From IMG/VR virus record IMGVR_UViG_3300012020_000003, positions 32,001 to 96,000 of that record: a stretch of 64,000 nucleotides of DNA; one strand, written 5' to 3'. The stretch comes from a virus (lineage: Duplodnaviria > Caudoviricetes). A model generated the notes under the pieces. That model ran no database searches. It was not told the DNA's origin and saw nothing but the letters and a program-made list of their open reading frames with translations. The position numbers and the translations under genes are program-made. This document shows, piece by piece, positions 1 through 64,000 of this stretch (position 1 is the stretch's first letter; every line of letters starts with the position of its first letter).

Positions 1-1
1 T

Positions 2-412
2 CCTGTTGCTAAGGAATTTGGGGTATCGGGCATTGGGGAAGGCGTGGTTTGGAGTGGTAGAGATTCAGATGGAATGTATATTCAATTTAAACACAAAGGA
101 ACTAAGCATCAAAAACCAAAAGGACCAAGATCAAGCAATCCTGATGTCAAGATTGAAAATCCGAATATTCAAAAATTTATTGATACCATTGATATCGATA
201 ACCGTTTACAACAATGTTACCATGAATTATATGAAAATTCAATACCATCACGAAAAGAAACATCCGCCGTATTAAATTGGGTGTATGGAGATATTTGCAA
301 AGAAGAATCTCATTTAATACAAGAATTGAGTCTAGAACTTATAAATTTACGGCCAGCATTAATGGAAGTAATTCGAAATAAATTTTTTGATGACATAAAT
401 AATTCATTATAA
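2..412 (+). CDS. C-terminal part of RNA ligase (Rnl2-like nucleotidyltransferase), 5'-truncated by window edge
   Basis: Frame from nt 2 reads PVAKEFGVSGIGEGVVW...FKHKGTKH, i.e. ligase motif IV (EGxV) and motif V (KxK). Confidence 0.7.
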   Translation, partial: PVAKEFGVSGIGEGVVWSGRDSDGMYIQFKHKGTKHQKPKGPRSSNPDVKIENPNIQKFIDTIDIDNRLQQCYHELYENSIPSRKETSAVLNWVYGDICKEESHLIQELSLELINLRPALMEVIRNKFFDDINNSL

Positions 413-449
413 TAGTGTGGTTTTGAAAATTAATAACTATATATTAAAT

Positions 450-530
450 ATGAAACATTTTTATCAATTAATATTTACACTATCGACACCGAATTACGAT
501 CGACACAAGGGCATTATAATGAAAAGCTAA
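450..530 (+). CDS. Putative 26-aa leader peptide MKHFYQLIFTLSTPNYDRHKGIIMKS
   Basis: ATG450-TAA530. Contains aagggcatt (507-515), complementary to the 5' arm of the downstream terminator. Confidence 0.55.
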   Translation: MKHFYQLIFTLSTPNYDRHKGIIMKS

Positions 531-559
531 TTTGAATAATTAATTTTAACTTTTAAATG

Positions 560-598
560 ACCCTTATATAATTAAATTTGTGTAAGGGTTTTTTATTT
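560..598 (+). terminator. Intrinsic terminator / attenuator hairpin
   Basis: acccttatata(560-570)/tgtgtaagggt(579-589) 11-bp stem followed by a T tract. Confidence 0.8.
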
Positions 599-659
599 GT
601 TAATTTTTTGTTAATGGTGTAAAAATATTATAATATTAAATTTAAATGCTGTATATTTG
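597..659 (+). promoter_or_regulatory. Bacteroidota-type promoter with upstream tandem TGTTAAT box
   Basis: ttgttaattttttgttaat, then TATATTTG at 652-659 (TAnnTTTG -7 consensus). Confidence 0.65.
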
Positions 660-676
660 TGACATAATTATTTAAT

Positions 677-913
677 ATGCGTTGGCAGAAGAATTTTAAA
701 CAATGGTTAAATCAAAAAGTTGATATAACAATAAAGGACCAAACATATAAAGGACGAATTTTAAAATTTGTTGGAATTAATACTTTCAAACATAAGGTAA
801 TAATTACCGGAGGACAAGGTATATTTTATGTTGACGACTGGAATGAGTTAAACATTGTTCCATTTGTAGATGAACGAATTTTTAAAGAGCAAATATTTTC
901 AGAAGAAGAATGA
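677..913 (+). CDS. Hypothetical protein
   Basis: 78-aa ORF directly after a promoter. Confidence 0.6.
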   Translation: MRWQKNFKQWLNQKVDITIKDQTYKGRILKFVGINTFKHKVIITGGQGIFYVDDWNELNIVPFVDERIFKEQIFSEEE

Positions 914-979
914 TTTAAAAATTTTTAAGAAAGGGTTGAACCGAAAGTTGAAAATATTTTGAAAATAAATCCAGAAAAG

Positions 980-1010
980 TTTGGTAGACTGAAAAATAAG
1001 TCGTATATTT
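980..1010 (+). promoter_or_regulatory. Canonical Bacteroidota sigma70 promoter upstream of the tRNA array
   Basis: TTTG (980-983), 19-nt spacer, TATATTTG (1003-1010). Confidence 0.7.
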
Positions 1011-1170
1011 GTATTGTAATTAAAAATAACTGTTATGAGTACTAAAAAGAAAGGAATTTTGTGCATCTGTAAGGAATGGGCAAAATACTTAAGAAACAAA
1101 AAGCCATTTTGGTCTTCACACAGACAAGCAACGAAAAAGCATATTCAAAAAAGTTTGAATTATTAATATT

Positions 1171-1245
1171 GGCACATTGGAGTAATTTGGTCAACTCGTC
1201 AGATTTTCAATCTGGAGATTACGGGTTCGAACCCCGTATGTGTCA
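1171..1245 (+). tRNA. tRNA-Glu(TTC)
   Basis: ggcacat/atgtgtc acceptor; tcaga-ttTTCaa-tctgg; GGTTCGAACCC. Confidence 0.9.
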
Positions 1246-1256
1246 CATTTTTATAT

Positions 1257-1339
1257 TGATTGTTATACCGTAGGGGTAGCGGGACTGACTGTAAATCAGT
1301 TGCCTTAGGGCTCGGGTGGTTCGACTCCATCACAATCAA
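1257..1339 (+). tRNA. tRNA-Tyr(GTA)
   Basis: actga-ctGTAaa-tcagt; variable arm; ggtgg-ttcgact-ccatc. Confidence 0.85.
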
Positions 1340-1353
1340 CCGCAATATTAATT

Positions 1354-1461
1354 CAACCGTTTTAGGTTACATTGCAGGAGTAAACGGGTATTGAGCTGGC
1401 GTAAACCAAGCAATTATCGGACCTAAAATAGGACGTGTAGATCCAATCATGAAGGTGGTTG
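1354..1461 (+). ncRNA. Candidate multi-branch structured RNA
   Basis: caacc/ggttg closing stem, ttttaggt/acctaaaa, inner hairpins; GC-richer than flanks; no ORF. Confidence 0.4.
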
Positions 1462-1525
1462 TGAAGCGTTATAAAAATTTGCAATTATTAATATCTTAAA
1501 TGATAGTTGCTACTTTTAATATAAA

Positions 1526-1538
1526 TGTTCTTTGAAAT
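1526..1538 (+). promoter_or_regulatory. boxA-like antitermination signal
   Basis: tGTTCTTTGAAAT resembles the rrn boxA and lies just ahead of tRNA genes. Confidence 0.45.
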
Positions 1539-1551
1539 GCTGGAATGAAAT

Positions 1552-1633
1552 GCCGAAGTAACCGAGCTCGTCTTCGAAACGAGTATTTCCGTAATTGGAG
1601 TTGTAAATGTAGGTTCGAATCCTACCTTCGGTG
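1552..1633 (+). tRNA. Non-canonical tRNA-Arg(TCG), no D-arm, D-loop-like motif after the anticodon arm
   Basis: gccgaag/cttcggt acceptor; ctcgt-ctTCGaa-acgag; taattgg 3' of anticodon arm; gtagg-ttcgaat-cctac. Confidence 0.7.
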
Positions 1634-1641
1634 CTAAATAT

Positions 1642-1724
1642 TACCAAGTGGTGAAACTGGGAGACACTCCGGTCGTGAGACTGGATCACTAAGTTGAGTA
1701 TAGGTTCGAATCCTATCTTGGTAG
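1642..1724 (+). tRNA. Leu-type tRNA-like gene with irregular anticodon loop (possibly GAG)
   Basis: taccaag/cttggta; Leu-type D arm; tccggt-cgtgag-actgga (6- or 8-nt loop); canonical T arm. Confidence 0.6.
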
Positions 1725-1796
1725 CAAAGCTTATCTTACTTCTAAATCAAACTTTTAAATTGAAATTAGATAAGCAATTTATTTTTTAATTACAAT

Positions 1797-1874
1797 CTCG
1801 GCGTAGGCTCCTTGTTGGAGAACCTGACTGTCACTCAGGTAAAATTAACGGATAGTAACCGTTCGTCGGGGCCA
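1797..1874 (+). tRNA. tRNA-Asp(GTC) with non-canonical T-loop
   Basis: ctcggcg/cgtcggg+gCCA; cctga-ctGTCac-tcagg; T arm aacgg-atagtaa-ccgtt. Confidence 0.8.
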
Positions 1875-1922
1875 ATGTATTTATCATTTTTCTGGATACT
1901 ATTTATATGTATAATCCTACGT

Positions 1923-2675
1923 ATGAAAGAATGTCCGAAATGTAATATACAACACGAAAAACCTGGAAAATTTTGTTCTAGAAATTGTGCTAATAGCAGA
2001 GGTCCATTACCATTAATTAAACGAATATTTATCAAGTGTCCAGTGTGCGACACATTGACCGGTAATCCTAAATTTTGCTCAGTTAAATGTTCCAATAAAA
2101 TAAGGATAAATAAACGAATTTTCATTCGCAAAATAAATCCTACAAAACAATGTCCAACGTGTTACGCTAATCATACAAAATCGGGTAAATACTGTTCACG
2201 CGATTGTAGTTATAAACGAATTTCTACAGATGAACAACGAGCTCAAAGGAGTATAAAGTCTAAAGAAACGAATGCTAAATATTGGACTCCTGAAAATCGA
2301 CAGAAACATTCAAGACTAATGAAACGAATAGTCGCAGACGATCCGGAAAGTTATTCAACTAATAATGTATCCGGTAGAGTTAAAAATATTGAATACAATG
2401 GTTATAAGGTTAAAGGATCATGGGAGTTGATTGTAGCTCAAGTATTAGATAAATATAATATTACATGGACTAATAACGTTTCAGGATATGAGTATTATTG
2501 GAATGGTACTAAACATTTATATTTTCCAGATTTTTATTTACCTGAATATAATGTCTTTATTGAAGTTAAAGGATATCAAAGAGATAGAGATTTATGTAAA
2601 TGGAAAGATTTCCCATACGATTTGATGATATTAAAGGAAAATGAAATTAATGAATTGAAATCATTTATAAATTAA
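1923..2675 (+). CDS. Homing-type PD-(D/E)XK endonuclease with N-terminal Cys-rich Zn-finger repeats
   Basis: Three CPxC...FCSxxC repeats; YFPDFYLP...FIEVKG nuclease motif; start moved to ATG1923. Confidence 0.75.
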   Translation: MKECPKCNIQHEKPGKFCSRNCANSRGPLPLIKRIFIKCPVCDTLTGNPKFCSVKCSNKIRINKRIFIRKINPTKQCPTCYANHTKSGKYCSRDCSYKRISTDEQRAQRSIKSKETNAKYWTPENRQKHSRLMKRIVADDPESYSTNNVSGRVKNIEYNGYKVKGSWELIVAQVLDKYNITWTNNVSGYEYYWNGTKHLYFPDFYLPEYNVFIEVKGYQRDRDLCKWKDFPYDLMILKENEINELKSFIN

Positions 2676-2681
2676 TTATAT

Positions 2682-2754
2682 TGCGCGGTAGAGAAATTGG
2701 TTATCTTGCAGGACTCATGATCCTGTGTTCCAGGTTCGAGTCCTGGCTGCGCTA
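2682..2754 (+). tRNA. tRNA-Met(CAT), possibly initiator-like
   Basis: cagga-ctCATga-tcctg; 1:72 mismatch (T:T). Confidence 0.85.
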
Positions 2755-2856
2755 CATGAGACATGGAGTAATTAACCAGGTCGAGTAATGCTTAGGTTCA
2801 TATATCTTAAAGTGAATTGACGTCAATAGTTTCTGAACAGCGGCATTTTTTAAGTT

Positions 2857-2938
2857 CTGTAGGTTTGAGATATTGGAATTTCACCCGGATGCGCAGAGTC
2901 CGGCATTAATGCAGGTTCAATTCCTGCACCTACAGCCA
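2857..2938 (+). tRNA. tRNA-like gene with 9-nt anticodon loop, ending in CCA
   Basis: ctgtaggt/acctacag+CCA; ccgga-tgcgcagag-tccgg; gcagg-ttcaatt-cctgc. Confidence 0.55.
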
Positions 2939-3015
2939 ATATGATGTCAGTAAACGTACCTAACGATTCTGAAAAGAACCGAGGACAAAATTCTTAGGTC
3001 AACATCGTATTTTAT

Positions 3016-3090
3016 CTGGTAGCGATACATTGGTGTGTTTACGCGGCTTGGATCCGTGGTTGGTTGCTGGTTCGAATCCAGCCTATCAGA
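3016..3090 (+). tRNA. tRNA-Pro(TGG)
   Basis: ctggtag/ctatcag; cgcgg-ctTGGat-ccgtg; GGTTCGAATCC. Confidence 0.85.
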
Positions 3091-3202
3091 CAATAAAGAA
3101 GCATAATTCATAAGGTTTGTCAGTAGACATGTTAAATGGAATTGATAAGATTATAACTTTAGATTGACTGAATAATAGTAGGTTAATTTTAGATAATAAT
3201 TC

Positions 3203-3278
3203 GGGGTTTGGGGCTGCTCGGCGTGGCCACTTCGTTTGCAATGAAGACAACAGATGAAATCGTTCTTCATACTCTCCA
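3203..3278 (+). tRNA. tRNA-Ala(TGC), divergent T arm
   Basis: cttcg-ttTGCaa-tgaag; G3:U70; T arm atgaa-atcgttc-ttcat. Confidence 0.7.
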
Positions 3279-3287
3279 CAAAAACAT

Positions 3288-3443
3288 GCGGTATTGGTGA
3301 AATTGGTTAGACACCTTAAAGTTTAATTCGTTCAATAATTGTATAATAAAAACGATGGCTACTTTTTGTAAGGAATTTTAATAAAATGGTTTAGCGGCTA
3401 GTATAAAATAAATTCTTGCAGGTTCGAATCCTGCATATCATTC
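3288..3443 (+). other. tRNA shell (Leu-type D arm + T arm) with ~95-nt insert replacing the anticodon arm
   Basis: gcggtat-tg-gtgaaattggttagacac ... gcagg-ttcgaat-cctgc-atatcat. Confidence 0.5.
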
Positions 3444-3460
3444 TAAAAGAATTACAGAAT

Positions 3461-3640
3461 ATGAGTTACAAAGAAGAATTTTATAATAAAGTTGGTAAGT
3501 TTAATATAGATGAGCTTAAATTGTTTTTTGAAAAAGAAAAATATACCTTTGTTGATTTTAGAAACGAATACCAAAGTTGGAAATCTGAAGAAGAACAGTA
3601 TAAAAAAAGATTGAATAATTTAGATAAAATAAAACAATAA
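3461..3640 (+). CDS. Hypothetical protein
   Basis: ORF from ATG3461 (upstream part of the listed ORF overlaps a T arm). Confidence 0.5.
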   Translation: MSYKEEFYNKVGKFNIDELKLFFEKEKYTFVDFRNEYQSWKSEEEQYKKRLNNLDKIKQ

Positions 3641-3843
3641 TAAAACACATTATGAATTTAGAAGAATTAGCCGAAATCAAGCTTGGCAAAATACCTGAAT
3701 TATATTATATTGAATATGATGGTTGTCCAGTTATGTTATCTTCTGGTAAGACAGCCTTGCTTTACTAACCAAAAGGTGTAGGGAATATAGAATTTAATTG
3801 TAAGCGGTTAGGAACCTACAATAGAATTGAACATTTTTATTAC

Positions 3844-3917
3844 GCTTCTGACGCATAAATGATGGTGCCCCTGATTTGTAACCAGGAATAGAGTCGGTTT
3901 GATCCCGACCAGAAGCT
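3844..3917 (+). tRNA. tRNA-Thr(TGT)
   Basis: gcttctg/cagaagc; cctga-ttTGTaa-ccagg. Confidence 0.85.
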
Positions 3918-3934
3918 CAACTAATTTAATAATC

Positions 3935-4327
3935 ATGATTACTGGATTCTACAGATTAGAACATTTGGATACCAAGACTTTAAAGAAGTTTTATAAAGAT
4001 GTGTTGATGATGTCGTATTTAGTATTGTTAGAATCTAAATATACGGATAAACATCCGTCAAGACGTGGATCCGATAATAAATATACCATCAGCGATTTTT
4101 TGAGAATGGTGTCTTCTAAAAACCATAATACATGCGTAGATAGATCGATTCAACATAGATTTACAAACTCAGATGGTTCAATAGAAATAATGCCAGATTG
4201 CGATAAAGGGGAAATTGGATTTAAATTACACATGGGGTTGGATAAGGAATGGCATCAAATTTCGTTTTATGTCACATTAGACAATTTAAAAATGTTAACT
4301 GAAAAATATAATTTAATAATGTCATGA
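3935..4327 (+). CDS. Hypothetical protein
   Basis: ORF from ATG3935; ATGA overlap with next gene. Confidence 0.65.
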   Translation: MITGFYRLEHLDTKTLKKFYKDVLMMSYLVLLESKYTDKHPSRRGSDNKYTISDFLRMVSSKNHNTCVDRSIQHRFTNSDGSIEIMPDCDKGEIGFKLHMGLDKEWHQISFYVTLDNLKMLTEKYNLIMS

Positions 4328-4674
4328 TCAGAGACCAAGAGCTTTTAGATAAAATTTTTAATAACCATAAGATGCTTATCAGTTATTATCCATATAAAAC
4401 TGGTGGTTATGGAGATGATAATGTTATTGCTAAAACTGATAATTGGTCAGGTAATCAGTATGATTATGCTATTAAAAATTTTGTATTTAACATTGTTCAT
4501 TTGGGTGCAGCATTAGCAGGTAGAAAATCTGGAGATAATAAATCAGCTGTTGAATTAAGAGTTGATGGTATAGATTTTCCAATTTTTTGTTATTATTATG
4601 ATGGATTATGTAGCATAACCAAAAAAATCAAAAGTGAACATGAACCAATTGAAATACATTGGGTTTTATGGTAA
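4324..4674 (+). CDS. Hypothetical protein
   Basis: 116-aa ORF, translationally coupled. Confidence 0.65.
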   Translation: MIRDQELLDKIFNNHKMLISYYPYKTGGYGDDNVIAKTDNWSGNQYDYAIKNFVFNIVHLGAALAGRKSGDNKSAVELRVDGIDFPIFCYYYDGLCSITKKIKSEHEPIEIHWVLW

Positions 4675-4687
4675 ATATTTATAACAT

Positions 4688-4760
<73 letters not shown>

Positions 4761-4861
4761 CCGGGATTCCTTCGTCGATTGATAATGTCAATAGGTCAAT
4801 ACGAAGCAAATAAATACAATGGCGAAAGCAATGAAGCAAAGTAGCAACGAAGGCAGTTTAT

Positions 4862-4933
4862 GGTGATGTAGCTCAGATGGTAGAGCGATCGGTTGAAACC
4901 CGGTAGGCGGGATCTCGGAATTCTCCATTACCA
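4862..4933 (+). tRNA. tRNA-Phe(GAA), divergent T-loop
   Basis: ggtgatg/cattacc; atcgg-ttGAAac-ccggt; T loop ctcggaa. Confidence 0.8.
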
Positions 4934-4943
4934 CTTTATTAAT

Positions 4944-5016
4944 GCGAGTGTCGTATAATGGCTTATTATGCTAGGCTTCCAACCTTGAGATGACGTTTCG
5001 ATTACGTCCATTCGCT
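4944..5016 (+). tRNA. tRNA-Gly(TCC)
   Basis: gcgagtg/cattcgc; ctagg-ctTCCaa-ccttg. Confidence 0.88.
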
Positions 5017-5108
5017 CTAAATATGTTAATAATTTGTTAATGTCATTCTAATGTTGTGATTATTTAAAATAACGTTGTATATTTGTTGAGTAATTAAAAA
5101 CAAAGAAT

Positions 5109-5396
5109 ATGGCTTACTTAACAATTGAACGATTCGAAGAACCAAGGGTAAAGGCTTATCATATCGATGGTACTTTTATTGGTATAATCTACAATCACAA
5201 TGAATTCAATAAATTTCGAATTCAAGCTTTACAAAATCAGGTCACTGATCAATATTATTTTATGTGGGATGAGTTAAAAATAACTCTCGACAATAAAGGT
5301 AATATGTCACATTTTCCGAGAGGTTTATATGACCAAGTTCAACAAGACATGGGAACAATGTTTCGAATTGCACGTGAACAAAATATTAAAATATGA
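5109..5396 (+). CDS. Hypothetical protein
   Basis: 95-aa ORF after promoter TATATTTG 5078-5085. Confidence 0.65.
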   Translation: MAYLTIERFEEPRVKAYHIDGTFIGIIYNHNEFNKFRIQALQNQVTDQYYFMWDELKITLDNKGNMSHFPRGLYDQVQQDMGTMFRIAREQNIKI

Positions 5397-5917
5397 TACC
5401 AATTAAAAAAGAACCTAAAGAACTTTACAAAGAGTTTAAGACTTATGAAAAGTGTAAGTTTTGCCGAAAAGAAACAGATACTTGGCACGAAAAAACAAAC
5501 ACACCAGTTTGTAAAATTTGTGCAAAATCTCATAAAGTAGCAGACTTGTAGCTATTGGCTATAACGGTTGGGTATAAGCGATGCAAGATTAATGGCAGTT
5601 TTTGCACAATTTTTAAAGACCAAAGGTTTAACTGAAAATCAAATGACTCAGGTAAAATTAAGAATGCCGAAATATTGGAAACAAATACTCCAAGTATCAA
5701 ATATTATTAAATTAGATAGTTTAATCATCCAATCGAAAGTAGCATGATCAGCGAAACCTTAACCGCAGATACTCTGCATGAAGTAGTTGCACTCAAAGAT
5801 TTATATTTCAGAAAATACCACCCAGCTGGGTACGGAACATCTTCAACTGAACCGAAGATTATTAATGATAAATGGACAATTACAGTTTCCAGATTTAATT
5901 CATGTGATTAATTAAAT

Positions 5918-5997
5918 GGCCCAATGGTGAAATTGGCAGACACGCTCCTTTTAAGCGGGAGTCCGCAAGGGTGTAGGTTCGAGTCCTACTTGGGCTA
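5918..5997 (+). tRNA. tRNA-Leu(TAA)
   Basis: ggcccaa/ttgggct; ctcct-ttTAAgc-gggag; variable arm. Confidence 0.9.
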
Positions 5998-6065
5998 CTC
6001 TATTTAAGCTAGTTTATGAACAGCCTAGATATTCGGTGCGATGCCGATTAATACGATTTTTATTT

Positions 6066-6233
6066 TTAATGATGTAAACTTATCAGTAAGGTTAAACTGA
6101 ATTCAATATTAAATGTCGCAGTAAATTCATTGGGTTGATACCCCAAATGTTCCAGGTGCAAATCCTCGGTGGACCAAACGAGAGTCTGTAGAATTAAACA
6201 TTTATAAAGATTAATCCAGAAACGTAGCATTAA
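6066..6233 (+). ncRNA. Candidate ~170-nt structured RNA
   Basis: ttaatg/cattaa closing stem; cagt/actg, ttggg/cccaa, aatgtt/aacatt, agg-tgcaaat-cct hairpins. Confidence 0.35.
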
Positions 6234-6262
6234 TATAATTTAATAGATAAACAATTAATTAA

Positions 6263-6352
6263 AAAGGCTGGTTATGTCACTCATAAGAAGTAGGCGGAAG
6301 CTCTGAAATCAGAAGGTGTAACCGAAAATATTGTCACATTGAACCAGCCTTT
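6263..6352 (+). ncRNA. Candidate multi-branch structured RNA
   Basis: 11-bp aaaggctggtt/aaccagccttt stem enclosing gc-ggaa-gc, tctga-aa-tcaga and ggt-gta-acc hairpins. Confidence 0.45.
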
Positions 6353-6359
6353 GTTTAAT

Positions 6360-6431
6360 TGAAATGTAGTGTAATGGTTAGCACATGAATTTTTGAAATT
6401 CATAGTTGTGGTTCGAATCCATGCATTTCAA
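6360..6431 (+). tRNA. tRNA-Gln(TTG)
   Basis: tgaaatg/catttca; tgaat-ttTTGaa-attca. Confidence 0.88.
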
Positions 6432-6487
6432 CGGTATTGATACAGTGAAGACCTGTTGGTGGAATTAGAAAAAATAAATAATTACAT

Positions 6488-6560
6488 GGTGTTTGTAGCT
6501 TAATTGGTAGAGCGCTTCCCTGTGAAGGAAGATGACAGGGTTCGAATCCCGCTAACACCC
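6488..6560 (+). tRNA. tRNA-His(GTG)
   Basis: cttcc-ctGTGaa-ggaag; G-1 present. Confidence 0.88.
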
Positions 6561-6612
6561 TTTGAAGTTGTTTTTGTAATTTCTAAACTATTTATAGTAA
6601 GGAGATTATTAA

Positions 6613-7590
6613 ATGACAAAAGTTAGATATGGTACTCATAAAAAGTATCATTTTATTTATAAAACCACAAATATTTTATCTGGAAAGTATTATATTGGAA
6701 TGCATTCAACAGATAATTTGGATGATGGTTATTTAGGATCAGGTAAATATTTAAAACGTTCAATTAATAAGCATGGTAAAGAAAATCATAAAATTGAAAT
6801 ATTAGAATATTTAGATTCAAGAGAAGAGTTAGCAAAAAGGGAAGCTGAAATAGTCAATCTTCAGGAAATTGCTAAGAAAGAATGTATGAATTTGAAAGTT
6901 GGCGGTATAGGTGGATGGACATCCGAAATGCAAAAGGAGAATGCTAAAAAAAGTAATCAACGACAAGCATGGTTAAGAATAAATGATCCAATCTGGAATC
7001 AAAAAATTGCCGATAATAAATCCAAGGCACTTAAAGAAAGTTATTTATCGGGCTCACGTACCAAGGAAACATTTTATAATTGGTTAGGTAAAACACATTC
7101 AACTGCTTCTATTCAAAAAATGAAAGATCACCATGCCTTAACTGGTAGGCAAAAGGGTGAAAACAATTCTAATTTTGGAATGGTTTGGATTCATTCAATA
7201 GCAGAATTAAAATCTATTAAAATCAAAAAAACAGTGTTAGATGAATATTTAACAAATGGATATGAATTAGGCAGAGTTACAAATTTTGATAAGAAATTGT
7301 ATCCGGAAAAGTATATTAAACTTCCCGATACATTTGAATATAACGGCGTTGTAATTAATAAACGAAAAATAAATTCTATACAAAGAATATTTAATATAGA
7401 CGTTAAATTTAATGGTATAGAAATGTTACATCAAATATTATTTGAATTGTATAATGTACAAAATTTAAGCACAACCGATATCGGCAAACAATTTAATGTT
7501 GATCACGTTACTATTATAGCATATTTAAAATTATGTAACATAGAAAGAAGGCAATATAATAAACACCCAAAAATAAAAAATAATGATTAA
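6613..7590 (+). CDS. GIY-YIG homing endonuclease (Seg-like) with NUMOD3-like and HTH regions
   Basis: FIYKTTNILSGKYYIG...YLGSG...E...N; GKTHS..SIQKM; GENNSNFG; located in the tRNA cluster. Confidence 0.85.
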   Translation: MTKVRYGTHKKYHFIYKTTNILSGKYYIGMHSTDNLDDGYLGSGKYLKRSINKHGKENHKIEILEYLDSREELAKREAEIVNLQEIAKKECMNLKVGGIGGWTSEMQKENAKKSNQRQAWLRINDPIWNQKIADNKSKALKESYLSGSRTKETFYNWLGKTHSTASIQKMKDHHALTGRQKGENNSNFGMVWIHSIAELKSIKIKKTVLDEYLTNGYELGRVTNFDKKLYPEKYIKLPDTFEYNGVVINKRKINSIQRIFNIDVKFNGIEMLHQILFELYNVQNLSTTDIGKQFNVDHVTIIAYLKLCNIERRQYNKHPKIKNND

Positions 7591-7789
7591 ATCAATATTA
7601 CAGCATGTCGCCAATCAAATTTTAAAAAATGTCATTAACGCAAAATCATTAAAGCTAGCCGAAAACTCATATAGAGTCGGTATGAATTTTGATAACTTTT
7701 GCATATCCACATTTGGAATTTATTTAGATTAAATGGACAGAAGGAAAATAGTTGGCACTAAAATAATAAAATTTTAAACTATTTATGTT

Positions 7790-8302
7790 ATGATTAAATT
7801 TACCGAATTATTAACTGAACGATATGTCAATTTGTTTAAAACTGACATTGTGAAATATATTGATGAAATTTGGGAGATTCTACAAAAATCATATGCTCCT
7901 ATAGGCGGATTTTTAACTGCAAGTTCGAAAGAAGATTTAATTCGGAAATCATGGATGGCCAAATGCGTTAAAAAGGATAATAAGCTCGTAGCAGTTAGAC
8001 TCTATAAAGATCAATATGGAAGAAAAGGCATTGCAGGTGGAACCGATGGATCATCAATTGGAAAGCAATGGTTTATGAAAATGATTCAGGAAGATATTAA
8101 GTTTAGCAGGTCCTGGACAGAAGTATCTGGAGCAATGGAGCATATTTTAAGAAAAAATGGCGCTGAGCCGATTCCTAATTATATGGCCAAAGAGCTTACT
8201 GGTAAAGATATTCTGGAATTTAATCCAGACGGATATCATTATACTCGGATGATAGCGGGTGAACCACATGAAAAAATAATATTCGGTACCGTCAATAAAT
8301 AA
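7790..8302 (+). CDS. Hypothetical phage protein
   Basis: 170-aa ORF preceded by the ACTATTTAT motif. Confidence 0.7.
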   Translation: MIKFTELLTERYVNLFKTDIVKYIDEIWEILQKSYAPIGGFLTASSKEDLIRKSWMAKCVKKDNKLVAVRLYKDQYGRKGIAGGTDGSSIGKQWFMKMIQEDIKFSRSWTEVSGAMEHILRKNGAEPIPNYMAKELTGKDILEFNPDGYHYTRMIAGEPHEKIIFGTVNK

Positions 8303-8361
8303 CATTTTATTAACACAATTATTGAATTAATTTATGTACATTTGTGAGTAAATAATTAAAT

Positions 8362-8805
8362 ATGTTAATTTATATAGCTGGGTTAAATTCAACCAAAAAG
8401 GATTGGATTGACTTAAAATTGAAAGAGTTTTCAAATGATACCTATTCTTATTTCTTATTGAATGATGCCATTCCGGATATAACTGAAGATGCAGTGATAA
8501 TAGCCCATTCAATGGGATGCTTAAACGCCATGCGTCTATGGGATATATATCCGGATAAGATTAAGACAATTCAATTAATCAATCCAACTAACCAAATTTT
8601 TGATTTTGATTTTGATTTTAAGTCTGCGCCAGTAACAATTCATCTAGGTGAAAAAGATGAGATCCTAAATATGCCTAAATTATATAAAGATATTGAAGTG
8701 AATTATATTAAATTGATAGTCTATAAAGATCTATCACACAGATTTGATGAAAACCAATTTAACGAAATATTATCAAATGTTGAACCTTATTTAAATATAG
8801 TTTAA
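8362..8805 (+). CDS. Small alpha/beta hydrolase (YqiA/esterase-like)
   Basis: IAGLNS oxyanion region, AHSMG nucleophile elbow, GEKDE Asp, SHRF His. Confidence 0.75.
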   Translation: MLIYIAGLNSTKKDWIDLKLKEFSNDTYSYFLLNDAIPDITEDAVIIAHSMGCLNAMRLWDIYPDKIKTIQLINPTNQIFDFDFDFKSAPVTIHLGEKDEILNMPKLYKDIEVNYIKLIVYKDLSHRFDENQFNEILSNVEPYLNIV

Positions 8806-8812
8806 TTTTTTT

Positions 8813-8893
8813 GCTCTCGTGGTGTAATGGCAGGCACGCCAGTTTTAGAAACTGGTGTCGTAAGACGTGTCGGTTCAAGTCCGACCGAGAGTA
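8813..8893 (+). tRNA. tRNA-Leu(TAG)
   Basis: gctctcg/cgagagt; ccagt-ttTAGaa-actgg; variable arm. Confidence 0.9.
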
Positions 8894-8967
8894 CTTGGGC
8901 CGAAGATTAATTGCGCCATTTCGTGATCATATCTTATTCAACTGCTGAAATGCATCGGTTCAACCAT

Positions 8968-9054
8968 GGAAATGTGACAGAGTGCTAATGTAGTCACCTG
9001 CTAAGTGAACGTCAGGTAGAAATGCCTGCGGAGGTTGGATCCCTCCCGTTTCCG
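8968..9054 (+). tRNA. tRNA-Ser(GCT)
   Basis: ggaaatg/cgtttcc; tcac-ctGCTaa-gtga; long variable arm. Confidence 0.85.
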
Positions 9055-9352
9055 CTAAATTGATATTAAATATGATATTGATAAAGACAAAACTTGAAAT
9101 CGGCAGATTTATTCAAGCTTCAACTGATGGCGATGACATAAGACAGATCGATGCTGTCGATTTGATACCTTTGCAACTCGGTACATTTGAATTAATACAT
9201 TCAATGACAGATAGTGATGAGTTTCGACTTGCCCAAACAATGATATTGAATAAATTAATGAAAAATGTTAATAAAATGTTAATTCCACCACAGATCATAA
9301 ATAATTGAAAAATATGTTATATATTTGTTGAGTAATTAAAACAATAAATATT

Positions 9353-9598
9353 ATGACAACTTTTAAAGTCGGCACTGAAATTGAAATCAGAGAGAATCAC
9401 AAACCTTTATACCAGATATTTGGTAACAAAGGTAAGATTAAAGCAATAAATACCACGTGTCAACAGTATAATCAGACTGAACGGACTGAATATTATGATG
9501 TCGAAGTTATTTCATTGCTTTCAAGAAAGATGGAAGTGATGCCAGTCAAAAAAATACATGTTATACCACTTAAAGGGGTGGCGATACACCAAATATAA
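9353..9598 (+). CDS. Hypothetical protein
   Basis: ORF after promoter 9320-9327. Confidence 0.6.
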   Translation: MTTFKVGTEIEIRENHKPLYQIFGNKGKIKAINTTCQQYNQTERTEYYDVEVISLLSRKMEVMPVKKIHVIPLKGVAIHQI

Positions 9599-10056
9599 TG
9601 GTTGGAATATTAATTATTGATCCACCGGATGTAACACGGAAACATAATAAGCAATCCAGCTGGAAACGAACAGCCATATTGCAATTTCCTGGAGACGAAA
9701 CTGATAAAATGTGGCGTTGGTATATAAAGAAACGATATGGGTTAGAATTAAACCAACCATTAAGGCAATGCCACATAACAATTGTCAATGATAGATATCA
9801 GGACACTGCAAAATGGAATGAATTTAAAAGTAAATTTAACCATACTAACATTAATATTGATGTTAGTCGGGAACTTCGCAGTAATGGAGAACATTGGTGG
9901 TTAAGAGTTGATGAAAATGAAGAAATTAAAGCCATTAGGACATTTTTAAATTTAGGCGAGCCCTTTTTTAAATACCATTTGACTATTGGTCTAGCAAACT
10001 CCAGAAATATTAAACATTCAGAATATATTTTAAGACAAATTTTAAATTATTATTAA
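9598..10056 (+). CDS. 2H phosphoesterase family protein (Acb1/LigT-like candidate)
   Basis: Two HxT motifs (CHITIV, YHLTIG) about 70 aa apart. Confidence 0.7.
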   Translation: MVGILIIDPPDVTRKHNKQSSWKRTAILQFPGDETDKMWRWYIKKRYGLELNQPLRQCHITIVNDRYQDTAKWNEFKSKFNHTNINIDVSRELRSNGEHWWLRVDENEEIKAIRTFLNLGEPFFKYHLTIGLANSRNIKHSEYILRQILNYY

Positions 10057-10057
10057 T

Positions 10058-10372
10058 ATGCAAACGTTTATAATCGTCGTAGTTGCAGTTTTTGCTTTAG
10101 GAGCATTAATTAATGAATTATTATCAGCTTTCAACATCAGTAAACCATATCCAGAGATTTTTGGAACTTTGTTTTTTACTATATCGACTGTCTTAGGAAT
10201 TTTAGTAATTTCTAAATTAATGTTCGTATTGTTGGCACTGGCATTTGTACACCAGGAAAATAAGTTACACTGGGATAAATATGCATCATATCGCACATTT
10301 GATTATACGGTTTGTATATTAGGGTTTGGTTATCAATTATATTCGATTTATCAATATATCTATTCTTTATAA
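10058..10372 (+). CDS. Membrane protein
   Basis: 3-4 hydrophobic segments. Confidence 0.6.
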   Translation: MQTFIIVVVAVFALGALINELLSAFNISKPYPEIFGTLFFTISTVLGILVISKLMFVLLALAFVHQENKLHWDKYASYRTFDYTVCILGFGYQLYSIYQYIYSL

Positions 10373-10391
10373 ACGGCAACTTTACTAATAT

Positions 10392-10468
10392 GGTCGGGTA
10401 CTCAATATTGAATCTCGAGTTAGGTCTGCAAAACTTAATAAATGTGAGATAGTCACTCACCCTGGCTT
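10392..10468 (+). tRNA. tRNA-Cys(GCA) with non-canonical T-loop
   Basis: ggtcggg/cctggct; taggt-ctGCAaa-actta; T arm gtgag-atagtca-ctcac. Confidence 0.75.
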
Positions 10469-10529
10469 CAAAAGGTTAGGGCAGGCCACTTAATAAAATA
10501 ATTAATACTAATTATATAAAGGAGACTTT

Positions 10530-11219
10530 ATGTATAATAGTATTAACGCCGAATCTGAACTAATTTGTAAATTTTGTAATTCATTAAAACCAACGAAAAA
10601 TTCACTTAGACAACATGAGATTAGATGCAAATCTAATCCTGACAAATTAATAATTACATCTAATTTCATTAAATATAATCAAAAAGTAAGAAATGGCGAA
10701 ATTCAAGGCCAAAATCAATATACAAAGGCTGAAAGGTTATGTCTTCCTAAACCTAAGTTATCTAAAGAAACACTTAGAAAAATGTCTGAAAAGGCATCAC
10801 AGTATGTTTGGTCAAAACAAAGAAAATCACAGCATTCCGAAAGTATGCAAAACGCTGTAAAGAAAAATCCTGAATCGTACTCATCAAAAAATGTCTCCGG
10901 AAGAGTTAAAAACATCAATTATGAAGGCATCATACTTAATGGGAACTGGGAACTGGAGTTTGTTCTATGGATGAATAGGAATAATATTGTCTGGCAAAGA
11001 AATTCGAATGGGTTTAAATATTATTGGCCTGAATCGGGGAAAATTCATTTGTATTTCCCGGATTTTTATTTGCCGGAATTAAATTTATATGTTGAAATTA
11101 AAGGTTATCAAAGAGATAGAGATTTATGTAAATGGAGAGCGGTTGATAATCTTATCGTAATTAAACAAAAAGAAATAAAAGAAATTCGTGCAAACACATT
11201 TACATTGGCACATAACTAA
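10530..11219 (+). CDS. Homing-type PD-(D/E)XK endonuclease, paralog of 1923..2675
   Basis: CKFC..HEIRC Zn finger; shared PESYS.NVSGRVKNI.Y and YFPDFYLPE..E.KGYQRDRDLCKW. Confidence 0.75.
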   Translation: MYNSINAESELICKFCNSLKPTKNSLRQHEIRCKSNPDKLIITSNFIKYNQKVRNGEIQGQNQYTKAERLCLPKPKLSKETLRKMSEKASQYVWSKQRKSQHSESMQNAVKKNPESYSSKNVSGRVKNINYEGIILNGNWELEFVLWMNRNNIVWQRNSNGFKYYWPESGKIHLYFPDFYLPELNLYVEIKGYQRDRDLCKWRAVDNLIVIKQKEIKEIRANTFTLAHN

Positions 11220-11234
11220 TTTAATAATTCAGAA

Positions 11235-11311
11235 TGTCTCGTATCCCCTCATTCTTATACAATGTAGAAAGGGTAATCGGTTACATGTCGGTTCGATCCC
11301 GACCGAGACAA
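11235..11311 (+). tRNA. Non-canonical tRNA-Ile(TAT), no D-arm, D-loop-like motif after the anticodon arm
   Basis: tgtctcg/cgagaca; ccct-catt-ctTATac-aatg-tagaa-aggg-taatcgg; gtcgg-ttcgatc-ccgac. Confidence 0.7.
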
Positions 11312-11470
11312 CTAAAAATAATATATAATGACAATTTTAGAAGTCAATGAAATCGATATGAATGATTATCCAGATTTTTCAGATGCTTATATTTCAAAAG
11401 CAGAAAAGGACGGCCAGTAGGGGAAACGGTCGTAACCCTGTTTTTAATTTATTAATTTAAAATTTTAAAT

Positions 11471-11680
11471 ATGTTTACTCCAATACCATGCATTCAATAC
11501 ATTGGTCTGTTTGATATTGACGCCGAAAACAATTTGACGCCCAAAGTTATATATGTTAGTCCAACACCTAGTGGGGCCACGCAATATTACGTTAGGAAAA
11601 ACGGAAACAGAATATTACAAATAACCGAAGCAGAGTTTCTAAAAGCAACCGAGCTTGCAGCATTCGTACAAAAATGGTAA
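11471..11680 (+). CDS. Hypothetical protein
   Basis: 69-aa ORF. Confidence 0.55.
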   Translation: MFTPIPCIQYIGLFDIDAENNLTPKVIYVSPTPSGATQYYVRKNGNRILQITEAEFLKATELAAFVQKW

Positions 11681-11886
11681 TTATAAGTTTAATTCTAACA
11701 TTCTTTATATTATATTTACGGTATTATGCTATTAATTGGATATCGTTTTACGAAAGTAAATGGGTTTCCGAAAGTATGATGGTAATTATTATGTTTTCCA
11801 TGTTTCTTGGACCTATATTCGCAGGATTGTTAGGTGTAGCAGCATTATTTTATGGAATTCATTATTTATTAAATCTTTGGTTATGA
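11674..11886 (+). CDS. Small membrane protein
   Basis: Hydrophobic 70-aa ORF. Confidence 0.5.
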   Translation: MVIISLILTFFILYLRYYAINWISFYESKWVSESMMVIIMFSMFLGPIFAGLLGVAALFYGIHYLLNLWL

Positions 11887-12122
11887 TGAATAATATTAAA
11901 AATTTCTTCATAATGCTGAAGAATTTATTTTCAAAAACAATGGCCATAATATTATTATCGACAATGTGTATATTGCATATTATGTTTGTTGTAATGTTGT
12001 TTACTGCACATTCTGGTGCAACTGGGTTGGGTATAATACTTTTCCTTTGGTGGTTCTATATTATTACATTTGTGGATTAAGATTTCTTCAGTTTTGTAAC
12101 TATTTATCATAAAGGATTTAAT

Positions 12123-12383
12123 ATGAATTACCAAGATTTTTTCAATGAACTTATTAAACGATGGTCAGCTGAAAAGCCTGAATTTTTTAAGACATTGCAA
12201 AATATTTCGATAGGAGTTTTATTAGTAACTGGCATTCCAGCAGCATTATCAAAGTTTGGAGTTGATATAAATTTCATACCTTTGTGGGTTAATGCCAGTT
12301 TGAGTTTATTGTCAGCAGGAGCTACCATGATAACACAATTAACAGTTTCGACCGCTGAAAAACTTAGATTAATGATTGATTAA
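12123..12383 (+). CDS. Putative holin-like membrane protein
   Basis: Basic N-terminus (KRWSAEKPEFFK), two TM helices, preceded by the ACTATTTAT motif. Confidence 0.55.
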   Translation: MNYQDFFNELIKRWSAEKPEFFKTLQNISIGVLLVTGIPAALSKFGVDINFIPLWVNASLSLLSAGATMITQLTVSTAEKLRLMID

Positions 12384-12388
12384 TACAT

Positions 12389-12460
12389 TGGGAATTGGTG
12401 TAATGGTTAGCACTCTACCCTGATACGGTGGCAGTTCGGGTTCGAGTCCCGGATTTCCTA
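12389..12460 (+). tRNA. tRNA-Ile(GAT)
   Basis: ctacc-ctGATac-ggtgg; GGTTCGAGTCC. Confidence 0.88.
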
Positions 12461-12469
12461 CAAATTAAT

Positions 12470-12549
12470 GCGGATATAGTCACACCATTCTTCTAAAATG
12501 GTATAGTGTAATGGATCTGAAAATGTTAGTTCGAGTCTAACTATCCGTA
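12470..12549 (+). tRNA. Non-canonical tRNA-Arg(TCT), no D-arm, D-loop-like motif after the anticodon arm
   Basis: gcggata/tatccgt; cac-accatt-ctTCTaa-aatggt-ata-gtg-taatgg; gttag-ttcgagt-ctaac. Confidence 0.7.
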
Positions 12550-12747
12550 CTAAATAATTTAACTTATGAAAATTAGAAATACCGATGGCGAACTACACAT
12601 TATGCCATCTTCATCTATTAACTGCAACAATGAAAAATTAGTTATGTATGGTGAATCATTATTAGATTTCCAGATTATTGCCGAAATAATAAAATTGATT
12701 AATAATCCGAAAAATACAACTCAATTCATCTTACAAAAATTAGAATC

Positions 12748-13203
12748 ATGCAATTCAGGATCTTAGATTCACAATTTAAGATAGACGATGGTATTTCATA
12801 TATCAAAAATTATATCGCTGCTAATCCAAACCTTATAGTGAGTATTGGCTGTGATTCACAAAATTTTAGAAAATACTGTGCTTATGTCACTGCGATAGCT
12901 CTTCGTACTCCAAAAGCAGGAGCACATGTAATTTACCAGTCGCAGTTTGTACCAAAAATCAAAGATAAATATTCTAGACTTTGGAGAGAAACAGAAGAAT
13001 CAGTATCATTAGCTAAAATTTTAATTGACCATGGAATAAACATTGATTTAATTGAATTAGATTTTAATAAATCGAAAACAGCCGGATCGAATATGATGAT
13101 TGCACCATCCGTTGGGTATGTAGTAGGATTAGGATTTACCCCGTTGACCAAACCAGACGAATTGATAGCTGTTAGAGCTGCAGACTGCATATTGAAAAGA
13201 TAA
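12748..13203 (+). CDS. RNase H-like YkuK (DUF458) family protein
   Basis: IGCDSQ...GAHVIY...RLWRETEES...ELDFN...RAADC. Confidence 0.75.
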   Translation: MQFRILDSQFKIDDGISYIKNYIAANPNLIVSIGCDSQNFRKYCAYVTAIALRTPKAGAHVIYQSQFVPKIKDKYSRLWRETEESVSLAKILIDHGINIDLIELDFNKSKTAGSNMMIAPSVGYVVGLGFTPLTKPDELIAVRAADCILKR

Positions 13204-13204
13204 A

Positions 13205-13341
13205 ATTCATAAACGCAACCAAGTGGGCAGTAGGGGTTGATGAATTAAATAAATTGTGTAATAAGCAAAAAATGGTCAACTCGAGATAAGACCAAAGTAT
13301 TGTACGAAAGGAATATCCGCAAGGAGAATAACGAAGCCCAT
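13205..13341 (+). ncRNA. Candidate pseudoknotted structured RNA
   Basis: attcat..caacc/ggttgatgaat stem whose loop gtgggc can pair with gcccat (13336-13341); tggtc/gacca; tcc-gcaa-gga GNRA hairpin. Confidence 0.45.
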
Positions 13342-13435
13342 TTAAAATTTGTTAATGATTTGTTAATTATTGTTATAAATCAAAATAATCAAAAAATATG
13401 TTGTACATTTGTAGGGTAATTAAAAAATAATTAAA

Positions 13436-14536
13436 ATGAATTTATCTTTAAGCACACAAGACATTAGATCCATAACAGTTATGGCATCTGATATTAAAAT
13501 TAAGTCTAACGAAGTTATTATTGTTAAAGGTACTCGAATGCCAATGGCCACCGAAGCTTTTGAAGATATATTAGATTTAGCAGGAATTGGAAAGAAGACC
13601 ATTACTCATTTAAATGATACAATGGATAACACTTCAGGATATACATTGGTGCAAATGGTCATGAACCACTTAGCAACCAAAAGACAATTGAAATTAAAAA
13701 TAATTGTAGACTTGACATCACAAAAAGTAATTCGAGTAGCTGATGAGTCAACATTAGTTAATGCAATTTCACTTGATTCTTTTGAAAAATTAATGGAATT
13801 AATTCAACGCGATTCTTCAAAAATTGTATTCTTAGACCCAGTAATAATGGAAAACGGAACAAAGGTTTCAGTCCAAGTTAAATGGGATCAATCTATTCCA
13901 CTTACATTTAAAGGCGAAGATATTGCTTTAGGTAAGCAATTTACTTACGACATGTTTGGTGCTATGACGGTTGAAGATTTAGTTGAAAGGCAAATTTGTA
14001 CAAACGGCATGACCGGTATTGTTCCAGCATACGCAAAAGAATTGACATCTGGAAATGATCCAGGAGAATGGTATAAGCAAATAATTCAGGGATTAAGAAC
14101 TCCAAACCAGGATTTTATAAAAACCTACGAAAAATATTTGTTGGCAGCAAAACAGTCAAATTTATCTGTTTCTGAATACAATACAATTAAGTATCAGATG
14201 ATGCATTGGAATAAAGATCCAGAAATCATTCGAAGATATTTGGGGACTGAAGATTGGAAACTTGATTACGAAAAACGAGGAATTACGTTATCCGAGTTAA
14301 CTAAAGACCAATTAAAGAATTGCCCGACTCCTGTGAACAAATGGGATGCAATTAATCTTATGACTGATTTGAGTTCACATATTTATAATTCCCACGTAGA
14401 CGGGAAAACAATGAGAGATACTCAACAACTGGCTGGTAAGTTTTTAAGACGACCAGCAGACGAAGATAGGTTTGTATATAACGTCCCAGTATATCGCAAC
14501 AGAGTTGTATTCGACGAATTACAAACTATAGATTAA
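13436..14536 (+). CDS. DUF932/DUF945-like protein
   Basis: VERQICTNGM motif and C-terminal NKWDAINLMT...SH. Confidence 0.55.
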   Translation: MNLSLSTQDIRSITVMASDIKIKSNEVIIVKGTRMPMATEAFEDILDLAGIGKKTITHLNDTMDNTSGYTLVQMVMNHLATKRQLKLKIIVDLTSQKVIRVADESTLVNAISLDSFEKLMELIQRDSSKIVFLDPVIMENGTKVSVQVKWDQSIPLTFKGEDIALGKQFTYDMFGAMTVEDLVERQICTNGMTGIVPAYAKELTSGNDPGEWYKQIIQGLRTPNQDFIKTYEKYLLAAKQSNLSVSEYNTIKYQMMHWNKDPEIIRRYLGTEDWKLDYEKRGITLSELTKDQLKNCPTPVNKWDAINLMTDLSSHIYNSHVDGKTMRDTQQLAGKFLRRPADEDRFVYNVPVYRNRVVFDELQTID

Positions 14537-14567
14537 TTTTATTTTTAATTACATATATTTTATTTTT

Positions 14568-14596
14568 AAGGCCCGTAGCAATACTGGCCTTTTTTG
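14568..14596 (+). terminator. Intrinsic terminator
   Basis: aaggcc-cgtagcaatact-ggcctt + T tract. Confidence 0.65.
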
Positions 14597-14685
14597 TTAA
14601 TGATTTGTTAATGGTGTCAAAAAAAGTGAATGGTATTTAAAATACCGTTATCTTTGTTAGGTAATTAAAAATAAAATAAACGAAT

Positions 14686-15858
14686 ATGATTTACTTAATG
14701 ACAGTTGCAAATGTTGACAGCCTTGAAGGAGCTGTGGTAACAAGATTAGATGGTACAGAAGTTCCATTCATAATCACCGATACCAAACATTGGGCGTATT
14801 TTATTGAAGTAGAAGGATCCGAATTTAAGGTTAGGCCTTATGCTATTGTTTCGGCCTATCAGGGCGGCACCAAACTAAGACTTGATACCACTTCTACAAA
14901 AATACGCCAGATGACCAATGAAAAAATCGCCGAGATGACTTCCATTAAAACACGTGATGTTGACAATAATGAAGAAGAATTGACTGAAATTGATTTGGAT
15001 ATCATACCAACATATCTTAAAGATATTACTTGGGATCCTAAAATGTTCGAGCCAAATCTTACCGGTACATTCTTAGATAAGTTTGTTTCAACAAAAGGTG
15101 GATGGCTGCCAGCTACTAATATTATGGTCACCGGAGATCCAGGTATTGGAAAGTCTAGTAATATGATAGAGACACTTGTTAGAGTTAAAGCAACCAATCC
15201 TAATAAAACTGTTGCATATATTTCGGCTGAAATGGAAGCTGAAGATTTCGAAGAATTTAAACAATTTTATCCTGGGTTGGATGAGATTCCAATATTGTTT
15301 TTAGGTGAATATTTACACGAAGATAAATATCCGATTTGGCAGGTAGTTTCCAGTTTTTTAAATACTGGTTATGATTTAGTGGTTTTGGATTCAATGATTG
15401 AAATTCAAATGATGATACAAGAAGAGTTGAGCTTACCGCAAAAGAAGGGTGAAGCCCACATGTTAAAATTGATGAGAAGACATAATAAAGGTTTTAATAA
15501 AAGCAATTCATATACATGTTTCCTTTGTATTCAGCAAAAAAATAAATCAGGTCAGTATGTTGGATCTAAAAGGTTAGAGCATATGACAACTGCCTTTCTG
15601 CAATTTTTATGGGATCCAAAAGAAAAAGGTAAACGATATATGATTTTTGAAAAGAACCGTAAAGGTTCAGTTAAAAATCGTTTATATTATTCTTTTGCCC
15701 CAACTGGAATTGAATATGATGAAAAACGGTATGCACAAGAGAAAGAACTGTTTGAATTGACTGGTATAACTGGCAAGGACGCAGATGAAATTGCAGAATT
15801 AGGCCTAGCAGAATTTGAAGCCATGTTTAAGGCTCCAAAGAAAGACATAACTGATTAA
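14686..15858 (+). CDS. RadA/Sms (RecA-superfamily) ATPase
   Basis: GDPGIGKS Walker A, YISAEM, VVLDS Walker B, KSGQYVGSKRLEH, KNR. Confidence 0.75.
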   Translation: MIYLMTVANVDSLEGAVVTRLDGTEVPFIITDTKHWAYFIEVEGSEFKVRPYAIVSAYQGGTKLRLDTTSTKIRQMTNEKIAEMTSIKTRDVDNNEEELTEIDLDIIPTYLKDITWDPKMFEPNLTGTFLDKFVSTKGGWLPATNIMVTGDPGIGKSSNMIETLVRVKATNPNKTVAYISAEMEAEDFEEFKQFYPGLDEIPILFLGEYLHEDKYPIWQVVSSFLNTGYDLVVLDSMIEIQMMIQEELSLPQKKGEAHMLKLMRRHNKGFNKSNSYTCFLCIQQKNKSGQYVGSKRLEHMTTAFLQFLWDPKEKGKRYMIFEKNRKGSVKNRLYYSFAPTGIEYDEKRYAQEKELFELTGITGKDADEIAELGLAEFEAMFKAPKKDITD

Positions 15859-16059
15859 TCGGAATTATTAGAATTAAAGTAGCACAGCATCGAGATATAC
15901 TACTTTAATTCGTTTTTAATACAAATACATTAATAAATTATTTAACACCATTAAAAACGAAATATGGACGCCGTAATTAATTTTTCAATAATGTTAGTTG
16001 TTACGATGATGACTTTGGTAACATTAGTTAACATTTTAATAAAAGAATAAAATTTATTT

Positions 16060-16350
16060 ATGAATTCATATCCACATCCACACGATATAAAAGAAAACTA
16101 CCGTGTCTTAGCATATATTACTTCGGCTCCAATAACAAGCTCAAGTCTTGCTCGAGTTCACAGAGTCAAACGTTTAAGTGACAATTTACGAATTGAGCGT
16201 GGCGAAATCGTATTGTTTGGTAATGAACGATGCCGAGTTATTAGATTCGTTGAATTCCCTGATGATTTAGGGGTCGAACTTAAAGTATTGAATAAACTTA
16301 ATACTATTATTGATGCACATTGCTCACAACTAACTGAATTCATACCATGA
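16060..16350 (+). CDS. Hypothetical protein (shares VKRLSD motif with 35743..36909)
   Basis: VHRVKRLSD...GE. Confidence 0.55.
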   Translation: MNSYPHPHDIKENYRVLAYITSAPITSSSLARVHRVKRLSDNLRIERGEIVLFGNERCRVIRFVEFPDDLGVELKVLNKLNTIIDAHCSQLTEFIP

Positions 16351-16619
16351 CGCCATATTTAGAAATTACAGAGACGGAAATGTTAGATATCATTGATAAA
16401 TGCAATGACAATGAAAATGCATATAAAGAATGCATCACTATATTATACGGATCGTTTTATCATCTAACATTATTTGGTTCTACTAATAAATTGATACTCG
16501 GTTCCATGATATATAATCGGATAATTTTGAATAATAACAGAAGATTTGAAATGGCCATAGCCAAACCAAGTTCATCTATATTATCCGATTTTAATAAAAT
16601 ACCATTATGCCGAATTTAA
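16347..16619 (+). CDS. Hypothetical protein
   Basis: Coupled ORF. Confidence 0.55.
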   Translation: MTPYLEITETEMLDIIDKCNDNENAYKECITILYGSFYHLTLFGSTNKLILGSMIYNRIILNNNRRFEMAIAKPSSSILSDFNKIPLCRI

Positions 16620-16640
16620 ATTAAACAATGCCCCTGTATT

Positions 16641-17981
16641 ATGATAAATGTAATAAGTGAGATTCTTCAGGAAATAAATCAAGAAAACGGATCAAATTGG
16701 AAGTTGTCCGTTCTTAAAAAATACAAAGACAATGATCTATTAAAGCGTGTCTTGAAAATGACTTATGATCGTGTAACCTTTACATATGGTATCAAGAAAT
16801 TGTTAACACCTGATCAAGCTAATGGATTAGTTGACTTGACAACATTTTTAAATTTTATTGAACGAAATATTGTGTCACGGGAAGTTACCGGACACAGTGC
16901 GTTGAATTTACTTAAAACCCAAATGAATTTATTATCCAAATCCGATCAATTGATCGCTCGTGGAATTCTAAACCGTGACCTTAGACTAAACTTGGGTCGA
17001 ACAACTATTAATAAGGTTTGGCCCGATTTAATTGTAAAGCCACCTTACATGAGATGCGGAGTCTACTCAGAGAAGACAGCATCCAAAATAAACTTTCCGG
17101 CGATAATAGAACTTAAAGCAGATGGTACATTCCGCTATGTTATTAAAGAAGATGATAAGATAACATTTATGACTAGGTCTGGAGAAGAATCAACTTATCC
17201 AATATTGGAAGCCGAATTTAAAAATGATATATTCTTAAATGGTGTATATGTCGGCGAAATGTTAATTGCTAACTGTGAAACCAGACAAAAATCTAACGGG
17301 TTGATTAATTCAGACAATCCTCCGCATGATGATATTATTTTACAATTATGGGATTTTATAGAACTTGAAGAATTTGCAGATGCAAAGCATCAAAGATCTA
17401 TTTCCAGAACTCCGTACTCAACAAGATTTACCACATTATGCGGCATGCTGTATGATTATTCCGGAGTTAATTTACAATCGCATGTTTCGGAAATTCCAAA
17501 TAGAATTGTTAATAACATTCAAGAAGCATTAACGATTTGCTCACAATGGATGAACGAAGGATTCGAAGGGGCTGTTCTGAAAGACATTAATAATGTATTC
17601 AAGGACCACACTTCCCCGACGCAATTGAAATTGAAATTGGAAATTGATGCCGATGTAAGAATAACTGGATTTTCTGAAGGAACTCCTGGAACAAAACGAG
17701 AGAAGACATTTGGTGCCATAATGTATGAAAACGATGAAGGTACAGTTAAAGGTCAATGTTCAGGATTTACTGACCAGCAGTTGGAAGATTTCAATTCTAA
17801 AAGAGCTGAATTAATTGGCAAGGTTATGACTGTTCAGTTTAATGATCTAACAAGAGCTAGAAACTCTGAGACATACGCATTAAATCATCCAAGGTTTATT
17901 GAGCTTAGAAATGACAAAGACGAAACGGATAGTTTGGAAAGACTATTTGAATTGAAAAACATGGCAATGCAATTGATATGA
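16641..17981 (+). CDS. ATP-dependent DNA ligase (T4 gp30-like)
   Basis: ELKADG motif I, VGEM, WDFI, EGAVLK, LKLK, OB-fold with GFTD and HPRF. Confidence 0.92.
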   Translation: MINVISEILQEINQENGSNWKLSVLKKYKDNDLLKRVLKMTYDRVTFTYGIKKLLTPDQANGLVDLTTFLNFIERNIVSREVTGHSALNLLKTQMNLLSKSDQLIARGILNRDLRLNLGRTTINKVWPDLIVKPPYMRCGVYSEKTASKINFPAIIELKADGTFRYVIKEDDKITFMTRSGEESTYPILEAEFKNDIFLNGVYVGEMLIANCETRQKSNGLINSDNPPHDDIILQLWDFIELEEFADAKHQRSISRTPYSTRFTTLCGMLYDYSGVNLQSHVSEIPNRIVNNIQEALTICSQWMNEGFEGAVLKDINNVFKDHTSPTQLKLKLEIDADVRITGFSEGTPGTKREKTFGAIMYENDEGTVKGQCSGFTDQQLEDFNSKRAELIGKVMTVQFNDLTRARNSETYALNHPRFIELRNDKDETDSLERLFELKNMAMQLI

Positions 17982-18137
17982 CAGATACATTTACAGAGTC
18001 TGAAGTAATTGTATTGATGACCAGGGCATTTAATTTAGGATTTAACAAATATGAAGTCGTAGATGCTGGTCTAGAAGGTCGTGAAACTGATACTGAAATT
18101 CGATGGATTTTAGAACTTTATAAACGTAAACGCACTA

Positions 18138-18551
18138 ATGAAAACCCATCATAACGAATCACATAATCTAATAGAAGATTTAAAACAGTATTTCGAAACC
18201 ACTCCAAGGGAAAAGGTTTTAGAAAATTGGGCAAAGTCTGAATCTTTTGATGAGATTGGACCAACAATGGATGAGTTTCTCAACGTTACAAATTCTAACA
18301 ATGTAAAGGATAGATGGGATGTGCAATTAATTTTAAACGAAGGTTATGATTTAATTGGAGTTTCATTAATAATGGGATATGATACCTATGTATTTTCTAA
18401 TCCTACAGATGCTCGAATCTGTTATGAAAAGTTAGAAATTGAAACAGAGAAGTTATCCGGATGGTTTTATGATCTTCCTGGGTGGGCTGAAACTTGTAAG
18501 TGGTATAAGAATGAATTTAATACTGATCCAATGCCTTTAATATTAATATAA
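18138..18551 (+). CDS. Hypothetical protein
   Basis: 137-aa ORF. Confidence 0.6.
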   Translation: MKTHHNESHNLIEDLKQYFETTPREKVLENWAKSESFDEIGPTMDEFLNVTNSNNVKDRWDVQLILNEGYDLIGVSLIMGYDTYVFSNPTDARICYEKLEIETEKLSGWFYDLPGWAETCKWYKNEFNTDPMPLILI

Positions 18552-18883
18552 TGACAAAGGAATTTATAATATGTGCCGCCAACTATTATAATGATGGCGA
18601 AAAATATGTACACCGACCTATTAATATTGAGTATGGATATATAATCTGTGGCAGGAGACATCATAATTGTATGGTCACCTTGACTCAGATAGTAGGATTT
18701 CCATATAATGAACGGGCTTTAGAAATAAAACAAACGGAAGTCCAAGGGTTCTTAACCAATACAAATAGGTTTGTAGATAGAAAAGAAGCCTATAAGATAG
18801 CTTTTGATGCCAATCAAATAATTGGACCTAATAAAGGGATTCCAGAAAACGACATTGGATTAACCAGTGAAGATTTATATTAA
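18551..18883 (+). CDS. Hypothetical phage protein
   Basis: ICAA..GRRH..QGFLTNTNRFVDRKEA..LTSEDLY, a pattern typical of a widespread phage family. Confidence 0.7.
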   Translation: MTKEFIICAANYYNDGEKYVHRPINIEYGYIICGRRHHNCMVTLTQIVGFPYNERALEIKQTEVQGFLTNTNRFVDRKEAYKIAFDANQIIGPNKGIPENDIGLTSEDLY

Positions 18884-18962
18884 CAAAAATTTAACATTAA
18901 TAATTTGAATATTTGATTTACATACCGTATCTTTGTATTGTAAATAAAAATAAATAAATAAT

Positions 18963-19211
18963 ATGTCACTTCAAGAACAAATCAACAAATTAGATGCTTT
19001 AATAGCAACTAGAACACAAGTCTTACAAGCGTATAAAGATGCTAAATTAATTGGCAACAAATCCATGATGGAAATATGCAAAAACCAACTTGTTCAAATT
19101 CAAGAAGCTCCAGCCGAAAAGGTAAAGTTACTAAATAAATTTGAACAACGAATCCAGCATGCTGGAGCTAGAATGGAATTTGGCGGATTTACAATTACAG
19201 AAACCTTTTAA
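18963..19211 (+). CDS. Hypothetical protein
   Basis: ORF after promoter TATCTTTG 18928-18935. Confidence 0.6.
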   Translation: MSLQEQINKLDALIATRTQVLQAYKDAKLIGNKSMMEICKNQLVQIQEAPAEKVKLLNKFEQRIQHAGARMEFGGFTITETF

Positions 19212-19221
19212 AAATAATATC

Positions 19222-19551
19222 ATGGGATTTATAAATAGATTAAGAGACAAACTTGGCAGATTCATAAGTTCAAACGAACTTGACATAACACCTATACCAC
19301 CTATAGAACAGGCTGTCGCGGATGCTTCAAGCGCTCTAACTCCTGAATTAGTAACATCGATTCAGACTAAAATTTTCATCAATGATCAAGAAATTGATTT
19401 AACGAATTTAACGGAAGATGATGCTTTGGTATTATTACATTTTGGAATTTTACGTCCTGAACATTTCAGGGCGATTCAGCAAATGGAAGGATGGGATCAA
19501 AATTCTAATGGTGAATACGATGAGTATGACGAAGACGAAGACGACGATTAA
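19222..19551 (+). CDS. Acidic-tailed hypothetical protein
   Basis: Start at ATG19222; ends EYDEYDEDEDDD. Confidence 0.6.
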   Translation: MGFINRLRDKLGRFISSNELDITPIPPIEQAVADASSALTPELVTSIQTKIFINDQEIDLTNLTEDDALVLLHFGILRPEHFRAIQQMEGWDQNSNGEYDEYDEDEDDD

Positions 19552-19576
19552 TAAGTAAACAATTAAATTTTTTATA

Positions 19577-20101
19577 ATGAGAACATTTATTTTCTTTATT
19601 GCATTTGCCTTTATGGCCATTACTTTACCTGCTCAAAATTGTGACCAAATTATTGAAGAAAATCTTCAACTGCGGCAAGTAAATTATGAACTGGTAAGTG
19701 ATTATAACCACTTGGTGAGAACTGAATCAAAACAAAACGATTCGATGTTAGTTTTACTGAACACCTTGAATGATAAGTTTAACCGAGAGCCGTCGGAATT
19801 CAACCTAGGTTTTGGTGTAGCATATCATCAAACTAATGTTATTGATTTTTCGGCTTCCATTTATATCAGTCAGAATTATTTGAATTTTGGATATATTACG
19901 GATAAACGTTTTAAATTCGGAATAGGCCAGGTATTCACAAACAGATGGGCAGCAGATATAAATATAACATTGCCAGCATCAGACAGTGCTCCAGCAGCAT
20001 TTCAAACTAATATACGATACCGGGTTGTTGATAATTTGCAAGTTTCCTTAGGTACTGACACCAAGTCAGGATATACAGTTGGATTAAATTATAATATCTA
20101 A
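19577..20101 (+). CDS. Exported protein with coiled coil and probable outer-membrane beta-barrel
   Basis: Signal peptide, alternating beta strands, C-terminal YTVGLNYNI. Confidence 0.55.
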   Translation: MRTFIFFIAFAFMAITLPAQNCDQIIEENLQLRQVNYELVSDYNHLVRTESKQNDSMLVLLNTLNDKFNREPSEFNLGFGVAYHQTNVIDFSASIYISQNYLNFGYITDKRFKFGIGQVFTNRWAADINITLPASDSAPAAFQTNIRYRVVDNLQVSLGTDTKSGYTVGLNYNI

Positions 20102-20443
20102 TTGTATGAATAGGTTAGAAGAATTTCTTGAAGAGATAAAGGAGTTATCAGATATCGACACGATAAACGATGCCCAAGAGATGCAAGATAGGTTAGAAGA
20201 TATTCATGACCTAGTTGAAAATTTCATGGTTGACATTTTTGATATTGGTACAACTGATGAAGACGAGTAGAGTCGTTTATATTCCTAGATTTACTGGAAC
20301 TGAATGGGTGCCGTGGCAAACTGTCAGGCCAACCCCGGAACAATTTGACAAATGGAATTCACATCCAAGATTAGATTATAATAATATTTTTACGGATGTG
20401 AATTCCTGCCAAACTTTTATTGATACAACATATAATATTCCAA

Positions 20444-21274
20444 ATGGCAAAAATTAATACCAATAAACTTTTAATATCTGAGATTTTTTATTCAGTTCAA
20501 TGCGAAGGACTTTCGACTGGTATTCCGTCAGTATTTATTCGGTTAACAAACTGCAATTTATCTTGTGGGTTTTCACCTAAGTTTGTCAATGATTTTAAAA
20601 AATCCGAAACACAGACGGCTGCCGGAGATATTGTTGGTGATTTAATGTTGGGTGATAAAGCCACTTGGTGCTGCGACACAATGCCAGTCTGGATCAAGGG
20701 TAAGGAATGGGATTTTCAAGAAGTAATTGATTGGTTTAAAGAGCAAGGAATTTATGATGATATTCTCGGTGGATTAATTCATATTATTTGGACGGGTGGA
20801 GAACCAACAATACCGGCTCACCAAGAATCGATTGAAAATTTTACTAGATATTGGGCGTTAAACACCAATGAAAATCTTAGATCAGTTTTTTATGAAATTG
20901 AGACCAATGGGACTATTTCATTCGATGCTATATTTGAGCTTATTGATCAGGTTAACTGTTCTCCAAAATTATCAAATTCTGGAATGCCACCCGTCCAACG
21001 TTTAAGACCTGAAGTCATAAATTCTATTATGACTCATCCCAATTATCAATTTAAGTTCGTAATATCAACCGAAGACGACATTTTCGAAATGTTCGACACA
21101 TACATAAATCCATTAAATATACCACTTAATAGGGTGGTGTGTATGCCAGGATTAGATTCACAAGAAAATTTCCATGAACGAACCAGATGGGTTTTAGAAA
21201 TGGCGAAAAAATATAAATTTATCGGAATGTCTAGGTTGCATATCTCGGCTTGGGATAAGACAACTGGAGTTTAA
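20444..21274 (+). CDS. queE: 7-carboxy-7-deazaguanine synthase QueE-like radical SAM protein
   Basis: SEIFYSVQCEG, FIRLTNCNLSC-(insert)-WCCDT, TGGEP, IETNGT, SPKL, KFV, RLH. Confidence 0.75.
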   Translation: MAKINTNKLLISEIFYSVQCEGLSTGIPSVFIRLTNCNLSCGFSPKFVNDFKKSETQTAAGDIVGDLMLGDKATWCCDTMPVWIKGKEWDFQEVIDWFKEQGIYDDILGGLIHIIWTGGEPTIPAHQESIENFTRYWALNTNENLRSVFYEIETNGTISFDAIFELIDQVNCSPKLSNSGMPPVQRLRPEVINSIMTHPNYQFKFVISTEDDIFEMFDTYINPLNIPLNRVVCMPGLDSQENFHERTRWVLEMAKKYKFIGMSRLHISAWDKTTGV

Positions 21275-21294
21275 TTACTGTTAAAAATAATATA

Positions 21295-21504
21295 ATGAAC
21301 ATACATATTTTTAATATTTTAATATTAATTTTTGGATATTTACTTATCCGTTTTGTAATCTGCAAGGATGATTTTAAAGAATCTAGTTCATCAATGTATG
21401 GACCCACGATAGATTTGGGAGGATGTCTTGGTTATACCGTAATGCTAATCTGGACATTTATATTTCTAATTGTGTTTTATGTATTTGATTTGAACTTATT
21501 ATAA
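21295..21504 (+). CDS. Small membrane protein
   Basis: Two hydrophobic segments. Confidence 0.55.
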   Translation: MNIHIFNILILIFGYLLIRFVICKDDFKESSSSMYGPTIDLGGCLGYTVMLIWTFIFLIVFYVFDLNLL

Positions 21505-21540
21505 TTCTAATAAAATTAATAACAAAAACAATTTATTAAA

Positions 21541-21750
21541 ATGAATTCTGAAATTTTTTGGAAATATGTTGGTATTATCCTTATGGTTGTATGGATATCA
21601 TATCAAATATTAATGCCAATTTTAAAATGGTTTGGAATCATCACTGTTTCCTGGTGGGTATGTTTTATACCATTGTTCATAGTAATCTTATTTTTTGCTT
21701 GGTTTGGGTTCTCATTCATCTCAGGCGGAGGAATACGTTATAATATGTAA
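21541..21750 (+). CDS. Small membrane protein
   Basis: LKWFGIITVSWWVCFIPL transmembrane motif. Confidence 0.6.
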   Translation: MNSEIFWKYVGIILMVVWISYQILMPILKWFGIITVSWWVCFIPLFIVILFFAWFGFSFISGGGIRYNM

Positions 21751-21753
21751 GCC

Positions 21754-22665
21754 ATGCACCATACAATAACGAAATATCCAGATGGGTTTGTTTATGCAGA
21801 GATACCTGATTCGATTACTAAGGAAACGGTATTTAGAATAAATAGTCCAGAAGAGCTATGGCATCTTAATCATTTTGTCGATGCGTATCAAGCAAAACAT
21901 AAAACTCGTCCATCTAGACGAGCTCGTCCAACTATTATTATTCCAAATCTTCCCGATGCTCAAGCTGATAGGAGATTTAAACCTAACCAATCGTATGGGT
22001 TGAAATTAGTTGGAAATTTTCTAAATAATATGAAAGCGAATTTCAAAATTTTTCATCCACATAACCAAGAAGCTGTAACAGCCTTGATGAAAAATGTAGA
22101 AATTATTGATAACAGTGCTTTCATATCTAATGTTTTTGATTCCTTATATAATTGGGGATCTGTAAGAACAGGGTTTCCTAGAAGGTTTGGCAAAATAGAT
22201 AGCATTAGTGATACAATAGTTGACGAATTAATTTTAATGTCTTCTGATGCTGGCGGATTCAAACCGTTAATGAAACTTTGTGACACACTTAGGTGGAACG
22301 GAGAAACATTTTCGGCTACGAAATCTAGAAGTTGGAATGAAGTAGATGGTACAAAATTTGTTCAACAAATTGATCGAACTGATTTTGGTGGCAAGCATAT
22401 CCTAATAATTGATGACATCTGTATATACGGTGGGACTTTCAAGGGATTATCTAAAATGCTCAAAGAAAGAAATTGCGGCAAGTTATATTTGGCAGTTTCT
22501 CATATGACTGTGCAAAATTTGGGTGTAGATCCGGTGACCAACTATTTTGACAAAATATTCACCACGAATAGTAAATATGACAAATATTTCTGTGATCAAG
22601 CAACTGACGGGTTTATAGGGAAAACCATACCAGAAAATTTAAAAATTATAAAAATATTCAAATGA
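21754..22665 (+). CDS. Ribose-phosphate pyrophosphokinase-like protein (Prs/Adps)
   Basis: DAQADRRF, HPHN, SSDAGG, IIDDICIYGGTF PRPP-binding loop, AVSH. Confidence 0.85.
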   Translation: MHHTITKYPDGFVYAEIPDSITKETVFRINSPEELWHLNHFVDAYQAKHKTRPSRRARPTIIIPNLPDAQADRRFKPNQSYGLKLVGNFLNNMKANFKIFHPHNQEAVTALMKNVEIIDNSAFISNVFDSLYNWGSVRTGFPRRFGKIDSISDTIVDELILMSSDAGGFKPLMKLCDTLRWNGETFSATKSRSWNEVDGTKFVQQIDRTDFGGKHILIIDDICIYGGTFKGLSKMLKERNCGKLYLAVSHMTVQNLGVDPVTNYFDKIFTTNSKYDKYFCDQATDGFIGKTIPENLKIIKIFK

Positions 22666-22895
22666 ATTTGCGTAAATTAAATAAAATGTTCAGGATTAAT
22701 CCATTATATGAAGCTGATGGATATAAACCTGGGCATAAAGACATGTTAGCGCCTAATACCACCAGACTTTACGGAACTTGGATTCCAAGAAGTCTAAAAT
22801 ACATGGATAAGAATATAACTAAAATTATGCCACAAGAGGTCATGAAAATTGAATGGACCAGAAACGAGCTGCAGGCAATTGTCTCTAGTAATTGA
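22662..22895 (+). pseudogene. Truncated N-terminus of nicotinamide phosphoribosyltransferase (Nampt/Namat)
   Basis: NPLYEADGYKPGHKDM...LYGTWIPRS matches the Nampt N-terminus, but the ORF stops at 77 aa. Confidence 0.7.
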
Positions 22896-22905
22896 CAAGG
22901 TTGAA

Positions 22906-23964
22906 ATGAGTAAAGAACCTATATTTAATTCAACGATTGCCGCCGAATTATTAGATAAAAAATTAGTTCGACGACAAACCCACCCAGAATTGCCATTAAC
23001 AATTTGGAATTATACCCAACAAGCTCAGTTTGAGAAAGCTTGGGATGAATATCCGATTCTATTACAGTTGCGTGGCCTAGTTACTGATAATGAATTCAAT
23101 ATAGTAGCCAGGCCATTCAAAAAGTTCTTCAATATTGAAGAAAACCGACATATACCAACTAATGGATATGATGTCTATGCGAAAATGGATGGATCATTGG
23201 GTATCATATTCAATTATGCGGGAAAATGGCATTGTGCTACTCGTGGATCGTTCACTTCTGACCAAGCAATTAAAGGATCCGAATTGATGCAGCCATATTT
23301 AATGGATTTTGATGATACCTGCACCTATTTATGTGAAATCATTTATAAAAACAACCAGGTTGTTATTAGGTATCCGTTCGAAGACATTATTCTCCTTGGG
23401 GTGATTCATAAAACTGGACTTGAATTAGAGCCACATTCATGCATGCAGCATTCACTGATTAGAAAATGTCCAAAACTCAGATCAAATAAAACTTATTATA
23501 ACAGCAGCACACCATTAGAATCTTTAAAGAATCATATACCAGACGATGAAGAAGGATATGTCGTTAAATTTAAAAATGGAGATCGTTGTAAAATTAAAGG
23601 GGCAAATTATCTACGGTTACATCGAATTTTAACTAATATCACGTCATATTCAATCTGGAATACTGTTAATGATCCTGAATCATTTAGCAGAATATTAGAA
23701 AATATCCCAGATGAAATGTTTGATCCGATATCTATATTTTATACGGCGTTAATAGAAGCATTTGAAGCCCGACGGTATTATTTTCATACACTTGCAGAAG
23801 ACCTTCGTATGAAATATGGTAATGATATGAAAATTATGGCATCCGTAGTTAAAACAACTTATAAAAATGAGTCAGCCATGGTTTTTGCTGCGCTAAATGG
23901 CATGGAAAGTCGGCTGAACGAGCTAATTCACCGAGAAATTAAGCCAAAATATTTTAAATTTTAG
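22906..23964 (+). CDS. RNA ligase 1 (T4 Rnl1-like)
   Basis: WNY, RGLV, RPFKKFFN, KMDGSLG, TRGSF, EEGYVV, KIKG. Confidence 0.88.
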   Translation: MSKEPIFNSTIAAELLDKKLVRRQTHPELPLTIWNYTQQAQFEKAWDEYPILLQLRGLVTDNEFNIVARPFKKFFNIEENRHIPTNGYDVYAKMDGSLGIIFNYAGKWHCATRGSFTSDQAIKGSELMQPYLMDFDDTCTYLCEIIYKNNQVVIRYPFEDIILLGVIHKTGLELEPHSCMQHSLIRKCPKLRSNKTYYNSSTPLESLKNHIPDDEEGYVVKFKNGDRCKIKGANYLRLHRILTNITSYSIWNTVNDPESFSRILENIPDEMFDPISIFYTALIEAFEARRYYFHTLAEDLRMKYGNDMKIMASVVKTTYKNESAMVFAALNGMESRLNELIHREIKPKYFKF

Positions 23965-24037
23965 TTAATTCTTTGTTAAATTGCTCTATATATTTTTCAT
24001 TTTACGATTTTTGTTGTATATTTGTTGAAATTAGTTT

Positions 24038-24508
24038 ATGAAACCAAAAATAGTCATTAATATTGGCATACCAGCGTCTGGAAAATCGACCTGTTCTGCT
24101 GCCATGGTTGAAGACCCTACATGGGTTAAGACTGGTCGAGATGATTTTCGATACATGTTAACAGATAAAGGAGTATGTTCTGGAAAAATCGAACAAATTA
24201 TTACAAAAATTCAGAGAAATTTGGTTTCTGAGTGTGTTAATTCCGGATTAAATGTGATTATTGATAACTGCAACTGTAACTACAATCATATCATATCGTG
24301 GAAAGAATTGGTTGGTGAAACGGCTGACGTTTTTTATAGGCTCTTTCGGATGCCAGTAGAAGCTGCTATAATTATTGATAGCAGGCGAGTCAGATCGGTT
24401 GGGCCAGATGTTATTAAAAAATTTAATGGCATGCTTGCAGCACTAGATTTCGATAAAATTCATAAATTTGGAATTAAAAATTTTGATCAATATGATGAAC
24501 ATCACTGA
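24038..24508 (+). CDS. Polynucleotide kinase, kinase domain only
   Basis: GIPASGKST, RDDFR, IIDN, R..SV; no DxDGT phosphatase domain. Confidence 0.8.
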   Translation: MKPKIVINIGIPASGKSTCSAAMVEDPTWVKTGRDDFRYMLTDKGVCSGKIEQIITKIQRNLVSECVNSGLNVIIDNCNCNYNHIISWKELVGETADVFYRLFRMPVEAAIIIDSRRVRSVGPDVIKKFNGMLAALDFDKIHKFGIKNFDQYDEHH

Positions 24509-24848
24509 CATACTAATAACTTATATGGGCAAAGAATTATCAATTGCCGATTTCGTGAATTATTATAAAAATCCATCGAAATTTGACAAGATTGAATTAA
24601 TTGGAGCATTGGTGTACATAGTCTCAGGAATAAACCGAATAGACTTGCTAAATGAAGATTATGACAGTATCGATGATTTGATGCAAGTAGCCCAAACCAA
24701 TCCAGAATTGGTGAATTTTATGGTCTTAAATTTAATTTATATGCGTGATCTAACGATGGTTCCGGAGTCAATCGTAACTCTATTCGAAACTGATGACGAA
24801 GACGAAAAATATGATTCACTGTATGAATTTTTAAGATTAATACAATAA
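24468..24848 (+). CDS. Acidic hypothetical protein
   Basis: ORF track; true start probably slightly downstream. Confidence 0.55.
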   Translation: MELKILINMMNITDILITYMGKELSIADFVNYYKNPSKFDKIELIGALVYIVSGINRIDLLNEDYDSIDDLMQVAQTNPELVNFMVLNLIYMRDLTMVPESIVTLFETDDEDEKYDSLYEFLRLIQ

Positions 24849-25348
24849 TGCACGACCAGCCCGATTACATTTTAATTAAAACCAAACATGGTTATTTACT
24901 GTCTGGATCTGGGTCATTTAATAACCGTGGATTATTTTATTGTGCTAGAAGAGATATACTCTTCCGAAGCGATCGCTGCGATGTGAATTGTTGTTTTGGC
25001 GATTTCCATATTATAGCAATGGAAAAACAATTGGATTTCTCTAAGTTGTCAAATATCGAACACGCTAGAATATCTTATTTTAAGCCGGATGAATGGGCCA
25101 AACGAGATTTTCCGTTGCCAAGGAAATATACAACCCGTGGAATCCAACCATATCGAGAGCGTCGGCAACCGTATAAAGGATTTAAAAAATTTAATGATGC
25201 GTATATTAAAGGATTCACCCGGGCATTACAAATATGCGGATTAAATATTTCCAATATGCATGGTTATTGGCCTGTAAAAATTATTACTAATGACCAGTCG
25301 TTACCGGTTATTAAAGATGGCAAAATTCAAATTTTACAAATATTATGA
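24848..25348 (+). CDS. Hypothetical protein
   Basis: Coupled ORF. Confidence 0.55.
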   Translation: MHDQPDYILIKTKHGYLLSGSGSFNNRGLFYCARRDILFRSDRCDVNCCFGDFHIIAMEKQLDFSKLSNIEHARISYFKPDEWAKRDFPLPRKYTTRGIQPYRERRQPYKGFKKFNDAYIKGFTRALQICGLNISNMHGYWPVKIITNDQSLPVIKDGKIQILQIL

Positions 25349-25560
25349 ATTATCTCGAAGCCAGAATGAAAGCGTTGACAGTTCCATGGAAAACAGTGCC
25401 ATGTGGTACACCAAATTGCTGGTGCTTAATGATCTATCCCGACAGTTCGATATTTTTTGATGATGAAGAAGAGTATTACATCATTGGATCGGGTGGGGTA
25501 CATTCTGAAATTGCCAACCATATTGTAGCATGTCATAATAATATGTTAAATAAAAGTTAA
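25345..25560 (+). CDS. Hypothetical protein
   Basis: Coupled ORF. Confidence 0.55.
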   Translation: MNYLEARMKALTVPWKTVPCGTPNCWCLMIYPDSSIFFDDEEEYYIIGSGGVHSEIANHIVACHNNMLNKS

Positions 25561-25627
25561 ACTGCATTAAATTATTTATTTTTTGAATTATTTACTTTAT
25601 TTTTGTAAGGTAATTAAAAATAAAAAA

Positions 25628-26143
25628 ATGAATAAGGTTAGTAAACTTTTTAACATAATGAGGCCTATCCAGGTAAATCTAGATATCGATTTTGGAGGCA
25701 CCATTAACGCAGGCGGATGCGCAGTGTTTGCTTATTTATTGGCACAAAAATTAGAACAAAATAAAATACCATTTAAATGGGTAATATATTATTCCGGATG
25801 GCAATCCAAAATACAATCGTTTTCAGACTTATACCATCTGTTGCAAACGAATAGTTCAAATCCATCTAACGTGGAGGATTGTATAGCTGTTCATGTTGCT
25901 ATTAAAGTTGGAAACTTTGTAATAGATGGTAAAGAAACTTTATCAGAACGTTCAAGCTTTAATAAATGGAAAACGGCGTGGCGTGCTGTAAAATACGAAT
26001 TCGTTGCACCAACAGAATTATTTACCGCTACGGTGTTCAATTCCAATTGGAATACTATATACTACGATTATACCGAACGACGCAACGTACTTAAAATTCA
26101 ACGTACACTTGATCAATATTTTAAATATTTTATAACGCTTTAA
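25628..26143 (+). CDS. Hypothetical protein, possible papain/transglutaminase-like fold
   Basis: NAGGCAVFAYLL...HVAIK...IDG suggests a Cys-His-Asp triad. Confidence 0.45.
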   Translation: MNKVSKLFNIMRPIQVNLDIDFGGTINAGGCAVFAYLLAQKLEQNKIPFKWVIYYSGWQSKIQSFSDLYHLLQTNSSNPSNVEDCIAVHVAIKVGNFVIDGKETLSERSSFNKWKTAWRAVKYEFVAPTELFTATVFNSNWNTIYYDYTERRNVLKIQRTLDQYFKYFITL

Positions 26144-26153
26144 ATTTATATAA

Positions 26154-26489
26154 ATGGCAACTACATTTTTAATTATGTTCTATCTTTTTATTTTTGTAAT
26201 GTTAGGAATACATACATACGAAAAGATTAAATATCGAACGTGGAAGATTTCCGAAAGATTACCTAAAGAAGATATGGTAGTATTGTGGTTTCCAGAAGAT
26301 GCTTCCGAACCACTTGAGGGATGGCATGCTGGCGGAACTGGTGATGTTTTAATTATGCAAGATGTAGGATATCCCACAAATGTCAAATATGAATTGAGTC
26401 ATTTTTCACACTGGCGTAGATTCCCAGCATCAGACCATGTCACCGAAGTTGGGCGGAAGATTAGATCTACTAATCCAGAATTGTTTTAA
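26154..26489 (+). CDS. Membrane-anchored DUF551-like protein
   Basis: N-terminal TM; WKISERLP...SHWRRFP. Confidence 0.5.
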   Translation: MATTFLIMFYLFIFVMLGIHTYEKIKYRTWKISERLPKEDMVVLWFPEDASEPLEGWHAGGTGDVLIMQDVGYPTNVKYELSHFSHWRRFPASDHVTEVGRKIRSTNPELF

Positions 26490-26928
26490 GGTGATAATCC
26501 ATAATGATGTTGAGTTAGCTGATGCTAAATTAGCAATACAACAATACGAAGGTACTAAGAGATTAGAATCATGGTCAAGGATGCATGCACAATCGAAACG
26601 TATGCAGGAAGCATGTACTACTATCATTGGACATATATGGAAGCCAGCAACCACCAATAAATATAGTAATCCTGGCGAGAAGTATTGTATTGTATGTTTG
26701 CTTAGTGTCGGATCCGAAGAAACTGGTTAAAAGTTCATCACTATTAATAAACAGTATAATGAAATTAATGGAATTATTATTAGGAAAATACAAAACACCT
26801 AAATGTGATCATCCCGACATTATAGTTGAGATTAGGCGAATTCCTATTAAAAAGGGTCCTGGACATATACCATACCGAGAAACGGTGGTCACTAAACGTT
26901 GCAAAATTTGCAAACAAATAATTGAGTA

Positions 26929-27381
26929 ATGAAAAGTATTATAGCAACATCTAAATATCTTTTTGACCGAGTCTTCGACAAATATAGTATCGAAGAAGCT
27001 GATGATAGGTGTTTCATATCAATTTTAGATGAAGATGAAGAGTCCGCAATTGATACTGACTCAGATAATTTTCTACAAGTCAGAATGTGGGATATCGAAC
27101 GTGACGTGAAGAATCTTGATGGTATAAAATATAGAAAACCGCCGGATGATGCCTTAAAGTCTATAATTGATTTCGTCTATAAACATCGCGATACACAAAC
27201 CTTTATTGTGCATTGTAGCTTAGGAGTATCGAGATCCGGAGCGGTAGCTGAATATATTAGAGATAAATACTATGATGATGTCAATCAACAGAAATTTAAC
27301 GAAGACAATAAATTTATTTTACCAAATAAATATATCAAAACCAGACTTGCAGAATTAGATAACCAATTAAATAAACAGTGA
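26929..27381 (+). CDS. Protein-tyrosine/dual-specificity phosphatase-like protein
   Basis: VHCSLGVSRS (HCx5R), PN motif. Confidence 0.85.
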   Translation: MKSIIATSKYLFDRVFDKYSIEEADDRCFISILDEDEESAIDTDSDNFLQVRMWDIERDVKNLDGIKYRKPPDDALKSIIDFVYKHRDTQTFIVHCSLGVSRSGAVAEYIRDKYYDDVNQQKFNEDNKFILPNKYIKTRLAELDNQLNKQ

Positions 27382-27382
27382 T

Positions 27383-27592
27383 ATGTCGTTTGAAAAAGGA
27401 GATAAGGTTTGTTATTGCCCGCCGTTTAAAGACTCACATGACTATAGAAATGGTATAGTAAAATCCCGATATGATACCACTGACAAATATTTTGTGGCAT
27501 TTTACACCGAAAATGCAGAAACGCCAGTACCACAAATAGTCAGCGGGAAGCATTTGAAAATGGGATGGCAAATTAGTATAAGCTCAGAATGA
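27383..27592 (+). CDS. Hypothetical protein
   Basis: 69-aa ORF. Confidence 0.55.
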   Translation: MSFEKGDKVCYCPPFKDSHDYRNGIVKSRYDTTDKYFVAFYTENAETPVPQIVSGKHLKMGWQISISSE

Positions 27593-27794
27593 ACGGAGAA
27601 ATAAATGATTTGGAATATCGGAAGTTGGTGTCTAAGATGAAGCTTGGAAAAGTTCACGTAAAGACAATATATACAAATTTCTAGATCTTTTTAATTTCTA
27701 AACAATAGATGTTAATGTTTTGTTAATGCTGATAAAAATGCCATTATAATGAATATAATATATTACCTTTGTAAGGTAAATAAAAATAAATATT

Positions 27795-28187
27795 ATGATA
27801 CATTTAACTGTAGATGGCAAATTTCAAACTGAAGCGGAAGCTGTGGCTAATGTAATGTCACAGCAAATTTCAAAACTCATTCCATATAATGGCCGCTTTC
27901 CGGTTTGCGTTAAAATGCAGTTGAGAAAGAATAAGATGTCATATGGTGTACAATTTTGGACTCGTGATCAGATATCATTTGGTACAATTACGAATTCAGA
28001 TGGATCCAAAGCAATTTTATGTAAACGCCCAACAAAAGACATTGTCGATGAAACTTACAATGTACATACTGAGTTGGTTGCATTATTAAAGGAATGCAGG
28101 GATTTGTTAGTATTGTGTACTTTACTGGACAAATCAGGACAATGCCACAATCTAGTTAATAAAATTGATATAAGATTTAATTGGTGA
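27795..28187 (+). CDS. Hypothetical protein
   Basis: ORF after promoter TACCTTTG 27764-27771. Confidence 0.6.
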   Translation: MIHLTVDGKFQTEAEAVANVMSQQISKLIPYNGRFPVCVKMQLRKNKMSYGVQFWTRDQISFGTITNSDGSKAILCKRPTKDIVDETYNVHTELVALLKECRDLLVLCTLLDKSGQCHNLVNKIDIRFNW

Positions 28188-28192
28188 TATAA

Positions 28193-28483
28193 ATGGATAA
28201 CATACCAAATGGTAATTTAAGGAATTTATGGTACCGTCCAGAAACAATGCGACCAAATCTAGGTGAAAAGGTTTTAGTTGAAAGACAGGTAGGTGGCGAA
28301 ATAGATTATGATGTTGCGATTTATGCAATTTCGGAAAATGATAAGCGGAAACATGGGTTTTTTATAAATTCAAATTCGTATTTAAAACTTCCTGAATATG
28401 TCATGTCTCGACAAGCTTTACAATTTTATAATATTACTGCTTGGACTCCAATAATACCGAGTAAATTTAAAACAAAGGTGTAA
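28193..28483 (+). CDS. DUF551-like hypothetical protein
   Basis: W..PE..P...VLV...ITAWTPI. Confidence 0.5.
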   Translation: MDNIPNGNLRNLWYRPETMRPNLGEKVLVERQVGGEIDYDVAIYAISENDKRKHGFFINSNSYLKLPEYVMSRQALQFYNITAWTPIIPSKFKTKV

Positions 28484-29058
28484 TATGCAAATAGGCGATT
28501 TTAATATTAGGTACAATGAACTCCATCCTGATGTATGTTATGCATATGAACTTTTGATGATTCCAACACCGAGAAATATTCAATGTTTACAATGGATGGC
28601 GGAGAAACATTTTTAACATCGGTAACTGATATAAATGGTGAAATGAAATCAATAAAAATCAAATTCGTTGATACATTCCATTCAACTGAAGAAGGTATTA
28701 CAGCGATATCACTAATACCGATGGTCATGGTGTGTTCAAACAATATGATATAACCGAATGCCAAGCTTGGATCGACTATTAACGGTCTATCCTAAAATGG
28801 CCAGGTTAAAACTTATAGCAAATACAATGAAAGGTAAACCACTAAAGGGTAATTCAGAGCAGGGGTATTCCAGCAAAAGTATTCCAGCAAAAAGAGTTTA
28901 ACAGCAATTTGAAAAATTGACTTGCGTAAAAAATACACAATGTGGCCCCAAAACAATGATATTATATATAAGTACATACAGTATATTAGGGGTGTACTGC
29001 TAGTATTATACATTTACTGTATATGTACATACATGTACCCGTGACTTCTTTTTAACCT

Positions 29059-29487
29059 TTAATTATTAAGCCTTGTTGTAGGTTGCTCCTTCATAAAGTC
29101 CAGGACTGAATCAATATAATTATCATTAGACACCATGCAATGTTGTATGAAAGCAGGTAATAAGTTGTTCCAAAGCTTAAAGCTGCGTCTTACTAATTCA
29201 AGATCCGTAGTACGGTGATGTAATATTTCTAAGTCATGGTAACCATCCTTGATCCGTAGATCTATATAACCTTCTTCAGATGTTGTTGGGATATAGAATA
29301 ATAAAGTCAGTGTTTGATAATTTATTACAGACCTATTAACAAGATCAGTACTGAATGATCTTGTTATAACAAGATCAGTACTGAATGATCTAATGTGTAA
29401 CAGATCTAGTCTATCTGCTTTGATAATCCTTTCTATTAAATCAATTGCTCGACTTATATATTGTTCAGGTGTTTGTTTATTATTCAT
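29059..29487 (-). CDS. Hypothetical protein with 30-bp internal tandem duplication
   Basis: RSFSTDLVIT-RSFSTDLVN; taacaagatcagtactgaatgatct occurs twice. Confidence 0.6.
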   Translation of the reverse strand: MNNKQTPEQYISRAIDLIERIIKADRLDLLHIRSFSTDLVITRSFSTDLVNRSVINYQTLTLLFYIPTTSEEGYIDLRIKDGYHDLEILHHRTTDLELVRRSFKLWNNLLPAFIQHCMVSNDNYIDSVLDFMKEQPTTRLNN

Positions 29488-29585
29488 TTTAACATTGTTT
29501 TCCTTAACGCTGTTGCATTTTATTATATAAGTTAATAAAATATACAGTTTAATAAAAATAACTCATTAGAATCGAGATATATTAA

Positions 29586-29915
29586 TCATTGGAATTTATT
29601 TATACACCAGTTAATAAAATCTAGTCTAACTTGTCTATTGATTTGACGATCATCATAAGGAGATCTTACAACTTGTAAGGTGATCCTGACAAACAAAGCC
29701 CCAAATTGATCTTTTGCATCTGCCGATATAGTATGGGATTTATTGCCAGACTCAGCTAAGAACAGCTTAGCAAACAGTTGACATTTTTTTCTAAAATAAG
29801 GTTTATCCCACCATTCAGCGAATATGTTTGACCCATTGCATAAATATGATTCTCCTATAGCCTGTTCAAATTCAGACTTAATCTGCAACCAGAATTCTTT
29901 TTGTGTAAAATCCAT
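29586..29915 (-). CDS. Paralog family A hypothetical protein
   Basis: EFW..K.EFEQ...RQVRLDFINWCINK. Confidence 0.7.
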   Translation of the reverse strand: MDFTQKEFWLQIKSEFEQAIGESYLCNGSNIFAEWWDKPYFRKKCQLFAKLFLAESGNKSHTISADAKDQFGALFVRITLQVVRSPYDDRQINRQVRLDFINWCINKFQ

Positions 29916-30310
29916 TATTTAGTTTCTAATTTATTTATACACCAGTTAATAAAATCTAATCTAACTTGTCTATTGTATTCGTCACGTTCGTTTGCCTTGT
30001 CAAGGGATGTTTTATATTCAACGGATTTATATATTTTATCCATTAATGCCACGCTGCAGCTAAATAAAATTCCCCCAGCATCTTTACTATAATCTGGTGC
30101 AGTATAAAAATCATTACCTGTTTCCTGTAAGAACTGGTTAGCTAACGAGCAACATTGTGCTCTAAACCGTGAGCCCGAATGACTGAAAATGCACCATTCG
30201 GATTTGAAGGTCTCTGAAGCATAACATATATATATTTCTTTTGTAGACTGTTCAAATTCAGCTTTAACTTTTTGCCAGAATTCTAGACTATTTGCTGGAT
30301 TGTTGATCAT
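29915..30310 (-). CDS. Paralog family A hypothetical protein
   Basis: Same motifs; near-identical DNA at the C-terminus. Confidence 0.7.
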   Translation of the reverse strand: MINNPANSLEFWQKVKAEFEQSTKEIYICYASETFKSEWCIFSHSGSRFRAQCCSLANQFLQETGNDFYTAPDYSKDAGGILFSCSVALMDKIYKSVEYKTSLDKANERDEYNRQVRLDFINWCINKLETK

Positions 30311-30640
30311 TGATAAATTTAGTTATATGTGATTTAACATCTTCTAATATTTCTAGTCTAGTTTCAAGTATTAATAAATTCTTTTCATCTGTGTAATAAT
30401 ATGATGGTGGCGATAACCAATAACCATCTATCGTGGCATTCAGTAATTCCTTGTTGATATAACGCAATGGTTTCATCTATTGCTTTAAAGACTGCTAATT
30501 GTTGCTTTTCAATTCTTGTTGACATTTTATTTATATTTTTAATTACCCAACAAAGTTATGGTATTTAATAATATGAAAATGAATAATGATCATTATTAAC
30601 AAATCATTAACATATTGCGAAAATTTCCACAATGTGGTAT

Positions 30641-31222
30641 TTATTTATTAGTAAACGTCTGAAATATTTGCATTGATATCATTAATGGTTTATGGCCTTT
30701 AAATACGTTTGGATTGATCATGATTTTATTATCTCCCAATAGACATACAATGCCCAACCGATAGAGTTTGTCAATAAATGGTTTGAACGTAATATACTCC
30801 TGCTGCAGACTTTGACTTAATTGCAATGCATTAAACATGTTGTATATTTCTCTTCTTGGATATATTGCTTCAATAATTAACTCCAATAGATCTAATTCGT
30901 CTGGCGATAGTCTAAGCTTTAATTTTCTATTTAACTTATCCTTGTATGAATCATGACAAAATGTTTCAGCATTCTCTTCAATCCAATCTAGATCTTCCTG
31001 AGTTAATTTAAACCATTCTCCGTTAAGTCTTTGCTCTTTAAATTTTAAATGTAAAGATTTCTCAGATAGATTCATATTATGAACTTCGTATATCTTTTGG
31101 TAATCATTCTTTTGATTACTACTTCCGTTGATATTTTTGACTCGTTGTTCTGGATTTGATGATAGACCTATTTTGAAAATATTGGTTTCTGTTGATCCAG
31201 TGATGTAGATGAATTGTTTCAT
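30641..31222 (-). CDS. GIY-YIG (T5orf172/MUG113-like) domain fused to RepL-like wHTH
   Basis: FIYI...FKIGLS.NPEQR...E..LH..F...R.NGEWF; C-terminal IMINPNVF. Confidence 0.7.
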   Translation of the reverse strand: MKQFIYITGSTETNIFKIGLSSNPEQRVKNINGSSNQKNDYQKIYEVHNMNLSEKSLHLKFKEQRLNGEWFKLTQEDLDWIEENAETFCHDSYKDKLNRKLKLRLSPDELDLLELIIEAIYPRREIYNMFNALQLSQSLQQEYITFKPFIDKLYRLGIVCLLGDNKIMINPNVFKGHKPLMISMQIFQTFTNK

Positions 31223-31298
31223 TATCGCTTTCCTATATAGATTTGTATAACTTTTATAACAAATTTTGTTATGTTTCTTATATTATAATATAAACTTA

Positions 31299-31721
31299 TT
31301 AGACCATTTCGTATTTCAATGTCAAATTAAGGACTTTTTCTCTGCCTATGTCCGAACCATAAAAGAATAGTCTGGGATTTAAATATAATATATTGTCAAT
31401 TTTAACTATAATGTTCTTCGCAATCAGTCTACCTAAATTAACATTGAAAGTTGAGTCTTTGATATTAGCTGTAGCAGCAATAATCTTGCGTCGACCAGTA
31501 TTAATCATCAATTCATTTGTTTCGTAATCAACGAATTGTAATGAAGCTAATATTATAGATTGTTCGGCGCCAGTACATTTTGCCAATTTGCATATATCAG
31601 CAACATAGGTTCTCATGAACTTTTCCTGAGTAACTGTCTTTTTAATTATGCGCTGAGACTCTTGGATTTCTCCAGTTTCGAAATTCATTTTAACACTTTC
31701 GTAAATTGTTTTCTTATTCAT
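31299..31721 (-). CDS. RepL-like winged-helix protein
   Basis: ETGEI N-terminus, IA.....STF...L..L.. helix-turn-helix, LYLNPRLFFYG; AAGGAG RBS. Confidence 0.6.
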   Translation of the reverse strand: MNKKTIYESVKMNFETGEIQESQRIIKKTVTQEKFMRTYVADICKLAKCTGAEQSIILASLQFVDYETNELMINTGRRKIIAATANIKDSTFNVNLGRLIAKNIIVKIDNILYLNPRLFFYGSDIGREKVLNLTLKYEMV

Positions 31722-32035
31722 TTAATACTCCTTTTATAATAATATATAGTTTTATTAAATGAATTTATATAAGAATCGTTTAGTATAAATTAAGGTTCTT
31801 TGATTATAAGTTAAGTAACATATATTTTGACAAAATACAACCTATTGACAATCAATGAGTTAAATAAAATCGCTATATTATATATCTTAGTATCAGACAA
31901 TATTTATTTCACAAACTCTTTATCAATGGTTTTCTTTATAGGTACCTAGACTTCGTCCAGTTACGGGGTAGAAATATAAAATTTCCACCCATTTCCTAAT
32001 ATTATTGTACTTTCAAGTCTGAGAGAAATAACAAA

Positions 32036-32470
32036 TTAAAATCTAATAGCTTTCCTTAACATCTTTTTTACTTCTATTAAGTGTTTACGATTGTCATAAA
32101 TACCCATTAGTTCGTAAGTTGCAGAATTACCATTTCTAGTTACTGTCTTTGTTATGACATTATCTTCAAAAAATCTGCTTTGACAATCACATAACCAATT
32201 AATATTATCCGATTTCATTGACGAAGACAGTAATGCCATAGTATGATATCGTTTCGTAACTTGTATTACTAAACCAGGATGCTGTAAACCACTTACAAAT
32301 ATAACATCTCCAATCCTTAATTTATCTGTAGCTATTTCAGGTTTAATCTGAACTTTAGAGATCAAAGCTTTAATTTCAGCATTGGTCCAACTATCCTTAA
32401 TATCAATTATATCTTTGATAATTTTATTTTTTTGGGTCATTGGAAGTACGTGGATGTCTTGAAGTGTCAT
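32036..32470 (-). CDS. Hypothetical protein
   Basis: 144-aa ORF. Confidence 0.6.
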   Translation of the reverse strand: MTLQDIHVLPMTQKNKIIKDIIDIKDSWTNAEIKALISKVQIKPEIATDKLRIGDVIFVSGLQHPGLVIQVTKRYHTMALLSSSMKSDNINWLCDCQSRFFEDNVITKTVTRNGNSATYELMGIYDNRKHLIEVKKMLRKAIRF

Positions 32471-32784
32471 ACTGGCTTATATTTTTCAATTAATTCATTG
32501 ATATATTCTAGTCTAGGCTTGAATTCATAGGGTTTGAAATAATATGCTGTATTGGAAGATTGAACATATAATGAAACCCATACTAGGTCAAGATCACTAA
32601 GATAACGACGTCTATTCATCTTTAAGACATATTCAAGAATATCATGTTCAGTTAAGGTGAAAATACAATAAAGACGATTAATTAATGCACATAACCCAGG
32701 CGCTTGCATACTTTGGAAATGTTCAATAAATACATCCTTAAATTTAATTAAGGTATCATATATTTCTTGGTCTGAATATTGCAT
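32467..32784 (-). CDS. Hypothetical protein, distant family A member
   Basis: GLC...PRLEYINELIEKY. Confidence 0.55.
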   Translation of the reverse strand: MQYSDQEIYDTLIKFKDVFIEHFQSMQAPGLCALINRLYCIFTLTEHDILEYVLKMNRRRYLSDLDLVWVSLYVQSSNTAYYFKPYEFKPRLEYINELIEKYKPV

Positions 32785-33584
32785 AATTTATAATGTTGTT
32801 ATAACCCAATTAACAAAATCAATCCTTACCTGACGATGTAATACGTCAAATTCAGGCTTTTTGCAACAAATAATATATTAAAGCCTTTGTTCCTGCTATC
32901 CATAACCATATTAATTTACTACATGATATGAATAAAGCCATCCACAGTCATCATCTTCATATAGATTTCTCATGACTGTAATACCGCGTTCTTTTAAAGG
33001 CATTGTATTAACAGATTCCCAATAATCAAAGCGTATTGTACGCTGGTCTTCATTAAAGGTTACCTGACGTTTTGGATACAATTCTGTAACTATTTTAACT
33101 ATCTCTTCCCAATTCATTTATCTTTATTTTTAATACAATACAAAGATACTACAATATTACGAAATTAATGTGAAAATAAGGGATTTTAACACAATTTTAA
33201 CTTCAGGAAAGACCAGTCTTTTTAAATAGGTAGTAAAAAAGTGCCAAAAACGCTTGACTTTTACTGGGGAGATTTGAAAATATTTTCACTAGGCTAAGCA
33301 TAACCAAATAAAATTTGTTGCTATATATTGTCTACTGCATATAAGACTACTGAATAATCACTATAATACAAAACTTAATTTGGTTTTATAATGTTCTTTG
33401 GCTTCAATAAGTCTATCTAAGCGTAATTTAAAGGTTTCTTTAAATATTTCCCTATGACATAGTAAATGTCCTTCTTCAGGAAAATTTTCCAATTGATTTA
33501 ATATCATTTCAGATACTTTTAGGTTGTTGTACCAAGTCTTACCGAACTTAAGTTGTGCTATTGGATTCATCTGTTATTTGTTGC

Positions 33585-33926
33585 AACATATATAGTTATG
33601 TATATATGTATATATGTTAATATGATAATCAATTAAGACAAGGACATATTATAAAAATAATTATATTATTATGAACCTGTTTAATACTCAACAAAGGTAC
33701 TGAATAATACTGATATAACCTATTAATTATCAGTACTTTAACATAATTTTAACGTTTCAGAAATTGGTTAAAAGGAATCCAAATTCGTTAAAAAAATCCA
33801 CATTGTGGCCCTGGTTTTCCCCTAAAATCCCCTGTAATCTCAACTCAGGAAATATTGATTTTTCTATTTTCCCCACACAATAGATGAACATATATAGTTA
33901 TGTATATATGTATATACGTTAATATG
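33585..33926. repeat. 40-bp direct repeat pair (33585-33624, 33887-33926)
   Basis: aacatatatagttatgtatatatgtatata(t/c)gttaatatg, one mismatch. Confidence 0.85.
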
Positions 33927-34168
33927 CTGTGTTTATTCAATATCAATTACAGAAGACTATCAAGTCCTGGGCAAGCTGCTTAGTTTGTTGCTATTATGTA
34001 ACAGATATCTATTATAGAAACTATTAAAATAGATATAAGAATTGATCCAACACAAAGAGATTCTACGGGCATATCATTTGGTATATAATAACGATGTGTT
34101 ACCTTTTTACCTTCTTGCATTGCTTGAATGGCCTCGACTTTGGTAAGATCTGTTTGTATGCCCATCTT

Positions 34169-34396
34169 TTATTTAATAGTATCTCCTATATTATATAAAT
34201 GCGTTGTATAAAATGAAAAATATCTTGGTCCAGCGAATATCGATGGTTTATAATCAATGCTTTTTACCGTTATCCTATATCCATCGGGTCTTGTGTGTTC
34301 TTGGATTTCCGATACCTGACATGGACATAAGACATTAGTGGAATTCGTTGTACAACTGGAGATAAAGAATATTATTAATATTAAAATGTATTTCAT
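34169..34396 (-). CDS. Small lipoprotein
   Basis: MKYILILIIFFISSC lipobox. Confidence 0.6.
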   Translation of the reverse strand: MKYILILIIFFISSCTTNSTNVLCPCQVSEIQEHTRPDGYRITVKSIDYKPSIFAGPRYFSFYTTHLYNIGDTIK

Positions 34397-34548
34397 ATTA
34401 TTGATTTATTTTTAAAAATATTAAATATCTGAATTGATAATAATACTTATCTACACCACTATGATCTTTGCCGCATTGTTTTGCTCTGTATTCATAGTTA
34501 CCTATTCTTACTACTTTCATTATATGTTGTTTTGTTGCTGTGAAAAAT

Positions 34549-34935
34549 TTACAATAAGCCCAATGCGTATATCAAACCTGCTTCTAATGCAGTTTCATAC
34601 TTATCAAAATATTGCCCATTGGCATCTTTGCTAATGAATTCCCATTCTCCCCTATCAGGGCATTGTATCTCAACTTCCCAAGCTATGAAATCTGTCGTTG
34701 GAGTTATTACTATTGGCGTAGGTAATTCCCGTAACCATTTTTGTAATAAACCTTGTGTTGGTGCAGAATAATTATCCCACTCATTGTGATTATATTTATC
34801 ATTATCTCCATCTTCACCACTACTAAATTGTATTGTACTATCTGGCAAAAAGCAATAAAATGTTTTGTAATCAAAACCTTTTTCTTTTGCTAGCATTGCT
34901 GCCTTGAAACTTATTAATTGTTCGTCTTGTCGCAT
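34549..34935 (-). CDS. Paralog family B hypothetical protein
   Basis: EQLISF..A.LAKEKGF...SAPTQGLLQKWLRE...YE.ALE.GL. Confidence 0.7.
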   Translation of the reverse strand: MRQDEQLISFKAAMLAKEKGFDYKTFYCFLPDSTIQFSSGEDGDNDKYNHNEWDNYSAPTQGLLQKWLRELPTPIVITPTTDFIAWEVEIQCPDRGEWEFISKDANGQYFDKYETALEAGLIYALGLL

Positions 34936-35291
34936 ATTTTTATTAATTTTTTAAGACATTCTAATTCTGCTTCTTCGTAGATTTTATAATTACCTATTAT
35001 TGAAATACTGTGTTTTTCTTGGTGTATTCTACTTTCATATAAATCCGAATATCCCTGCTCACATACTAATGGAATAATGCAACATTTTAACTTATACTTC
35101 TCTCTAAACCATCTAAATGCTTGTTGATAAAGTGGTGCTGCTACAGAATTTCCAATATGAATTTTTTCTTTATTTCCGTGATTATAAAATAATTCTTTAG
35201 TATCATCAAAAAAATCTAAGCAAGGCTCATTAAAACCTAATTTCTTTAAAGCTAATGCTTGTTCGTATGGTATGAATTCTTGTTTTATCAT
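34914..35291 (-). CDS. Paralog family B hypothetical protein
   Basis: EFIPYEQALALKKLGF...APLYQQAFRWFRE...YEEAELECL. Confidence 0.7.
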   Translation of the reverse strand: MIKQEFIPYEQALALKKLGFNEPCLDFFDDTKELFYNHGNKEKIHIGNSVAAPLYQQAFRWFREKYKLKCCIIPLVCEQGYSDLYESRIHQEKHSISIIGNYKIYEEAELECLKKLIKICDKTNN

Positions 35292-35295
35292 GACA

Positions 35296-35607
35296 TTAAT
35301 TTCCAATGACTGATTCAAAGTGTTTAATTAGATTATAGGTTTCGTGGTTGATGGCTCGCAATATATTGATTTCTTCCCATAGAAGGTCGGTTAAACAACT
35401 GGCATTCTCCATTTTAGGTTCAGTTTGTCCTGGACCATTGGCGAATGGCTTTATAACATTTGCTATCGATTTTAATCTAATTACATTCTCTTGGGCATTA
35501 GCATTTTCATTGGAGATACTTTCTATAATTCTTATGAATTCAGGTCTATCATCCGTACATGGGCTTCCCGTCAGTGTTGTCATCTTTTGTGCTTCTTCTG
35601 TGTACAT
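35296..35607 (-). CDS. Hypothetical protein
   Basis: 103-aa ORF. Confidence 0.55.
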   Translation of the reverse strand: MYTEEAQKMTTLTGSPCTDDRPEFIRIIESISNENANAQENVIRLKSIANVIKPFANGPGQTEPKMENASCLTDLLWEEINILRAINHETYNLIKHFESVIGN

Positions 35608-35742
35608 TTTATTTGATTTATTATAAGGTGTTTAAATATCGTTTTGACTCTATCCAAAAGAGTTCTATACCTTGCGCTACTCGACTATCTGGAATATCCC
35701 CTACTTTAATATTTTCGACAATTATGTTGCCGTTAGTTGTTG

Positions 35743-36909
35743 TCATTTCTTGATATTATTTTTAACTATTTCTGTTAATTCATTTGCTAACTTAGTTAAT
35801 GCCAGCGCAGAATTATCTTGAATATACTTACCAAAAACGGGCAACATTTCATTGACGCTTAAGCAAGGTTTATTTAGTAATATGTATGATTCTGCGCTTT
35901 CTTTGGTTGAAAAAGTTTTGCACGTTCTGGGATTTGTATAAGATCCCCAGCTGGTCTCTGTCGGGCAAACAAATGGCCCTTTATATACCAAATCACCTAT
36001 TATCACTGAGTGATAAGTATCACCTGCGAAAACTAATACTCCATCGTATGTTGTGAACATTGGAGTTACTTTGTTTAAGTGTTCTAAGTTTATCCATTTT
36101 CCCAAGCCTGGATGGTCATGGACAAATGTCAATTTGCCCGTGCCTTTATCTGCAGGGGCACATTCAAATTCAATTTCCTTTAATGTGAATGAACCTGAGT
36201 TTAGATTTGTAGTATCAATCAGTTTATCACCAATGGTAAAAACTTCAGAATCCGACAAACGTTTAACAGAGTGAATACTCCATATACCTTTACTAAGTTG
36301 ATTTAAAGCATGATCTGCAGACCATCCACCATACATACCATTATGTTGTAGATTGGCGAACCAATGATCATTCCCAGGAATCTTAAAACTCAATATTTCA
36401 TAACTTTTAGACTTAACTACATCACGAAGCAACTCTACGATTTGGTTTTCACGGCTTCTTACCAAAATCGTATCAACCGATGAAATGAATAAATTATCAA
36501 TTGAAAAAGGAGAATAATGGCATTCACCATTATATTTTACAATATCACCAATGGTAAAAATCTCGCCATCGGACATGCGTTTAACGGAATGTATAATAAT
36601 TTTGTGGTCTGGCCACTCAAGTTCAAGTTCATCGATAGTTCGATATTTTGGCAGACCGTCACCAGACCACAAATATTTGCCATCTTTATATGAATCCGAT
36701 GGCTTACCATCTTTTCCTACTCTAACCGATACTATCTCATACCTATTATCTATGATCAGCTGCCAAAATTTTGGATTAGACTCAACATATTCCTTGGAAT
36801 AAAATGCTTTATTGTCTACGCAATACATGCCAGTTTCTCGATAAAAACTGGCAATCTTTCCTAAATCAGGAGATCCCGGATAGGTTTCAATTAATTTATA
36901 TTGTTTCAT
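35743..36909 (-). CDS. Repeat-module hypothetical protein
   Basis: Two YEI.S...IHSVKR.SD.E.FTIGD modules. Confidence 0.75.
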   Translation of the reverse strand: MKQYKLIETYPGSPDLGKIASFYRETGMYCVDNKAFYSKEYVESNPKFWQLIIDNRYEIVSVRVGKDGKPSDSYKDGKYLWSGDGLPKYRTIDELELEWPDHKIIIHSVKRMSDGEIFTIGDIVKYNGECHYSPFSIDNLFISSVDTILVRSRENQIVELLRDVVKSKSYEILSFKIPGNDHWFANLQHNGMYGGWSADHALNQLSKGIWSIHSVKRLSDSEVFTIGDKLIDTTNLNSGSFTLKEIEFECAPADKGTGKLTFVHDHPGLGKWINLEHLNKVTPMFTTYDGVLVFAGDTYHSVIIGDLVYKGPFVCPTETSWGSYTNPRTCKTFSTKESAESYILLNKPCLSVNEMLPVFGKYIQDNSALALTKLANELTEIVKNNIKK

Positions 36910-37025
36910 TTTATTGAATTTCTGTTAAAGGTTTTTCTTTGATTAATCGTAAGTTATCTATTCGCACCGATTCAGTATTATCGAAAGAATGCTTGCCATT
37001 TAAAAGTCGTTCGATTAATTTTAAA

Positions 37026-37277
37026 TTAAGAAAAAACGTTTTCTTTATCTTTTGTATGGGCAAAAGCAATTCTAAATAAATTTAAAATCCCGTGTGTTTG
37101 TGTTTTATGGAGTCCGTCAATTTCCAACTGCTTCAATTCTATGGCTCTCTTAGAATTATTCTCAATTAATGCGTTCGATGCTTCAAGATCCACCACTCGG
37201 GCTTGTAATTGAGTAAGACGAATCTGATCTTTATTCCAATCATCATATTTTATAGTGACGGTTTCGGGCTTACTCAT
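37026..37277 (-). CDS. Coiled-coil hypothetical protein
   Basis: ORF track. Confidence 0.55.
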   Translation of the reverse strand: MSKPETVTIKYDDWNKDQIRLTQLQARVVDLEASNALIENNSKRAIELKQLEIDGLHKTQTHGILNLFRIAFAHTKDKENVFS

Positions 37278-37639
37278 TTATTTACGAATGTTTTTAATTT
37301 AGTGATAAGACCATATACATCCTCGGTATTTGGCATATTTAATGTCCTGGCCATATAATCCATTTTACTTAACATGTCATCATTTACTCTAGAGAGTATG
37401 TCATCAAATTCTTCAACTATTCTAGCATTGGCAAACTCAGGATGTATTTTGTATTTTATATGGGCAAGATGCATAATTTCCAGGAAGTTTGGATCAGCAT
37501 CTTCTGGTCCAGGCGTATAGCATATTCTTATTGGTGCTCCTTGTTTATACGCACCAAAGCCATTGGTGTTTTTCATAGATTGATAAAACTGGTACCAGGT
37601 TTTAAATTGTGGTGGCAATTCATTTAATTTCATAAGCAT
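37274..37639 (-). CDS. Hypothetical protein
   Basis: Coupled ORF. Confidence 0.6.
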   Translation of the reverse strand: MLMKLNELPPQFKTWYQFYQSMKNTNGFGAYKQGAPIRICYTPGPEDADPNFLEIMHLAHIKYKIHPEFANARIVEEFDDILSRVNDDMLSKMDYMARTLNMPNTEDVYGLITKLKTFVNK

Positions 37640-38499
37640 TATTTTATTGAGTTCTTTTTAAATTGTTCAACCCATTTTTCAACATCATTTTGCATTATTT
37701 GTGCTGATATATTATCGCCATATTGATTTAAAAATTCTTTTATAATACTTGGTATTCTTTCGGATTGCCATTTAGCACCATCTTCAAAACCATGCTTATA
37801 TGTAGTCTTGTGTGGTGTAGTAAAAGTTCCTGCTTGCGATTCAGAATGTTTTTCAGCAGCTTCTTCAAGAGTTTCTTGTTTAAGTTCTACTAAATGTCTT
37901 ACTCTATTTTGACAACCATTTTCATCACAATAATTCATTGTACATTTTTCATCTGGTGTTTCACAGAATGAATGTGGTTCAGGTTCTTCTTTTTTTGGGG
38001 TAATGATCTCTTTTGGATTTATTCTATAACCATCACAATAAATAATAATTTCTTCAGTTATGCTATCAGGATAAGCTATTAAATAAATTGGTTTATCGTT
38101 ATAACCTCTACAATTTCCATTATCACAAAACTGTTGCTCACAATTTTCACATAATCTTATTAAAGGTGTTGGTATATACTTACAATTTGGGTTCTTGCAA
38201 AACCATTCTAAAAATTCATCATCGATAGCTTGAACACCATCTTTGATTAAGCCAGGGTCGGTAGTTAAGATGATTTTTTTAGACTCGGTGAATTTCGAAC
38301 AAAGTTTATGATAACTTTCTTTATAAAGAACCGTATTACCATGAATGCACCAGTTTCCGTCCTTAATTTTTTCAGTAGAAGTGATATATAAATGGTGGGG
38401 TACGCCCAGTAAAGGGTTGGCATGTAATCTACCATCAGGTGTAATACTTAAAGTACCAATATATTGATTACCTGATGGTAATATGTGTATATTATTCAT
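37639..38499 (-). CDS. Mosaic hypothetical protein with Cys-rich inserts
   Basis: KKIILTTD..LIKDGVQAIDDEFLEWF; ETLEEAAE; two Cys-rich segments. Confidence 0.7.
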   Translation of the reverse strand: MNNIHILPSGNQYIGTLSITPDGRLHANPLLGVPHHLYITSTEKIKDGNWCIHGNTVLYKESYHKLCSKFTESKKIILTTDPGLIKDGVQAIDDEFLEWFCKNPNCKYIPTPLIRLCENCEQQFCDNGNCRGYNDKPIYLIAYPDSITEEIIIYCDGYRINPKEIITPKKEEPEPHSFCETPDEKCTMNYCDENGCQNRVRHLVELKQETLEEAAEKHSESQAGTFTTPHKTTYKHGFEDGAKWQSERIPSIIKEFLNQYGDNISAQIMQNDVEKWVEQFKKNSIK

Positions 38500-38500
38500 G

Positions 38501-38734
38501 TCAATACAATATTTTGTTATCGGATCCTATACAGAATATACCTTCACTTGACGAATTCCTTGAAATTTTAGGATCAACCCGTTTGACATCAATTTCCGTT
38601 CCTTCAAAACCTAAACCGGTCTTAGGATCTCTGTATTCTTTAAGGAATTTATCTATTATTTCAGTGATGTGACCTTCATTATAATTAATAAAAGGGCTGA
38701 CTGTTTTAATTTTAATCTTATATAAGGTCGCCAT
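38501..38734 (-). CDS. Hypothetical protein
   Basis: ORF track. Confidence 0.55.
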   Translation of the reverse strand: MATLYKIKIKTVSPFINYNEGHITEIIDKFLKEYRDPKTGLGFEGTEIDVKRVDPKISRNSSSEGIFCIGSDNKILY

Positions 38735-38739
38735 AATTA

Positions 38740-39036
38740 TCAGGGATAAATTTGATACATTATAAATGGAATTTTCGATTGCAGATCCATTGCATTGTAA
38801 ATATCAGTCTTACCAACATAAGTGCACATGCAATCAATGTCGCCGTAATCATCAATTTCTTTTGGTGCCACCTGTATTACATGTCTGTAAACTTCCCAAT
38901 ATTTATCTTGTTTTGCCAATAATTTCCAAAGTGGGTCAATATCTTCTTCCTTTTCAACAAGAATAATTCCGTGGAGTTTAGGCTGCCAACTTGTGCACCC
39001 TATAAATTTCTGCGGTTTAATAATTATGTCGAACAT
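38740..39036 (-). CDS. Hypothetical protein
   Basis: ORF after a minus-strand promoter. Confidence 0.55.
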   Translation of the reverse strand: MFDIIIKPQKFIGCTSWQPKLHGIILVEKEEDIDPLWKLLAKQDKYWEVYRHVIQVAPKEIDDYGDIDCMCTYVGKTDIYNAMDLQSKIPFIMYQIYP

Positions 39037-39118
39037 ATTTACAATTTTATACCACAAAGTTAAATGATTTTTTGTTACGAAGTTAAACTATTCACGACTT
39101 TAACAAATCATTAACACT

Positions 39119-39397
39119 TTAAATGAACCAGATCTTTGCCTTGCCACCTAAATAAGTTTTATTGACATATTTAGCAGCTACAATTGCATCTTGTTTGTAT
39201 TGAAATAACAAATGGTTACATTGGGCAGGTTCTATAGGATGTCTAAAATGGAACGATATATCATCGAAGTTAATTTCTGCAAACTTCGCAGGTTTATAAT
39301 ATTCATACGAATCTGAAATTTCAGCTCTCCATGCTTTAGATGGGGAATCATCTCTGTAGATTATGATAGGAAGCTGAGTTAATAATGAATCATTCAT
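39119..39397 (-). CDS. Hypothetical protein
   Basis: ORF track. Confidence 0.55.
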   Translation of the reverse strand: MNDSLLTQLPIIIYRDDSPSKAWRAEISDSYEYYKPAKFAEINFDDISFHFRHPIEPAQCNHLLFQYKQDAIVAAKYVNKTYLGGKAKIWFI

Positions 39398-39776
39398 TCA
39401 ATTTAACATTTAGCCAATCACGTAATATTATGGTTTCTTCAGTTGATAAATGGTATTTAGCTCCTTCAACTTTATTAGATATTTGTAGATAATACCCATG
39501 TTCCGTTTTTAACACACGCAATTCATTTGATAGTTCATCAAATTTTTCAAAAGATATTAGATGAGAATTTTGTGAAAAATCAAAGAAATCAGAAATAAAT
39601 GCAACGCCAGGAATTTCTTCAAGACTTATAAGTGTTAAAAATCTTTCATACTCTATGTTGCTGATTGTGTATAAGGTACCAACGGTAAGATATCTTTGTG
39701 CATTAATACTACCATGTACATAACATGGTATTTTAATTATTTTACATTTGATTTTGTCTCCTGGAGAATATTGCAT
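39390..39776 (-). CDS. Hypothetical protein
   Basis: ORF track. Confidence 0.55.
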   Translation of the reverse strand: MQYSPGDKIKCKIIKIPCYVHGSINAQRYLTVGTLYTISNIEYERFLTLISLEEIPGVAFISDFFDFSQNSHLISFEKFDELSNELRVLKTEHGYYLQISNKVEGAKYHLSTEETIILRDWLNVKLNE

Positions 39777-39797
39777 ATTACCACAATTTATAAATAA

Positions 39798-40013
39798 TTA
39801 CCAACTGATTTTATTTAATGGAGAGTCATCAATACTTTGAACTTTGTAATCAAACTCAAGCAACGTCTGTAATACTTCTGTATGTAAATTATTAAACCAA
39901 ATATACCTTCCACCTCGGCTCGCTTCGGCTAATATTAAGTCCATAATTATGCCCCATTGTTTGTCAGCATTATCATACTGTTCGCTTAGATTTCTTGCTT
40001 CCTGTGCTGTCAT
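39798..40013 (-). CDS. Hypothetical protein
   Basis: MTAQEAR...ISW small phage protein pattern. Confidence 0.6.
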   Translation of the reverse strand: MTAQEARNLSEQYDNADKQWGIIMDLILAEASRGGRYIWFNNLHTEVLQTLLEFDYKVQSIDDSPLNKISW

Positions 40014-40246
40014 GACAGTATTATTATTGGAATATCACCATCGTTTAGCTCCCAAGATTTAAATTTATATGGATATCCGTCAAATGCATCTCTGGTTGTA
40101 ACTGAAGTTTGTCTTCCTGTATTATACTGAGTAACTCCAGATAATGAAACTAATTTCCCATTATGTTCAAAATTCGATGATCGTATTACTATCTCAGCAT
40201 CGCCATTTAACAATTCAAGTTGTTTGATTAATTCATCTTTTGTCAT
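40010..40246 (-). CDS. Hypothetical protein
   Basis: MTKDELIKQLE..D.EIVI pattern. Confidence 0.6.
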   Translation of the reverse strand: MTKDELIKQLELLNGDAEIVIRSSNFEHNGKLVSLSGVTQYNTGRQTSVTTRDAFDGYPYKFKSWELNDGDIPIIILS

Positions 40247-40252
40247 GGTAAT

Positions 40253-40573
40253 TTATTTAAATTTCGCAATGCACCAGTCAATGAATTGCATTCTTATTGA
40301 ATAACGTTCATCTCTGGTGGTAGATACGAATGTAGTGAACAATATATAGTTAAACATATATGGTTTCTCCGGAAGTTCAAATATCGTTTTAGTTACAGTA
40401 AGAAATTCTCTAGCCAATTCAATTATTATAGATTTACCCGGAATCTCGGCATTCCATACTTTATTGAATAAAATTGAATTATCACAAATGAATGGAGTTC
40501 CTGGATAAATAGGATAGGTTGTTATCATTTGTTCTTTGACAGTTTGCCAAAATTTGCTGGTGGATACTTCCAT
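40253..40573 (-). CDS. Paralog family A hypothetical protein
   Basis: FWQTVK...FIC..S..F...R.QFIDWCIAKF. Confidence 0.65.
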   Translation of the reverse strand: MEVSTSKFWQTVKEQMITTYPIYPGTPFICDNSILFNKVWNAEIPGKSIIIELAREFLTVTKTIFELPEKPYMFNYILFTTFVSTTRDERYSIRMQFIDWCIAKFK

Positions 40574-40605
40574 AATTTACTCTTAATACTCGTTATTCTT
40601 ATTTG

Positions 40606-40681
40606 CGCGGTGTATAGGAATCGAACCTATTAACAGCGGACCCAATGTCCGTATGCACGACCATCATACATCAAACACCGC
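40606..40681 (-). tRNA. tRNA-like gene with 5-nt anticodon loop
   Basis: On the minus strand: gcggtgt/acaccgc; cggac-attgg-gtccg; atagg-ttcgatt-cctat. Confidence 0.6.
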
Positions 40682-40774
40682 AATCAAGAAGACCAGTCAG
40701 AAATTAGTGTCGACAAATTCCTTAGGCTATGTGATCCATCATCTTGTTAGGATCGGGTGATCATTCCGATCTTT

Positions 40775-40847
40775 GCTGGTTAATAGGGAATCCAACCCTA
40801 ATCCTGAGCTCCAGTAACGGCCTCTGTGCAACGTACACCATAACCAA
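40775..40847 (-). other. Degenerate tRNA-like element, anticodon unresolved
   Basis: ttggtta/taaccag; gtgt-acgtt-gcac D-like arm; taggg-ttggatt-cccta. Confidence 0.4.
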
Positions 40848-40895
40848 TCGGCGTTTTCGAACACGCCATTTCCGGATTAATTACTTCCGTTTTTG

Positions 40896-40996
40896 TAGTC
40901 AGGACAGGATTCGAACCTGTATGAGTTGACGGTATTAACCTTCCTTTTCAACTCTATCTACCAACCGTTAGCGTCTATCAATTCCGCCACCTGACT
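40896..40996 (-). other. tRNA shell (Leu-type) with no anticodon stem and a long internal hairpin
   Basis: agtcagg/cctgact; gcggaattgatagacgc; gagttga/tcaactc hairpin; acagg-ttcgaat-cctgt. Confidence 0.6.
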
Positions 40997-41352
40997 ATAT
41001 AATAAAATATTGACCTACCAATCATAACCTATATACGCTTGAGTTACAATCCCATTTTCCACGGCGAAACATTCGTATCTATTTTCACCATCCTTATTGC
41101 CTACTTCTTTTTCGGCTCCTCGATCAACGTATCGGTTGGAATGGTACAAGATTCGCCCGTAATTCGAATATTAAATTAGCCTTACCTAACGGAACGTACC
41201 CCGCATTATTAAGCTTCATTAATGCCATTCCTATTACCTTTGTAACATACAACAAATATACAATGTTTATATGAATAAACCAAGAATATGTTGAGTATTA
41301 ACAATAAATTAACTTCAAGTTAAGCTTACTGGTCTTTCATTTTTTAAATATT

Positions 41353-41961
41353 TTATGCTAGCATTTTCGTTTGATACCATCTCACTCCATTTGCGAAATC
41401 TAAAATGCTGCATTCATGTGGGCTAATCTGGTCCGGATCAATGTTATTTATTTTGACCCAAGCAGAAGCATAAGATCTGGCAGCGGCTTGCGTCGATAAT
41501 CCAATCGTATTTTCCATCCATGTATTAATAAAAGGTTTATTACCTTTATTACCATTAAAAGATGCGGCAAAATCAGAAATTGCACAGAACACTGCTTCAG
41601 TTTGATCTAATCGTGTCACTTCTATGACTTTTGTTTTATGGGCATCGTCCCAAATTGTTACCCATGTATCCTTGTTAAATCCATCAACTGGTTTATGCAT
41701 CAGCCGACGACCAAAATCTACTTGATACCCATTCGACTCTATGAAAAGTTTAGCATCCATTAATTTGTTCCAATCTTCATGAAATTTCAAATGGGAATTA
41801 AATCCTTTCCAATTTATATTATCTAATGCATCATTATCTTCTCGATAAGTCCCTTTAACCCACCAACCATAATTTTGATATGAATCAGCTGAATGGAGTT
41901 CGCTGATATATTCCCAACCTAGCATAATTGCTATTTGTGCGTTGCGTTCATTTGTATCCAT
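41353..41961 (-). CDS. Hypothetical protein
   Basis: 202-aa ORF. Confidence 0.65.
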   Translation of the reverse strand: MDTNERNAQIAIMLGWEYISELHSADSYQNYGWWVKGTYREDNDALDNINWKGFNSHLKFHEDWNKLMDAKLFIESNGYQVDFGRRLMHKPVDGFNKDTWVTIWDDAHKTKVIEVTRLDQTEAVFCAISDFAASFNGNKGNKPFINTWMENTIGLSTQAAARSYASAWVKINNIDPDQISPHECSILDFANGVRWYQTKMLA

Positions 41962-42220
41962 GTGTAACCAAATTATATAGGTGTTTTATATATTCATTAG
42001 CAAAATCTACTTCTTCATCTGGAATAACCACCATTGTTTGAATCTTGCCTTCAAGCAATTTTAAAATTTTTGGTTTTAACTTTTTAATTTGTATAAATAT
42101 CAGAAACAAATTTGGATAGTCGATAATTATTTTGGTCACCTTAATATTATGGTTACTACAAAAATCTATAAAGTGTTGCAAAGATGTGCCATCTTTGAAA
42201 TTTATATAAATGGTTTGCAT
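41948..42220 (-). CDS. Hypothetical protein
   Basis: ORF track. Confidence 0.5.
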   Translation of the reverse strand: MQTIYINFKDGTSLQHFIDFCSNHNIKVTKIIIDYPNLFLIFIQIKKLKPKILKLLEGKIQTMVVIPDEEVDFANEYIKHLYNLVTHGYK

Positions 42221-42294
42221 AATTCTGCTTTATATCTCCAACCAATAAGAATTTTGTTGGAACATTTACAATTTCGATTTTCATAATAACCAGT

Positions 42295-42978
42295 TTAAAA
42301 TATTTTAGGTATAAATCCACCTTGGACACATCCCGGAATAGGTAACATACAATCACCTGCTACATCAGATCCTAAGGCAGCAATTCCACGATACCAATAC
42401 TTTTTATATGGCTCTTGAATTTTTGCAACTTGAATTAATGCATGTAGTCCACCTCGAGTTTCAATGAATACTATCGCATCTTCATTAATCAATTCGCATA
42501 TCTCATTCTTCAATTTACTGATCGTGGATTTATCTTTCAAATCAAAGTCAAAATCAACATAATACTTACTTCCAGGAGATTTTTGAATTGCACTTAGTGC
42601 TTCTTGCTGGACATTGTATCCATGAGCATTGTCAGCTATAAGGTCGGCAAGCTTTTTAAGTAATACCTTGGCTGCTTTAGTTTGTGATCGCGGGTTTGGA
42701 TGAATATAAACAACTAATGATTCTTGTGGCACTTCTCTATCGCCAAGAGAATAATTACCAACTTTTATTTCTAATTGTCTTAATTTTGAAATCAAATTAC
42801 TCTTGTTACAAGTCAAACGTTTCAATTGTGTTTTGTCGTTAGACCATATCAGTTCAGGACAATATTTTTTTCTCGCAAATAACGAAACATAGAAGCATTC
42901 GTCTTGTTTTAGATTTGGTAAGACAGTGTCCATGAAATAAATAAGCATTTGCTCATCTTCTATTATTTTATAATTCAT
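42295..42978 (-). CDS. Possible AEP (primase-polymerase) superfamily protein
   Basis: YVDFDFD (DxD) and IETRGGLH (xxGxH) motifs. Confidence 0.5.
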   Translation of the reverse strand: MNYKIIEDEQMLIYFMDTVLPNLKQDECFYVSLFARKKYCPELIWSNDKTQLKRLTCNKSNLISKLRQLEIKVGNYSLGDREVPQESLVVYIHPNPRSQTKAAKVLLKKLADLIADNAHGYNVQQEALSAIQKSPGSKYYVDFDFDLKDKSTISKLKNEICELINEDAIVFIETRGGLHALIQVAKIQEPYKKYWYRGIAALGSDVAGDCMLPIPGCVQGGFIPKIF

Positions 42979-43452
42979 ATTAGGTTAATGTTCAATGTAT
43001 GAAACTTCAATCTTATAAATATAAGCATATTCCAATTCATATATCCCAGCTACGTCGAGTGCTTCGTCAATTGAATCAAATATTTTTAATTTTTACCGGC
43101 GTTATCCTTCCAAAAATCCATCGGCTGGATTGTTTGGAATTACGATAACAAATTTTTCCTGTATTATAGTCAAGCATCTAAATCGGATATATCGTATGCA
43201 AATTTGTGCATGTTATATTAGATTGTGATTGAAATTAATTGCGCTTCTCTTCCAAGAAACTCGTTTTCCCAAATCTTTTTGGTTGTAGCAATGGCTGTTT
43301 CAGGCGAATTTGCCCAAATATTCAAAACATCAGATATTTCTATTCCGAAATCGGTATATTTTAATTTGCATTCAAAATGTACTATCATATCTTTAATTTT
43401 ATTACCACAAAGTTATAAAATTATTTAATATAAAATGTAATTCAATGATAGT

Positions 43453-43842
43453 TTAACAAAAATTTAACATTATCCAATCAATAATTCGTTTGACAGCTGG
43501 CTTCTTCTGAATTGGAGGGTTACAACCAGAATCAATTAATTTTTGTCGTGCTAACTTTAAAATATTTATTCTTAATATCGTTTCATTGGCGCTTTTTTTA
43601 TAAAATGGATTACGCAATTTACCAGGCAATTCGTGCTCACACCCTATCTCATTGGCAGCATCTAAAATTAGTAATTCTTCAAAAATCATCCATATATCAC
43701 TAGCCCGAATTTCCTTTGGCCAAACTGGCTGGCAGCATAAATATACAGAATCATGTGAAGATTTCTTACGGACAGACGACAATAATTTATCAACCTGTTC
43801 AATTTTATTATAAGACTTCCCATTATATGTAAAATTATCCAT
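43453..43842 (-). CDS. Hypothetical protein
   Basis: Start at ATG43842. Confidence 0.55.
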   Translation of the reverse strand: MDNFTYNGKSYNKIEQVDKLLSSVRKKSSHDSVYLCCQPVWPKEIRASDIWMIFEELLILDAANEIGCEHELPGKLRNPFYKKSANETILRINILKLARQKLIDSGCNPPIQKKPAVKRIIDWIMLNFC

Positions 43843-43852
43843 ATATTTATTT

Positions 43853-44443
43853 TTATATGTTACAAATTTCACTACACCATTTAATATATGCACTTCCAGG
43901 CATCCATTTCCAATGATCCAATGAAAATACATCATTGTTCATAATGATTGGATATGAATGGGTAGCAATAATATATTGAACTTGGGTGGTCGTTTTTATT
44001 TTTTTGTTGAACCTGATTTGGTTTGATATTGATAATCCAGCTTCGGGTTCATCCAGTATTAATACGGCGGGTTCGTCAACTATTATATCAATGACCAGCT
44101 CTTCCAATACTTCACCATGTGATTTAAACCGAGCAGCGACAGCATTTGCAAATCCATAACCAATGCTATAACCATTGACATCAGAATATGTTTGTGGATC
44201 TGTTATCCTTGGATTATCCAATTCAGAATTGAAATAGAAAGTATCTATATTACGGCACCTATCAGTCAGTTCTACTGATATTCCGGGATCGTTTTTTCTT
44301 AACATCGAAAGAAGAGTCGATTTTCCTGTTCCCTGGCCGCCTACGATTACGGTTAACGGCTTTAATTTAATTGCCTGTGTTCTTAGTACATGTGATCCAG
44401 GATAACTTCTTGTGTCTAATATTTTAATTACATCGGCGTACAT
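43853..44443 (-). CDS. ABC-type/AAA ATPase
   Basis: GGQGTGKST, SHGE signature, LILDEPEAGLS, IATHS. Confidence 0.85.
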   Translation of the reverse strand: MYADVIKILDTRSYPGSHVLRTQAIKLKPLTVIVGGQGTGKSTLLSMLRKNDPGISVELTDRCRNIDTFYFNSELDNPRITDPQTYSDVNGYSIGYGFANAVAARFKSHGEVLEELVIDIIVDEPAVLILDEPEAGLSISNQIRFNKKIKTTTQVQYIIATHSYPIIMNNDVFSLDHWKWMPGSAYIKWCSEICNI

Positions 44444-44444
44444 T

Positions 44445-44690
44445 TTATTCTATTTTCATTTTTACATTTTGATTCCATGCTGTCAGATGGGTGTGTATCC
44501 GCTCAGCTAAATCGTATATATATTTAGATGTATCTCGTTTTTTAAAAAACATGTTATCTGATAAAAAATTAATAGAATCAATCATTCGTTGATATATGGG
44601 AATTACTAAGTCATCGCATTTAAGACCATATTTTATAATTTGGTCTTCCAATGGTTTTTTTAACTTAATTTTTATTTTTTTATCTTTCAT
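44445..44690 (-). CDS. Hypothetical protein
   Basis: ORF track. Confidence 0.5.
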   Translation of the reverse strand: MKDKKIKIKLKKPLEDQIIKYGLKCDDLVIPIYQRMIDSINFLSDNMFFKKRDTSKYIYDLAERIHTHLTAWNQNVKMKIE

Positions 44691-44893
44691 TGTTTAAACC
44701 CAATTTTAGTTTTTGAACCAGTAACACTAAATTCAAATTCACTGACCCAAGCAGTTTCATATTTTCCTTCGTAAAAATATCCAATTTGATACTGAACATA
44801 TTCAGTTGATTGAATTGATGCCTGTACGATTTTTGCTCGAATGTTAGATATAGCGGTGTGTACAATTGTACCCGGTAGGTAAACTTCTATCAT
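44687..44893 (-). CDS. Hypothetical protein
   Basis: Coupled ORF. Confidence 0.55.
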   Translation of the reverse strand: MIEVYLPGTIVHTAISNIRAKIVQASIQSTEYVQYQIGYFYEGKYETAWVSEFEFSVTGSKTKIGFKQ

Positions 44894-45594
44894 TTTTTAA
44901 GGCGTGTTTTGGATTGAAAATATTCTTTGGTTTCTACATTCATTATCGTCAGTTTGCCATAATCTTCTCCAGCTCCGGTATCTATGTTCCATATTAAATT
45001 TCCAGCAAACATAGGCTTTGTGGTTTTCCAACATATTGTCGCAGTATGCCCAATAAATATTTCTGAAAAATTATCTGCAGTTTTTAGTCTGTCATGTTTT
45101 GATACACATAATGCTTTTTCAAAAAGACTACGATTCCACCAATATTCAGCACGGTTCTGCGTACTAATTGGTATGCGCCGATCAAACCCACCATGTATGA
45201 ACAATCGATTTTGGTCATCTACATATTTTGCATGCATTGATCTAAAGAAATCAACATGAGTTTGTGGAATATCAAAGGGATTAATTACATCCTTTCCAGC
45301 ATGTTTGATATAGGATTCCATTGTAGATATTCCACCCTGTGCCCATTTCGTCGGGTGGCTTCCAGTATTTAACCAAGTAATAAACCAATCATCGTGGTTA
45401 CCGCGAATTTGAATTAAATTTTTAACTTTAAGCAACAATTCTACACATTCATAGATGTAGGGCTGGTTACCGTCACAAATATCTCCCAACTGTATCAATG
45501 TATCGCGTTCGAAATCAAATTTTGATAATTCAAAACATTCTAACATTTGGTGATATGCTCCATGTATATCCCCCATACAAAAAATTCTTGGCAT
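44890..45594 (-). CDS. Calcineurin-like metallophosphoesterase (lambda-type Ser/Thr phosphatase)
   Basis: GDIHG, GDICD, RGNHD, IHGG, IGHT, IDTG. Confidence 0.9.
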   Translation of the reverse strand: MPRIFCMGDIHGAYHQMLECFELSKFDFERDTLIQLGDICDGNQPYIYECVELLLKVKNLIQIRGNHDDWFITWLNTGSHPTKWAQGGISTMESYIKHAGKDVINPFDIPQTHVDFFRSMHAKYVDDQNRLFIHGGFDRRIPISTQNRAEYWWNRSLFEKALCVSKHDRLKTADNFSEIFIGHTATICWKTTKPMFAGNLIWNIDTGAGEDYGKLTIMNVETKEYFQSKTRLKK

Positions 45595-45768
45595 AATTAT
45601 GGTTTAAACATTATTTTATCTGTAAATTTAATCTCTTTTAAATTAAAATTGCGTATTACATCACGTGCATCATTAGCGTCAATATTAATTGTCAACGACT
45701 TGTTGGCCCAATTACTAATAACCATATGGTATTTATTAGTCCTGGGTTGTTGTTCAATTCGTATAATA

Positions 45769-46275
45769 TTAAGGCTCATCATATTCAACAATTGTTACTT
45801 CTGAATTTGTCAATTCGGTGGTAATTATTTTTAAAATTCTATCCCAATCTCCCCTAGCACGGTCAGCCCCTATCTTAGGAAGGCCAATACGTTTGCCCGT
45901 GAATAAACGATTTATTTTCCGCAAGCAAAGGGTCAGCGCTTCATAATCTAATGGTATAGACATGGATGCCGGCATGTTTCTAGAATTCCAATATTGAGTA
46001 TATGCATTAACAATAATTAATGGGGCTCCTGACCATTTAGATGAGACCCGATATTCGATATTTCCAAGTTTTCCAATGAATCCTGCACTTGATGGATTTT
46101 CTCCTGGGTAATAAACCGGATTCGCGGTGTCGAAATGTTTAGCCATTTGTGGGGCTAGTCCCGATCGTTGGGTGCAAAAACAATTACACCCATGCACAAT
46201 CAAATCGAAATGGCCATCAATTGCTAATTTAATCAGGTCGCCTTTAACGAATTTTATTTTGCCAGGTTGAATCAT
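45769..46275 (-). CDS. Macrodomain protein (Poa1p/TARG1-like)
   Basis: VKGDL, HGCNC....GLA, NAYTQ, GLPKIG. Confidence 0.85.
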   Translation of the reverse strand: MIQPGKIKFVKGDLIKLAIDGHFDLIVHGCNCFCTQRSGLAPQMAKHFDTANPVYYPGENPSSAGFIGKLGNIEYRVSSKWSGAPLIIVNAYTQYWNSRNMPASMSIPLDYEALTLCLRKINRLFTGKRIGLPKIGADRARGDWDRILKIITTELTNSEVTIVEYDEP

Positions 46276-46507
46276 ATTTTTGTATTTTTAAAATGTTTTG
46301 TTCAAGATCATACGTCAATTTTTTAATTCGGATGTCACAATCCGATGTATTAATATATTTGACACGTTCGACATATACCGTATCGACTTGTGGGACTGGT
46401 TGTATAAGTTCAATCTGCTTTGGAATTGAACGTGATTTACGATAATCATTATACAAATAGGCTGTAACAATTATATAAGCTATCCCTGCTAAAATTATAT
46501 ATTTCAT
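46244..46507 (-). CDS. Membrane-anchored hypothetical protein
   Basis: N-terminal TM, VDTVYV. Confidence 0.55.
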   Translation of the reverse strand: MKYIILAGIAYIIVTAYLYNDYRKSRSIPKQIELIQPVPQVDTVYVERVKYINTSDCDIRIKKLTYDLEQNILKIQKYDSTWQNKIR

Positions 46508-46510
46508 AAA

Positions 46511-46966
46511 TTAAAAATTAGCATTGATATAATTCTTAAGCATATTCAAATTCGTGGTTCTAAATCCAGTATGGGCAGGATGACTAAACCCATATTCTGT
46601 GATCCGATTAGGTTTAGCACCGCTTCCAGACATGCTTATATTTCCACCAGTAGGTCGGATTTTTTTGCATAAAACTTGGTATAAAGCCCAAGGATCAGTG
46701 TCTTGGGTTGCTTCCCAAATTTCGTTATTTCTAATTCGAGTTAATGCATTATGATATTTTATGCTATGATTAGATTCTAAAAAATCGGCACATTGCAATA
46801 CCATATCATCGAAATTGTTTAAGTCGGAATAGACTCCTGCTGTGAAATACGTTACAAAATCTCGGGTTTTGCCACCTAATTTAAGTGTCAGTGTATCATT
46901 ATTAAATGTTACATTCGAATTGATGAACATTTCATCTACAATTGCGTTTAATTGTTCTAAATTCAT
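46511..46966 (-). CDS. Hypothetical protein
   Basis: Start at ATG46966, downstream of the tRNA-like element. Confidence 0.6.
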   Translation of the reverse strand: MNLEQLNAIVDEMFINSNVTFNNDTLTLKLGGKTRDFVTYFTAGVYSDLNNFDDMVLQCADFLESNHSIKYHNALTRIRNNEIWEATQDTDPWALYQVLCKKIRPTGGNISMSGSGAKPNRITEYGFSHPAHTGFRTTNLNMLKNYINANF

Positions 46967-46981
46967 TTTTATTTTATTTAG

Positions 46982-47055
46982 TAGGTGCAATGGGATTCGA
47001 ACCCATTTCACTATCCAGCCCATGCCGGATCGCTTAACCCTAAAGCTCTACACCT
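46982..47055 (-). tRNA. tRNA-like gene with shrunken anticodon loop
   Basis: aggtgta/tgcacct; gctt-tagggtt-aagc; tccggc-atgg-gctgga; atggg-ttcgaat-cccat. Confidence 0.6.
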
Positions 47056-47498
47056 ATTTTTTGAATTTTACCATAAAACAGACCAACCGTGTCGTATGAT
47101 AATACATCAATTTGTAACCGTGACCGTTTTGATAATTTATCATTGATGACATACTCTCCTTGATACGGACAATTACATAATACTTGAATTGAATCTCCCA
47201 TTTTAAATCTATCTAGCAAATCTCTTGATATAGCCACGGACTTCATCAATCGTTTCGGGTCAATAATTGTGCCATCAGCAGTCTCCAAGTGATTTCCATG
47301 GGTTTGCTCTGGAACTGGATTATACACGGTTATTTTAACATATTCATCGACAATATTAAAGTCAACACATTGGTCTGGATGTGATGTAGGGTTCGTATAT
47401 GTTTCAAAGCAATAAATCGAACTTAATAGAAGTATTGCCGCAAAAATAAAATATCGAACACTGAAAATTTCACTTTTAATATTTTGTATTAATGTCAT
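47040..47498 (-). CDS. 3D-domain protein (cell-wall glycan-acting, MltA/3D-like)
   Basis: N-terminal TM; TVY..QT..TADG, VAISRDL, D...IDV. Confidence 0.75.
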   Translation of the reverse strand: MTLIQNIKSEIFSVRYFIFAAILLLSSIYCFETYTNPTSHPDQCVDFNIVDEYVKITVYNPVPEQTHGNHLETADGTIIDPKRLMKSVAISRDLLDRFKMGDSIQVLCNCPYQGEYVINDKLSKRSRLQIDVLSYDTVGLFYGKIQKIGVEL

Positions 47499-48709
47499 AT
47501 ATTTGTTAGATTCATTTTTGGATTGTCGGACACCCAAAACGCTGCCTTTTTTATCTCAGGCACATTTAACTGATTGATTAAATGTTCTTTAAATTGAGTT
47601 GGGGTAAGGCCAAGTTCATGCACCACACCATCTTCGCGAGATACACATTCGATATTTTCCGTCATCAATTGGTCATAACATGTAAATATTATATGGTCAG
47701 TTGTATATGTATATTTGGTTAGTTCATGCTCCAAAAAATTAACTCTTAATGCATATTCTAATAATTGTAAATCTAATTTAGAAACTTTAAAATCGTGTTG
47801 ATACAAATTAAATCTATTCACTTCCATTTCCGTGTTCCGTAACAGTATAGGAAATTGTTCAAACGGCCCTGCACCATGTCTGGTATGATAACAACGGCTT
47901 ACTGCATACCGATATATACACATACGCTTATAAGCAGTTAAATATTTATTAACATAATCATAGGCAGGTGCTGATGTCGTCGTACTTCTAGTGACATGTG
48001 GAAACATGCCATATTTCTGATCTAACAGAATGCCTTGGTTTGGTTCGAAAATAATGTCCGAATATAAATCGTGATCTGGAAGTTCTAAGATATTAACTAT
48101 TTTAGTCACATCTAAATAGGCTTGTAATTCGTCATCTAAATCAATTACATCCAGGACTGAACTTGGTACGCCCCAATCACGATAATACTCTTTAATCGAT
48201 TGTAATTTAAGTTTCAGAATATATGGGTTAGAATTAACCATCATACCAACCGTAAATTGGCATTTTTTATTACGTTCAATCGTCGCATTGAAGCCCATAC
48301 CAACTGATCCATGACGATTAACGCCTTTGCTATCTTCAGACCATCTGTTAAAAGCGATGTCGTATGATGTTGTAACCATGACATCAGGATGATAATAGTT
48401 AACTGGTTCGAAATTTCTAAAGCTTAGCTGTTCGTATTCAATTGCCAATCCAAGTGGGAACATGGTTGTCTCCGGGCCATACCAGGTTGGAACATCTTGA
48501 AATACCCCCGACCCAAAATTTCTAAATTCATGTAGAATCGAAGGTTTCCCAGGCTCTTTAAATTTAACAGTATGACCAACTTGATGTCCGCCTTGCAATC
48601 GGATGACTAAAAACCTTGCAGTTGGAAGACCAGCTCGTATTATATAGTCAACAGTTGAACCCTTTCCGGAATCGCCGTAACCAAGATCAGTGATAATATG
48701 TGCGTTCAT
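47495..48709 (-). CDS. Divergent adenylosuccinate synthetase-like (PurA-like) protein
   Basis: DLGYGDSGKG, GGHQVGHTV, HGSVGMG, FEPNQGILLD..G.FPHVT.S, TRHGAGPF. Confidence 0.85.
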   Translation of the reverse strand: MNAHIITDLGYGDSGKGSTVDYIIRAGLPTARFLVIRLQGGHQVGHTVKFKEPGKPSILHEFRNFGSGVFQDVPTWYGPETTMFPLGLAIEYEQLSFRNFEPVNYYHPDVMVTTSYDIAFNRWSEDSKGVNRHGSVGMGFNATIERNKKCQFTVGMMVNSNPYILKLKLQSIKEYYRDWGVPSSVLDVIDLDDELQAYLDVTKIVNILELPDHDLYSDIIFEPNQGILLDQKYGMFPHVTRSTTTSAPAYDYVNKYLTAYKRMCIYRYAVSRCYHTRHGAGPFEQFPILLRNTEMEVNRFNLYQHDFKVSKLDLQLLEYALRVNFLEHELTKYTYTTDHIIFTCYDQLMTENIECVSREDGVVHELGLTPTQFKEHLINQLNVPEIKKAAFWVSDNPKMNLTNI

Positions 48710-48712
48710 GCG

Positions 48713-49591
48713 TTATAAAGTGATTTTAAAAGTGTCTGATGTATCCACTGGAATAGGGTCAACGATTGCTTGAGCTGGTTGTGAGTTATCGATGGTATCT
48801 TTATTCAATTCAAGAATTTTTGCCGAAATAATATCAGGAATCTGATGATAATCAGTGACCACAATTAAATTGTCTCCAAACAGTTGTCTCCAAGACGGAG
48901 AAGTTCTTGTTCCGTGTTCAATTGAGATATGAAATAAATCCCAATTCTTTTTGGCCTTTTCATACAACGTAATGTCAGTTTCGTCAATATTTTGGCCACC
49001 AAATAATGCGTTTAAAACGCCACGCGGATAAGATCTTAGGTTTGGTTCATCACCAATTGAAAACAATATTCCTTTTTTGCCCCGTTTTTCAATGTGGTCA
49101 CATGCTGTATGATCGGCAGCAAATTTCCAGGCTAAAGCATACGATTCGCCATCGTTGCCGCCACCACCACGTTCTAACCAGACGGATTGCAGCCACTTAT
49201 CCATTAATTCATCGGATGACTCAAACTGCCCTACTTGAAATGGAGCTCTATCACATTCATGATCACCAATTGCCGAGAAACATATCTGTGGATGTTCAAT
49301 TCCAGCATTAATTATTTTCGAAACAATATCAGGTAACCCGTCAGCGATAAACATCCTAGGGATCGTGCTCATGGATCCGGTCACATCAAGCGATATAATT
49401 ATGGGAATTGAATATGGATGTTCTGCAGAATCTCGAGACTCACGAATTTTTCCATATATTACCATATCAGGATGAATCTGCTGCTCCCGGTTCTGTTTAA
49501 AAATATCATCATTGGATACGGTGCTGTCTTTATATCCAGATGCATCCGCCCTTGACGTTCTGCAACTAAAATTGTATGATCCGTCACCCAT
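48713..49591 (-). CDS. vWA domain protein
   Basis: SLDVTGSM MIDAS, QVGQFES, GGGGNDGESY, IGDE. Confidence 0.85.
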   Translation of the reverse strand: MGDGSYNFSCRTSRADASGYKDSTVSNDDIFKQNREQQIHPDMVIYGKIRESRDSAEHPYSIPIIISLDVTGSMSTIPRMFIADGLPDIVSKIINAGIEHPQICFSAIGDHECDRAPFQVGQFESSDELMDKWLQSVWLERGGGGNDGESYALAWKFAADHTACDHIEKRGKKGILFSIGDEPNLRSYPRGVLNALFGGQNIDETDITLYEKAKKNWDLFHISIEHGTRTSPSWRQLFGDNLIVVTDYHQIPDIISAKILELNKDTIDNSQPAQAIVDPIPVDTSDTFKITL

Positions 49592-49932
49592 TATTCTTCA
49601 ATTTTTTCCTTTGATACACCAAATAATTCTTCGTAACCGCGTCTAGCAACTTCTAGTTTAATAGTTGTTTCTCTGATGGAGATGCCTAATGCAATATGGG
49701 ATTTAATGAATTCAGCAGAATCGAAATCCGATGGGTTAATAATTGTCTGGGTATTACCTGGATTGACATCCAATAATTGTGCCCTGTCATTGTTTAACTG
49801 TTCTAACTTGTCGTTTAAATCTTCTACTTCACGACGATACATTTTTTCGGCCGATTTTACGATTTGTTTACCTCTATCGTCTCTAAGCTCTTTGTTATTT
49901 CGCAATAACATTTTTTCAAAAATTCCTGACAT
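49591..49932 (-). CDS. Coiled-coil hypothetical protein coupled to the vWA gene
   Basis: TAATG overlap; helical composition. Confidence 0.7.
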   Translation of the reverse strand: MSGIFEKMLLRNNKELRDDRGKQIVKSAEKMYRREVEDLNDKLEQLNNDRAQLLDVNPGNTQTIINPSDFDSAEFIKSHIALGISIRETTIKLEVARRGYEELFGVSKEKIEE

Positions 49933-49953
49933 TTTATTAAATTTAAATTATTA

Positions 49954-50541
49954 CTAATTAAGTCCTAACTCATTCCATAATAAAGATATGATAAATGAGA
50001 ACATTTCCTTTTGCATGTCCGACATTCTGTCTACGAAACTCGGAAATTCATTTTGATATTTATTATACATGCTCGAATGTGTCATCTTTGAAAATTGAAC
50101 ATTTGCCAGTATGTCACATAATTTAACATATACCGCCAGGTCGTTTGACATTAAGAGTGAATAATATTCTTCTGAGTGTCTTTCCTTTCTATTTCTACCA
50201 CGACACTCAGTACAAGCAAATATTGCTTCAGCAATCATGATCGCGAAATCGCGACGATAATAAAAAGTGGCTTCGGCTATAATATCATTATACGTCAATC
50301 TAGCATCTTCAATTAAATCATGACCTTGAGCCACAAATTTTGCCATCCATATATCGAATCTAGGGTTACTAACCCAGTCTTTACCTGACCACTCTATATA
50401 TTCATATAATCTGCCTGCATGTCCCGAGACTATGTCCAAATGAAACGAGTATGGCAATGCATCGTTATATTTTTGATTGCATACAACATCGTGTCGGGTT
50501 TGGCAAAATGCTTGCCAAGATTTAAATGTGTTAATATTCAT
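49954..50541 (-). CDS. HD-domain hydrolase (SpoT/Mesh1-like)
   Basis: H..Q.Y...PY..HL, HDLIED, VKLCD.LAN. Confidence 0.8.
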   Translation of the reverse strand: MNINTFKSWQAFCQTRHDVVCNQKYNDALPYSFHLDIVSGHAGRLYEYIEWSGKDWVSNPRFDIWMAKFVAQGHDLIEDARLTYNDIIAEATFYYRRDFAIMIAEAIFACTECRGRNRKERHSEEYYSLLMSNDLAVYVKLCDILANVQFSKMTHSSMYNKYQNEFPSFVDRMSDMQKEMFSFIISLLWNELGLN

Positions 50542-50906
50542 TCTGGTTTATATTTATAAGTTGCGTAAACTGCTGATTGACTACGATTAAACATCTCTTG
50601 AGTCCAGGTTGGATGCAAGACCTGTCTAATTGAATCTTGCTTTAATGAATCTAGTGTTAAATATTCCTTATAGATTTCTTCAACAGAAGGTTCTGAACAA
50701 TGTTCAGGTCTTCTATCTGTTACAGCATCTATCACTGCTCCGATAGTTATTGCTGGCATTGCAGGTATTTGGTTAACTACCGGTATTTTGTGTTTATAAC
50801 GATTGAACCAATATATTGGATGTCCGTAATTACCTGATCTCGTTTGTGCGTCAACTTTAACAGTTAAACACATAAAAATGGTTAATAATGTTATTAATGT
50901 TTTCAT
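50538..50906 (-). CDS. Exported hypothetical protein
   Basis: Signal peptide MKTLITLLTIFMCLTVKVDAQ. Confidence 0.6.
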   Translation of the reverse strand: MKTLITLLTIFMCLTVKVDAQTRSGNYGHPIYWFNRYKHKIPVVNQIPAMPAITIGAVIDAVTDRRPEHCSEPSVEEIYKEYLTLDSLKQDSIRQVLHPTWTQEMFNRSQSAVYATYKYKPE

Positions 50907-51126
50907 ACAACAAAAATACAACGTTTTTATAATATAAACAAACTTTATTAAACTATTAACATTTAATTAACATTAGGCTTCACCTACGGTTTGTATTTTT
51001 GGAACTGGTGGATACATAATATATAAATTATATGTACCAATTATTGGATTTGCCCTAATTAATTCCTTAACGATTACCATAATTTGATTAATGCTAATTG
51101 GAGACATAACCCAAATTTCATGTGTT

Positions 51127-51555
51127 TCATGCTTCACTAGGTACTGCATCGTCAGTTGTTTTTGCTTCTAAAGTTTTGATGTTTTCCGCTTTTATGGCGG
51201 ATAACAATTCTATACTTGATGCCTCTCCTCTTACCAGTGCCTGGTTTAATAATAAATACCAAATATTTGGCGGAAATGAATTAGGCATTGTTGGAAATCT
51301 CTCTTTAATTTCAGTTTGGTATGCCTTGAATTTTTCTAATAACTCTGTGAAAGTCAACCGCTTTTTCTCTAAGGCTATCTTTCCAGAAATATACTTTGAT
51401 GCCGCTGCATATCCTTGGTTCTTTAACAGTTTCTGCATGACGGTCATGGTTGTCCGTTTTTCTAGCTTATCATCTGTTTGACCAGGATTATCAATTTTGT
51501 GCAGCGTGACATATTGATTTACCTTTTCTACTAATATTACTGGGACTCGTTTCAT
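51127..51555 (-). CDS. Hypothetical protein
   Basis: 142-aa ORF. Confidence 0.6.
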   Translation of the reverse strand: MKRVPVILVEKVNQYVTLHKIDNPGQTDDKLEKRTTMTVMQKLLKNQGYAAASKYISGKIALEKKRLTFTELLEKFKAYQTEIKERFPTMPNSFPPNIWYLLLNQALVRGEASSIELLSAIKAENIKTLEAKTTDDAVPSEA

Positions 51556-52136
51556 ATAACTTCAATTAATTTAGAGTGATCTAATCTATAACTATCAACA
51601 ATTGAGACAATATCTGAAATTTTTGATCTAACCTTGTATCGTTTTCCTTGAGTTGGACGAACAACCATTACTTCTGGCAATGGTTTGATTCCAGCAAATA
51701 TTTCGAACCGGTTATATAATTCAATGGTATTCATGACTTTAAATTCATGATCCATAAATACAAATTCCTTTGGCATATCTTCGAATGAATAATAATCATA
51801 CCGTAACGATTGCATAAAATCTTCAATTATACCAATATTCATTCGGTAAAAGCTTGCCAAAGTTTTATAAACCTCTTGCAGGTTAGTTACTTTTTGGGCC
51901 ATAATGGTATTAATGTCAGGCCGAATGTCAGTGATTGTAACTATTCCCGATCGAGCCATAGTAAATACAAATTCAACAAATTCGTCGTTGCCGAATCCAG
52001 GAATGTCTACTTGATATTCGCGAAACAATGAATTAGGATCTGTATTTGTTGGGGTCAATTTTCCAAATCTATCAAATATTGCTCGCATTTGATTTGGATC
52101 TTGCATCGTCGATGTAGCTATTTTAAATTTTGCCAT
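51552..52136 (-). CDS. Hypothetical protein
   Basis: Start at ATG52136, just outside the IS right end. Confidence 0.65.
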   Translation of the reverse strand: MAKFKIATSTMQDPNQMRAIFDRFGKLTPTNTDPNSLFREYQVDIPGFGNDEFVEFVFTMARSGIVTITDIRPDINTIMAQKVTNLQEVYKTLASFYRMNIGIIEDFMQSLRYDYYSFEDMPKEFVFMDHEFKVMNTIELYNRFEIFAGIKPLPEVMVVRPTQGKRYKVRSKISDIVSIVDSYRLDHSKLIEVI

Positions 52137-52173
52137 AATTAATTTGTGTTTTTGTGTGAATAATATTAGTGAA

Positions 52174-53373
52174 CTACCCACCCACGCCAAAGGCGATGGG
52201 TTGGGCTTCGGGTTTCGCAGAGTGTGCGTTATTACTAACGTCTGATTTCCTCTCCACCTTTGTAATCGACAGTCCCTGCCGATGTATTTTTAAACCTTCT
52301 TTTAGAATATTGACACTTGCATTTACATCTCTGTCGTGTACAACACCACAAGAGTTACAAGTCCATTCTCTATCTGAAAGTTTTAATTCTTGATTTATCC
52401 AACCACAATCTCCGCAAGTCTTTGATGATGGATAGAAACGATTAACTTTAACCAATTCCTTTCCATACCAATCACACTTATATCGAAGAAGTGTAACAAA
52501 ATTACCCCAACTTGCATCAGCAATATGTTTGGATAATTTGTGGTTTTTAATCATACCTTTCACGTTCAAGTCTTCGCATACAATTAGGTCGTTTTCATTA
52601 ACTAATTGATGCGAAACCTTGTGTAAGGTATCTAACCTACAACTTGCAATTTTCTCGTGAATTTTAGCGACTTTGAGCTTTTGTTTCTCAAACCCATTAC
52701 TACCCTTTTGTTTACGAGATAAGTGCTGTTGTGCTTTCTTTAATTGTTTTGCATATTTCTTTGTATATCTGTTATTTTTAAATTTCTTGTTATCAGACGT
52801 AATCACAAAATCTTTTAGCCCCAAGTCTATTCCAACTTGTTTGTTAGTTTTTGGTAAATCCTCAATTCGTTGTTCGGTGAAAATGGAAACATAATATTTT
52901 CCAGTAGTTGTTTTGGTAATACACATTTTACCAATTTCACCTTTAACTTCTCTATGCAATTTTACTTTAATTCCACCTTTAAACTTAGGTAGTATTATCT
53001 TACCATCTTCAAGTTTTCCGAATTGTGGTACAGTAAAAGTATTTTTATGTTTCCTTGATTTAAACTTTGGGAATTGTGCGTTACCTCTAAAAAAGTTTAC
53101 ATAAGCAGTATCTAAAGAACGTAAAGCAAATTGCAGAGTTTGGCTATTTACCTCTTTTAACCAAATTGTATCTTCTTGCTTTTTTAAATCAGTTAATGTT
53201 TTTGCTTGTGCGTAATAGTTATCTGATTTTTTATTCTTCTGATACTGTTCTTTACGTTCATTTAAAAAGTAATTATAGACAAAACGGGAACAACCAAAGT
53301 GTTTATTTAGTAACACTTCTTGCTCTTTATCAGGGCAAATCCTAAACCGATATGTTTTATTAATTACTCGCAT
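52174..53373 (-). CDS. tnpB: RNA-guided endonuclease TnpB
   Basis: HTH_OrfB N-terminus, GIDLG RuvC-I, EDL RuvC-II, CxxC...CxxC Zn ribbon, DRDVNAS RuvC-III. Confidence 0.95.
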   Translation of the reverse strand: MRVINKTYRFRICPDKEQEVLLNKHFGCSRFVYNYFLNERKEQYQKNKKSDNYYAQAKTLTDLKKQEDTIWLKEVNSQTLQFALRSLDTAYVNFFRGNAQFPKFKSRKHKNTFTVPQFGKLEDGKIILPKFKGGIKVKLHREVKGEIGKMCITKTTTGKYYVSIFTEQRIEDLPKTNKQVGIDLGLKDFVITSDNKKFKNNRYTKKYAKQLKKAQQHLSRKQKGSNGFEKQKLKVAKIHEKIASCRLDTLHKVSHQLVNENDLIVCEDLNVKGMIKNHKLSKHIADASWGNFVTLLRYKCDWYGKELVKVNRFYPSSKTCGDCGWINQELKLSDREWTCNSCGVVHDRDVNASVNILKEGLKIHRQGLSITKVERKSDVSNNAHSAKPEAQPIAFGVGG

Positions 53374-53488
53374 CTATTATTAAATAGTCTAAACTTTTGT
53401 AAAAGTACAATTTTTTTACAATATCCGCAAATATTTTGTAAAACATTCCGTGTTCGGGTAAAAATGTTTCACAAAATATTCGCTACGT

Positions 53489-53899
53489 ATGTCTAAAAAA
53501 TCACAGTACACTTCAACAAATCGTTCAAAACATTATTTAAAATGTCATTTAATTCTTGTTACTAAGTATCGTAGAAATATCTTAATAGGTCAGTTAAATG
53601 ATGATTTAAAGTCTATATTTCAAACCATAGCTGATAATTCAGATTTTGAAATAGAAGTAATGGAGTCTGATATTAACCACATTCATTTTTTAATTCGTTA
53701 CATACCTCGTCTTTCAATATCACAATTAGTTCGTAGATTAAAACAAGAATCCACTCGTCAGTTATGGTTACTACATCCTACTACACTTCGTCAATATTAT
53801 TGGTATCGTAAGTTACTTTGGTCAGATGGTTTCTTTGTTTGTTCTATTGGTGAAGCATCACCAGAAACTATACGTCAATATATTTTAACACAAGGCTAA
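53489..53899 (+). CDS. tnpA: IS200-family Y1 HUH transposase
   Basis: HLILVTKYR, DINHIHFL, LWSDGFF, catalytic YI..Q. Confidence 0.95.
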   Translation: MSKKSQYTSTNRSKHYLKCHLILVTKYRRNILIGQLNDDLKSIFQTIADNSDFEIEVMESDINHIHFLIRYIPRLSISQLVRRLKQESTRQLWLLHPTTLRQYYWYRKLLWSDGFFVCSIGEASPETIRQYILTQG

Positions 53900-54053
53900 T
53901 GGTCGCTTACATCCCACCCACATTCTGATGGGTGGGTTTTACGCTCCGTCATATAAATCGATTATTTCAAATAAAATATCTGTTAATTTAATTGGCATGC
54001 CCCATTTTATTATTTTAAATGTAAATATAATAATTTTATTTCAGAAAACCAAA

Positions 54054-54323
54054 TTATTTCTGATATTTTTTTAATCGTTTTTCTTGGTAGTCAATAAATT
54101 TGTTAAAGCCATCTCTTGCTTTACTGTCAGTTGTTTTTAGAAATTCGTTCACGGCAGTTAAAATTTTACGGTTGTTTAAATATTCATTCATTGAATGAAT
54201 TTCCATAAGTGTCTGCATGTGCCCTAATGTAAAGGACCATTTTTTTATTTCTTTACGAACCCGTTTACCAACGAGCTTATGTTTATCAATTGTTTGTTGG
54301 ATTGAATCCGAATGAATCTTCAT
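54054..54323 (-). CDS. Hypothetical protein
   Basis: ORF track. Confidence 0.5.
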   Translation of the reverse strand: MKIHSDSIQQTIDKHKLVGKRVRKEIKKWSFTLGHMQTLMEIHSMNEYLNNRKILTAVNEFLKTTDSKARDGFNKFIDYQEKRLKKYQK

Positions 54324-54645
54324 ACACTAAAATTTTTATTTTACATTTCAACACGGTCAATTCGTCAATGACCCATTGTGTTTCAATACATCCTGGGTGA
54401 TGAAATAATACGGCACCATCTACCGAATGTTTTAATTCGTCGAATCCGTTATAATATGCTGATTTAGCATTATGTTCGGCAACAAACCGTTCACAACAAT
54501 GATCAATATGAGCTATCGAATTGCTATATAACATAAATGTAGATGCACAGATTAAACTTTCAGGCACAATTGTTTCGATAATAGTCTTGAATTTATTGTA
54601 ATTCTTGAACTGATATGGACCATTAATAAATAAATTATACGCCAT
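54286..54645 (-). CDS. Divergent SLOG/DUF2493-like protein
   Basis: LFINGP..F.NY..F...D..VLF......T..VI pattern. Confidence 0.4.
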   Translation of the reverse strand: MAYNLFINGPYQFKNYNKFKTIIETIVPESLICASTFMLYSNSIAHIDHCCERFVAEHNAKSAYYNGFDELKHSVDGAVLFHHPGCIETQWVIDELTVLKCKIKILVYEDSFGFNPTNN

Positions 54646-55861
54646 TAAGTTCGGTTAAAAATGATTCGATAGTTAAATGCCTTAATAACATTTGTTCTAC
54701 AGTCGACATCGTTGTCTGTGGTTTAAAATTTAAATCCTGTGTTATTTGGATACCGTAATAAGTCTCCACGAATTCCTTAATATCAGATTTCGATGGATAA
54801 TCAACTAATAAACGGAAATTAATCCTTCCATCTCGATACAACGCTGGGTCGAAATCTTCAATATGATTTGTTGTAAACATGAAAATCACATTGTCGGGAG
54901 ATACTACACCATCCAATATTTGTAACAGTGTCGAAAACGATATGTTGCTTTTCTTGTTTAAATTGGATCTGGTTTTTGTTGATGTATAATCATCTATGTC
55001 TTCGAATAATAACACTGACGATGACTGCAATCCCTGTATATAATTAATTAATTCAGAATCTGATTTAAATGATCCTAAAGATATCAGATTCAGTTCCATT
55101 TTATATCGATGTGCAATAGCTTTAGCGATTGAAGTCTTGCCAGTACCGGGCGGACCATATAACGATATTCCAGTTTTATGGTTGATACCCATTTGATCAG
55201 ATTTCCATTTATTATTTCTCCAGCCATCCAAATATTCAAGTAATTTATCTTTGCCCGGAAAATATATCTGATCAAATGTTTTGAATTTATATATGGTATT
55301 AAACACTGACTGTCCATATCCTGGATTATAGGTTCTAAATGGAATTCCAGATGATCCTATCAATGATGTCTGGTGACTCTCAACTACAGAATTGAAAAGA
55401 TTAAGAATTGCATTGGCTGCAAATAATCCTGATATATGATATTCATCCGTATATGCATCGTGGCTGTTCGAAGCATGTTCTAGTTTTGCCCTGATTTTTT
55501 CAATCCTGATAAATCTACGATGATACCATATATAGTTTACATCTGAGTCTTGCCGATATATCGGTTTAACTAGTCGCGGACCGCCTTCAGTTGGGGAAAT
55601 TACTACAATTTGACCTATAGCACGCCGATATTTATTTGGATATCGTTGATTATACCAGTCCGAAAATATTGCATAAGTATCATCATCGCGATTTAAATAT
55701 ATACTGATTTCGTAATATATTAATTTCTTCAATTGACGGTAAATCGAGCCAGGGATTGGTTTCAATGTGTACAAAATGCTGCTCAGTAACGCTATCACCA
55801 GACCGCCTTGTGCAAATTGGTTGCTTTCGACGATAGACTTAATAAATTCTATGTTAATCAT
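54635..55861 (-). CDS. BCS1-like AAA+ ATPase
   Basis: N-terminal TM; YGPPGTGKTS, FEDID, LLQILDG, TTNH...DPAL.R.GR. Confidence 0.8.
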   Translation of the reverse strand: MINIEFIKSIVESNQFAQGGLVIALLSSILYTLKPIPGSIYRQLKKLIYYEISIYLNRDDDTYAIFSDWYNQRYPNKYRRAIGQIVVISPTEGGPRLVKPIYRQDSDVNYIWYHRRFIRIEKIRAKLEHASNSHDAYTDEYHISGLFAANAILNLFNSVVESHQTSLIGSSGIPFRTYNPGYGQSVFNTIYKFKTFDQIYFPGKDKLLEYLDGWRNNKWKSDQMGINHKTGISLYGPPGTGKTSIAKAIAHRYKMELNLISLGSFKSDSELINYIQGLQSSSVLLFEDIDDYTSTKTRSNLNKKSNISFSTLLQILDGVVSPDNVIFMFTTNHIEDFDPALYRDGRINFRLLVDYPSKSDIKEFVETYYGIQITQDLNFKPQTTMSTVEQMLLRHLTIESFLTELNGV

Positions 55862-56088
55862 ACTCTAGGTATTCTGTGTTCTCGTTCTTCAGTTAGATAT
55901 GCGGCTATTTCCCATAGTTTCCGAGCCTTTGTTGATGCAAATTCTGCAAAATAATCTGGGTCGGAATTTGCAATGCCATTGACAATAGCAATAACAACAT
56001 TTTCTTGAAATGCAAATTTATCTTTTGCTCTTCTTACCGATAAGTCGATATACTTAGGGGTGCCAACATCTGGAAAATTATAAACCAT
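55858..56088 (-). CDS. Hypothetical protein
   Basis: Coupled ORF. Confidence 0.55.
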   Translation of the reverse strand: MVYNFPDVGTPKYIDLSVRRAKDKFAFQENVVIAIVNGIANSDPDYFAEFASTKARKLWEIAAYLTEEREHRIPRV

Positions 56089-56581
56089 ACGATTTGAAAA
56101 TTTTTATTAATTTGTTCGTAAACTCTGTAAGAGTTGTATTATTTGTGATGATAATGTCCGCATCTTCTTTGGTTATATCAAATGAATCGGATGATTCCAA
56201 TGGAAGCCGTTCACTTGCGTCTATCCATATTATCAAGTCGAACAATTTTTGTTTTTTACATTCTTCAATTTCAGCATGTGATCTCATTCCCACATACATG
56301 TCAGCCTTAGATAATACTTCTTTTGCAAGTCGTATTTTATCAACGGAATTATACAAGCATATTTCATCATACCATGCTTTCCTGTTATTCATACGGTCGG
56401 CAAAGCACTCGCCTATAGATTTGTATGATTTACCATATTTCGTATTCATTATGTCAAATAAGAAATTTTCTGCAGCACATTCTGACGACGATTTAAATGT
56501 CAATCCAAAATGCTGATTTAAAATTTCAGCAGCGGTATCCTTTCCATGCCTTGCATGGCCAATAATTAGTAGTTTTTTCAT
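56078..56581 (-). CDS. Deoxynucleoside monophosphate kinase-like P-loop protein
   Basis: IGHARHGKDT, GMR...E, D..I.NN. Confidence 0.75.
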   Translation of the reverse strand: MKKLLIIGHARHGKDTAAEILNQHFGLTFKSSSECAAENFLFDIMNTKYGKSYKSIGECFADRMNNRKAWYDEICLYNSVDKIRLAKEVLSKADMYVGMRSHAEIEECKKQKLFDLIIWIDASERLPLESSDSFDITKEDADIIITNNTTLTEFTNKLIKIFKSYGL

Positions 56582-56594
56582 ATAAAAATTTGTT

Positions 56595-56813
56595 TTATAG
56601 TTTACATTTTACGGTTAATACATGATGTTTGGTATCTGGTAATTGATCATCAAGATCTACAACGAACCCATCAACGAATGTTTTATCGGCAAAAATTCTT
56701 GCCTTTGTAAAATCAGGGTCGTAAACGCACGAAATTACGTCGTCGACTATATCAATACTAACAAAAAATCCCTTCTTTAAAGGTGCATAAATGACATATA
56801 TGGATCGGTTCAT
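56595..56813 (-). CDS. Hypothetical protein
   Basis: ORF track. Confidence 0.55.
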   Translation of the reverse strand: MNRSIYVIYAPLKKGFFVSIDIVDDVISCVYDPDFTKARIFADKTFVDGFVVDLDDQLPDTKHHVLTVKCKL

Positions 56814-57292
56814 TTTAATAATATATTTAAGATGTTAAAGTCATGAAAATCAAATTCTGTGGGAGTTTCTTTCATATAATACGGAATATATTTTAGACAT
56901 TTGATTCCGTTTGAATTCAATTGTTTGACGGTTTCGTCTCGGTCGTCAACATGTAAATCAATCTTTAATCGTTTGCAAGTATCTAATTTATCAGATGCAA
57001 CATATAATGGACGGTCCGGGTAACCATTTTTACTAAGCCATCTACGTCTAGCATTTGCCATTGCCAATGGCACTGCTGAAATATAACATGCAAAATCGAA
57101 TTTAATCCGTTCTGGACCATTTAACATTGGCATCGTTTCCCAAAATTCTTCATCGTTTTCAGTGAAGTGAAACAATAAATTCAGTCGTTCAACTTCCCAT
57201 TGATTGTAATATTCAAATGGTAGATTAAATTTTACGCGCATTGCAGCATCGAAATCAGCTAATAGTCCATCTATATCTAAAGAAACACGCAT
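56810..57292 (-). CDS. HAD-family 5'(3')-deoxyribonucleotidase-like protein
   Basis: LDIDGLLADF, K, HVDDR. Confidence 0.8.
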   Translation of the reverse strand: MRVSLDIDGLLADFDAAMRVKFNLPFEYYNQWEVERLNLLFHFTENDEEFWETMPMLNGPERIKFDFACYISAVPLAMANARRRWLSKNGYPDRPLYVASDKLDTCKRLKIDLHVDDRDETVKQLNSNGIKCLKYIPYYMKETPTEFDFHDFNILNILLK

Positions 57293-57554
57293 ATCTTGAT
57301 TTTAATGAGTTATTTTTATTAAACTGTATATTTTATTAACTTAACCAATAAAGTTCAACAGAATTGATATAAACTATGTTATTCGTAACGGCTCTTAATA
57401 GTGTACAATGCGCCATCAGCATTAATGAAATGTACAACGTCTGCTTGGTGTAAACAAAGTTGAATATGCTGTTTGAAATGTTTAGATCTAAGATCTCGAC
57501 CTTGTATGGATGAATAATCAGCAATTAAATCCTTTCTGGTTAATGTTATTATCA

Positions 57555-58229
57555 TTATTTATTAATTTGATAATTATTGAATCTATCCATAACAGTCTGA
57601 TCATCCTTAAACAACTCATATAGTCGAGCGAAACTGTTTAAATCATCCACAGTACAACCTAATATAGAAGCAATGTAACTTGGAGAATCAGACACAAAAT
57701 CTTCTTTAATTATTCTAGGCTTAGTTAATTTGGTTCCAGATGTACCTAAATCTGTTTTATGGACTAACCAAACTCCAGATGGTACCCTTATATTTAATTG
57801 TAACCATTCATTTGACGTCTCAGAAAACAATTGTTCTTTCGTTTTAGATATAAGCGCTGCCATCATCAATTGATTACGTTTAGTTCCGGCTGACATTATA
57901 AACTCTCCCCATCTCATATCCTGAATGCAGAATATATCTAATTGAAATGGATTATGATCATAGTCAACAAATTCCATTGGCATTGTTATTAAATGAAATC
58001 CAGAAGATATTTTTACATGATCGGTATAAAGCCAAGGGAATTTCTTAAAGAATTCTGGTATTGTGCAATTCACGATAACATCAACATCTCCAGATATGGG
58101 AACTTTGCCAAGTGATCCAACTATTTTGTGTGTCAATCCAGCTCCTGCTAACAAATTTGTAACCTTTTCTGCTATAAAAGCCGAATCTTCTAAGTTAATT
58201 GGTCGACAATAGAAAATAGATTTACTCAT
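57555..58229 (-). CDS. Pol-beta superfamily nucleotidyltransferase
   Basis: VGSLGK...SGDVDVIV, FQLDIF. Confidence 0.7.
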   Translation of the reverse strand: MSKSIFYCRPINLEDSAFIAEKVTNLLAGAGLTHKIVGSLGKVPISGDVDVIVNCTIPEFFKKFPWLYTDHVKISSGFHLITMPMEFVDYDHNPFQLDIFCIQDMRWGEFIMSAGTKRNQLMMAALISKTKEQLFSETSNEWLQLNIRVPSGVWLVHKTDLGTSGTKLTKPRIIKEDFVSDSPSYIASILGCTVDDLNSFARLYELFKDDQTVMDRFNNYQINK

Positions 58230-58545
58230 ATGCTTTAACTTTATGGTCATATACTTCTGTTCCGTATAAATTACGAACTGCTGGGACAATTTGAGTCCAT
58301 TCGATTTTTATTTTAAATTCAGCTATTAACTGATTAATCATATAATCAATTTTTTGCATGAAAATTTCTAATGGATATTTAGTCATCGAAGCACCAACCT
58401 GTTCCATTGGGACCGTTTTACCAGTTTTATGATAAACATAATTCCTGATAAATATAACATCTTGTTGATCGAATTGATTATACTTGCGGTCATCTGCTAA
58501 TTTTAACCGATATCTCAGATAATCTAAAACTTCTTCTCGTTTCAT
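58222..58545 (-). CDS. Hypothetical protein
   Basis: ORF after a minus-strand promoter. Confidence 0.6.
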   Translation of the reverse strand: MKREEVLDYLRYRLKLADDRKYNQFDQQDVIFIRNYVYHKTGKTVPMEQVGASMTKYPLEIFMQKIDYMINQLIAEFKIKIEWTQIVPAVRNLYGTEVYDHKVKAYE

Positions 58546-58614
58546 ATTAAATAATTATACCACAAATATACATGAATATTCGTTATAATGTATAATATTT
58601 CAATATTTTAACAT

Positions 58615-59244
58615 TTATTTAACAGATGTGTATTTATTGAATAGATCCATTATGTTGTCAATGGTCTCAACAATATTTTCCTTTGATACATTACAAACCA
58701 ATTGATCTATTTGTTCTCTGACGTTTAAATGCCTGCAAACATCATCGAAAGTTGGCACTTCGAATTGTTTAAATCTTCCAACCAATTCCTGTGTGTCCTT
58801 TTCAAAGGCAATGGTTACATTCTGTACAGAATAATATGCAGAAGGTGGAATGAGAAAATAATGATATTTATCGGTGTTTGGATTATAGCACACGACTCGC
58901 AATGTTCCTATTTTCTTATAAGCGTTTTTTACTACGGCCTGGAATCTAGGTATTTTAACTTTTTTGTTAAGTTTACCCTTAACAGTGGGGTGGAAATATT
59001 TCTCCTGGACTGTCACAGTTTTAACGTCGGTGTCGTCAATTAAATCTCGATGCTCTCCAATTGGACACATACCAATTCCGGATTTCCTTGATATAGCCAA
59101 TTCAGCTAATTGAGTGCCGTTAATAATATTGTCTTTTATCAAAGATTTAATCGTAACTTCAAGCCCCATTTCATGATAAGCTTTGTCCATAAAAAATTCG
59201 ATCAACCTATCATTATGATGTTGATTTTTTGCAAGCGTGTGCAT
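58615..59244 (-). CDS. Hypothetical protein, possible restriction-endonuclease-like fold
   Basis: E.....D..D.TDVKT, K.G.LRV...YFLIP. Confidence 0.45.
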   Translation of the reverse strand: MHTLAKNQHHNDRLIEFFMDKAYHEMGLEVTIKSLIKDNIINGTQLAELAISRKSGIGMCPIGEHRDLIDDTDVKTVTVQEKYFHPTVKGKLNKKVKIPRFQAVVKNAYKKIGTLRVVCYNPNTDKYHYFLIPPSAYYSVQNVTIAFEKDTQELVGRFKQFEVPTFDDVCRHLNVREQIDQLVCNVSKENIVETIDNIMDLFNKYTSVK

Positions 59245-59248
59245 CCTT

Positions 59249-59533
59249 TTAGTTTAATGTAGTTAAATAATTTTTTGTTTCTGGATAATTCTCATTGATA
59301 TATTTATCAATGTCGATATCCAATATCGTAAAACGTATATGATTCATTCTGTCTAAATATTCGAAAACCTGACTTATTGGTGTTTCAATTAATGAAGATT
59401 CAATAATTAAGGTCTCAGAAATTTCAGTCATGAATGAAATGAAATTTTCAAATGTTTCATTTGCTGTGTTTAGTTGATATATTTTTGGCGATATCACGCC
59501 ATTTGGATTAAGTGTATTTATAGAGAAAACCAT
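59249..59533 (-). CDS. Hypothetical protein
   Basis: ORF track. Confidence 0.5.
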   Translation of the reverse strand: MVFSINTLNPNGVISPKIYQLNTANETFENFISFMTEISETLIIESSLIETPISQVFEYLDRMNHIRFTILDIDIDKYINENYPETKNYLTTLN

Positions 59534-59536
59534 CTT

Positions 59537-60187
59537 TTAAAATTTATCATCTAAACAAAATTCATAATCAAATGGACGAGTTGGTGCCAAATAATTTCTA
59601 TAAATTTGCGTAAAATGTGTTCCATTCCACTGCGATACTTGCCACATGTGCATATCTGCGTTGACACCGATCATTGGTAAAGCTATTGGCGTATATGCCT
59701 TCAATTGTGTATATTGAATTTTATAAGTATATCCAGTATGAAATAAATCAGTCAAAGGACTTGGATATACCATATATTCATCAACATATTTGTATTCGGA
59801 TAAATGATTGAATAATGTGTCGGTTGTATGATCTTTCTTATAAAATACAATATCATTATTACACATCACATCCTTATCGGCATTGGTATATGACACTAAT
59901 GCATAACTAGGCGAAGTTTTCTTTATTTTAATGGAGTCAACATAAAGATAATTGTAGGCAATATAGACTTTTTTAAGCGGCGCTGCTACTTTTACATTAC
60001 TAACGGTTCCAGATTTGGGAAAGAATATGTTTGCTAGCGTAATCCCATACCTAGTACCAACTTGTTTGTCGACATAATTAATTGGGTTAACCGCAGCGGA
60101 TGCACCGTTGGTTGGCATTTCTTCATCCTTTAGACAACCAGAAATACACATGGTTATGATCAAAAACATGATATAAATTTTGTTCAT
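59537..60187 (-). CDS. Lipoprotein
   Basis: MNKIYIMFLIITMCISGC lipobox; AGGAG RBS. Confidence 0.7.
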   Translation of the reverse strand: MNKIYIMFLIITMCISGCLKDEEMPTNGASAAVNPINYVDKQVGTRYGITLANIFFPKSGTVSNVKVAAPLKKVYIAYNYLYVDSIKIKKTSPSYALVSYTNADKDVMCNNDIVFYKKDHTTDTLFNHLSEYKYVDEYMVYPSPLTDLFHTGYTYKIQYTQLKAYTPIALPMIGVNADMHMWQVSQWNGTHFTQIYRNYLAPTRPFDYEFCLDDKF

Positions 60188-60209
60188 TTTAAACTCCTGT
60201 TTAAATTAT

Positions 60210-61913
60210 TTATGGATAATAGACATATATTTCTATAGTCGATTTGTTATAATCGTTTTCATCGGACAGCACATTGTCCGATAATACATTACTATTATTA
60301 TACGAGTTAATTACAATTGATTGGTCTTCGTACGAATAATAAGCAGTACTTTTCTCCGACATTGTTGTTGGGTTTCGTACGAAATTTACAAACGTTTGGC
60401 CACGTGGAAATGCATCAGCAGCACTAATTATGTAGATTCCTGTGGAATCACGGTATAAATCTAAGTTTATTCCAAATGTATTTTCTAGAACTGTCGCTTG
60501 GGGCGCACTGGTTCCGGTCTGACTTAAGAAGGCTCTATATACCCTTGTGCCATTTGTAGTTTTGGTTAGGCCATCGGGTAAACTATATCCAACGAATTGT
60601 TTATACTGGAAAATATTATTTTTGACATTAAGTCCAACTGACGTACAATTTATAAAATCACTGTATAATATATTAGTTTGGAAATTTCCCGGTATGATGT
60701 TGCCGCTGAATTGTCCGAATATTCGATTTCGGAAAAATCCATAACTAACAGCGTTGCTGAAAAAACTTCCAGTAATTGTATTTTGGTTAAAGTCACTGCT
60801 TATAACATTTTCAACGAATAACACAGAATTTTTAGTTATTTCGTTGGATCTAAACGTGGTACCAATAATATTATATACAAAATTACCACACATTACAGAA
60901 TTACTATCAAAATTGCTGCCTATACTATTGAAACTAAAGCTATTTCCAGAAATATTACAATTGTATATTGGTCCACAACTATTTTTACGAAACTCGCCCC
61001 GTATTACAGTTTTATATAAAGAATATAATGTGTTATCTTTAAAATATCCATGAATTTCAGTTTCATTTAGTTGGGTAACAGTGGTATTATATAGCATATC
61101 ACCAGCAATATAATTATTTTGAATGTCGATGGCGTTTGCAGTACATAACAATCTGTCTTCATACTCAGCAGTTGTGTTAATATTACATGCCGTATAAGAT
61201 TCATCTTCATCATTAATTACCCACCACCCATTAGGTGTCATTCCTGAATAAGTGTTATTATTAAATTCAAACCGTTTCCACCACATAGTATCAGTTACTG
61301 GATGATTAATGTTATCATCTTTAAGTGAAACATAAATCCACGTTTGCTGTGTAGCAGTTCCAGATGAACGTTTAACCGCTTCAAATTTCGAATAAAGAGT
61401 TGCTGCATCCCAATTGGCTTGGGAAATTTTATAACGCCGATATTTACATACTCTCCAATCAGAACCAATATTATTATTATTAATAGTGTCAATTCTACGT
61501 TTAATATATCCAGTGGTTGCACCTGGAAAATTAGTCTCATCTGTATCTATACTATAATAAATGATATCACCCGGCCATATAGTCGATGATGCTATAGGAG
61601 ATAGTCTATGTTCGTTTACTGGAGTTACTATTAATGGTTCAATATCTCCCACATTTATATCTACTGTACCTGGAATTATATGAGTTGTTCTATAATCAGT
61701 AATAATGTAATTCACTCCTACCACTAATTGACTCGTCTCCACTAAATTAATCAATTCAGCATAAGACACATTAATTGATGGTTTAGGAAATTTATGTATA
61801 TTGTTTAGATGGTCTTTAAGTGATAATTGACCATAATCATCAGTATATAATGTTAATTTCCCGGTTGGTGGAGCTGGGATCGTAGCGTCTGAAATTTTAT
61901 TAAATATTCTCAT
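60210..61913 (-). CDS. Tail-fibre/spike-like protein with Asn-rich beta-helix repeats
   Basis: F..N.I repeats; YRAFLSQTGT.AP...LENT C-terminal module; ACTATTTAT upstream. Confidence 0.6.
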   Translation of the reverse strand: MRIFNKISDATIPAPPTGKLTLYTDDYGQLSLKDHLNNIHKFPKPSINVSYAELINLVETSQLVVGVNYIITDYRTTHIIPGTVDINVGDIEPLIVTPVNEHRLSPIASSTIWPGDIIYYSIDTDETNFPGATTGYIKRRIDTINNNNIGSDWRVCKYRRYKISQANWDAATLYSKFEAVKRSSGTATQQTWIYVSLKDDNINHPVTDTMWWKRFEFNNNTYSGMTPNGWWVINDEDESYTACNINTTAEYEDRLLCTANAIDIQNNYIAGDMLYNTTVTQLNETEIHGYFKDNTLYSLYKTVIRGEFRKNSCGPIYNCNISGNSFSFNSIGSNFDSNSVMCGNFVYNIIGTTFRSNEITKNSVLFVENVISSDFNQNTITGSFFSNAVSYGFFRNRIFGQFSGNIIPGNFQTNILYSDFINCTSVGLNVKNNIFQYKQFVGYSLPDGLTKTTNGTRVYRAFLSQTGTSAPQATVLENTFGINLDLYRDSTGIYIISAADAFPRGQTFVNFVRNPTTMSEKSTAYYSYEDQSIVINSYNNSNVLSDNVLSDENDYNKSTIEIYVYYP

Positions 61914-61928
61914 AGTTTATATAAATAG

Positions 61929-63632
61929 TTATCCTTCACACGAAGTACATGTTAATAAATTTCTTCTAAATTCCTGTGAGCCAGAAGCTGAATGTTGGTA
62001 ATACAAGGTCTTTATACCTATTTCATGTGCCTTTAACAATAAATTAGATATATCTTTCGGCGGAGTGTTTTTATGAATTCGTAAATTTAATGATTGACTT
62101 TGATCAATATATGGTTGTCTATCTGCTGCCATCTGTATAATATCCAATTGTGATATTTCTTCAAAAGTTCTAAACAGTGCACGTTCATCATCAGATAAAA
62201 AATCTAAATGTTGGACAGATCCATTATTTACCAAAATAGATTTCCAAATTTTAGGAGTATTCTTTTCTTTAGATTCTAATAATTCAATTAAATATGGGTT
62301 TTTAACTACCTGTTTACTATTAGCAATATCTTTAAGATAATAGTTTGAAAATATAGGTTCGCATTGTTGTGATACCTGACCTAAAATATAAGATGATGTC
62401 GTATTTGGCGCCAAAGTAACTTTCATACCATTCCTTCTACCAAATCCCTTCAGCATTTTAGGTTCCCCAAATAATGCTGCTAATTTTTCACTGGCTCTAT
62501 CAACTTGATGTCCAAGAGTTAAAAACATTTGCTTATTGATTATGCGCGACGGAAGTTCTCCATAAATCAATTTACGACTTTGTAAATAAGAATGAAATCC
62601 AGTTGCTCCTACTCCTATATCTCTAAAATCGACCGAAGAACGATATGACTTTTCCAAAAATTTAAATTTCAAGTTATCTTCTATATTCTTGCTGTCTCGC
62701 CATGATTCCAATTGATTCTGAAATATAGTGTGTAATGCATCTAACGCGAAAGTTAATACTTCAACTGCATCTGTGTCTTTCCATTCATCGTAGTATAATA
62801 AATTCATGGCAGCCAAGTCACAAATAAATGAATATGTATCATTTGACACTTCAGTTATCTCAGAGCATAAATTAGATGCATTGACAGTTAAATCATATGC
62901 TGCATATACATCCGATGCATATTTTTTTGTTTTGTTGTTAAATGGAATATGGTTAACATTATCAGTGAAGAATATGTACGGCATACCAGTTTCAATTCTG
63001 GATTCTATAAGTTTAGCCCAGACTTTACGATTTTTTGTATTGCCTGCCTTTAAATCATCGATCCATTTATCTGTAATGCAGACGCCATAATTCATACGTT
63101 GAATCAAATCATTATCACGGCCTATCTCCAGCACATCCATAATATCAGAGTGATCAATTGGCCAGTATCCTGCAAAATATCCACGTCGAAAGCCCTGACT
63201 TATCGAATTTGTTATATTTTCAAAGTCTTTAGCAAATGCTTTAGATCCTTGGCTTTTATATTTGTCTTGAATTGATGATCCTTTTCCCCTAACGTCACCA
63301 AAATATCCAGATGTTCCGCCGCCAACTTTTGTTTGCATTCCTACTTCAGCTAAAGCAAACAATATCGAGCCCATGTCATCAGATATGTGTGAATTAAAGC
63401 AAGAAAATGGAAGTGCATTTTTTCTCCCAATGTTGCTCCAAAAAGGAGAACTTAAAGCATAATATCCACGTTCAAGATATTCTTTAAATTTCCCTGCAAA
63501 TCCATTAATACCATTGGCATTTTCTAATTCTGCGCATATAATGTCAATACGTTCTTCTACCGTTTCACCAGGAAGTAAGTAACCGTCTTCATTATTTAAT
63601 ATCTCTCTTGATAAATCATTAAGCCATCTCAT
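61929..63632 (-). CDS. nrdA: Ribonucleotide reductase class Ia alpha subunit (short form, no ATP cone)
   Basis: FSCF, GGGTS, ASNLCSEI, APNTTSS, DQSQSLN, KTLYY, C-terminal CTSCEG. Confidence 0.95.
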   Translation of the reverse strand: MRWLNDLSREILNNEDGYLLPGETVEERIDIICAELENANGINGFAGKFKEYLERGYYALSSPFWSNIGRKNALPFSCFNSHISDDMGSILFALAEVGMQTKVGGGTSGYFGDVRGKGSSIQDKYKSQGSKAFAKDFENITNSISQGFRRGYFAGYWPIDHSDIMDVLEIGRDNDLIQRMNYGVCITDKWIDDLKAGNTKNRKVWAKLIESRIETGMPYIFFTDNVNHIPFNNKTKKYASDVYAAYDLTVNASNLCSEITEVSNDTYSFICDLAAMNLLYYDEWKDTDAVEVLTFALDALHTIFQNQLESWRDSKNIEDNLKFKFLEKSYRSSVDFRDIGVGATGFHSYLQSRKLIYGELPSRIINKQMFLTLGHQVDRASEKLAALFGEPKMLKGFGRRNGMKVTLAPNTTSSYILGQVSQQCEPIFSNYYLKDIANSKQVVKNPYLIELLESKEKNTPKIWKSILVNNGSVQHLDFLSDDERALFRTFEEISQLDIIQMAADRQPYIDQSQSLNLRIHKNTPPKDISNLLLKAHEIGIKTLYYQHSASGSQEFRRNLLTCTSCEG

Positions 63633-64000
63633 CAAACAGTTCATTTGGGTCAATTGAAAATTTATTTTTCGAATAATTCGGGGATTTTTTATGGAAGAAA
63701 TCTACATGGATAGTAGCTAAATCTTCAACATTAAACCATTCAGGCAATTTTGTATCATCTACTTCAAACTCTGCGTCTAAATCAATTAAAGCTAACGATT
63801 GGTTAAACCGATCTTTGATAAAGTTATCAACCAAGTCATAACTTAAAAAATCTAATTTGGAATCTTGTAATATCCATTTAACGATATCCATTTCGGCAAC
63901 ATACGCTTTCTTGCATGCACGTATAATTTTTTCTTTAAATTCATCATCTATTAATTCAGGATATTCATTGCGTATTATCTGGAATAAATATGCACCCAAA
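63619..64000 (-). CDS. nrdB: Ribonucleotide reductase beta subunit, C-terminal part
   Basis: AE...WI, RFNQSL, WF, HVDFFHKKSPNYSK. Confidence 0.9.
   Translation of the reverse strand, partial: LGAYLFQIIRNEYPELIDDEFKEKIIRACKKAYVAEMDIVKWILQDSKLDFLSYDLVDNFIKDRFNQSLALIDLDAEFEVDDTKLPEWFNVEDLATIHVDFFHKKSPNYSKNKFSIDPNELFDEMA

Follow-up and report, generated by a model that had tools for sequence, protein, structure and literature searches.

Three tRNA genes in the window

Three genes on the plus strand of the window (the whole 64,000-nt stretch analysed) have normal acceptor, anticodon and T arms and no D hairpin; in each, as a preliminary description had reported, a D-loop-like TAAT(N)GG motif lies 3' of the anticodon arm. 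The genes sit in a tRNA array, 8 nt from canonical tRNAs. Their 5' linker between acceptor and anticodon stems, first given as 5-8 nt, measures 7-8 nt. Two short helices described below, X (3 bp, flanking the anticodon arm) and P1 (2 bp, in subtype B), are defined by comparison with relatives.

The tRNA-Arg(TCG) gene (1552-1633, 82 nt, CCA not encoded) is of subtype B, with an 8-nt 5' linker. Its acceptor stem, GCCGAAG/CTTCGGT with a G1.U72 pair, is followed by TA and 6 nt: U8 and A9 (1559-1560; TA follows the acceptor stem in 168/168 family members), the P1 5' strand AC (1561-1562) and the X 5' strand CGA (1563-1565), which faces CCG as C-G, G-C and A.C. The anticodon arm CTCGT-CTTCGAA-ACGAG (1567-1583) has a 5-bp stem and a 7-nt loop with anticodon TCG at 1574-1576. 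Between it and the T arm are 25 nt that contain TAATTGG. These hold the X 3' strand CCG (1589-1591, assigned from the sequence and family covariation), the D-loop-like strand TAATTGGA (1592-1599, read as U, A14, A15, UU, G18 G19, A20), the P1 3' strand GT (1600-1601, from P1 covariation in subtype B) and a tail TGTAAAT (1602-1608), the last base of which is U48. The T arm GTAGG-TTCGAAT-CCTAC (1609-1625) is evident from the sequence and the Rfam alignment, and another tRNA-like gene follows 8 nt downstream.

The tRNA-Ile(TAT) gene (11235-11311, 77 nt, discriminator A) is of subtype A, with a 7-nt 5' linker: the acceptor TGTCTCG/CGAGACA is followed by TA and 5 nt. Here the X strands are CCC (11245-11247) and GGG (11271-11273), in columns 11-13 and 37-39 of alignment A3. 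The anticodon arm TCATT-CTTATAC-AATGT has U.U as its top pair and anticodon TAT at 11256-11258. From there to the T arm GTCGG-TTCGATC-CCGAC are 21 nt, including the D-loop-like strand TAATCGG, U20 and a tail TACAT with final U48 (11274-11286).

The tRNA-Arg(TCT) gene (12470-12549, 80 nt), again of subtype B, starts 8 nt past the end of a canonical tRNA-Ile(GAT) (12389-12461). Its acceptor GCGGATA/TATCCGT, also with G1.U72, is followed by TA and 6 nt. In P1, GT (12479-12480) faces TC (12516-12517) as G-C plus U.U, and in X, CAC (12481-12483) pairs with GTG (12506-12508), as seen in the sequence, the alignment and the RNAfold minimum-energy fold. The anticodon arm CCATT-CTTCTAA-AATGG, with anticodon TCT at 12492-12494, is separated from the T arm GTTAG-TTCGAGT-CTAAC by 23 nt that contain TAATGG; the D-loop-like strand TAATGGA occupies 12509-12515, and the P1 strand TC with the tail TGAAAAT, ending in U48, occupies 12516-12524. 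The CCC/GGG and CAC/GTG pairings had been noticed earlier and are found here at these positions.

Recognition by tRNA models and gene finders

With Infernal, the Rfam tRNA model (RF00005) gives 38.2 bits to Arg-TCG and 40.3 bits to Arg-TCT, and both alignments show the D-arm positions deleted and an insertion of 20-22 nt in the variable region. Ile-TAT has no match to this model, even at E<=10, and no Rfam family besides tRNA matches any of the three genes. A covariance model of the architecture (R1) scores Arg-TCG at 85.4, Arg-TCT at 77.6 and Ile-TAT at 43.7 bits, with all other tRNAs in the window at 24 bits or below; the architecture shared by the three genes is therefore far beyond chance. 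No additional copies were found in the 110.5-kb record. ARAGORN calls Arg-TCG with the wrong acceptor (1544-1634) and misses both Ile-TAT and Arg-TCT. The suggestion that standard scanners overlook this class stands for ARAGORN, which misses 158/168 members of the family described next, and holds only in part for the Rfam model, which at its gathering score finds 9 of 24. In GenBank records, family genes are mostly absent or misnamed.

A family of phage genes

Two relaxed patterns collected 168 distinct relatives (151 viral loci, 118 clusters at 80% identity). The patterns were built from the window genes, and GTA, GG, A47 and GTTCGA were fixed in them, so that conservation of these letters is partly ascertainment. 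Although described at first as unrelated sequences, the three window genes are homologues and belong to one family. Its architecture is present in 96/121 D-loop/T-arm pattern matches from viral contigs, and in 6/120 from prokaryote genomes, each of the six lying on a MAG contig. Members also occur in cultured phages of Pseudomonas (PA11), Streptomyces (Mildred21), Vibrio and Maribacter (Panino), and in a crAss-like Bacteroides phage, the copy in which has two mismatches in the acceptor.

The phage represented by the window also encodes an Rnl1-family RNA ligase that adjoins a P-loop kinase-like ORF. In T4, a module of this ligase/kinase type counters an anticodon nuclease, and tRNA-directed conflict is therefore plausible in this phage.

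Covariation of helices X and P1

Helix X covaries in both subtypes. When 27 subtype-B sequences are aligned with MAFFT, 94.3% of X cells are paired, versus 63.1% when shuffled, and 0/500 shuffles are as high, in statistics that (here and for P1) ignore the relatedness of the sequences; when the partner is shifted by 1-3 columns, pairing drops to 36-48%. The 55 subtype-A sequences give 93.1% versus 60.9% (0/500). When all 168 members are anchored on the motif, not on the pairing, X has its three pairs in 132 (shuffled mean 33, maximum 48) and is imperfect in 36. The middle pair is kept in 167/168, as GC in 71, CG in 47, UA in 24 and AU in 22, and in two genes of Mildred21 an A-U replaces the otherwise invariant C-G pair of X.

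P1 covaries in subtype B: pair 10-51 is GC in 15 sequences, AU in 9, UA in 2 and CG in 1, and the helix is fully paired in 32/41 sequences, versus a shuffled mean of 14.4. Comparison of relatives establishes both X and P1, and their covariation shows selection on the rewired pairing itself. The earlier idea that a D stem is rebuilt from the post-acceptor strand and the bases before TAAT(N)GG agrees with this covariation and with RNAalifold, which predicts X de novo.

Tertiary pair, identity bases and anticodons

Outside the helices, positions 15 and 48 also covary. The R15:Y48 pair is A/U in 144 of the 168 members, G/C in 22, A/C in 1 and G/U in 1 (two discordant); the G/C cases come from 13 clusters and include Arg and Ile members of both subtypes. 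Among pattern matches outside the architecture, the 15:48 counts are 52, 48, 43 and 22.

The base directly after GG, position 20, is A in 122/122 Arg members, and in Ile members it is U in 31, A in 4 and G in 3 (n=38); the discriminator is A73 in 45/45 Ile and CAT members. In PMC9976931, A20 and C35 are given as bacterial Arg determinants and A73, U20 and U21 as Ile determinants. At the sequence level, positions 20 and 73 of the family match these ArgRS and IleRS rules. The proposal that the 3' motif acts as a D loop gains support from both the 15:48 covariation and the behaviour of position 20.

Anticodons are those of Arg or Ile/CAT in 167/168 members, in 20/20 extra covariance-model matches and in 107/107 real matches of a motif-free descriptor scan. 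The preliminary description had linked the class to A-ending codons, but ACG, CCT, GAT, CAT, GCG and CCG anticodons also occur. Nearly all anticodons are those of Arg or Ile, so it is amino-acid identity that the family is tied to.

Proposed fold and role

We think it likely, from these comparisons, that the three window genes are working elongator tRNAs for Arg (UCG, UCU) and Ile (UAU), of a class with a rewired D domain. The fold proposed here is drawn from comparative data, and its geometry is uncertain. From the 7-bp acceptor stem, the chain would pass through U8 and A9 to a spacer, which is one nucleotide long in subtype A and two in subtype B. The next strand, C-n-n, would pair with n-n-G, 3-8 nt 3' of the anticodon stem; with X strands on both sides of it, the anticodon arm would therefore be nested inside X, on which it is presumably stacked, X standing in for the D stem. 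The strand 3' of X, U-A14-R15-(1-2 nt)-G18-G19-N20, may provide the D-loop contacts (U8:A14, R15:Y48, GG with the T loop, and position 20 with the synthetase) before leading, by way of a short stretch rich in A, to Y48 and the T arm. In subtype B, P1 would form between the dinucleotide that follows A9 and the one that follows A20, with compositions like those of canonical 10-25 and 11-24, and only A20 lies between G19 and P1, which is tighter than a canonical D loop.

Such a molecule could take up the L shape and be charged by host ArgRS or IleRS. Its use may be to supply decoding of AGA, CGA and AUA, codons heavily used by this AT-rich phage: in ORFs of at least 120 aa, AGA and CGA make up 40% and 17% of Arg codons, and AUA makes up 37% of Ile codons.

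Comparison with known RNAs

Canonical class I tRNAs (RF00005) share with the phage class the 7-bp acceptor, the 5-bp anticodon stem and 7-nt loop with U33 and A37, the 5-bp T stem and TTCRA loop, U8, A14, R15:Y48 and G18G19, as well as the identity rules at positions 20 and 73 and the location in phage tRNA arrays. Unlike them, the phage class has no D hairpin between nucleotide 9 and the anticodon arm; its D-loop-like strand lies 3' of that arm, which a new 3-bp helix encloses, and 17-35 nt separate the anticodon arm from the T arm.

D-armless mitochondrial tRNAs (metazoan tRNA-Ser(AGY), nematode) likewise have a short connector in place of the D hairpin between acceptor and anticodon stems. 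According to PMC7609411 and PMC11551756, they are shorter than usual, no longer make the contact between D and T loops and form a flexible boomerang or Y. The phage class, in contrast, is full-length, with GG, a canonical T loop, 15:48 and compensating helices, and if working it would rely on the cytosolic machinery of bacteria. Class II tRNAs (Leu, Ser, Tyr), tRNA-Sec and allo-tRNAs also have extra nucleotides between the anticodon and T arms, and Rfam likewise aligns the extra phage part as a variable-region insertion. Those tRNAs, however, retain a D arm and fold their extra arm as a self-contained hairpin, whereas the extra phage strand pairs with the 5' linker, bears the D-loop motif and goes with Arg and Ile identities.

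According to PMC11551756, the artificial 'mini HisT', a tRNA without a D arm, is accepted by E. coli HisRS, EF-Tu and the ribosome, and the D hairpin is to that extent dispensable for a bacterial translation system. 'Mini HisT' is man-made, 62 nt long, with the D domain unreplaced, and accumulates only with a pnp mutation, whereas the phage class is natural and would keep its D-domain contacts by other connectivity. Skipping-rope/tLRNA-1 RNAs (RF02924) and plant-virus TLSs are tRNA mimics with altered connectivity and are not adaptors; the sequence position of their anticodon arm varies, and they lack an anticodon-linked identity set.

Alternative explanations

Extending a suggestion of the preliminary description, a functional class may have kept its rewired core because it escapes host defences against tRNAs, or host tRNA quality control, that recognise the canonical D arm; we regard this as possible but unlikely. 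The strong viral enrichment given above and the tRNA-repair-like module in the same phage would fit. Known anticodon nucleases, however, have the anticodon loop as their target, and in these tRNAs that loop is ordinary; one ancestor with anticodon switches would explain the Arg/Ile restriction equally.

Somewhat less probable still is that these are uncharged tRNA-like RNAs outside translation, serving as regulators, or as decoys or sponges against host nucleases that cleave tRNAs or toxins that modify them. The odd core could suit recognition by something besides the ribosome, and the ligase beside the kinase-like ORF is in keeping with such a role. Some genomes also hold canonical isoacceptors (Ile-GAT, Ile-TAT and Arg-CCT in Mildred21; Ile-GAT in the window), so decoding does not always depend on the class. 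Yet A20 accompanies NCN anticodons in 122/122 cases and A73 accompanies NAU anticodons in 45/45, U33 and A37 are retained in the anticodon loops, and the three anticodons of the window fit codons that the phage uses heavily. Moreover, in Pseudomonas phage PA11 (49.6 kb) an Arg-UCU gene of the family is the sole tRNA-model match.

Permuted and split tRNA genes are known in some algae and archaea, a precedent for regaining a canonical cloverleaf by post-transcriptional rearrangement or splicing; an alternative pairing might also have been overlooked. Either seems very improbable, given that the acceptor strands are in normal 5'/3' order, that the sequences allow no other D hairpin (the D arm is deleted in the Infernal alignments, and RNAalifold finds none) and that X and P1 covary. 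Already disfavoured, and hardly credible, is decay, with loss of the D arm, into pseudogenes or gene fragments. Most of these genes are passed over by ARAGORN and by annotation pipelines, and RF00005 scores them low or below threshold, but both novel helices and the tertiary pair show compensatory changes across 118 clusters, the acceptor, anticodon and T stems are intact, and the identity elements are conserved, all of which speaks against decay.

Significance

We found no account of this phage tRNA class in the literature, and the genes thus apparently represent a large and as yet undescribed phage tRNA family in which the D arm is rewired. Such tRNAs matter because all bacterial tRNAs were thought to be cloverleaves.

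Architecture of the three genes

The window contains a tRNA array on the plus strand, at bases 1100-12600, and covers bases 32001-96000 of a source record of 110,555 bp with 32% G+C and a CheckV completeness of 59%. Small ORFs are scattered through the array, including GIY-YIG and DUF7487 homing-endonuclease-like proteins. Three of the tRNA genes, Arg-TCG (1552-1633), Ile-TAT (11235-11311) and Arg-TCT (12470-12549), read as the preliminary description had drawn them, in the order acceptor, U8-A9, short linker, anticodon arm, D-loop-like motif and T arm. Each has a 7-bp acceptor stem and an unpaired discriminator, and U8-A9 is followed by only 5-6 nt before the anticodon arm, which leaves 7-8 nt between the acceptor and anticodon stems. 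The 7-nt anticodon loops, all with U33, are CTTCGAA (Arg-TCG), CTTATAC (Ile-TAT) and CTTCTAA (Arg-TCT), on stems of 5 bp; the top pair of the Ile-TAT stem is U.U. The anticodon and T arms are separated by 21-25 nt that carry TAATTGG, TAATCGG or TAATGG, and the T arm itself is regular (5-bp stem, 7-nt TTCRA loop). CCA is not encoded by any of the three genes. The stretch 11000-12800 is found in wastewater and freshwater metagenomes from 13 studies, and a variant in a wastewater run (12548 T>C) turns the G1.U72 pair of Arg-TCT into G1-C72.

Several other tRNA-like genes lie in the same array, all on the plus strand. The gene at 1642-1725, 8 nt downstream of Arg-TCG, combines a long variable arm with an anticodon loop of 8 nt, TCGTGAGA; ARAGORN names it tRNA-?(His|Ser)(gtga), and RF00005, the Rfam tRNA model, scores it at 34.4 bits. 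It could be a four-base decoder, a frameshift suppressor or a mis-drawn class II tRNA. Three more are missed by ARAGORN: 2858-2935 (24.8 bits, below the Rfam cut-off), folded by RNAfold with D and anticodon stems of 6 bp each and a loop GCGCAGA that lacks U33; 3844-3917, an Rfam tRNA of 36.8 bits with loop TTTGTAA (Thr-TGT); and 4862-4933, an Rfam tRNA of 48 bits with loop TTGAAAC (Phe-GAA) and an odd T loop, TCGGAAT.

A large family in phage genomes

The three genes had been taken for unrelated sequences, a view that was not borne out: they are members of one large family. Viral contigs were first scanned with a pattern that joined only the D-loop-like motif to the first bases of the T arm, which gave at least 118 stretches. 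Of the 121 viral pattern matches listed, 96 show the complete architecture: the 7-bp acceptor lies at the right distance, and the anticodon arm comes directly after a 7-8-nt linker. For prokaryote genomes the same pattern gave the architecture in 6 of the 120 matches listed; all six are on MAG contigs, three of them beside tRNA arrays, and we read them as phage DNA, not cellular tRNAs. With two relaxed patterns that leave positions 15 and 48 free, and with three mis-parsed canonical tRNAs dropped, the collection numbers 168 distinct sequences; they come from 151 loci and fall into 118 clusters at 80% identity. Members are 73-92 nt long. In 42 of the 168 the acceptor stem begins with a G.U pair, and these include both window Arg genes (1552/1632 and 12470/12548).

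A covariance model, R1, was built from 27 of the collected sequences. It scores the window genes at 85.4, 77.6 and 43.7 bits, versus at most 24 bits for every other tRNA in the window. The preliminary description had suggested a check of this kind, and the search with R1 added 20 members beyond any pattern. Cultured phages with members include Pseudomonas phage PA11 and nine PA11-like records, Pseudomonas phage Boevelstad, Maribacter phage Panino, about 40 Streptomyces phages of the Mildred21 type, 24 Vibrio phage records and the crAss-like Kehishuvirus 'tikkala', in whose copy two acceptor pairs are mismatched. Mildred21 itself (MF155946.1, our locus L245) has four copies, at record positions 73703-73779, 86379-86453, 91367-91442 and 94857-94933. 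The model search gave no clear member in phages T5, T4, KVP40, Bxz1 or G, since the best scores in the first four (30.5-37.5 bits, on matches of 71-75 nt) fall in the range of canonical tRNAs and G returned nothing.

Searches from the window itself gave little. R1 found no further copies in the rest of the 110.5-kb record, megablast of the array against GenBank phages returned short canonical-tRNA matches only, and blastn of the window Arg-TCT gene against named phages returned no match. A protein-guided search with an RNase H-like ORF led to one distant locus (35% identity), where the Arg and Ile tRNAs are all canonical.

Helices X and P1

The preliminary description had staked its case on compensatory pairing in homologues, and such pairing is found: a 3-bp helix around the anticodon arm, X, covaries throughout, and a 2-bp helix, P1, covaries in one of two main subtypes. 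The subtypes differ in the 5' linker, which is TA-N-C-n-n-N (7 nt) in subtype A and TA-NN-C-n-n-N (8 nt) in subtype B. The window Ile gene belongs to A and both window Arg genes to B; in this collection B occurs only in Arg genes (41 of 41).

In both subtypes, X is formed by the linker C-n-n and an n-n-G directly before T-A-R. MAFFT alignments blind to structure were made from 27 subtype-B and 55 subtype-A sequences. The X cells are paired in 94.3% (B) and 93.1% (A) of cases, versus 63.1% and 60.9% after shuffling; none of 500 shuffles reached the observed values, and pairing falls to 36-48% when the partner is slid by 1-3 columns. RNAalifold predicts X de novo. A second test, anchored on the motif and the acceptor end with no use of pairing, covered all 168 sequences: all three X pairs are formed in 132, where shuffling gives 33 on average and 48 at most. 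Of the 168, 167 preserve the middle pair (GC 71, CG 47, UA 24, AU 22). The first pair is C-G in all 168, with the G fixed by the search pattern and the C not, and it is A-U in two Mildred21 genes found by the model.

P1 pairs the two extra linker bases of subtype B with the two bases after GG-A. It is fully paired in 32 of the 41 subtype-B sequences, versus a shuffled mean of 14.4, and its 10-51 pair varies as GC 15, AU 9, UA 2 and CG 1. P1 has the composition R10-Y and Y11-R, as do pairs 10-25 and 11-24 of canonical tRNA. A similar pair in subtype A (column 10 with 52) is unsupported, at 63.6% of cells paired. Also in subtype A, C14-G33 is paired in 77%; other partners for the top base of the anticodon stem (15-31, 15-32) gave mixed results. 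The acceptor columns are 98% paired, with covariation, and position 37 is a purine in all 168 members (A 167, G 1).

In a few variants the bulge that separates the anticodon stem from X is longer. Three of these variants, 91-92 nt in length and from loci L015 (3837-3927), L039 (660-751) and L048 (545-636), gain a further 4-bp helix, AGTC/GACT or GGAC/GTCC with both strands changed, which encloses the 3' strand of X and the D-loop-like motif; if X forms too, the result would be a pseudoknot.

D-loop signature and synthetase identity

The motif was proposed to act as a D loop, and by its sequence statistics it appears to do so, obeying the rules of the tRNA core: 15 and 48 covary, and position 20 tracks the anticodon. 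Read as U-A14-R15-(N1-2)-G18-G19-N20, with '48' as the base just before the T stem, the core signature U8, A14, R15:Y48 and G18G19 is all present in sequence. The 15/48 combinations in the 168 members are A/U 144, G/C 22, A/C 1 and G/U 1. The 22 G/C cases represent 13 clusters at 80% identity, with Ile-TAT, Ile-GAT, CAT and Arg-TCG/GCG/TCT/CCT anticodons and both subtypes among them. In pattern matches without the architecture, the 15/48 counts are 52, 48, 43 and 22. Fisher's test gives p = 2.7e-25 for 15:48, uncorrected for relatedness, and the pattern is the covariation expected of an R15:Y48 Levitt pair.

The base after GG is A in all 122 Arg members; it is U in 31, A in 4 and G in 3 of the 38 Ile members, and U in 6 and C in 1 of the 7 CAT members. 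All 45 Ile and CAT members have A as discriminator; in Arg members it is G (52), U (35), A (34) or C (1). The part of an identity review used here (PMC9976931) gives A20 as the main determinant for E. coli ArgRS, with C35, and includes A73, U20 and U21 in bacterial Ile identity. Position 20 and the discriminator fit these rules, so the D-loop-like strand carries synthetase signals suited to the anticodon. That identity signals should track the anticodon would be hard to explain unless these RNAs are charged.

Restriction to arginine and isoleucine

The Arg anticodons are TCT (66), ACG (26), CCT (14), TCG (13), GCG (2) and CCG (1), and the Ile and CAT anticodons are TAT (30), GAT (8) and CAT (7); a single CTT completes the 168. 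The 20 further members from the covariance model are all Arg or Ile/CAT. A motif-free descriptor scan of 2.83 Mb of tRNA-rich loci gave 111 candidates, 107 of which are Arg or Ile/CAT; the other four are mis-parsed canonical or class II tRNAs. The idea that the class serves A-ending codons fails to generalise, given the ACG, CCT, GAT, CAT, GCG and CCG members, and the common trait is arginine or isoleucine. One base change in the anticodon (TCT to TAT), with A20 to U and A73, would switch identity, and thus the descent of Arg and Ile members from one ancestor would be a simple explanation.

Relation to known kinds of tRNA

A known kind that also goes without a D arm is the D-armless mitochondrial type, in which the D/T-loop interaction is lost, the molecule is small and the T loop is degenerate. 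The phage class is unlike it, with 73-92 nt, a TTCRA T loop, and GG and 15:48 covariation kept, and this assignment is ruled out. A class II tRNA would account for extra length between the anticodon and T arms, but has a D arm, a self-paired variable-arm hairpin and Leu, Ser or Tyr identity; here the D arm is absent, the 5' linker is the partner of the extra strand and the anticodons are Arg or Ile, which rules out class II as well. In a canonical cloverleaf, nt 9 and nt 26 flank a D hairpin whose stem of 3-4 bp closes a loop of 8-11 nt; these genes have only 7-8 nt between the acceptor and anticodon stems, and RNAalifold found no D hairpin in the alignments. A permuted or split gene, with its 3' half upstream of its 5' half or the halves at separate loci, is ruled out by acceptor strands that flank the gene in normal order. 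The tRNA mimics with altered connectivity described in a 2026 preprint differ in that they are not adaptors.

For the phage class we propose a fold with the anticodon arm nested in the D domain. The 5' strand is unbroken from linker through X to anticodon stem. X would most likely stack on the anticodon stem in place of the D stem, with the strand roles reversed, and the D-loop-like strand would exit X on the 3' side, as 14 follows 13 in normal tRNA. A pairing of A9 with the invariant U that precedes A14 would give subtype A about ten stacked layers below U8:A14, like canonical tRNA; being invariant, the A9:U pair is beyond test by comparison. In subtype B, G19 and P1 would be separated only by A20, which is tight, and P1 may lie beside the main stack, not within it.

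Detection and annotation

These genes were expected to escape standard scanners. ARAGORN does miss 158 of the 168; 8 are called with the right anticodon, 7 of these with different ends, and 2 are given an incorrect anticodon. For RF00005 the expectation holds in part only, as 9 of 24 members, drawn from 20 loci, reach the gathering score, with 32-41 bits each. Within the window, ARAGORN misses two of the three genes and folds the third (Arg-TCG) with a wrong, shifted acceptor stem. RF00005 scores the two window Arg genes at 38.2 and 40.3 bits (gathering cut-off 29 bits), and the Infernal alignment of both requires the D arm to be deleted (11-15 model positions) and 20-22 nt to be inserted in the variable region; the Ile-TAT gene has no RF00005 match in Infernal even at E<=10. 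Against the same cut-off, the members in PA11, Panino and Kehishuvirus score 38.7, 25.1 and 24.5 bits.

Annotation is similarly sparse. In the 81 listed GenBank records with near-full matches, a tRNA feature is present at the match in 3 and the anticodon-implied identity in none; two of the three features are tRNA-Phe(gaa) on a CTTCGAA loop (Arg-TCG), and the third is tRNA-Leu. Two of the four Mildred21 members are unannotated, one is 'tRNA-OTHER' and one is tRNA-Phe(gaa) though its loop, CTTCGAA, is that of Arg-TCG. A search of the main texts of openly accessible articles found no description of the class. [quoted passage not shown]

Likely use and genomic setting

In the phage ORFs of at least 120 aa, AGA and CGA make up 40% and 17% of Arg codons, and AUA 37% of Ile codons. 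Canonical tRNAs for Arg and for Ile-UAU are lacking from the record; a canonical Ile-GAT is present, 8 nt upstream of the Arg-TCT gene. The window genes lie within 8 nt of canonical tRNAs and should therefore be co-transcribed and co-processed with them. In PA11, a Pseudomonas phage of 49.6 kb, the Arg-UCU member is the sole tRNA-model match in the genome.

An Rnl1-family RNA ligase (22906-23964, plus strand; PF09511, phrog_562) lies upstream of a P-loop kinase-like ORF (24038-24508, plus strand; AAA_33), a pair that we take to resemble the T4 ligase/kinase tRNA-repair pair. It hints that the phage may face tRNA cleavage, and is the sole fact related to the earlier idea of defence evasion; that the rewiring arose as protection from host nucleases directed at tRNA, or from tRNA surveillance, is a guess, and an improbable one.

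Other features were noted along the way. Mildred21 also encodes a CCA-adding enzyme, a Ro-like protein, an RNA ligase, a polynucleotide kinase and a tmRNA; tmRNA genes occur in both the Mildred21 and Panino arrays, and in another viral contig a permuted tmRNA (L054:1875-2071, minus strand; RF04321, 74.6 bits) adjoins a class member. On the minus strand of the window, weak covariance-model matches at 46982-47055, 46563-46631 and 40842-40909 lie near an ARAGORN tRNA-Gln (40605-40681); the one at 46982-47055 has a good T arm and a 7-bp stem with a 4-nt loop at the place of the anticodon loop, and overlaps the 3' end of an ORF at 46511-47023 (minus strand). The same strand encodes an adenylosuccinate-synthetase-family protein (47495-48709; PF00709, 1.1e-24; phrog_1211), a family to which PurZ belongs, so that the phage may replace DNA adenine by 2-aminoadenine, and a transposase within the phage record (52174-53373; phrog_506, 5.7e-141).

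Implications

Bacteria can feasibly make use of a tRNA that lacks a D hairpin. By comparative evidence the phage tRNA class is real, its members being putative adaptors at the RNA level. On balance we lean towards the joint reading, in which these genes would be the first natural non-cloverleaf tRNA class in bacterial cytoplasmic translation: a phage-specific third architecture beside classes I and II, with the anticodon arm nested in the D domain, dedicated to Arg and Ile, spread across phages of Actinomycetota, Pseudomonadota and Bacteroidota, and nearly all missed by annotation. Cultured phage-host pairs with members exist, and the question is therefore directly testable.

A diverse, covarying family with another connectivity would be a natural counterexample to the rule that bacterial tRNAs are all cloverleaves. 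It points to tertiary contacts and position 20, not the D hairpin, as what the tRNA core requires. For structural biology it would be a new solution to the L-shape problem, and for synthetic biology a source of natural scaffolds that may be orthogonal to some host enzymes. It also marks a systematic hole in phage annotation, in which Arg and Ile tRNAs are missing or misnamed and studies of phage codon adaptation are distorted.
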